Part shown: positions 1-20,000 of the stretch, in pieces | Layout: each line of letters opens with the position of its first letter | Position numbering within the stretch: position 1 is the stretch's first letter | Virus record (IMG/VR): IMGVR_UViG_3300008113_000087 | Source: an uncultured virus (IMG/VR IMGVR_UViG_3300008113_000087) | Lineage: Duplodnaviria > Heunggongvirae > Uroviricota > Caudoviricetes | DNA: 20,000 nucleotides | Strand: one strand, 5' to 3' | Notes under the pieces: model-generated | Database searches by the model: none | What the model was told of the DNA's origin: nothing | The model's input: only the letters and a program-made list of their open reading frames with translations | Position numbers and translations under genes: made by a program

Positions 1-196
1 GTTTAGGTAAAAAATTCATTTCAATAAAGTTCGCTTCAATCTTTTGTTTGAGCGATTTGCTGACCAGAGACTTTATATCCTGTGGGTCAATATAATTTTC
101 TTCACAGTATTTAAGAACAGCATCAAGATGCGTACACTTTTTATCCTTCACTATCTGCTCAATGTATAACGAAAAAGAACCACTATCTTCAAACAT
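1..196 (-). CDS. gp33: T4 gp33-like late promoter transcription co-activator (3' end runs off window)
   Basis: Not in the ORF track. Manual translation from ATG at 196: MFEDSGSFSLYIEQIVKDKKCTHLDAVLKYCEENYIDPQDIKSLVSKSLKQKIEANFIEMNFLPK. This matches the gp33 pattern (F...IE.IV...DAV..YCEEN.I....LK.KIE..NFLPK). Confidence 0.85.
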   Translation of the reverse strand, partial: MFEDSGSFSLYIEQIVKDKKCTHLDAVLKYCEENYIDPQDIKSLVSKSLKQKIEANFIEMNFLPK

Positions 197-479
197 TAGT
201 TTCAACCTTTCGGATATAGGCATCAGCTGAAACGATTAAGCGATTCAACTCACTATATTCTTCTGACTTTTTATTATATAACTTCCACTCGGGTGTGTCA
301 AGTTTGGAAGAATCCATTCTCTTGTTACATTTATCCAAAAATTTGTCGAACCATGAGTCCATCTTTTGACGATCGCTAAGCAACGAATTGCGTAAACGCA
401 CTAGTGCTGGCAAATCACGATCAATTGCACACAAAGAAAACTTTTCATAATACTCAGAAACATGTAGTTCCATAATCAA
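189..479 (-). CDS. hypothetical phage protein
   Basis: 96-aa ORF overlapping both neighbours in a coupled arrangement; no recognisable motif. Confidence 0.7.
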   Translation of the reverse strand: MIMELHVSEYYEKFSLCAIDRDLPALVRLRNSLLSDRQKMDSWFDKFLDKCNKRMDSSKLDTPEWKLYNKKSEEYSELNRLIVSADAYIRKVETNV

Positions 480-811
480 CCTCTCCTCATTTTAGAAATT
501 TCAACAGCTTCTTCATTAGAAAACACAGGCACCGCATTAGACTTATGCATAGTAGCGATACCCTTCACCAAAGTACCAGTGTACACCTTAGAAGGTTTCA
601 GAGTAGCATTACCCAACCCACTGTTAAGACTAGGATGTCTAACAGTCTCGCGATGATATGCTGGCTGTGGTTTTGGCATAGCCACATTCTTCGGCAAAGA
701 TTTAGTTGGATACTTAGCAAGCATGGCTTCCCAAGATGCTTGCAACTCACGCTGTTTTTTAGTAGGCTTGCGCTTCTTCGCCTTTGGAATATGTGTATGT
801 ATAAGAATCAT
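476..811 (-). CDS. conserved hypothetical basic protein of T4-like phages
   Basis: C-terminal YTGTLVKGIATMHKSNAVPVFS..EA.EISKMRR motif, which I recall from T4-like environmental phages. Start placed at ATG 811, just after the promoter. Confidence 0.75.
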   Translation of the reverse strand: MILIHTHIPKAKKRKPTKKQRELQASWEAMLAKYPTKSLPKNVAMPKPQPAYHRETVRHPSLNSGLGNATLKPSKVYTGTLVKGIATMHKSNAVPVFSNEEAVEISKMRRG

Positions 812-817
812 AGTATA

Positions 818-846
818 ATTATACCCCAATCATGAATTAATGTCAA
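818..846 (-). promoter_or_regulatory. sigma70 consensus (early) promoter
   Basis: Minus strand reads TTGACA (846-841), 17 nt, TATAAT (823-818); ATG follows 6 nt downstream. Confidence 0.85.
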
Positions 847-858
847 GCATTACCAAGA

Positions 859-1224
859 TTATGCTGCTTCCCGAAAATATCCATAAGGCAAACCATTGAG
901 GAAACAGAAGTATTCCCAGTCGCCATCTGCTTGACTGGCATCCATAATCCAGCGGAGAGCAGTTGCCCGATCCCTCGCACCCATACAAATTGTGTTGGTA
1001 ACATGCTGCTCAAATTTGGCAGTGGCTTCTGCTTCAGCTTCCTTGCGAGCAATCTCTTCACGCTCGATGACTCGACCGAGAGTTTCGAATTCAGCCATGA
1101 ATTCTTCCTCAGTCCAATTAGTGGTATCGATACCACGAGGACGGACGCCATACGCATCCTTGTACATATCCCAGAACTGGCATTGCATTTGTTCCAACAC
1201 AGACATTTCTTCCCAGCTAGTCAT
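859..1224 (-). CDS. conserved hypothetical phage protein
   Basis: 121-aa ORF with DMYKDAYGVRPR and GLPYGYF motifs seen in phage early proteins; TAATG overlap with the upstream gene. Confidence 0.75.
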   Translation of the reverse strand: MTSWEEMSVLEQMQCQFWDMYKDAYGVRPRGIDTTNWTEEEFMAEFETLGRVIEREEIARKEAEAEATAKFEQHVTNTICMGARDRATALRWIMDASQADGDWEYFCFLNGLPYGYFREAA

Positions 1225-1484
1225 TATACAGTTTCCTTTGCTTCCATCATTTCACAGAGAATAAACTTCGCGATGTTAATGTTTTTGCGAGCTTGATCAG
1301 TTGCTTGATCATGACCAAAAGTCATTAATTCTTGCGCATCAGACAACACACCCATCGCAACCATTTCCAAACCACTCAAGCGAGCAGTAATAGAGTTCAT
1401 GTATTGGTCGCGGATATCGGCTTCAGTCATACCGTAGCAGTTTTTCTCAAATTCAGTCATTTCGTTCCCTTTATCAATCATCAT
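1224..1484 (-). CDS. hypothetical phage protein
   Basis: ORF directly after the promoter at 1491-1519. Start is either ATG 1484 (leaderless) or ATG 1460 (AAAGGGA Shine-Dalgarno). Confidence 0.7.
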   Translation of the reverse strand: MMIDKGNEMTEFEKNCYGMTEADIRDQYMNSITARLSGLEMVAMGVLSDAQELMTFGHDQATDQARKNINIAKFILCEMMEAKETV

Positions 1485-1490
1485 AAGACT

Positions 1491-1519
1491 ATTATACACG
1501 ATTATTGAATTAAAGTAAA
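1491..1519 (-). promoter_or_regulatory. sigma70-type early promoter
   Basis: Minus strand reads TTTACT, 17 nt, TATAAT. Nearly identical to the promoter at 14498-14526 (CTTTACTTTAATT...TATAATAGTCTTATGAT). Confidence 0.8.
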
Positions 1520-1531
1520 GCACTTTATGTG

Positions 1532-1609
1532 AAAAACCCTACTTTTAGTAGGGTTTTCTTGGTTTTTGGACCATTTTCAGCTAAAAACCCTTCAAAAAGT
1601 AGGGTTTTT
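1532..1609. repeat. pair of palindromes (AAAACCCTAC-N5-GTAGGGTTTT and a variant); terminator or operator
   Basis: 1532-1558 aaaaaccctacttttagtagggttttc and 1583-1609 aaaaacccttcaaaaagtagggttttt; the two are also inverted copies of each other. Confidence 0.7.
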
Positions 1610-1617
1610 TGTGATTT

Positions 1618-1857
1618 TCACTTTTTATTCAGTATTGGAGCGGATTCAGCCCTCTTGCCCGACGCTGCATAGGCTACGCAGACCATATCATTGGGTTCTG
1701 CATAAGAACAACGAACTGCCATCGGGTCAATACCTCTTTCCATAGCCAAAGCCATGGTCTTAGAAATATTTTCTTGCTCTTTCGTATGATAATACGCTAC
1801 TGAAGCGATCATTGCAATGAAACAGAATACCGCAGCGACAATAATTTCTATCTTCAT
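1618..1857 (-). CDS. hypothetical membrane-anchored protein
   Basis: 79 aa with an N-terminal hydrophobic helix and two C-terminal Cys (VRCSY...VCVAY). Confidence 0.7.
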   Translation of the reverse strand: MKIEIIVAAVFCFIAMIASVAYYHTKEQENISKTMALAMERGIDPMAVRCSYAEPNDMVCVAYAASGKRAESAPILNKK

Positions 1858-1973
1858 TGTTTACCTTTCAACATTGCTGAAAGTTTTTCTTGAATCACCT
1901 TTGCCCAGAATGGCTGAGGTAAATTCCAACCAATAAAAGCTCCTACTGCTACCCATAATAGTGTGTCTAACAT
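1854..1973 (-). CDS. small membrane protein (39 aa)
   Basis: Not in the ORF track. MLDTLLWVAVGAFIGWNLPQPFWAKVIQEKLSAMLKGKQ, with an AAGGAG SD and an ATGA overlap with the next gene. Confidence 0.75.
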   Translation of the reverse strand: MLDTLLWVAVGAFIGWNLPQPFWAKVIQEKLSAMLKGKQ

Positions 1974-1984
1974 TTTTCTTCTCC

Positions 1985-2161
1985 TTATCGTGAGCCATCA
2001 TCAATAATAAATCTAAACCAAAGTGGACCAAGATATATTGCTATACCGTGAAGTGCACTGTGGTCAAATTCGTCAGTTGGCGACTCTATTTTTATTCTCC
2101 AGTGATATGGATTGACAACAAAGCCAAACCAAATTCCAGAGTACCTTAAAAAATCCATCAT
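1985..2161 (-). CDS. small hypothetical protein (58 aa)
   Basis: Not in the ORF track. MMDFLRYSGIWFGFVVNPYHWRIK...GPLWFRFIIDDGSR fills the gap between clpP and the 39-aa gene exactly. Confidence 0.65.
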   Translation of the reverse strand: MMDFLRYSGIWFGFVVNPYHWRIKIESPTDEFDHSALHGIAIYLGPLWFRFIIDDGSR

Positions 2162-2162
2162 C

Positions 2163-2735
2163 TTATTTTAAATCTTTTACTTGATCACACAATCCAAGTT
2201 TTTGGGCTTCCTCAGCGGATAACCAAATATCTTGGGGTGGTAGTAAAGTTTCGCGTATCTTTATCTCACTCAAACCAGTGCATTTTCTGTAGTGAGCGAT
2301 CATCCTTTTTGTAGTTAAATCAAATTCCTTTACCGTAGCAAAAAGTTCATGCTCTTTTCCAAACGCACCCCATGAGTATTGGTGACTCAGAACTGAAGTG
2401 TTTGGTGTTAGGACACGCATACCTTTAGTTCCTGCTGTGAAGACTAAAAGTCCTGCGCTAGATACTTGTCCCAATCCGATTGTTCTTACTGGTATCGCAG
2501 ATCCACGTATAACATCTATCAGAGCAAACGCTGCTGTAAGATCTCCACCTGGACTTGTTATCAGTAAGTTTAATAATGAGGGTCTTTCCTCGGCAAAGTT
2601 TGCCTCAAAGATCCACTCTACTGCTTGTTTTGCAACAGTTAAATTAATATCCTCCATTAGAGGGAAGAACGAATGCGACAAACTGTCGCTCGTTTTCAAT
2701 TCTAGATTTAATTTTTGCATCATGTTGGTGGGCAT
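2163..2735 (-). CDS. clpP: ClpP-like protease (S14 family)
   Basis: ITSPGGD motif, catalytic Ser in GQVSSAG, His in LSHQ, DIWLSAEEAQKLGLCD C-terminal motif. GGAGA SD before ATG 2735. Confidence 0.9.
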   Translation of the reverse strand: MPTNMMQKLNLELKTSDSLSHSFFPLMEDINLTVAKQAVEWIFEANFAEERPSLLNLLITSPGGDLTAAFALIDVIRGSAIPVRTIGLGQVSSAGLLVFTAGTKGMRVLTPNTSVLSHQYSWGAFGKEHELFATVKEFDLTTKRMIAHYRKCTGLSEIKIRETLLPPQDIWLSAEEAQKLGLCDQVKDLK

Positions 2736-3279
2736 ACTTCTCTCCATGTTTATAAAAAATGTGTGAACCAATCTTAACAGTTCTATTTAGATGATTCCAC
2801 TTTGGGTTCACATAATCAGCGTGGTAAAACAGCGCACCATCTGTATTATCTTTTATGGTATGAGAGTTTACATATAGGTCTAATGCCACATTATATACTT
2901 TTTCATACACATCTTTTTGTCTATCAGAAAAAAGACGTTCTTTATTATAAGCCATAGATCTTTCGCGATCTTGGCAATACCATGAGAATTGACATGTTCT
3001 ATGGCTTCTTTCTTTCACAACAGAGCATATATTGTTTCCAAACTGCCCAGAACGAACACGATTGAGGGTTACTATACCCACTGCTCTTTGACCTTCGATT
3101 GGTTCATATGCTGCTTCGAAAAATATATTATCTGCTAAACACTCTACTTCCGCTCTAGCCTTATTGGTTAATTGATCCGCTGTTACACGAATAGGAAATA
3201 GTGAGTTGTTATTTGCCAACACTATTGTTGTTATTGAAAATACTATCGTTGTTATTATTAGAAAAATTGTTTTGTGCAA
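2644..3279 (-). CDS. SleB-like cell wall hydrolase (Hydrolase_2)
   Basis: CLADNIFFEA..E...GQ.AV..VTLNRV, CQFSW, TDGALFYHADYVNPKW, IGSHIFY motifs; N-terminal signal/TM segment; TTG start with AGGAG SD. Confidence 0.9.
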   Translation of the reverse strand: MHKTIFLIITTIVFSITTIVLANNNSLFPIRVTADQLTNKARAEVECLADNIFFEAAYEPIEGQRAVGIVTLNRVRSGQFGNNICSVVKERSHRTCQFSWYCQDRERSMAYNKERLFSDRQKDVYEKVYNVALDLYVNSHTIKDNTDGALFYHADYVNPKWNHLNRTVKIGSHIFYKHGEKYAHQHDAKIKSRIENERQFVAFVLPSNGGY

Positions 3280-3298
3280 TTTTATCTCCTTAATTAGT

Positions 3299-3328
3299 TA
3301 AAGGAAGGTATGCGTGAACATACCTTCC
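3299..3328 (-). terminator. hairpin, probable intrinsic terminator
   Basis: 10-bp perfect stem GGAAGGTATG / CATACCTTCC (3303-3328), followed by TTT on the minus strand, just after the stop of 3339-3617. Confidence 0.6.
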
Positions 3329-3338
3329 CGATCCCGTA

Positions 3339-3617
3339 TCAGGTTGACTTCTTGCTAATAGTCTTTGTTGTATCTTGGGGGACGTTTGAAACGAAACCAT
3401 TTAGGACTTGCGCCTTTGCAATGATATCGCTTTCGACTGGATAAGCAGGGAATCCTGGATGATCAGGAATCGTGCCACCATTGATTTTAGCAGATTCGAC
3501 TTTCGTTTGCCAGTCGTTGCTAATTACTTCACGCTTACCGTAGTATTCCTCGGAAAGCATATCCTTCGCCATTTTTAAAAGTTCTAGGCGAATCTCGAAC
3601 GGGGTCAAGTTACTCAT
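3339..3617 (-). CDS. conserved hypothetical protein of T4-like phages
   Basis: PFEIRLELLKMAKDML...P...DIIAKA..LN.FVS motif; strong AAGGAG SD; preceded by a late promoter. Confidence 0.8.
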   Translation of the reverse strand: MSNLTPFEIRLELLKMAKDMLSEEYYGKREVISNDWQTKVESAKINGGTIPDHPGFPAYPVESDIIAKAQVLNGFVSNVPQDTTKTISKKST

Positions 3618-3691
3618 GTTTTACTCCTTGTGTGTTATGAGTTGTGTGTAATGAAGGTTTTATTGGGATCCTTCAACCCACTGTGTATCAT

Positions 3692-3699
3692 TATTTATA
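3692..3699 (-). promoter_or_regulatory. T4-type late promoter TATAAATA
   Basis: Exact TATAAATA on the minus strand in an intergenic region; gp33 is present in the window. Confidence 0.75.
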
Positions 3700-3713
3700 T
3701 AATACCTGATTGC

Positions 3714-5204
3714 TCAATATAAAGCAAGTTTCTTTTTTATGTATTGGTTTTCAAATGGCGCAATTTTATAGACAAGATCATCAGCATGTTGCCTTGTAAA
3801 TGCACTATTTCTAATGGTTTGGATATCTAGACCACTATATGATGCAACTCCCCAAACATCCCACGAATCTAGATATGCATTTTGATTGTCGCCAGTATTT
3901 GCAGACGACCAAGCGACTGCTTTGTCTTTGTTTCCATATTCGTTTTCCCAATTAACACTATATGGATACGCACCATTATGTTTAAAATCTTCCATATCTA
4001 ATTCCGCTGGGATTTCTTTATATCCATATTTAGATAAATCCTCGCCCATGGCTGAGAGTTTGATTGCTCCATCTTGTTCAGATATTTTTTTATGTATTGT
4101 CAATGGATAAAACACCCAATGCTGGTCCATCCAATTTTCTTTAAACCATTTTACAGTATTGTCAAGCGACTCATAAGATTCTCTAGGTAACCCTGTAATC
4201 ATAGACATAGTTGATACATACAATCCAAGTTCTTTATTGAACAGCTCTCTCATTTCTAATGCTGTTTGTTTATTCTTGTCTGGGTGTAAACCCTTTCCAA
4301 TCAGTTTTCCGCTTTCATGATTAAAAGTTTCTACACCATAGTATTGTCCCCAGATGCGCGACTCTAGCAATAATTCTCTATCCCGAATATTATTGTAAAG
4401 TAAATCTAGTCTAACGAATCCAGTGAAATTTGGTTTAAATGACAATCGTTTTACAGCTGATGAAAACTTTATTAACTTCTCTTCATTACTGTTAATAGTT
4501 TCATCTGCGATCGCGTAATTTATAACACCCCACTTATCGTAATTAGATTGGAGTTCGCGATACATGTCTTCTTCAGTTCTTGAGGTATCACCCCTTACAC
4601 CAAGGATCGGATATGAACAATATTTACATTTAAATTTACATCCTCGTTCTAACTCAATAGTCAATACATCAGATGGTAATATGAAATCTCTATCTTCATA
4701 TTCTATTGAGTATGACCCACCAACTGTTTCTGGTGGATAGGCTGGATACATGTGAATCGCATTAATCAACCATCCATTTTTAAGTGGAATACCCTTTATT
4801 TTACCATTAGAGAAAGCATGATTTAGTGCTTCAACAACAGCAAGTTCTCCGTAACCATTAATGTAATAATCAGCATCAAGATCTTTATAGTAAATGTCTT
4901 GCCCACCAAGTATAATTTTTAATTCTGGATATTTTAATCTAATAAAAGAAATTATTGATTTGTATGTTTCATATCTAGATAACCAAGTTATGGAAAATCC
5001 TATCCACTTAATTTGGTTCTGAGAAATTCTTGAGTCTATAAGTTCTACTAATAGATTACTCCTCCAAGCAGGTAAACGATCGATTACCTCAACATCAATA
5101 CCCATAGTTTGTCTGAGATAGTGCGCTATTCTATATGCGCCAGGAGATCTTTCGAGACTTGTCTGCCAACCAAGAGATGTAAATATTAATCCGTTTGCGT
5201 TCAT
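3714..5204 (-). CDS. radical SAM protein with a probable N-terminal cobalamin-binding-like domain
   Basis: ERGCKFKCKYC (CxxxCxxC), ADET, GVET, ITGLPRES; N-terminal GAYRIAHYLR..GFS..IILGG..GYGE as in class B radical SAM enzymes. Confidence 0.85.
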   Translation of the reverse strand: MNANGLIFTSLGWQTSLERSPGAYRIAHYLRQTMGIDVEVIDRLPAWRSNLLVELIDSRISQNQIKWIGFSITWLSRYETYKSIISFIRLKYPELKIILGGQDIYYKDLDADYYINGYGELAVVEALNHAFSNGKIKGIPLKNGWLINAIHMYPAYPPETVGGSYSIEYEDRDFILPSDVLTIELERGCKFKCKYCSYPILGVRGDTSRTEEDMYRELQSNYDKWGVINYAIADETINSNEEKLIKFSSAVKRLSFKPNFTGFVRLDLLYNNIRDRELLLESRIWGQYYGVETFNHESGKLIGKGLHPDKNKQTALEMRELFNKELGLYVSTMSMITGLPRESYESLDNTVKWFKENWMDQHWVFYPLTIHKKISEQDGAIKLSAMGEDLSKYGYKEIPAELDMEDFKHNGAYPYSVNWENEYGNKDKAVAWSSANTGDNQNAYLDSWDVWGVASYSGLDIQTIRNSAFTRQHADDLVYKIAPFENQYIKKKLALY

Positions 5205-5217
5205 GCTTACCTATAAT

Positions 5218-5252
5218 AAAAGACCGACTGATTAAGTGATAAGGACAGTCGG
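5218..5252 (-). terminator. 3' hairpin/terminator of tmRNA coding piece
   Basis: CCGACTG...CAGTCGG stem followed by TCTTTT on the minus strand. Confidence 0.5.
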
Positions 5253-5512
5253 CGAAACCTCAGCTATGCTTAGGCAGCGATAGCAAATAACTCATCGTTT
5301 GCAGTTATTGATTTTGCTTGATTTACGGTCATCGCCTACCGTGTTGCCGTCTCTACTATCTCACGCTGTCGAAACCTAGTCACCCCCATCAGAAGAATTT
5401 TATCTTTCACAAACAGAGCCAGTCTTATCTGCTGGGTGCTAAAACGCTTCTGGTGGAGGTGGGGAGAATCGAACTCCCGTCCAACATGCCTTCGCTTTGA
5501 AGGGATTACAAC
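5218..5512 (-). ncRNA. ssrA: circularly permuted (two-piece) tmRNA
   Basis: Minus-strand order: acceptor piece ending GGGAGTTCGATTCTCCCCACCTCCACCA (CCA end at 5451), 63-nt intervening sequence (5450-5388), then the coding piece starting GGGGGTGACTAGGTTTCGAC (5387). Acceptor stem GGGGGTG/CACCTCC has the G3.U alanine identity pair. Tag ORF 5302-5270 = ANDELFAIAA*. Outer ends are approximate. Confidence 0.9.
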
Positions 5513-5514
5513 AA

Positions 5515-6225
5515 TTACTTCCAGTATTTAGAATAATCTACATTATTCCAATGCTGTTCATTATTTCGGTATAAGAAGTTTTTAATAAGATACCATGCCA
5601 TTCCAAAATATCCCATCTTCTGAAATCTTCTGCTGTCTTGACCGAAGTAATGTTTCATCAGTTTAAATTTCTTGGTGTCATACATCTTAGACAAAAAGAA
5701 ATCTTCACTGGTACCATACTTCTCGGCAAAGCCACCGAACTCTTCATATTTAGTTTTTCTGGTTAACATAAATGCACCAACAGCGAATGGGACTTTATAT
5801 TGCATAATGCTGTTTACGAAATTAAATATCATGAAACCGATCTGCGCTCTTATGTCACCATCATAGCACTTTACACGCAATCCGATTAAATCCAAATTAT
5901 TTTGTTCTAGTTCATTTACTGCGTCGACTATAACAGTGTCGGAGAAAAATCTCACATCACTATCAATGAATAGAATGTATGGGGTGGTAACAAGTTTAGC
6001 TCCACTGTTTTTAGCAAACGAAACTGGACCACCATCAATAATCTCTACATTCAGATCACCCTTCATTATTTTTATAACTTCTCGGGTATTATCCGTAGAA
6101 CAATCTGCGATGATAATTCTAGTATCACCTATTGATTGCTGGCGCAGATGCATTAACAAATGCGCGATATAGTTCTCTTCGTTTTTACAAGGAACTACAA
6201 TTGTTATTTTATTACTTAATGACAT
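5515..6225 (-). CDS. glycosyltransferase family 2
   Basis: ITIVVPCKNEE, IIIADCSTDNT, ILFIDSD (DxD) and SED motifs. Confidence 0.9.
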   Translation of the reverse strand: MSLSNKITIVVPCKNEENYIAHLLMHLRQQSIGDTRIIIADCSTDNTREVIKIMKGDLNVEIIDGGPVSFAKNSGAKLVTTPYILFIDSDVRFFSDTVIVDAVNELEQNNLDLIGLRVKCYDGDIRAQIGFMIFNFVNSIMQYKVPFAVGAFMLTRKTKYEEFGGFAEKYGTSEDFFLSKMYDTKKFKLMKHYFGQDSRRFQKMGYFGMAWYLIKNFLYRNNEQHWNNVDYSKYWK

Positions 6226-6343
6226 GTGTACGTTTATGTTTCAATGATTTCTTTAATGCTTTTAACCACAGTTTCTTTTCTTTTACTCTATCATGATTGA
6301 CGCATGCTAGATACATCTTCTTCACTATCTCTTTCACTTTCAT
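6212..6343 (-). CDS. small basic hypothetical protein (43 aa)
   Basis: Not in the ORF track. MKVKEIVKKMYLACVNHDRVKEKKLWLKALKKSLKHKRTHVIK with an AAGGAG SD; overlaps both neighbours. Confidence 0.6.
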   Translation of the reverse strand: MKVKEIVKKMYLACVNHDRVKEKKLWLKALKKSLKHKRTHVIK

Positions 6344-7094
6344 TGTCTGTCTCCTTTGTCCACGTTACTATTTCCCAGCGTCCATCATGGTGCTCAACAA
6401 GAGCAGTGCATGATTCAACCCAGTCTCCGTCATTCATATATGTTACACCATCAATGTCTTTAATTTCAGCATGATGAATATGACCACAAATAACTCCATC
6501 GTAACCTCGCTTCTTACAGTATGCTGCAAGATTGCGCTCGAACTGAAATATAAAGTCTACTGCTTTTTTGACTTTATGTTTAAGAAACTTGCTAAGGCTA
6601 AAGTACCCAAAACCCAAACGACGACGAACCCAATTAAATTTATTGTTGAGGCTAAGAACAATGTCATACGCTTTATCTCCTAAGAATGCTATCCAAGGTG
6701 CTAGTCTAGTAATACCATCGAACAAGTCACCATGTGTAACTAGATATCGTTTACCATCCACACCTACATGTTCTGTTTGGTTTTTAATTTCTATCAGACC
6801 AAAAGAAAACCCATATGGTATCATCGGTCTTAAAAACTCATCGTGGTTACCTGCTACGTAGATTACTTTTGTTCCACGTTTAGCGTGACCCAGTATTCTG
6901 CGGACAACATTCGTATGACTCTGCTTCCAGCGCCACTTGTTTTGTTGTATTTTCCAGGCATCAATAATATCACCCACTAGATATAATGTCTCACAGGTGT
7001 TGTGTTTGAGAAAGTTGTTTAACTTTTTGGCTTGACAATCATTGGTACCAAGATGGACATCACTTATAAAAATTGTTCTGTATGTTTTGTCCAT
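6291..7094 (-). CDS. LpxH/YbbF-family metallophosphoesterase, PlcP (phospholipase C)-like
   Basis: ISDVHLG, LVGDIID, AGNHD, THGD.FD, CGHIH, YMNDGDWVESCTALVE motifs. Confidence 0.85.
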   Translation of the reverse strand: MDKTYRTIFISDVHLGTNDCQAKKLNNFLKHNTCETLYLVGDIIDAWKIQQNKWRWKQSHTNVVRRILGHAKRGTKVIYVAGNHDEFLRPMIPYGFSFGLIEIKNQTEHVGVDGKRYLVTHGDLFDGITRLAPWIAFLGDKAYDIVLSLNNKFNWVRRRLGFGYFSLSKFLKHKVKKAVDFIFQFERNLAAYCKKRGYDGVICGHIHHAEIKDIDGVTYMNDGDWVESCTALVEHHDGRWEIVTWTKETDNESERDSEEDVSSMRQS

Positions 7095-7102
7095 AAGTTT
7101 AC

Positions 7103-7756
7103 CTAGTGTCCTTTAATGCTTCGGTACTGCTCTCTTACTTCAATAAACTTATTTATCCACGTATCACGTTTTTCTTTAAAAATAATTGGTTCGTGATCAT
7201 CGACTGCCATAATAATAACCAAATGTCCGACAGGGATTTCTGTTCTCTCTTCGAAAGCCACAGCATATGCAGCGCACTGCATAAAGTAGTTATGAATATC
7301 GTCTCGCGACTTTACTCTCTTTGATGTTTTAAAGTCAATGACAGCAAGTTTACCTTCATACTCTGCGATACAATCAACTGTTCCAGCAACTTCTAGATGA
7401 TCAGAGTAAAGTGGTGTTTCGAGTGCATGGATGTTGTTAATCTTTGACAACTCAGGTAAGATTGAATCCCACGTGTAGTGGTCAAACATGTCTGGCTTGA
7501 CTGGCTCATTGTTAAGGAACGATTCGCAAAGTGAATGGATGCGAGTTCCTCTATTTGCGGCAGTTGTTGAGATTCTGTTTGCTTCTTCTTCGCCGACTCG
7601 TTTTCTCCATGCGATGATTGCTGCTTTCCCGAGTAATCCTGTAATCGTTGTGACGGAAGGATAGGCTCGACCCGATGGGGTTGAATATACTCTAGTGCCG
7701 TCTGGGGCGGTAGTACGTTCAAGTTTGGGAATATCATGATGTATATGAGTGATCAA
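7103..7756 (-). CDS. PD-(D/E)XK Cas4-like exonuclease of T4-like phages
   Basis: YPSVTT, RGTRIH, AGTVDC, IDFKTS and QCAAYA motifs. Confidence 0.85.
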   Translation of the reverse strand: MITHIHHDIPKLERTTAPDGTRVYSTPSGRAYPSVTTITGLLGKAAIIAWRKRVGEEEANRISTTAANRGTRIHSLCESFLNNEPVKPDMFDHYTWDSILPELSKINNIHALETPLYSDHLEVAGTVDCIAEYEGKLAVIDFKTSKRVKSRDDIHNYFMQCAAYAVAFEERTEIPVGHLVIIMAVDDHEPIIFKEKRDTWINKFIEVREQYRSIKGH

Positions 7757-8370
7757 CTTTTACCTAACAGTTCTTTATTTTTGTTGTAATGTTTAGTGCG
7801 ATCTTCAAGACCAATAGTTCCACCATTAATACGCTTGGTCATTAGAACGATATCGTCTTTATCGCAGATTTCGTTTAGACCATTTGTCTTCCAGAACCAG
7901 CAAGCAGATTCAATAGCACCATCAAGTGTCTCTAGATACGCAATGGTTTCGTCAACAGTTTTACCAATCGCTGTTGCGAATCGTGTATAGTTGTCTTTGC
8001 CAGTCAACTGAATAGCGCCACGTCCACGGTATTTGTATCCATCACCTGATGCTTCGTTGCCATTACTCATTCGATTAGCATAAACTTTATTGGCAATCAT
8101 CTCTGGCTTACGTTCATACTTCAATGCAGTAGCTTCGTCTGGAAAATACTTTTTAAATGTTCCCATCAAACCCTTTGCGCCATAATTTAAGTTCTCTTTC
8201 AGAGTAGTAAAGTCCAGCGACTCATGACCACACTGAGCAAGAAAACCTGCTAAGCGATTTGTTGTATTAATTTCATACTTGTCAATTACTTTATTAAGAG
8301 CAGCAGCAAGAGCATCTGGTGCTTTATTATTCTTACAAGTTTGTTTAATTAGTTCGGCTGTAAGTTTCAT
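7753..8370 (-). CDS. GH19 chitinase-like endolysin
   Basis: FLAQCGHES, ENLNY, YRGRGAIQLTGKDNY, TKRINGGTIGLEDR motifs; start reassigned to ATG 8370. Confidence 0.9.
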   Translation of the reverse strand: MKLTAELIKQTCKNNKAPDALAAALNKVIDKYEINTTNRLAGFLAQCGHESLDFTTLKENLNYGAKGLMGTFKKYFPDEATALKYERKPEMIANKVYANRMSNGNEASGDGYKYRGRGAIQLTGKDNYTRFATAIGKTVDETIAYLETLDGAIESACWFWKTNGLNEICDKDDIVLMTKRINGGTIGLEDRTKHYNKNKELLGKS

Positions 8371-8371
8371 C

Positions 8372-9154
8372 TTAGTCCCTTTTGTTTTCCGTATGATCTT
8401 CATATTTTAGTTTCGCTAGAATATATTCTTTTACTAAACTACTTCTGACGATATCGTTGGGTAAAAATTCAATCCTTGTAAACGCATGCATGTGCATGGC
8501 GATATCAAAAAATTTCAAAATACCAGACATATCGTTTTTCTTTTTATTAAGATCGGTTTGGCGATAGTCACCGCACCAAATAATTTTAGAACGATAACCA
8601 ACACGTGTCATGACTGTATCAATTTCTTCATACGTCATGTTTTGCATCTCATCTACAATAATGATAGCATCATCAAAAGACATACCACGAATAAATGATG
8701 TAGATATAAACTCAATATAATTTTGTTCTTCTAATCTATCGTAAGCATCCTTACGTCCAAATAATGTTTCACATATTTGCTTGTATGGTTGACGGTAGAT
8801 ATCAGTTTTCTCATCAATGTCTCCTGGCAGATGCCCAACTTCTCTTGATGGGACAGCCGATCTAACAATAATAATTTTCTTAAATGGATTTCCTCTGTCG
8901 AGAACTTCCTCAAGTGCTTTATATAGTGCGATAAAGGTTTTACCAGTTCCCGCTACACCATGAAGTGCCACAAAATAATCACCACGCTTATACGCATCGT
9001 AAAACATTTTCTGGTTGTCAGTAAGAGGGGGAAAACTCTTTAAGTCATCTAATCTAACTTTCAAAGAATTAGAAGATACTGTTTTTGGTTTTTGGTTCGT
9101 ATTCTCAGGATGAAATTCTTGTTCTGAGGGTGCTTGTTGCGCACGTCTAGCCAT
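8372..9154 (-). CDS. phoH: PhoH-like ATPase
   Basis: GVAGTGKT Walker A, GHLPG, FIRGMSF, IVDEMQN, GDYRQTD, DIVRSSLVK. Confidence 0.95.
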   Translation of the reverse strand: MARRAQQAPSEQEFHPENTNQKPKTVSSNSLKVRLDDLKSFPPLTDNQKMFYDAYKRGDYFVALHGVAGTGKTFIALYKALEEVLDRGNPFKKIIIVRSAVPSREVGHLPGDIDEKTDIYRQPYKQICETLFGRKDAYDRLEEQNYIEFISTSFIRGMSFDDAIIIVDEMQNMTYEEIDTVMTRVGYRSKIIWCGDYRQTDLNKKKNDMSGILKFFDIAMHMHAFTRIEFLPNDIVRSSLVKEYILAKLKYEDHTENKRD

Positions 9155-9163
9155 ATGAGTTCC

Positions 9164-9409
9164 TTATTCTAAATTTCCACTTTTCTTCATAACGCTTCCA
9201 GGAGATCTAGAGTGTATGTTATTTAAAACTTCCTTAAAACCTTGTGGTGGTTTTAGACCACCCAATCTTATCGGATCACAAATAGCTGCAGATGTTAAAA
9301 CAGTTTCAATGTTAGGATTATCTTTTAGATAAGTTTCGCGTTCGCTCATGCTCATAAACTTATCGAACACATCACCAGTTGCTTTATCTTTGAAACTATA
9401 CGTTGGCAA
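9164..9409 (-). CDS. FmdB-like small protein of T4-like phages
   Basis: MPTYSF....TG..F...MS N-terminus; TTG start with AGGAG SD; typical position upstream of phoH. Confidence 0.7.
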   Translation of the reverse strand: MPTYSFKDKATGDVFDKFMSMSERETYLKDNPNIETVLTSAAICDPIRLGGLKPPQGFKEVLNNIHSRSPGSVMKKSGNLE

Positions 9410-9419
9410 ATATTTCTCC

Positions 9420-10052
9420 TTACATTAATTCAGTTGACATTGATATGAAACGATTTCTCTTGACATCATTTACGATGTAACAAGACTCATCTATTTTATT
9501 TAGTCCATCTGCGAACCATAATGGCATTGGTCGATTAGTCCACTTAGCAAATAATCTTTTCTTTTCTAAGTAGTATTTATGGTAAGATGCGAGAGAATCA
9601 CCTGGGATTTTGCAATCAACAGGCATAGCAGGTGTTGGTTCAGTGAATGGACCAATTGGTAAATTTCTTGGAAAATTATTCTTCAGTGCTTGCATTAATC
9701 CTGATTGTTCTACGCTGTGGACTTTACCATATCTGAAGGTATATTCTACACAGGTCTCTTCAAGCAACTCAGCAAGCCACATATAGTTTTGAACATTGGC
9801 ACGACACCAAATACCTGATGGGTGGTTTACGTGCGATGCTTTAAACAGAAGTGTTTCTAGATTATGGTCATCTAATTTCCATCTTTGAATTTTACGACCA
9901 GCATTTGTCAATGCTTCATATTGTGTACCATCAAGGATTCTATGTGCAGTTGATAGCAACTGTGCATATTCAAGAATCATTTTCACAACGTGTTTGTCTA
10001 GGTGCATTTGAGCACAAGTCTTTGGTTCATTATCAAGATAAAAAATATTCAT
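9420..10052 (-). CDS. pyrimidine-dimer DNA glycosylase/endonuclease V-related protein
   Basis: MNIFYLD...DKHVVKMILEYAQLLSTAH...HVNHPS.IW...EYT.RYGKVH...AMP motif family. Confidence 0.7.
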   Translation of the reverse strand: MNIFYLDNEPKTCAQMHLDKHVVKMILEYAQLLSTAHRILDGTQYEALTNAGRKIQRWKLDDHNLETLLFKASHVNHPSGIWCRANVQNYMWLAELLEETCVEYTFRYGKVHSVEQSGLMQALKNNFPRNLPIGPFTEPTPAMPVDCKIPGDSLASYHKYYLEKKRLFAKWTNRPMPLWFADGLNKIDESCYIVNDVKRNRFISMSTELM

Positions 10053-10057
10053 AGTCT

Positions 10058-10258
10058 TCACCAATTATGTATAACATTTGCGATAATAAAAATACAAGTC
10101 ACTACATGAATTATAACCCAAAACGTCTTTAATAGCAATGCTATCTTTGCTTCATACAAAGTTAAAATTGGAACATCTGGTTTGTCATCATCACTGTGAC
10201 CCATCAGATGTCCCGTGGCTCTTGCCCATATCAACCACATTCTAAATCTTTGCTGCAT
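10058..10258 (-). CDS. small membrane protein
   Basis: 66 aa with a C-terminal hydrophobic helix; in the operon chain. Confidence 0.6.
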   Translation of the reverse strand: MQQRFRMWLIWARATGHLMGHSDDDKPDVPILTLYEAKIALLLKTFWVIIHVVTCIFIIANVIHNW

Positions 10259-10751
10259 TAATTGCTTTCAACTGCAAAACAATACTATCTAATGTCGCAA
10301 GAGTTTTATTCATATGTGTATCTTCGTGAAGGATGCCATGTCCACCAGCTTCAGTAAAAGGTAATGCGCAATCAGGTCTATCGTCAATAAGAATAGACAT
10401 TGGATTGGCGTATTTCTTTTTCTCATTAAACATCTTTACGAAGTTTGGGTGATAGTCAATACCATGACTCTTTAGCCAAACAGTTTTCTGCCGTGCTGCC
10501 TCAGCACCTTGTTCTGTGCGTTGCGTTCCCACTGATGTTAGCATCTCAACTTTAACACCACGAATAGTACGAACATGGTCAATCAATCGTTTGCCATTTG
10601 GCATCCAGTTTAGATCCTCAAAGATCTTACCATCCATAACTGCTTTAGCAAAAATGTCTTTATCATATTTCACACCAGCTGGTTTGAGCACTTCAAACTT
10701 TTCCATGAAGTTGCAGACAACCCCATCCATGTCCAAGTAAATCGTAATCAT
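10242..10751 (-). CDS. HAD-family 5'(3')-nucleotidase (NT5C-like)
   Basis: IYLDMDGVV motif I, MLTS, K..WL, ILIDDR, AGG.GILH. Confidence 0.85.
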   Translation of the reverse strand: MITIYLDMDGVVCNFMEKFEVLKPAGVKYDKDIFAKAVMDGKIFEDLNWMPNGKRLIDHVRTIRGVKVEMLTSVGTQRTEQGAEAARQKTVWLKSHGIDYHPNFVKMFNEKKKYANPMSILIDDRPDCALPFTEAGGHGILHEDTHMNKTLATLDSIVLQLKAINAAKI

Positions 10752-11161
10752 TTTGTTGCTTCACCTATAATCTTATATCCCTTACCAGTAGGATGAATCT
10801 TATCGGGACTCATATTCGCTTCAGGTCTTGGGATAATTGTATCACCATATTCAGCAGCAATTTTTGTGATCACTGCCATCTGTTCTTGTTTTCTATCTTT
10901 GCCAAGACTAATCCAAAACACTCGATCTGCTTTAACAGTAGATCTCATCTTGCGAAGTTCAGCTTCAGTCTTCACACCCTTATGGTCATTGGCACCAAGC
11001 GAAATGATTAAAGTCTTTGCTGGTTTCTCTGATGCTTTTGCCAAGTAGTCTTTATTCCATTGCCAACTATTCCATCCACCCTTGGCATAGGAAACACATT
11101 CAGGTCTTGCGTATGATGTTCCTACTGCGATGCTATCACCAACAATCATACAATCAATCAT
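10748..11161 (-). CDS. SGNH/GDSL hydrolase
   Basis: VGDSIA, ISLGAND and DKIHPT.KGY blocks; GAGG SD before ATG 11161. Confidence 0.85.
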   Translation of the reverse strand: MIDCMIVGDSIAVGTSYARPECVSYAKGGWNSWQWNKDYLAKASEKPAKTLIISLGANDHKGVKTEAELRKMRSTVKADRVFWISLGKDRKQEQMAVITKIAAEYGDTIIPRPEANMSPDKIHPTGKGYKIIGEATK

Positions 11162-11163
11162 GA

Positions 11164-11541
11164 TTACCTCACAAATTTGCTGAAGTCTGGCGGTTGCCAA
11201 CCCTCTGGTTTAAGAATCTTTCCATCTTCTCTGCGAATAACATTTCCTGTTTCTTTATCAATCTTTGATAGATTAGACTTAGCACCTTCATCCCAAGCAA
11301 GGTTCGGATTCCATCCACGTGCATACATGTAACCAACAATGACCCACATCATATCGAAGCAAGCATCTAGTTGTTCCGCATCATCACTTGCTGCTTCTGC
11401 TTCCCAGAACTCATCGACTTCTTCCTTGATGAGTTTCTTATATAACTCGGCAAGATCAGAAACTTTAGGATCTGGTGTGGTTGGGTAACTTTGATTACAT
11501 GCTTTTAAAAAGACTGCAACATCTGTGAATACTTTGCTCAT
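11164..11541 (-). CDS. MazG-like / PRA-PH-type NTP pyrophosphohydrolase
   Basis: LIKEEVDEF...EQLDACFD, SNLSK, RREDGKILKPEGWQPP. Confidence 0.85.
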   Translation of the reverse strand: MSKVFTDVAVFLKACNQSYPTTPDPKVSDLAELYKKLIKEEVDEFWEAEAASDDAEQLDACFDMMWVIVGYMYARGWNPNLAWDEGAKSNLSKIDKETGNVIRREDGKILKPEGWQPPDFSKFVR

Positions 11542-11542
11542 A

Positions 11543-12196
11543 TTAATCCCACAGTCCTCTATAATATTTACCGAATAGTTTAAGTCCTCTAGCAATACGT
11601 TCATCATGCAGTTTAATCGCATCGTGATCCATTTTGAAAGTATTCTTGGGTCCATCTTTCATTTCATACAGTTCTGGATTATCTTCAGTCTTTTCCCATA
11701 CGGTATCATGTTCACCAGAACAGTATTGTTCCATCCAATCTGTGTCGGGGTGTAGTTGTTCAAACGTCCAGATTAATTCTTCCATCACCCAGTCCCAACG
11801 CTTAAAGTGATTTTCGTCAGTATCCCACTCATTTTCTTTTGCGGGTGCTGATGTAGATTTCAATTCTTCAGGAACATCTTCATCATCTACGCATGGCGCA
11901 CCTTGTTTCGCAGCATGTAGTTGTTTAAGCATAGGCAAAATAATCAATGCCAATGTGCTGTCCATATTCCACGTATCCCATCTATCAAGTTTTACATAAG
12001 TGATTTTTGGGTGAACAAAGTCAAGAACTTTCATCACCAACTCCATAGGTTTAACCAACCAGTCAGTATACTTGTCGTTCTTGTCATCGTATAAGTCAAA
12101 TTCTGGATCAGTCCATTTTTTCCAGAAGAGAACTTTCTCCATAATTGTGTATGGAGAAATCCAGTGGTAACGATAATTACTTGTATAAATTTTCAT
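11543..12196 (-). CDS. conserved hypothetical phage protein
   Basis: WDTWNMDSTLALIILPMLKQL...GAP.VDDEDVPEEL...GLKLFGKYYRGLWD pattern typical of large phages. Confidence 0.75.
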   Translation of the reverse strand: MKIYTSNYRYHWISPYTIMEKVLFWKKWTDPEFDLYDDKNDKYTDWLVKPMELVMKVLDFVHPKITYVKLDRWDTWNMDSTLALIILPMLKQLHAAKQGAPCVDDEDVPEELKSTSAPAKENEWDTDENHFKRWDWVMEELIWTFEQLHPDTDWMEQYCSGEHDTVWEKTEDNPELYEMKDGPKNTFKMDHDAIKLHDERIARGLKLFGKYYRGLWD

Positions 12197-12199
12197 ATG

Positions 12200-12679
12200 T
12201 TATTTTCTATATAAGTGGTGGTGAGGATCTTCCTGCGCTTTATAACCATCGGGAGTGCAAAACACCTCCAGCTTTTTATCGTCTGACCAACTCTTAGCAT
12301 AGTCATTATCTACATCACACATAGCCAATGCTTCTTCTCTAGACACTACACGATGGCTGCAAATTAGTTCGGGTAATGCTTCTTGTGAAAACTCTTTTGC
12401 TTCATTCATTGTAACAGTATCTAAAGCCCACTCAGGATTAGAAGCTGGGACTTCAACAAGATAACGCATACGATATGTTTGTAGCGCATCTACCATAACT
12501 AACACAGTCTTAGGTTTTTCTTTTTTCATAAGTGTAAAACTCCCATCTTTGTTATCTACCCAATCAAGTTCATCACCAATGGCGAAGCCAGATTTTTCTA
12601 GCATCTCATCAGTGAATGTAATAAAGTATTCACCATCTTTATCTTGCTCAACTTCAAGTAACCAACTATTTTTACTCAT
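12200..12679 (-). CDS. protein with N-terminal AbrB/MazE-like domain
   Basis: EVEQD.DGEYFITF.DEML...GF.IGDELDW.DNKDGSFTL resembles a swapped-hairpin domain; GGAG SD before ATG 12679. Confidence 0.6.
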   Translation of the reverse strand: MSKNSWLLEVEQDKDGEYFITFTDEMLEKSGFAIGDELDWVDNKDGSFTLMKKEKPKTVLVMVDALQTYRMRYLVEVPASNPEWALDTVTMNEAKEFSQEALPELICSHRVVSREEALAMCDVDNDYAKSWSDDKKLEVFCTPDGYKAQEDPHHHLYRK

Positions 12680-13727
12680 ATTTAATCTCCAACCAATTTG
12701 TTTCTTCAGAAAGAATCTCAATAATTATACCAGCTGATGCAGCATTAGTAATCATATTAGAGAGAACTCCATCACCATACATGTTCGTGCCATAAGATGC
12801 TTTATGGCAAGCATAGGTTGAACCACTGCTCCCATCAAACATAAAGCACTGCCCTTCTTCATACGCTCTCGTGATGCCACTGTTCAGTTTCCATGAATCT
12901 GAACCAGCCCACCCACCATACCAACAAACAACACGTGTATCACCAATCATATAATCAAACAACTCATGCGTATGACCATGTGTCCATAGTTTAATCTGTG
13001 GGCGATCCATAATAAACTCACTTAGATCGCTATGATATCCACCATTCATTATTTGATCATCGCTATATTTTGGATGACAACTCTTGTGACTCGGAGTGTG
13101 GTGTCCAACCACAACAAACTTATCATCATGTTTACCCTCAACAACAGTTTTAATGTAGTCTAACATTTTCTTGTGATCTTCAACAGCATCCTCGGGACAG
13201 AATACTGCTGCTCGAGTTCTGAATGTTGGGTGTTCTGGATTCTCAGGATCATCGTACGATTTAAAGTTGACAACACGATTACTGTTTTCAACACAACGGA
13301 AGTCGTTCATCATTCTACGAATTCCATGAAGTGTCAAAGGATCTTCCTTATTCATGTCAGTCCACAATGTGCCACCGATAAATGTTATGTCGTCAATCTT
13401 AACTGTTTCTTTATCGAGGATGTGTAGGTTCGTAAGGTGTCCAAGACATTTCCTGAGGTGAGGAATAGTATCAGCAAAATCACCATGATAGTGCTCGTGG
13501 TTACCCACAATATAAACCACGTGAGGAAAGACACTAGCACAGTTGCTGAAAAACTCATGATACCGTTTAGACTTTCCAAAGTCCACAATATTATGGGGGT
13601 CGGGAAGCATGAGGTCACGAGCCACACAAATATCACCAGACAAAATAAGGACGTGCGCATTTTCTGTATTCTCCAATACCAATTGACCAAACTCTAAATG
13701 CACATCAGAACAAAGTGCTACTTTCAT
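12672..13727 (-). CDS. calcineurin-like metallophosphoesterase, apparently fused in frame to the C-terminal part of another phage protein
   Basis: SDVHLEF, SGDI, GNHEHY, GGTLWTD, HHTPS and HGHTH motifs; after TRVVC the sequence switches to WYGG.AGSDSWKLNSGIT. Confidence 0.8.
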   Translation of the reverse strand: MKVALCSDVHLEFGQLVLENTENAHVLILSGDICVARDLMLPDPHNIVDFGKSKRYHEFFSNCASVFPHVVYIVGNHEHYHGDFADTIPHLRKCLGHLTNLHILDKETVKIDDITFIGGTLWTDMNKEDPLTLHGIRRMMNDFRCVENSNRVVNFKSYDDPENPEHPTFRTRAAVFCPEDAVEDHKKMLDYIKTVVEGKHDDKFVVVGHHTPSHKSCHPKYSDDQIMNGGYHSDLSEFIMDRPQIKLWTHGHTHELFDYMIGDTRVVCWYGGWAGSDSWKLNSGITRAYEEGQCFMFDGSSGSTYACHKASYGTNMYGDGVLSNMITNAASAGIIIEILSEETNWLEIKYE

Positions 13728-14191
13728 TTTAAATCTCCATACTCGGGGTAGGAAGGACGACACGAATCTAAGTCATATGTCCACTCTAAGACTTTCATCA
13801 TCTTATGTTTAACACGTAGGTTGGGTTGACGATAGCGATCAGTGGGAGTAAATCCCATCATTTCAGCAACTTCGACAACAGCGCCACTGCGACAAATACC
13901 AGCATGACAATGAACAACTACATTCATGTGCTTATCAAGCGCACGACGCAGAAGTTTCACAAGTTGGTCAGCTTGCTCATCGGAAATTTTACATTCATCC
14001 TCATAGGGATCATTGTCTTCAGCATCTAAAAATTCAAATTGATAAACTTCTTTGAAGGGATATTTGACGCAACCAAAAAAGGTTGCGGGATCTTGAATGC
14101 GAATGAGCATAGAGTTTGTTCCTGCGTCCATATGCATACCAGATGCCACATCGGACTTACTCACATTTTCAATGAAACGAACAACACTCAT
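13724..14191 (-). CDS. protein tyrosine/dual-specificity phosphatase
   Basis: VVHCHAGICRS (HCX5R) motif. Confidence 0.85.
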   Translation of the reverse strand: MSVVRFIENVSKSDVASGMHMDAGTNSMLIRIQDPATFFGCVKYPFKEVYQFEFLDAEDNDPYEDECKISDEQADQLVKLLRRALDKHMNVVVHCHAGICRSGAVVEVAEMMGFTPTDRYRQPNLRVKHKMMKVLEWTYDLDSCRPSYPEYGDLK

Positions 14192-14200
14192 ATTATTTCC

Positions 14201-14491
14201 TTACATAATCATACGGAACAAACCAAACGTATCGATAGCAGTTAGCAAGATGTAGTTAGCCAACATGCCAAAAGATTTCCTAGTATAAGCAGCCCAAGCA
14301 TACATAGCACAACCAGCGATCCAAACAGGATAAAGAGCAAGTAGCGGAGGGTTGGGGACTGTGATTGCCATAGTGATTGAGCAACCAATACTGACAGCCC
14401 AAGCAAGCAACTCAACACAAAAACGAAACTTGTTACTGTTCCAATCATTACGAATCCATTCAAAAGTAGGCGCAAACATTTTATCTATCAT
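14201..14491 (-). CDS. small multi-pass membrane protein
   Basis: 96 aa with about three hydrophobic segments; directly downstream of a promoter. Confidence 0.7.
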   Translation of the reverse strand: MIDKMFAPTFEWIRNDWNSNKFRFCVELLAWAVSIGCSITMAITVPNPPLLALYPVWIAGCAMYAWAAYTRKSFGMLANYILLTAIDTFGLFRMIM

Positions 14492-14497
14492 AAGACT

Positions 14498-14526
14498 ATT
14501 ATACTCTCAATCATAATTAAAGTAAA
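14498..14526 (-). promoter_or_regulatory. sigma70-type early promoter
   Basis: TTTACT, 17 nt, TATAAT, 6 nt, ATG (14491). Confidence 0.8.
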
Positions 14527-14532
14527 GGATTA

Positions 14533-14558
14533 TTTAAACCCCTACAAAGTGTAGGGTT
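14533..14558 (-). terminator. hairpin after oxygenase cluster (CCCTAC-N5-GTAGGG)
   Basis: Minus strand reads AACCCTACACTTTGTAGGGGTTT, overlapping the stop codon of 14557-15126. Confidence 0.5.
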
Positions 14559-15126
14559 ATAGAACGTAGTGCTCTTTCTCGATTTCCATGACACCAGTGA
14601 TACGCCAGTCGCTTCCAAGATTCTTCATGTAGTGCTGTGTGAACTCACCATTAAATGTTCGAAACTCACCAGTGTTCCAAACTTTGGATTCGCCATCAAA
14701 CACTAAACATTGATTTGTTGGATCTGGGATGTGTATACCAAAAGAAGTAGTAAACCCTTCTACGTGTTTTCCCATGCTCCCACGTATCCATGACCAAACA
14801 TGACCATCATGATGCACTGGTAACATTTTTCCAGGACGAATAAAATTTATACACATATCAATCATTCCTGGGCATTCGTATGCTTGCGCAACTGTTCTTT
14901 CCCATCCATCAGACCATGGCTGTTGAACTTTTCTTGCGTCAATAATTGGCAGTGCCATAAAGCCATTGGCATTTTCTGGTGGCATCTCATATCGTGAAGC
15001 AGCATCGACACACTTACTATCAATGTCATACTTCAGTTTCCACTCAGCATAATCTTCTAGCATACACTGCATCAACTTTTGTAGTTGATCGTAGTGCTTA
15101 TATTGTACTGGATCACCCAACCACAT
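14557..15126 (-). CDS. Asp/Asn beta-hydroxylase-like 2OG-Fe(II) oxygenase (paralogue 3)
   Basis: NFIRPG..LPVHHD (HxD), distal QHYMKN, WRI. Confidence 0.75.
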   Translation of the reverse strand: MWLGDPVQYKHYDQLQKLMQCMLEDYAEWKLKYDIDSKCVDAASRYEMPPENANGFMALPIIDARKVQQPWSDGWERTVAQAYECPGMIDMCINFIRPGKMLPVHHDGHVWSWIRGSMGKHVEGFTTSFGIHIPDPTNQCLVFDGESKVWNTGEFRTFNGEFTQHYMKNLGSDWRITGVMEIEKEHYVL

Positions 15127-15715
15127 TATTCCACTCCTTCTCGGACAGGTCTATAACACTGCTCACTCGCCATGCATCACATAAGTTCCATACGTAGTGC
15201 GCATAATTTCTGCCATCGAAAGCAGTAATTTCTTTGTTGACATAGGAACGAATGTCATCACCAAATTGTATACCTTGCTTCTCAGTATCGATGGGCTCAA
15301 GCATATCTATACCAATGGCAGCAGTATATCCCTTTGGGTTTGGGAAGTGTTGAGCGATTCTTTCCCACGATCCGAAGTCATTGTGCCATGGTAACTTACC
15401 ACCATTGGGACGAATGAAGTTAATGATTTGTTGATAGAGTCCAGGCAATGTTTGAGTAATCGCCTTTGTTCTTAGCCAGTGATTCGGATACATTGTGTTG
15501 TCAATTTGTCCATCAACGAAAATAGGAACTGCCCACCAGTCATCTTCATAGTCTAGTTTCTGAGATTCTAATTCTGGATACTCAAACTTAAATACGCAGA
15601 CATGTTTTCTCGGATCTGGATGGTCAACGATAAACTCATCGTAATCGAGTTTAAGTGCATCTGCCATCTTCACTAACAGATCGTAGTGTTTATATTTTGT
15701 GGCATCAACGAACAT
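15113..15715 (-). CDS. Asp/Asn beta-hydroxylase-like 2OG-Fe(II) oxygenase (paralogue 2)
   Basis: NFIRPNGGKLPWHND, FDGR..AHYVWN, WRV. Confidence 0.75.
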   Translation of the reverse strand: MFVDATKYKHYDLLVKMADALKLDYDEFIVDHPDPRKHVCVFKFEYPELESQKLDYEDDWWAVPIFVDGQIDNTMYPNHWLRTKAITQTLPGLYQQIINFIRPNGGKLPWHNDFGSWERIAQHFPNPKGYTAAIGIDMLEPIDTEKQGIQFGDDIRSYVNKEITAFDGRNYAHYVWNLCDAWRVSSVIDLSEKEWNNVVG

Positions 15716-16406
15716 AGAGAAGTGCCTCTTTTGTCCAGACAGCGTTTAACTTTTCTTCGTATCCTTCTAGATTAAACTCTGATGCTTTTATATCTACGAC
15801 ACCTGCAATGCGCCACCCATTCGAATGATTCCAACAGTTGTGATGAAAGTTTCTACCCTCAAATATTACCCACTCACCAGTGCGACATCCTCTACGTTCA
15901 CCCTCAAATTCTAACCCACAAAGCGCAGGATCATCAGTGGGAATATCGACGCCAATTGAAACTGTGAAGCCACGCTGAAGATCACCTGTCCATGTATCAA
16001 TGCGTTCCCAACCACCACGATCGTCATGGTAAGGAAGTACTCCTCCTGGTTTTATAAAGTTAACAATCATTTGAAGCAGTCCAGGAATTTTATCAACGTA
16101 CTCAGAGGTCAATGGCCAATTGGGTTTGAATCGTTCATGTAGTTTGCCATCAAGATAAAGTGCTTCAGCATACCATATTTCTCTTGGGTTTGGTTTATCA
16201 ACGAACTGTTCAGGTTTATGGTATTCAACATCAGACACATTGGTCAACTCAGGATACACATCACCATACTCAAACTTTAAAATTTGACAGGCATTCTTTT
16301 CTGGATCATAGCCAGTGGCACGCAGATTCTTTAGATCTAACATCATTCTGCGTGTGAGTTCCTCTAGCACGTTCTCATGTTTATATCTATCAGAATCTAT
16401 CCACAT
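15705..16406 (-). CDS. Asp/Asn beta-hydroxylase-like 2OG-Fe(II) oxygenase (paralogue 1)
   Basis: NFIKPGGVLPYHDD, GEWVIFEGR..HHNCWN, WRI. Confidence 0.75.
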   Translation of the reverse strand: MWIDSDRYKHENVLEELTRRMMLDLKNLRATGYDPEKNACQILKFEYGDVYPELTNVSDVEYHKPEQFVDKPNPREIWYAEALYLDGKLHERFKPNWPLTSEYVDKIPGLLQMIVNFIKPGGVLPYHDDRGGWERIDTWTGDLQRGFTVSIGVDIPTDDPALCGLEFEGERRGCRTGEWVIFEGRNFHHNCWNHSNGWRIAGVVDIKASEFNLEGYEEKLNAVWTKEALLYVR

Positions 16407-16407
16407 C

Positions 16408-17484
16408 TTATACTACCTTTCTACGGTTTCCGTTTCGTTTAACATCTAGTGTGAGACAGTGTATACCACCATCCCAAAAATGATTATGGCGAATGGGTGC
16501 TATGTGACAAGTAATGCCACGTTTATCCAGCATCTCCTGTAGCTTTGGTTGCGCATTACTAATGAATATGTTTTTACTGTCAACCACTAGCACATTGAAG
16601 TCAAAGGCAACTTCTTGAATGTAACCCTTCCACTCGCTCATCCATATATTTAGATAATCGTAGGAAAACTTACCAGTGGACTGTGTCAATGCACTATCAT
16701 ATTGAGCAAAGTCAGGTGTATCGACAACATCATGAAGATAGATAACTTCCTTACCTTTTAGATAGTAGGGCGACCAAAATTCTTTTTCAGCGAACACCGT
16801 ATTGTCATCTGTCATGAACCAACCATGGTCAATGTGTCCAAGGTTTTCTTGAACAGTGCCTCTGTTTTCTAGGATACGTGCATCGGGGAACTGTCTCCGC
16901 ATCCACTCTAGACCGAGATTGTTACCTGGACCTTTGGTATTGGTAATGAGGGCATCGCCACATTTAAACATGGTGGCAGTGTGCCATAGCAAACGATCGG
17001 CAAGTATATTATGATAGCGACCCACTGATTCACTGTACCACATACTATTGTCAGCAAAGTTTTCAAGTAGAGGTGGTGGCATACTGCACCAATCAAATCC
17101 CTGTTCAAACAGTTCACGGAATATATCATAGTAAGCCAACGACTCTAGATAACGATCGGGCATGCTGGTGTATGTTTGAACAATCTTCTCACCATAGACC
17201 ATGTATTGATCACGTGGTACGATTGGTGCCACAGGATTGTTGATGTTAAATCCTGCCAACTGTATCTTACGTTCAAAGGGTAAGTTCTTGGGACGATGAA
17301 CCTTTACACCCATGGCTTCTAGTTGAAGCGAAAGGGCATCGAGATCTTCCCGTGTTTCTTTTAAAATTGTGTGTAGTAGCGGAAGACTGCGCTCATCGGT
17401 AATGACGTTGTCATAATAATCTTCAGGGGGACAGGTGCCAACAATGATTTCAGTTAGCGGATCGTACTCAGTCCATATTGCCAT
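16408..17484 (-). CDS. amidinotransferase (glycine/inosamine-phosphate amidinotransferase family)
   Basis: WTEYDPLTEIIVG, GVKVHRP, PRD, N.LGLEWMRR, GHID, GGIHCLTLDVKR (catalytic His and Cys); GGAG SD before ATG 17484. Confidence 0.88.
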   Translation of the reverse strand: MAIWTEYDPLTEIIVGTCPPEDYYDNVITDERSLPLLHTILKETREDLDALSLQLEAMGVKVHRPKNLPFERKIQLAGFNINNPVAPIVPRDQYMVYGEKIVQTYTSMPDRYLESLAYYDIFRELFEQGFDWCSMPPPLLENFADNSMWYSESVGRYHNILADRLLWHTATMFKCGDALITNTKGPGNNLGLEWMRRQFPDARILENRGTVQENLGHIDHGWFMTDDNTVFAEKEFWSPYYLKGKEVIYLHDVVDTPDFAQYDSALTQSTGKFSYDYLNIWMSEWKGYIQEVAFDFNVLVVDSKNIFISNAQPKLQEMLDKRGITCHIAPIRHNHFWDGGIHCLTLDVKRNGNRRKVV

Positions 17485-17929
17485 AGTCTTCTCCAAGTAT
17501 CTCTTTTAAATATTGCTCATCCCAGTGGGAATAATAACTGGTGCGTCGGAGTGCAACACGTGCATCTCTTAACTTATACTTAGGTTGACAGAGGAGAAGG
17601 TTATGTTTGCCGTTGTTGGTGACGACACCATTAATATGAGTAGTTCGATCCTTATGATCAGGAAGGAACACCATCTCAGGGTGGGTTGCGTTTAGATCCG
17701 TTGCCATTACATGTAGATGTTCCTGACTCAACGAATCAGGGAACACATAAATCACCAACTCAAAGTTTAGATTCTCAGGAACAGCCACCTCGCCATTCAC
17801 ATGGACCACGCTGAACTTGGCTCTCTTTGCGAAGGGGCATACTGACATGCCACCCAACGCATCACGGGAAGCACTTAACGCATCGATCCATTCCTGTATA
17901 TCTTGACTAAATTGCTCGTTCAATGACAT
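17468..17929 (-). CDS. DUF1415-like protein
   Basis: W.......LGG..VCPFAK motif near the N-terminus; DH motif; YYSHW at the C-terminus. Confidence 0.55.
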   Translation of the reverse strand: MSLNEQFSQDIQEWIDALSASRDALGGMSVCPFAKRAKFSVVHVNGEVAVPENLNFELVIYVFPDSLSQEHLHVMATDLNATHPEMVFLPDHKDRTTHINGVVTNNGKHNLLLCQPKYKLRDARVALRRTSYYSHWDEQYLKEILGEDYGNMD

Positions 17930-18263
17930 CGTAATCTAGATCGGTAGGATGGAAATAATAGTGAAGACAACCGAGAACGGCATCTTCATTGAATTTCTTA
18001 CAAGAGAATAGATCAAAGAACACCTTACCATCATCACAGAAGTGCACTGTAAGTGATGACGTGGTAATGAGTTGTTGCAGTGTATAACCATTCTTCTCAC
18101 CCAGTTCACCGAAGTAAGTAACTACTGGCTCACCATGGGCAATCATTTCTGCAGCTGTCACAACATCGGTATTGAAGGCAAGAATTGCTTCCTCATCCTT
18201 CACGTTATCATTACACCCTTTCAGGTTAGCCATTAGGTGGTAGCCCCATGGTTCAAACTTCAT
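17907..18263 (-). CDS. S-adenosylmethionine decarboxylase (class 1b, SpeD-like) proenzyme homologue
   Basis: GYHL..NL.GC, GEP....FG, GYT..QLITTSSLTVH (cleavage region), FFDLFSCK.F. Confidence 0.8.
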   Translation of the reverse strand: MKFEPWGYHLMANLKGCNDNVKDEEAILAFNTDVVTAAEMIAHGEPVVTYFGELGEKNGYTLQQLITTSSLTVHFCDDGKVFFDLFSCKKFNEDAVLGCLHYYFHPTDLDYDVIERAI

Positions 18264-18507
18264 AGCCTTGCTCCTTTACGAATCGTTTTATAAAACCTAT
18301 TGCTTCTTGCGCCTCTTCGGGTCCACACCCTGTGGCTTCGCATATTTCCATTTGCTGTCTAGGGGCATCTTGGGTTAAAAATTCTCGACAATATCCAAGA
18401 GAAAAGCATAGACGACCTTCCTCATCAATGGACCGCCATATCTCTAATTCACCACGTACGCTTACAAAGGCATACCATGAACTTTCACCCCATCGTGCGT
18501 AACTCAT
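18253..18507 (-). CDS. hypothetical protein
   Basis: 84 aa, MSYARW..S.WY.F N-terminus; coupled overlaps. Confidence 0.65.
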   Translation of the reverse strand: MSYARWGESSWYAFVSVRGELEIWRSIDEEGRLCFSLGYCREFLTQDAPRQQMEICEATGCGPEEAQEAIGFIKRFVKEQGYEV

Positions 18508-18734
18508 TGTAGACTCCTAGTGTCACCATCAGTACCCTCATCCCATGCTTCCAACTTGGCTCGAGTCTCATCGTCAAGGTTATCCCAATCAACAGGGGTA
18601 GACTTCTCCATAAGTTCTCCACTCTCCACTTGCTGTGTAAGCTGAGCAATGAGTGAGTCTAATTCTTCCTGAGTGCCATCGAAGTCATCGAAGCATCCTG
18701 GGGCAAATTCAATTCTTAGTTTCTTTGTGGTCAT
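18504..18734 (-). CDS. acidic hypothetical phage protein
   Basis: FAPGCFDDFDGTQEELD motif; start reassigned to ATG 18734. Confidence 0.7.
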   Translation of the reverse strand: MTTKKLRIEFAPGCFDDFDGTQEELDSLIAQLTQQVESGELMEKSTPVDWDNLDDETRAKLEAWDEGTDGDTRSLQ

Positions 18735-18894
18735 TTTTATATATCCAATCAGGTGAGTACATATCTTTATGGGGATCTTCACGTTCCTCATATACCTTAT
18801 ACTTATACACTAAGGCATTCTCAGTAATTGGACGTGATGGCTCAAGCGCCCAACTAGAGGTGCTCAAAGCAAATAAAGTGAGTATTATATCCAT
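18709..18894 (-). CDS. hypothetical protein (61 aa), possible signal peptide
   Basis: ATG 6 nt after a consensus -10; hydrophobic N-terminus ending SWA. Confidence 0.55.
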   Translation of the reverse strand: MDIILTLFALSTSSWALEPSRPITENALVYKYKVYEEREDPHKDMYSPDWIYKNDHKETKN

Positions 18895-18900
18895 GCGTTC

Positions 18901-18929
18901 ATTATACCTGTATAGTGAATAAATGTCAA
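18901..18929 (-). promoter_or_regulatory. sigma70 consensus promoter
   Basis: TTGACA (18929-18924), 17 nt, TATAAT (18906-18901). Confidence 0.85.
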
Positions 18930-19026
18930 TGCGACTTCCAGCGATTCAAAAAATATTGCAGGATTTTTTTCTGAGGATCCTAAACCGATTCAGCATTGGA
19001 TATGCGACCTTTGCGAAGAAGAAAAT

Positions 19027-19069
19027 AGATTGGGGTCTAAAGCCCATATTTCAGACCCGACCCCAATCT
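19027..19069. other. intergenic stem-loop
   Basis: 11-bp perfect inverted repeat AGATTGGGGTC / GACCCCAATCT with a 21-nt loop. Confidence 0.55.
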
Positions 19070-19086
19070 CCAATTATAAAGTCGTT

Positions 19087-19323
19087 TTATCCCTTCATAA
19101 TCCAATCACCAACCACACGCTTAAACTGTGTGGGCGACCCTACCTTCTTACCGTTCACACGTATGTCATACAGACTGCGGACTTCTACTTTACCTAGACT
19201 ACACTCTATGGAGTAGCCATCCTTACCCTTGGTCCATTCACCATATGTCATACCAGAGAAGAACAGGGTATCCTTTAGTTCTTCCTTGGCAGTTTTTCTG
19301 CTAAACCAGATGTTCATCATCAA
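19087..19323 (-). CDS. hypothetical protein
   Basis: 78-aa ORF on the coding strand. Confidence 0.6.
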   Translation of the reverse strand: MMMNIWFSRKTAKEELKDTLFFSGMTYGEWTKGKDGYSIECSLGKVEVRSLYDIRVNGKKVGSPTQFKRVVGDWIMKG

Positions 19324-19368
19324 ACCCCAACACTGTTATTTTACTCTCGTCAATCTTTGGAAGCAAAT

Positions 19369-19575
19369 TTATTTACGGATGGATATGTCATAGGTATGCT
19401 TGCGCATCTTGCTATCATATAAGGTTATGGTGCTATGGATGCCCACCGCATTAAACATGTCCTCATACAGCTGGCTCAATGCCACGTTGAGGTTACTATC
19501 ACTTCCAACACGACGCTCACGCAGAGCACGCTTAGATGTATAGAAGGATACGCCATTCACTTTTACTTCAATCAT
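19369..19575 (-). CDS. hypothetical protein
   Basis: 68-aa ORF with a TAATG overlap and GGAG SD. Confidence 0.65.
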   Translation of the reverse strand: MIEVKVNGVSFYTSKRALRERRVGSDSNLNVALSQLYEDMFNAVGIHSTITLYDSKMRKHTYDISIRK

Positions 19576-19799
19576 TATACTGTCTCCATATCTAAAGCGG
19601 AAATACGATCAATTGCAAAGGGTACGTATTGAACCAACTCCAAGCCAAGAGAACGAATCTCTTTAGCATTGGCAAAGTTACGAGTAGAAAGATTCTTCAA
19701 TGCTTTCCTTGCAGCTTTCTCGGTATTATAGGTACCGTAAGAAACGATCCCAAACAAAGGATCTTTGGTAAGAGACCGAATTTCGTAGACTTGATTCAT
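19575..19799 (-). CDS. hypothetical protein
   Basis: GGAGG SD before ATG 19799 (MNQVYEI...). Confidence 0.65.
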   Translation of the reverse strand: MNQVYEIRSLTKDPLFGIVSYGTYNTEKAARKALKNLSTRNFANAKEIRSLGLELVQYVPFAIDRISALDMETV

Positions 19800-19810
19800 A
19801 TATCCTCCGA

Positions 19811-19999
19811 TTAAGCAGTCAACATGTATGTAGCAAGATCTTTCCACTGGTCGTTGCTGGCACGAACCTTAGACACAGAGATCAGCGTACGCAAAGAGAT
19901 CTCTTTTACTTCTTCCTTGATTTCACGAATCAGACCCAAGGCATCAGCGATGATTTCCTTAGAGTACTCAGGCAGGAACTCTTCAGTCAGAGCGATAGT
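19811..19999 (-). CDS. C-terminal fragment, possibly the helical lid of an AAA+ ATPase
   Basis: Open frame from the window edge: ...EFLPEYSKEIIADALGLIREIKEEVKEISLRTLISVSKVRASNDQWKDLATYMLTA*. SLRT resembles a sensor-2 motif. Confidence 0.5.
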   Translation of the reverse strand, partial: TIALTEEFLPEYSKEIIADALGLIREIKEEVKEISLRTLISVSKVRASNDQWKDLATYMLTA

Positions 20000-20000
20000 T

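What the first reader, a model, noticed from the sequence alone, without database searches (positions are those of the whole stretch)
14557..18263. Phage six-gene enzyme cluster: AdoMetDC-like + DUF1415-like + amidinotransferase + three tandem 2OG-Fe(II) hydroxylases
Seen: six minus-strand genes that overlap or are 1 nt apart, downstream of the consensus promoter at 18901-18929 and closed by a hairpin at about 14540, so probably one operon. Catalytic motifs are intact (amidinotransferase GHID and GGIHC; HxD...H...R in each oxygenase). Known: amidinotransferases (AGAT, StrB1, SxtG, CyrA) move the amidino group of Arg onto an amine. AdoMetDC-fold enzymes make dcSAM or decarboxylate Arg/Orn. AspH-like oxygenases hydroxylate peptides, lipids or small molecules. 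Inference: this is a dedicated pathway making a guanidinylated, multiply hydroxylated amine. It could modify virion proteins, DNA bases or the host surface, or yield a small-molecule effector. I know of no described phage pathway with this composition.
Basis: partly seen in the sequence, partly recalled or inferred. Interest (0 to 1): 0.85.

Follow-up and report, generated by a model that had tools for sequence, protein, structure and literature searches.

The report
Phage arginine-derived amine tailoring operon
A freshwater phage carries a tight operon of six enzyme genes that probably builds a hydroxylated guanidine-bearing amine from arginine, and one of the six may be a new, very small heme enzyme.

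Summary
Six minus-strand genes at 14557-18263 overlap or lie 1 nt apart. They follow a perfect sigma-70 promoter, with two further small genes in between, and end at a 7-bp hairpin.

The family calls are largely right:
- g1 is a divergent SpeD/AdoMetDC-fold protein that keeps Ser/His/Cys.
- g3 is an amidinotransferase nearest to the polyamine enzyme HsvA. It keeps Cys/His, but an invariant His replaces the Asp of the AGAT triad.
- g4-g6 are three AspH-like 2OG oxygenases with HxD...H...R.
- g2, called "DUF1415-like", belongs to a mostly viral family with an invariant Cys-Pro. It is weakly linked to DUF6875 (cytochrome P422, thiolate-heme). Its model is nearest to the heme guanidine N-hydroxylase AglA, but only at Z 6.2.

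The full six-gene set recurs in one lineage only (3 of 26 loci). The sub-modules recur widely. The g2+amidinotransferase pair is in 39 of 80 g2-centred loci, usually with an aminotransferase or a SpeD-like gene. Natural SpeD-g2 and halogenase-g2 fusions exist.

My best reading (0.45) is a small-molecule pathway: an amine is made, amidinated from arginine, then hydroxylated. The product is unknown. Protein modification is the main rival. This is a new variant of the known phage tailoring-enzyme islands.

The parts
18901..18929 (-). Sigma-70-type promoter, TTGACA-17-TATAAT
   Evidence: 12 of 12 consensus positions. It is the best of the 24 promoter-like sites found in 13500-20000.
18504..18791 (-). 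Small ORF u2 (95 aa as listed). First gene after the promoter. No family hit.
   Evidence: ORF. No Pfam or PHROG hit. Conserved at 62-64% identity in L002-L004.
18253..18507 (-). Small ORF u1 (84 aa). It overlaps u2 by 4 nt and g1 by 11 nt. No family hit.
   Evidence: ORF. No Pfam or PHROG hit. 39% identity in L002-L004.
17907..18263 (-). g1: divergent class-1b SpeD/AdoMetDC-fold protein, a putative pyruvoyl-dependent decarboxylase of unknown substrate
   Evidence: Pfam AdoMet_dc E 1e-12, 48.8 bits against a cut-off of 25. PHROG 3125. Ser69, His74 and Cys88 align with those of the phiN3 SpeD. The motif is TTSS rather than ESH.
17468..17929 (-). g2 (p153): member of a mostly viral family with an invariant Cys31-Pro32. 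Candidate small thiolate-heme oxygenase.
   Evidence: No Pfam hit; PHROG 10325 of unknown function. 521 representative clusters match the profile. C31, P32 and Q115 are invariant in 48 sequences. Weak DUF6875 and DUF1415 links. AF2 model at pLDDT 87, nearest to AglA 9ub3 at Z 6.2 with 141 residues aligned. Natural fusions to a SpeD domain and to a halogenase.
16408..17496 (-). g3: amidinotransferase homologue (HsvA/StrB1/AGAT/SxtG type) with His172 in place of the triad Asp
   Evidence: PDB phmmer hits: HsvA 2e-25, StrB1 5e-23, AGAT 1e-20, SxtG 1e-19. A family profile raises HsvA to 1e-38. Invariant D96, H172, H221, D223 and C347.
15705..16406 (-). g4: AspH-like Fe(II)/2OG oxygenase
   Evidence: Pfam Asp_Arg_Hydrox E 8e-10. 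AF2 model at pLDDT 89.9. Foldseek top hits are human AspH, E 8e-10. H127, D129, H189 and R199 are present.
15113..15715 (-). g5: paralogue of g4, Fe(II)/2OG oxygenase
   Evidence: No Pfam hit. 33-34% identical to g4-type genes in tblastn, E 6e-35 to 4e-39. The HxD...H...R columns are conserved.
14557..15126 (-). g6: paralogue of g4 and g5, Fe(II)/2OG oxygenase
   Evidence: Pfam Asp_Arg_Hydrox E 0.005, 17.1 bits, below the cut-off of 22.6. 29-37% identical to g4 and g5. The HxD...H...R columns are conserved.
14540..14556 (-). Hairpin directly after the g6 stop codon. Possible weak terminator or RNA-end stabiliser.
   Evidence: Sequence. -10 kcal/mol, z -2.18. Not called as a terminator. A promoter-like site at 14526-14498 follows it.

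Best explanation
The operon is an auxiliary small-molecule pathway of a freshwater phage. It is probably transcribed by the host RNA polymerase from a consensus promoter. It takes arginine-related metabolites and makes a hydroxylated, guanidine-bearing amine.

Proposed order (every step is inferred from family membership; no chemistry is shown):
1. g1 self-cleaves at Ser69 to form a pyruvoyl group. It then decarboxylates an amino acid (Arg, Orn or SAM are the known substrates of this fold) and so supplies a primary amine.
2. g3 takes the amidino group of L-arginine onto Cys347 and passes it to that amine. Its closest characterised relative, HsvA, does this with polyamines.
3. g2 is a small Cys-ligated heme protein related to the P422 and YqcI/YcgG enzymes. 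It oxidises the product. Guanidine N-hydroxylation is the reaction of its nearest structural match.
4. The three diverged 2OG oxygenases g4-g6 add further hydroxyl groups or carry out successive oxidations.

In related phages the amine-supplying step seems to be a class III aminotransferase instead of g1. Halogenases, radical SAM enzymes and methyltransferases vary around the fixed g2+g3 core. This is the pattern of a diversifying tailoring pathway.
For: Shown here:
- Tight co-directional packing behind one consensus promoter.
- The whole block is syntenic in L002-L004 and continuous in a DNA contig from another freshwater study.
- RNA-library contigs from two studies bridge g1/g2 and g2/g3.
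- Catalytic residues are conserved in g1, g3 and g4-g6.
- HsvA is the best solved relative of g3. HsvA amidinates spermidine using arginine (PMC6187163, passages read).
- g2 lies with g3 in 20 of 26 amidinotransferase loci and in 39 of the 80 best g2 loci.
- Of those 39, 28 hold a class III aminotransferase, 11 a SpeD-like gene, 4 both and 4 neither.
- A SpeD-g2 fusion (P0280) and a halogenase-g2 fusion (L065) tie g2 to enzymes that act on amino-acid-type substrates.
- The g2 family has an invariant Cys-Pro. It gives weak DUF6875 hits over the heme-binding region in 9 of 31 members, and one relative reaches the Pfam cut-off.
- DUF6875 is a thiolate-heme family whose ligand Cys sits in RxGxVCP (preprint 10.64898/2025.12.11.692455).
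- The nearest solved fold is AglA, a thiolate-heme guanidine N-hydroxylase (PMC12866846).
- No structural gene is adjacent. The neighbours are phosphatases, MazG, PhoH and small ORFs.
Against: - No product and no activity are known for any of the six proteins or their close relatives.
- The six-gene set is confined to one lineage: 3 of 26 loci. The g4 family has only 8 clusters in 5.8 billion proteins.
- g3 lacks the Asp of the AGAT triad; it has His172. It also gets no Pfam hit, so its chemistry may differ from amidino transfer.
- g1 lacks the canonical ESH motif and scores far below the NCBIfam equivalog cut-off, 24.8 against 75.65 bits. One related SpeD-like gene (L065) has lost Ser, His and Cys altogether, so in that locus the protein cannot act as a decarboxylase.
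- The AglA match (Z 6.2, rmsd 4.1) lies in the range that the tool says unrelated models often reach. Foldseek found nothing, and a sequence profile did not find AglA.
- The P422 Arg of RxGxVCP is absent from g2.
- AspH-family enzymes classically act on proteins and lipids.
- In 38 of 77 g2 loci analysed, g2 sits beside baseplate-type genes with no amidinotransferase.
- No ferredoxin or reductase partner is encoded in the window.
Confidence: 0.45

Rival explanations
1. The enzymes modify a protein or peptide after translation rather than a free small molecule. The target would be a virion, tail-fibre or baseplate component or a host surface protein. The changes would be hydroxylation of Asp/Asn/other residues by the AspH-like oxygenases, amidination of Lys-type amines by g3, and oxidation by g2.
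For: - Human AspH, a protein hydroxylase, is the closest solved fold of g4.
- In T4-like cyanophages g2 homologues lie directly upstream of the baseplate wedge genes. The same holds in 38 of 77 g2 loci analysed.
- In cyanophage S-SCSM2R the amidinotransferase ORF266 and the neighbouring 2OG oxygenase ORF269 were detected in purified virions by mass spectrometry (PMC12801897, passages read).
- Earlier notes of this scan read similar oxygenase/halogenase cassettes as tail-fibre tip tailoring. I did not check those notes.
Against: - No structural gene, precursor-like peptide or Cys-rich ORF lies in or next to this operon.
- The promoter is a host-type consensus, not a late-gene context.
- A pyruvoyl decarboxylase and, in relatives, a class III aminotransferase act on free amino acids and amines.
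- By my recall, no amidinotransferase is known to act on proteins.
- The S-SCSM2R authors themselves considered those two proteins unlikely to be structural.
Confidence: 0.25
2. The genes are independent auxiliary metabolic genes that happen to sit together in a hypervariable island. g1 simply boosts polyamine supply, as an AdoMetDC, ADC or ODC like other phage SpeD homologues. The oxygenases and g3 act on unrelated host targets, and there is no common product.
For: - Phage SpeD homologues act alone as AdoMetDC, ADC or ODC (PMC9992855, section 6 part 1 read).
- The closest annotated relative of g1 is the Sinorhizobium phage phiN3 SpeD at 30.5% identity, which that paper found to be a functional AdoMetDC.
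- The gene content around the g2+g3 core varies greatly between contigs.
- Canonical SpeD occurs next to g2 without an amidinotransferase in L075 and L077.
Against: - Translationally coupled overlaps join all six genes.
- The block is conserved as a unit down to 57-85% protein identity.
- The same gene families recur around g2+g3 in diverged contigs.
- Natural fusions of g2 with a SpeD domain and with a halogenase exist.
- The SpeD-like genes beside g2+g3 form their own TTS(S/N) motif group, distinct from the canonical ESH forms.
Confidence: 0.15
3. The pathway tailors a sugar, aminocyclitol or nucleotide-linked substrate. g3 would act like the inosamine-phosphate amidinotransferase StrB1. The product would decorate the host envelope, the phage DNA or a glycan.
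For: - StrB1 is the second-best solved relative of g3, E 5e-23.
- In S-SCSM2R the amidinotransferase lies next to KdsA/KdsB and glycosyltransferase genes.
- In Campylobacter phage F379 it lies among radical SAM genes and a nucleotide-diphospho-sugar transferase.
- The window holds a GT2 glycosyltransferase (5515-6225) next to a B12-radical SAM gene (3714-5204). Homologues of that radical SAM gene sit between g2 and g3 in other contigs.
- Two earlier notes of this scan favoured sugar- or amine-type substrates for related islands (unchecked).
Against: - No sugar-nucleotide enzyme lies inside the operon.
- The glycosyltransferase is more than 8 kb away, with unrelated genes between.
- The S-SCSM2R and Campylobacter-phage homologues are only 24-27% identical to g3 and keep the canonical Asp, so they may be a different functional group.
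Confidence: 0.1

Closest known systems
HsvA of Erwinia amylovora / Pseudomonas syringae (polyamine amidinotransferase of the phevamine pathway; PDB 5wpi)
   Same: It is the best solved relative of g3, E 2e-25 with the single sequence and 1e-38 with the family profile. The PRD, HID and G-x-HC active-site segments are shared. It works with a polyamine-type amine and arginine as donor, which fits a neighbouring SpeD-fold gene.
   Different: g3 has an invariant His172 where HsvA, StrB1 and AGAT have the Asp of FDAAD/N. There are no ATP-grasp partners here. The partners are a Cys-Pro protein and three 2OG oxygenases. The middle third of the protein does not align.
Cyanophage tandem dioxygenase / tryptophan-halogenase arrays (Syn9 gp41-54; Iyer, Abhiman, de Souza and Aravind 2010, PMC2938197)
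   Same: They are phage-encoded arrays of several diverged 2OG dioxygenases with no scaffold-making gene. The authors proposed that they make amino-acid-derived metabolites by successive hydroxylations (passages read). Relatives of this operon do carry Trp-halogenase-type genes.
   Different: That paper mentions neither an amidinotransferase nor an AdoMetDC homologue; both terms occur 0 times in the text. Here the fixed core is g2 plus the amidinotransferase, the oxygenases are all of one AspH-like family, and this operon has no halogenase.
Phage SpeD/AdoMetDC homologues (Li et al. 2023, PMC9992855; PMC10407285)
   Same: g1 is a small class-1b AdoMetDC-fold protein with the Ser, His and Cys needed for a pyruvoyl enzyme. 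Phage homologues are shown to be AdoMetDC, arginine decarboxylase or ornithine decarboxylase.
   Different: g1 is only about 31% identical to the nearest annotated one and carries TTSS instead of ESH. It found no solved structure by sequence. It is linked to an amidinotransferase, which neither paper mentions (0 occurrences). No spermidine synthase or agmatinase lies beside it, unlike in Microcystis phage MaAM05.
Non-canonical thiolate-heme oxygenases: YqcI/YcgG family (AglA, DcsA, GntA) and cytochrome P422 (DUF6875)
   Same: These are small alpha/beta sandwich proteins with a four-stranded sheet and a Cys ligand that follows the first helix. The g2 model has four strands, flanking helices and an invariant Cys-Pro after helix 1. 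AglA is the top structural match, with 141 of 153 residues aligned. DUF6875 hits cover the Cys region. Some P422 genes sit beside Trp halogenases, as g2 relatives do.
   Different: g2 is about 140-150 aa, against 243 aa for AglA and a 178-position DUF6875 model. It lacks the Arg of RxGxVCP and the long substrate loop. The window protein itself has no Pfam hit, and Z 6.2 is not decisive. Heme binding is untested.
Synechococcus phage S-SCSM2R ORF266-270 (amidinotransferase followed by 2OG oxygenases; PMC12801897)
   Same: In a cultured phage an amidinotransferase is followed directly by four ORFs of about 225-246 aa, two of them annotated as 2OG oxygenases. Products of both kinds were detected by mass spectrometry.
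   Different: It is only 24% identical to g3 and keeps the canonical Asp. Its g2 homologue lies about 156 kb away, beside the baseplate genes. No SpeD-like gene is adjacent. No function has been tested.

Membership tests
Amidinotransferases (AGAT / StrB1 / HsvA / SxtG) | Significant sequence similarity to solved members over both halves of the fold | tested here: met
   phmmer hits: HsvA 2e-25, StrB1 5e-23, AGAT 1e-20, SxtG 1e-19. The family profile gives 1e-38 to 1e-27. The N- and C-terminal parts align. The stretch from about residue 240 to 290 does not.
Amidinotransferases (AGAT / StrB1 / HsvA / SxtG) | Catalytic Cys (AGAT Cys407) and His (AGAT His303), plus the guanidino-binding Asp170 and Asp305 | tested here: met
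   C347 (GGIHC), H221 and D223 (GHID) and D96 (PRD) align with these residues. All are invariant in 22 family members. The AGAT numbering is counted from the alignment. The roles of the residues are recalled.
Amidinotransferases (AGAT / StrB1 / HsvA / SxtG) | Asp of the Cys-His-Asp triad (AGAT Asp254; first D of FDAAD) | tested here: not met
   Three independent HMMER alignments, to HsvA, StrB1 and AGAT, place the invariant His172 (WHTAT) at this position. The Campylobacter-phage and S-SCSM2R homologues keep the Asp.
Amidinotransferases (AGAT / StrB1 / HsvA / SxtG) | Match to a curated family model (Pfam or NCBIfam) | tested here: not met
   No Pfam family at E up to 0.01 and no NCBIfam family at E up to 0.1. 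Only PHROG 25854, of unknown function, matches.
Amidinotransferases (AGAT / StrB1 / HsvA / SxtG) | Arginine-dependent amidino transfer to an amine | not testable with these tools
   This needs an enzyme assay.
Class 1b AdoMetDC/SpeD pyruvoyl enzymes | Pfam PF02675 above the curated cut-off | tested here: met
   48.8 bits against a cut-off of 25, covering model positions 1-106 of 107.
Class 1b AdoMetDC/SpeD pyruvoyl enzymes | Self-processing Ser, with the conserved His and Cys | tested here: met
   S69, H74 and C88 are invariant in the alignment with the phiN3 and MaAM05 SpeD proteins. They are conserved in 12 of 13 SpeD-like genes found beside g2; L065 lacks all three.
Class 1b AdoMetDC/SpeD pyruvoyl enzymes | Canonical E-S-H processing motif and equivalog-level similarity to AdoMetDC | tested here: not met
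   The motif is T-T-S-S. NCBIfam TIGR03330 scores 24.8 bits against a cut-off of 75.65. No solved structure is found by sequence at E up to 1. That ESH is the usual motif is seen in L033 and L075 and is otherwise recalled.
AspH-like Fe(II)/2OG oxygenases (PF05118) | Family model above the cut-off | tested here: inconclusive
   g4 scores 39.3 bits against 22.6, which is met. g6 scores 17.1 bits, below the cut-off. g5 has no hit. g5 and g6 are homologous to g4, with tblastn E from 1e-18 to 1e-39.
AspH-like Fe(II)/2OG oxygenases (PF05118) | [quoted passage not shown] | tested here: met
   H127, D129 and H189 are invariant and R199 nearly invariant in 16 sequences of all three paralogue groups. 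The g4 model has pLDDT 89.9. Foldseek top hits are human AspH, E 8e-10, probability 1.0. The role of R199 is inferred.
Cytochrome P422 (DUF6875, PF21780) | Family model above the cut-off | tested here: not met
   The window protein has 0 families even at E up to 10. 9 of 31 close relatives give weak hits, best E 0.0018. One more distant family member, P0380, reaches 24.6 bits against 24.5, but only over model positions 3-65 of 178.
Cytochrome P422 (DUF6875, PF21780) | Heme-ligand Cys within RxGxVCP | tested here: inconclusive
   g2 reads L-G-G-M-S-V-C-P. V-C-P and an upstream Gly are present, the Arg is absent and the spacing differs by one residue (motif). Cys31-Pro32 is invariant in 48 sequences.
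YqcI/YcgG heme guanidine N-hydroxylases (AglA type) | Four-stranded-sheet sandwich fold with a thiolate-ligated heme | tested here: inconclusive
   AglA 9ub3_A is the top VIA match: Z 6.2, rmsd 4.1, 141 residues aligned, next hit Z 4.1. That Z is within the range common for unrelated models. Foldseek found no hit at E up to 0.001. A sequence profile did not find AglA at E up to 10. I could not check whether Cys31 superposes on Cys44. Heme binding is not testable here.
DUF1415 (PF07209) | Family model above the cut-off | tested here: not met
   The window protein and its 30 close relatives give no hit. 2 of 32 distant family members give sub-threshold hits, 17.7 and 20.4 bits against 26. Atlas look-alike clusters carry DUF1415 on 17-18% of members.

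The most novel reading that the evidence does not exclude
g2 founds a large, almost purely viral branch of the newly recognised non-P450 thiolate-heme oxygenases (P422 and YqcI/YcgG type). The branch has 521 clusters at 50% identity and is stripped down to about 140 residues. Together with an atypical Cys-His-His amidinotransferase it forms the fixed core of a diversifying phage pathway that makes N-hydroxylated guanidines from arginine during infection. Such compounds would be a class of virus-made metabolites that nobody has looked for. They might be nitric-oxide- or hydroxyurea-like effectors, or DNA-condensing polycations. The viral halogenases of the VirX1 type, whose natural substrate is unknown, would act on the same scaffold.
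Probability: 0.25. Interest if true: 0.85.

Novelty: new variant of a known kind. Interest (0 to 1): 0.64.

Why it matters
- Phages are known to carry arrays of oxygenases and halogenases, but no product or natural substrate has been found for any of them. The iodinating halogenase VirX1 is listed without one (review PMC8407142).
- This operon is compact and has no scaffold gene. Its chemistry is unusually constrained: an amine maker, an arginine-dependent amidino donor enzyme and four oxygenases. That makes it a good entry point for finding the first such phage metabolite by heterologous expression.
- It also offers a concrete test of whether a large viral protein family belongs to the thiolate-heme enzymes described only in 2025. 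That family is present in cultured cyanophages such as S-PM2 and Syn1.
- It offers a natural amidinotransferase variant with His in place of the triad Asp.

Tried and rejected
- DNA search of 14400-18400 against 50,697 phage records (blastn): no match.
- tblastn of g4 against the same records: no match.
- The window's own assembly is not held. The nearest record, G001, shares only a 72-base stretch of the queried region.
- Foldseek of the g2 model against the PDB: nothing at E up to 0.001.
- PDB sequence search with the wider g2 profile: only chance-level hits, the best a thiaminase II at E 0.009. AglA was not found.
- hhalign of the g2 family against the 173-aa ORF upstream of the Campylobacter phage F379 amidinotransferase: no relation, probability 0.4%.
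- Complex prediction of g1 with g2: no verdict, score 0.00 in two runs with controls not run. This is no evidence either way.
The single distant member P0380 gave one 22-residue chance-like match in a Spirochaete MAG. The cellular range of the family is therefore not established.
- A family search for YqcI_YcgG could only be run on G001 and the controls and gave no usable sequences. As a result I could not run a profile-profile test of g2 against bona fide YqcI/YcgG, DUF6875 or DUF1415 alignments.
- Parts of the operon carry no RNA-library contig, for example 14505-15509 in X23. This says nothing about expression.
- The papers on the HsvA and SxtG structures (PMC5766935, PMC7362304) are not held. 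Residue roles in AGAT are therefore recalled, or taken from a review passage.
- I considered agmatine deiminase for g3, because it has a GGxHC-like ending. I rejected it because every significant solved relative is an amidinotransferase.
- I considered a HIT/GalT-like nucleotidyl transferase for g2, because of CPFA and HLH. I rejected it because the HLH is not conserved and no such fold match appeared.
- Two paper searches failed on term syntax.

Full report
**1. What is in the sequence**

The window is phage DNA. It encodes PhoH, MazG, a RecB-type exonuclease, endolysins and a ClpP-type protease. G+C is 34-43%.

Six ORFs lie head to tail on the minus strand between 14557 and 18263:

| Gene | Coordinates | Length |
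|---|---|---|
| g1 | 17907-18263 | 118 aa |
| g2 | 17468-17929 | 153 aa |
| g3 | 16408-17496 | 362 aa |
| g4 | 15705-16406 | 233 aa |
| g5 | 15113-15715 | 200 aa |
| g6 | 14557-15126 | 189 aa |

- Neighbouring genes overlap by 11-29 nt or are 1 nt apart.
- Two more small ORFs, 18504-18791 and 18253-18507, overlap each other and g1. They fill the space up to a promoter at 18929-18901 that matches the sigma-70 consensus in 12 of 12 positions. The likely transcription unit therefore has eight genes.
- Directly after the g6 stop codon there is a 7-bp G+C-rich hairpin. It folds at -10 kcal/mol with z -2.2. Its T tail is poor, and the terminator scan did not report it.
- A promoter-like site at 14526-14498 precedes the next gene.

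**2. Families**

*g1.* It matches Pfam AdoMet_dc well above the cut-off, but it is divergent.
- It found no solved structure by sequence.
- It scores far below the NCBIfam AdoMetDC equivalog cut-off.
- Its nearest annotated phage relatives are Sinorhizobium phage SpeD proteins at about 31% identity.
- The Ser that becomes the pyruvoyl group, and the conserved His and Cys, are present. The local motif is TTSS instead of ESH.
- Phage SpeD homologues have been shown to be AdoMetDC, arginine decarboxylase or ornithine decarboxylase (PMC9992855, section 6 part 1 read; PMC10407285, passages). The substrate of g1 therefore cannot be read from the fold.

*g3.* It has no Pfam or NCBIfam hit, but it is clearly an amidinotransferase homologue. 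All seven significant PDB hits are HsvA, StrB1, AGAT or SxtG.
- The PRD, GHID and GGIHC segments align with AGAT Asp170, His303/Asp305 and Cys407. They are invariant in 22 family members.
- The Asp of the AGAT triad (Asp254, the first D of FDAAD) is replaced by an invariant His172 in three independent alignments.
- More distant phage homologues keep that Asp.

*g4-g6.* They are paralogues, 29-37% identical to each other. All have HxD...H...N...R conserved. g4 matches Pfam Asp_Arg_Hydrox. Its model (pLDDT 89.9) is closest to human AspH, with Foldseek E 8e-10. This particular oxygenase family is rare: 8 clusters in 5.8 billion proteins.

**3. The 153-aa protein g2**

- It has no Pfam hit even at E 10. 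Its PHROG is unannotated.
- Its family is large and almost entirely viral or metagenomic. A word-indexed search found 161 clusters. A full profile search found 521 representatives at E up to 0.001.
- Across 48 diverse members only Cys31, Pro32 and Gln115 are invariant.
- 9 of 31 close relatives give weak hits to DUF6875. One distant member reaches that model's cut-off over the N-terminal 65 positions, which include the Cys. Two others hit DUF1415 below threshold.
- Atlas look-alike clusters carry DUF1415, DUF6875 or both on 11-23% of their members.
- A December 2025 preprint renames DUF6875 as cytochrome P422. It describes a thiolate-heme family of tryptophan hydroxylases and C-S bond formers with a four-stranded-sheet sandwich fold. 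The ligand Cys sits in RxGxVCP, and some genes lie next to Trp halogenases (10.64898/2025.12.11.692455; abstract, passages and part 1 of section 7 read).
- g2 reads LGGMSVCP at this position.
- The AF2 model of g2 (pLDDT 87, four strands plus helices) has no Foldseek match. In the Foldseek-independent search its top hit is AglA: Z 6.2, 141 of 153 residues aligned, next hit Z 4.1.
- AglA is the prototype of the YqcI/YcgG heme enzymes that N-hydroxylate guanidines. It too has a four-stranded sandwich and a Cys ligand (PMC12866846; abstract and passages).

Each of these signals is weak on its own, and the tool warns that Z 6 is common for unrelated models. Together with the invariant Cys-Pro they make a small thiolate-heme oxygenase the best available reading. 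I put it at about 0.4.

**4. Co-occurrence**

*Amidinotransferase-centred loci.* 26 viral contigs were found.
- All six genes plus the flanking genes are syntenic in only 3, L002-L004, at 57-85% protein identity.
- g2 is present in 20 of 26. It is directly adjacent in 15 and one gene away in 5. One of the six misses, L020, starts at the amidinotransferase and so cannot be scored.

*g2-centred loci.* The best 80 of 451 were taken. Several are the same contigs as above or near-identical copies. They fall into two contexts.
- In 38 of the 77 I could analyse, g2 is followed by an 82-aa gene, a 133-aa gene and a 640-aa gene. This is the arrangement seen upstream of the baseplate wedge genes in Syn1 and S-SCSM2R.
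- In 39 of 80, g2 lies with the amidinotransferase. Of these 39:

| Gene within the locus | Loci of 39 |
|---|---|
| Class III aminotransferase | 28 |
| SpeD-like gene | 11 |
| Both of the above | 4 |
| Neither | 4 |
| Trp-halogenase-type gene | 18 |
| AspH-like oxygenase of the g4 type | 11 |
| B12-radical SAM gene | 6 |

These counts come, and Pfam checks on a subset are. The loci are related to each other, so the counts describe the data and are not independent events.

*Natural fusions.* Two exist. P0280 is an AdoMet_dc domain followed by a g2 domain. L065 carries a 658-aa ORF with a Trp-halogenase domain followed by a g2 domain. In L065 the neighbouring SpeD-like gene has lost Ser, His and Cys.

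*Cultured phages.*
- Campylobacter phages carry a distant amidinotransferase among radical SAM genes.
- Cyanophage S-SCSM2R carries one followed by 2OG oxygenases. Products of both kinds were seen in purified virions (PMC12801897, passages).

**5. Occurrence and expression**

- The operon's sequence words occur in metagenome runs of 18 studies. Their labels include freshwater, riverine and "fungus metagenome".
- One DNA contig from a different freshwater study covers 14439-18973 without a break at about 96% identity.
- Two metatranscriptome runs from two studies hold short contigs, 95-99% alike, that lie in g1, g2, g3 and g4. They bridge the g1/g2 and g2/g3 junctions.
- These are contigs from RNA libraries. 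DNA carry-over cannot be excluded and no strand is known, so this is only a weak hint of transcription.

**6. Explanation**

The most economical reading is a small-molecule pathway built around arginine.
- A SpeD-fold decarboxylase, or an aminotransferase in relatives, supplies a primary amine.
- The HsvA-like enzyme moves an amidino group from arginine onto it.
- The candidate heme protein and three 2OG oxygenases then oxidise it.

The consensus host-type promoter and the non-structural neighbourhood fit an early auxiliary function. I give this reading 0.45. The rivals are:
- Protein tailoring (0.25). It is supported by the protein-hydroxylase ancestry of AspH, by the baseplate context of g2 in T4-like phages, and by the virion proteome of S-SCSM2R.
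- Unrelated auxiliary genes that merely sit together (0.15).
- A sugar or nucleotide substrate (0.10).

The points against my own reading:
- No chemistry is shown.
- The amidinotransferase has an altered triad.
- g1 is atypical and can be a dead enzyme in relatives.
- The heme assignment of g2 rests on weak signals.
- No redox partner is encoded nearby.

**7. Comparison with what is known, and novelty**

- Tandem dioxygenase and halogenase arrays in cyanophages were described and assigned to amino-acid-derived secondary metabolism in 2010 (PMC2938197, passages).
- Phage SpeD homologues were characterised in 2023.
- A cyanophage halogenase, VirX1, has been characterised on unnatural substrates only (review PMC8407142, passages).
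- Neither the Syn9 paper nor the two phage polyamine papers, as searched by term, mentions an amidinotransferase. I did not search the halogenase review for that term.
- My two literature searches on phage amidinotransferases returned 5 and 6 papers. I read passages of two of them. Only the S-SCSM2R genome paper names such genes in a phage, and it gives no functional data.
- Earlier notes of this scan describe larger phage tailoring islands that include amidinotransferases, radical SAM enzymes and halogenases. I confirmed that such gene sets surround the g2+g3 core in related contigs. I did not test their other claims.

I therefore class the operon as a new variant of a known kind. The system type is known. 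What has not been described, as far as these searches reach:
- The fixed core of a Cys-Pro protein plus an atypical amidinotransferase.
- The SpeD link and the natural fusions.
- The possible membership of g2 in the new thiolate-heme enzymes.

Noticed in passing
window 3714-5204 (-) and 5515-6225 (-): A 496-aa B12-binding radical SAM gene lies next to a GT2 glycosyltransferase. The radical SAM protein is 36% identical over its full length (E 5e-85) to the one that sits between g2 and the amidinotransferase in L013. Homologues are in 11 of the fetched loci, several of which are the same contigs fetched twice. It may belong to the same pathway although it lies about 9 kb away.
   Followed up: partly
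window 14201-14491 (-): A 96-aa hydrophobic protein lies just downstream of the operon, behind its own promoter-like site. In DNA run X1 the summed contig depth over 14103-14504 is about 8-15 times that of the flanks (1104 and 558 against about 73), and many contigs end there. The gene therefore seems to be shared by many different phages or genomes in that sample.
   Followed up: no
window 12672-14191 (-) and 6291-7094 (-): A dual-specificity-phosphatase-like protein (155 aa) lies here together with two calcineurin-like metallophosphoesterases (363 and 267 aa). In L002-L004 the 363-aa protein matches in two pieces about 240 nt apart. The gene may be split or carry an insert there, or the window ORF may be a fusion.
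   Followed up: no
L065:2250-4591: A related viral contig encodes a Trp-halogenase domain fused to a g2 domain in one 658-aa ORF. Directly upstream is a SpeD-like gene that has lost the Ser, His and Cys needed for a pyruvoyl enzyme.
   Followed up: partly
L005-L019, upstream of the g2 homologue: In 15 of 77 g2 loci a protein of about 203 aa with a weak N-terminal NAD(P)-binding (Epimerase/adh_short) signal lies next to g2. A protein of about 440-470 aa with no Pfam hit often precedes it. The small one could be a reductase partner. The window has neither.
   Followed up: no
L033 (Microcystis phage MaAM05, 245231-251578): This cultured phage carries two adjacent SpeD homologues followed by spermidine synthase and agmatinase. 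It looks like a complete phage-borne arginine-to-spermidine route.
   Followed up: no
window 2163-3279 (-): The ORF of the ClpP-type protease (2163-2771) and that of a cell-wall hydrolase (2644-3279) overlap by 128 nt as listed. One of the two start codons is probably further downstream.
   Followed up: no
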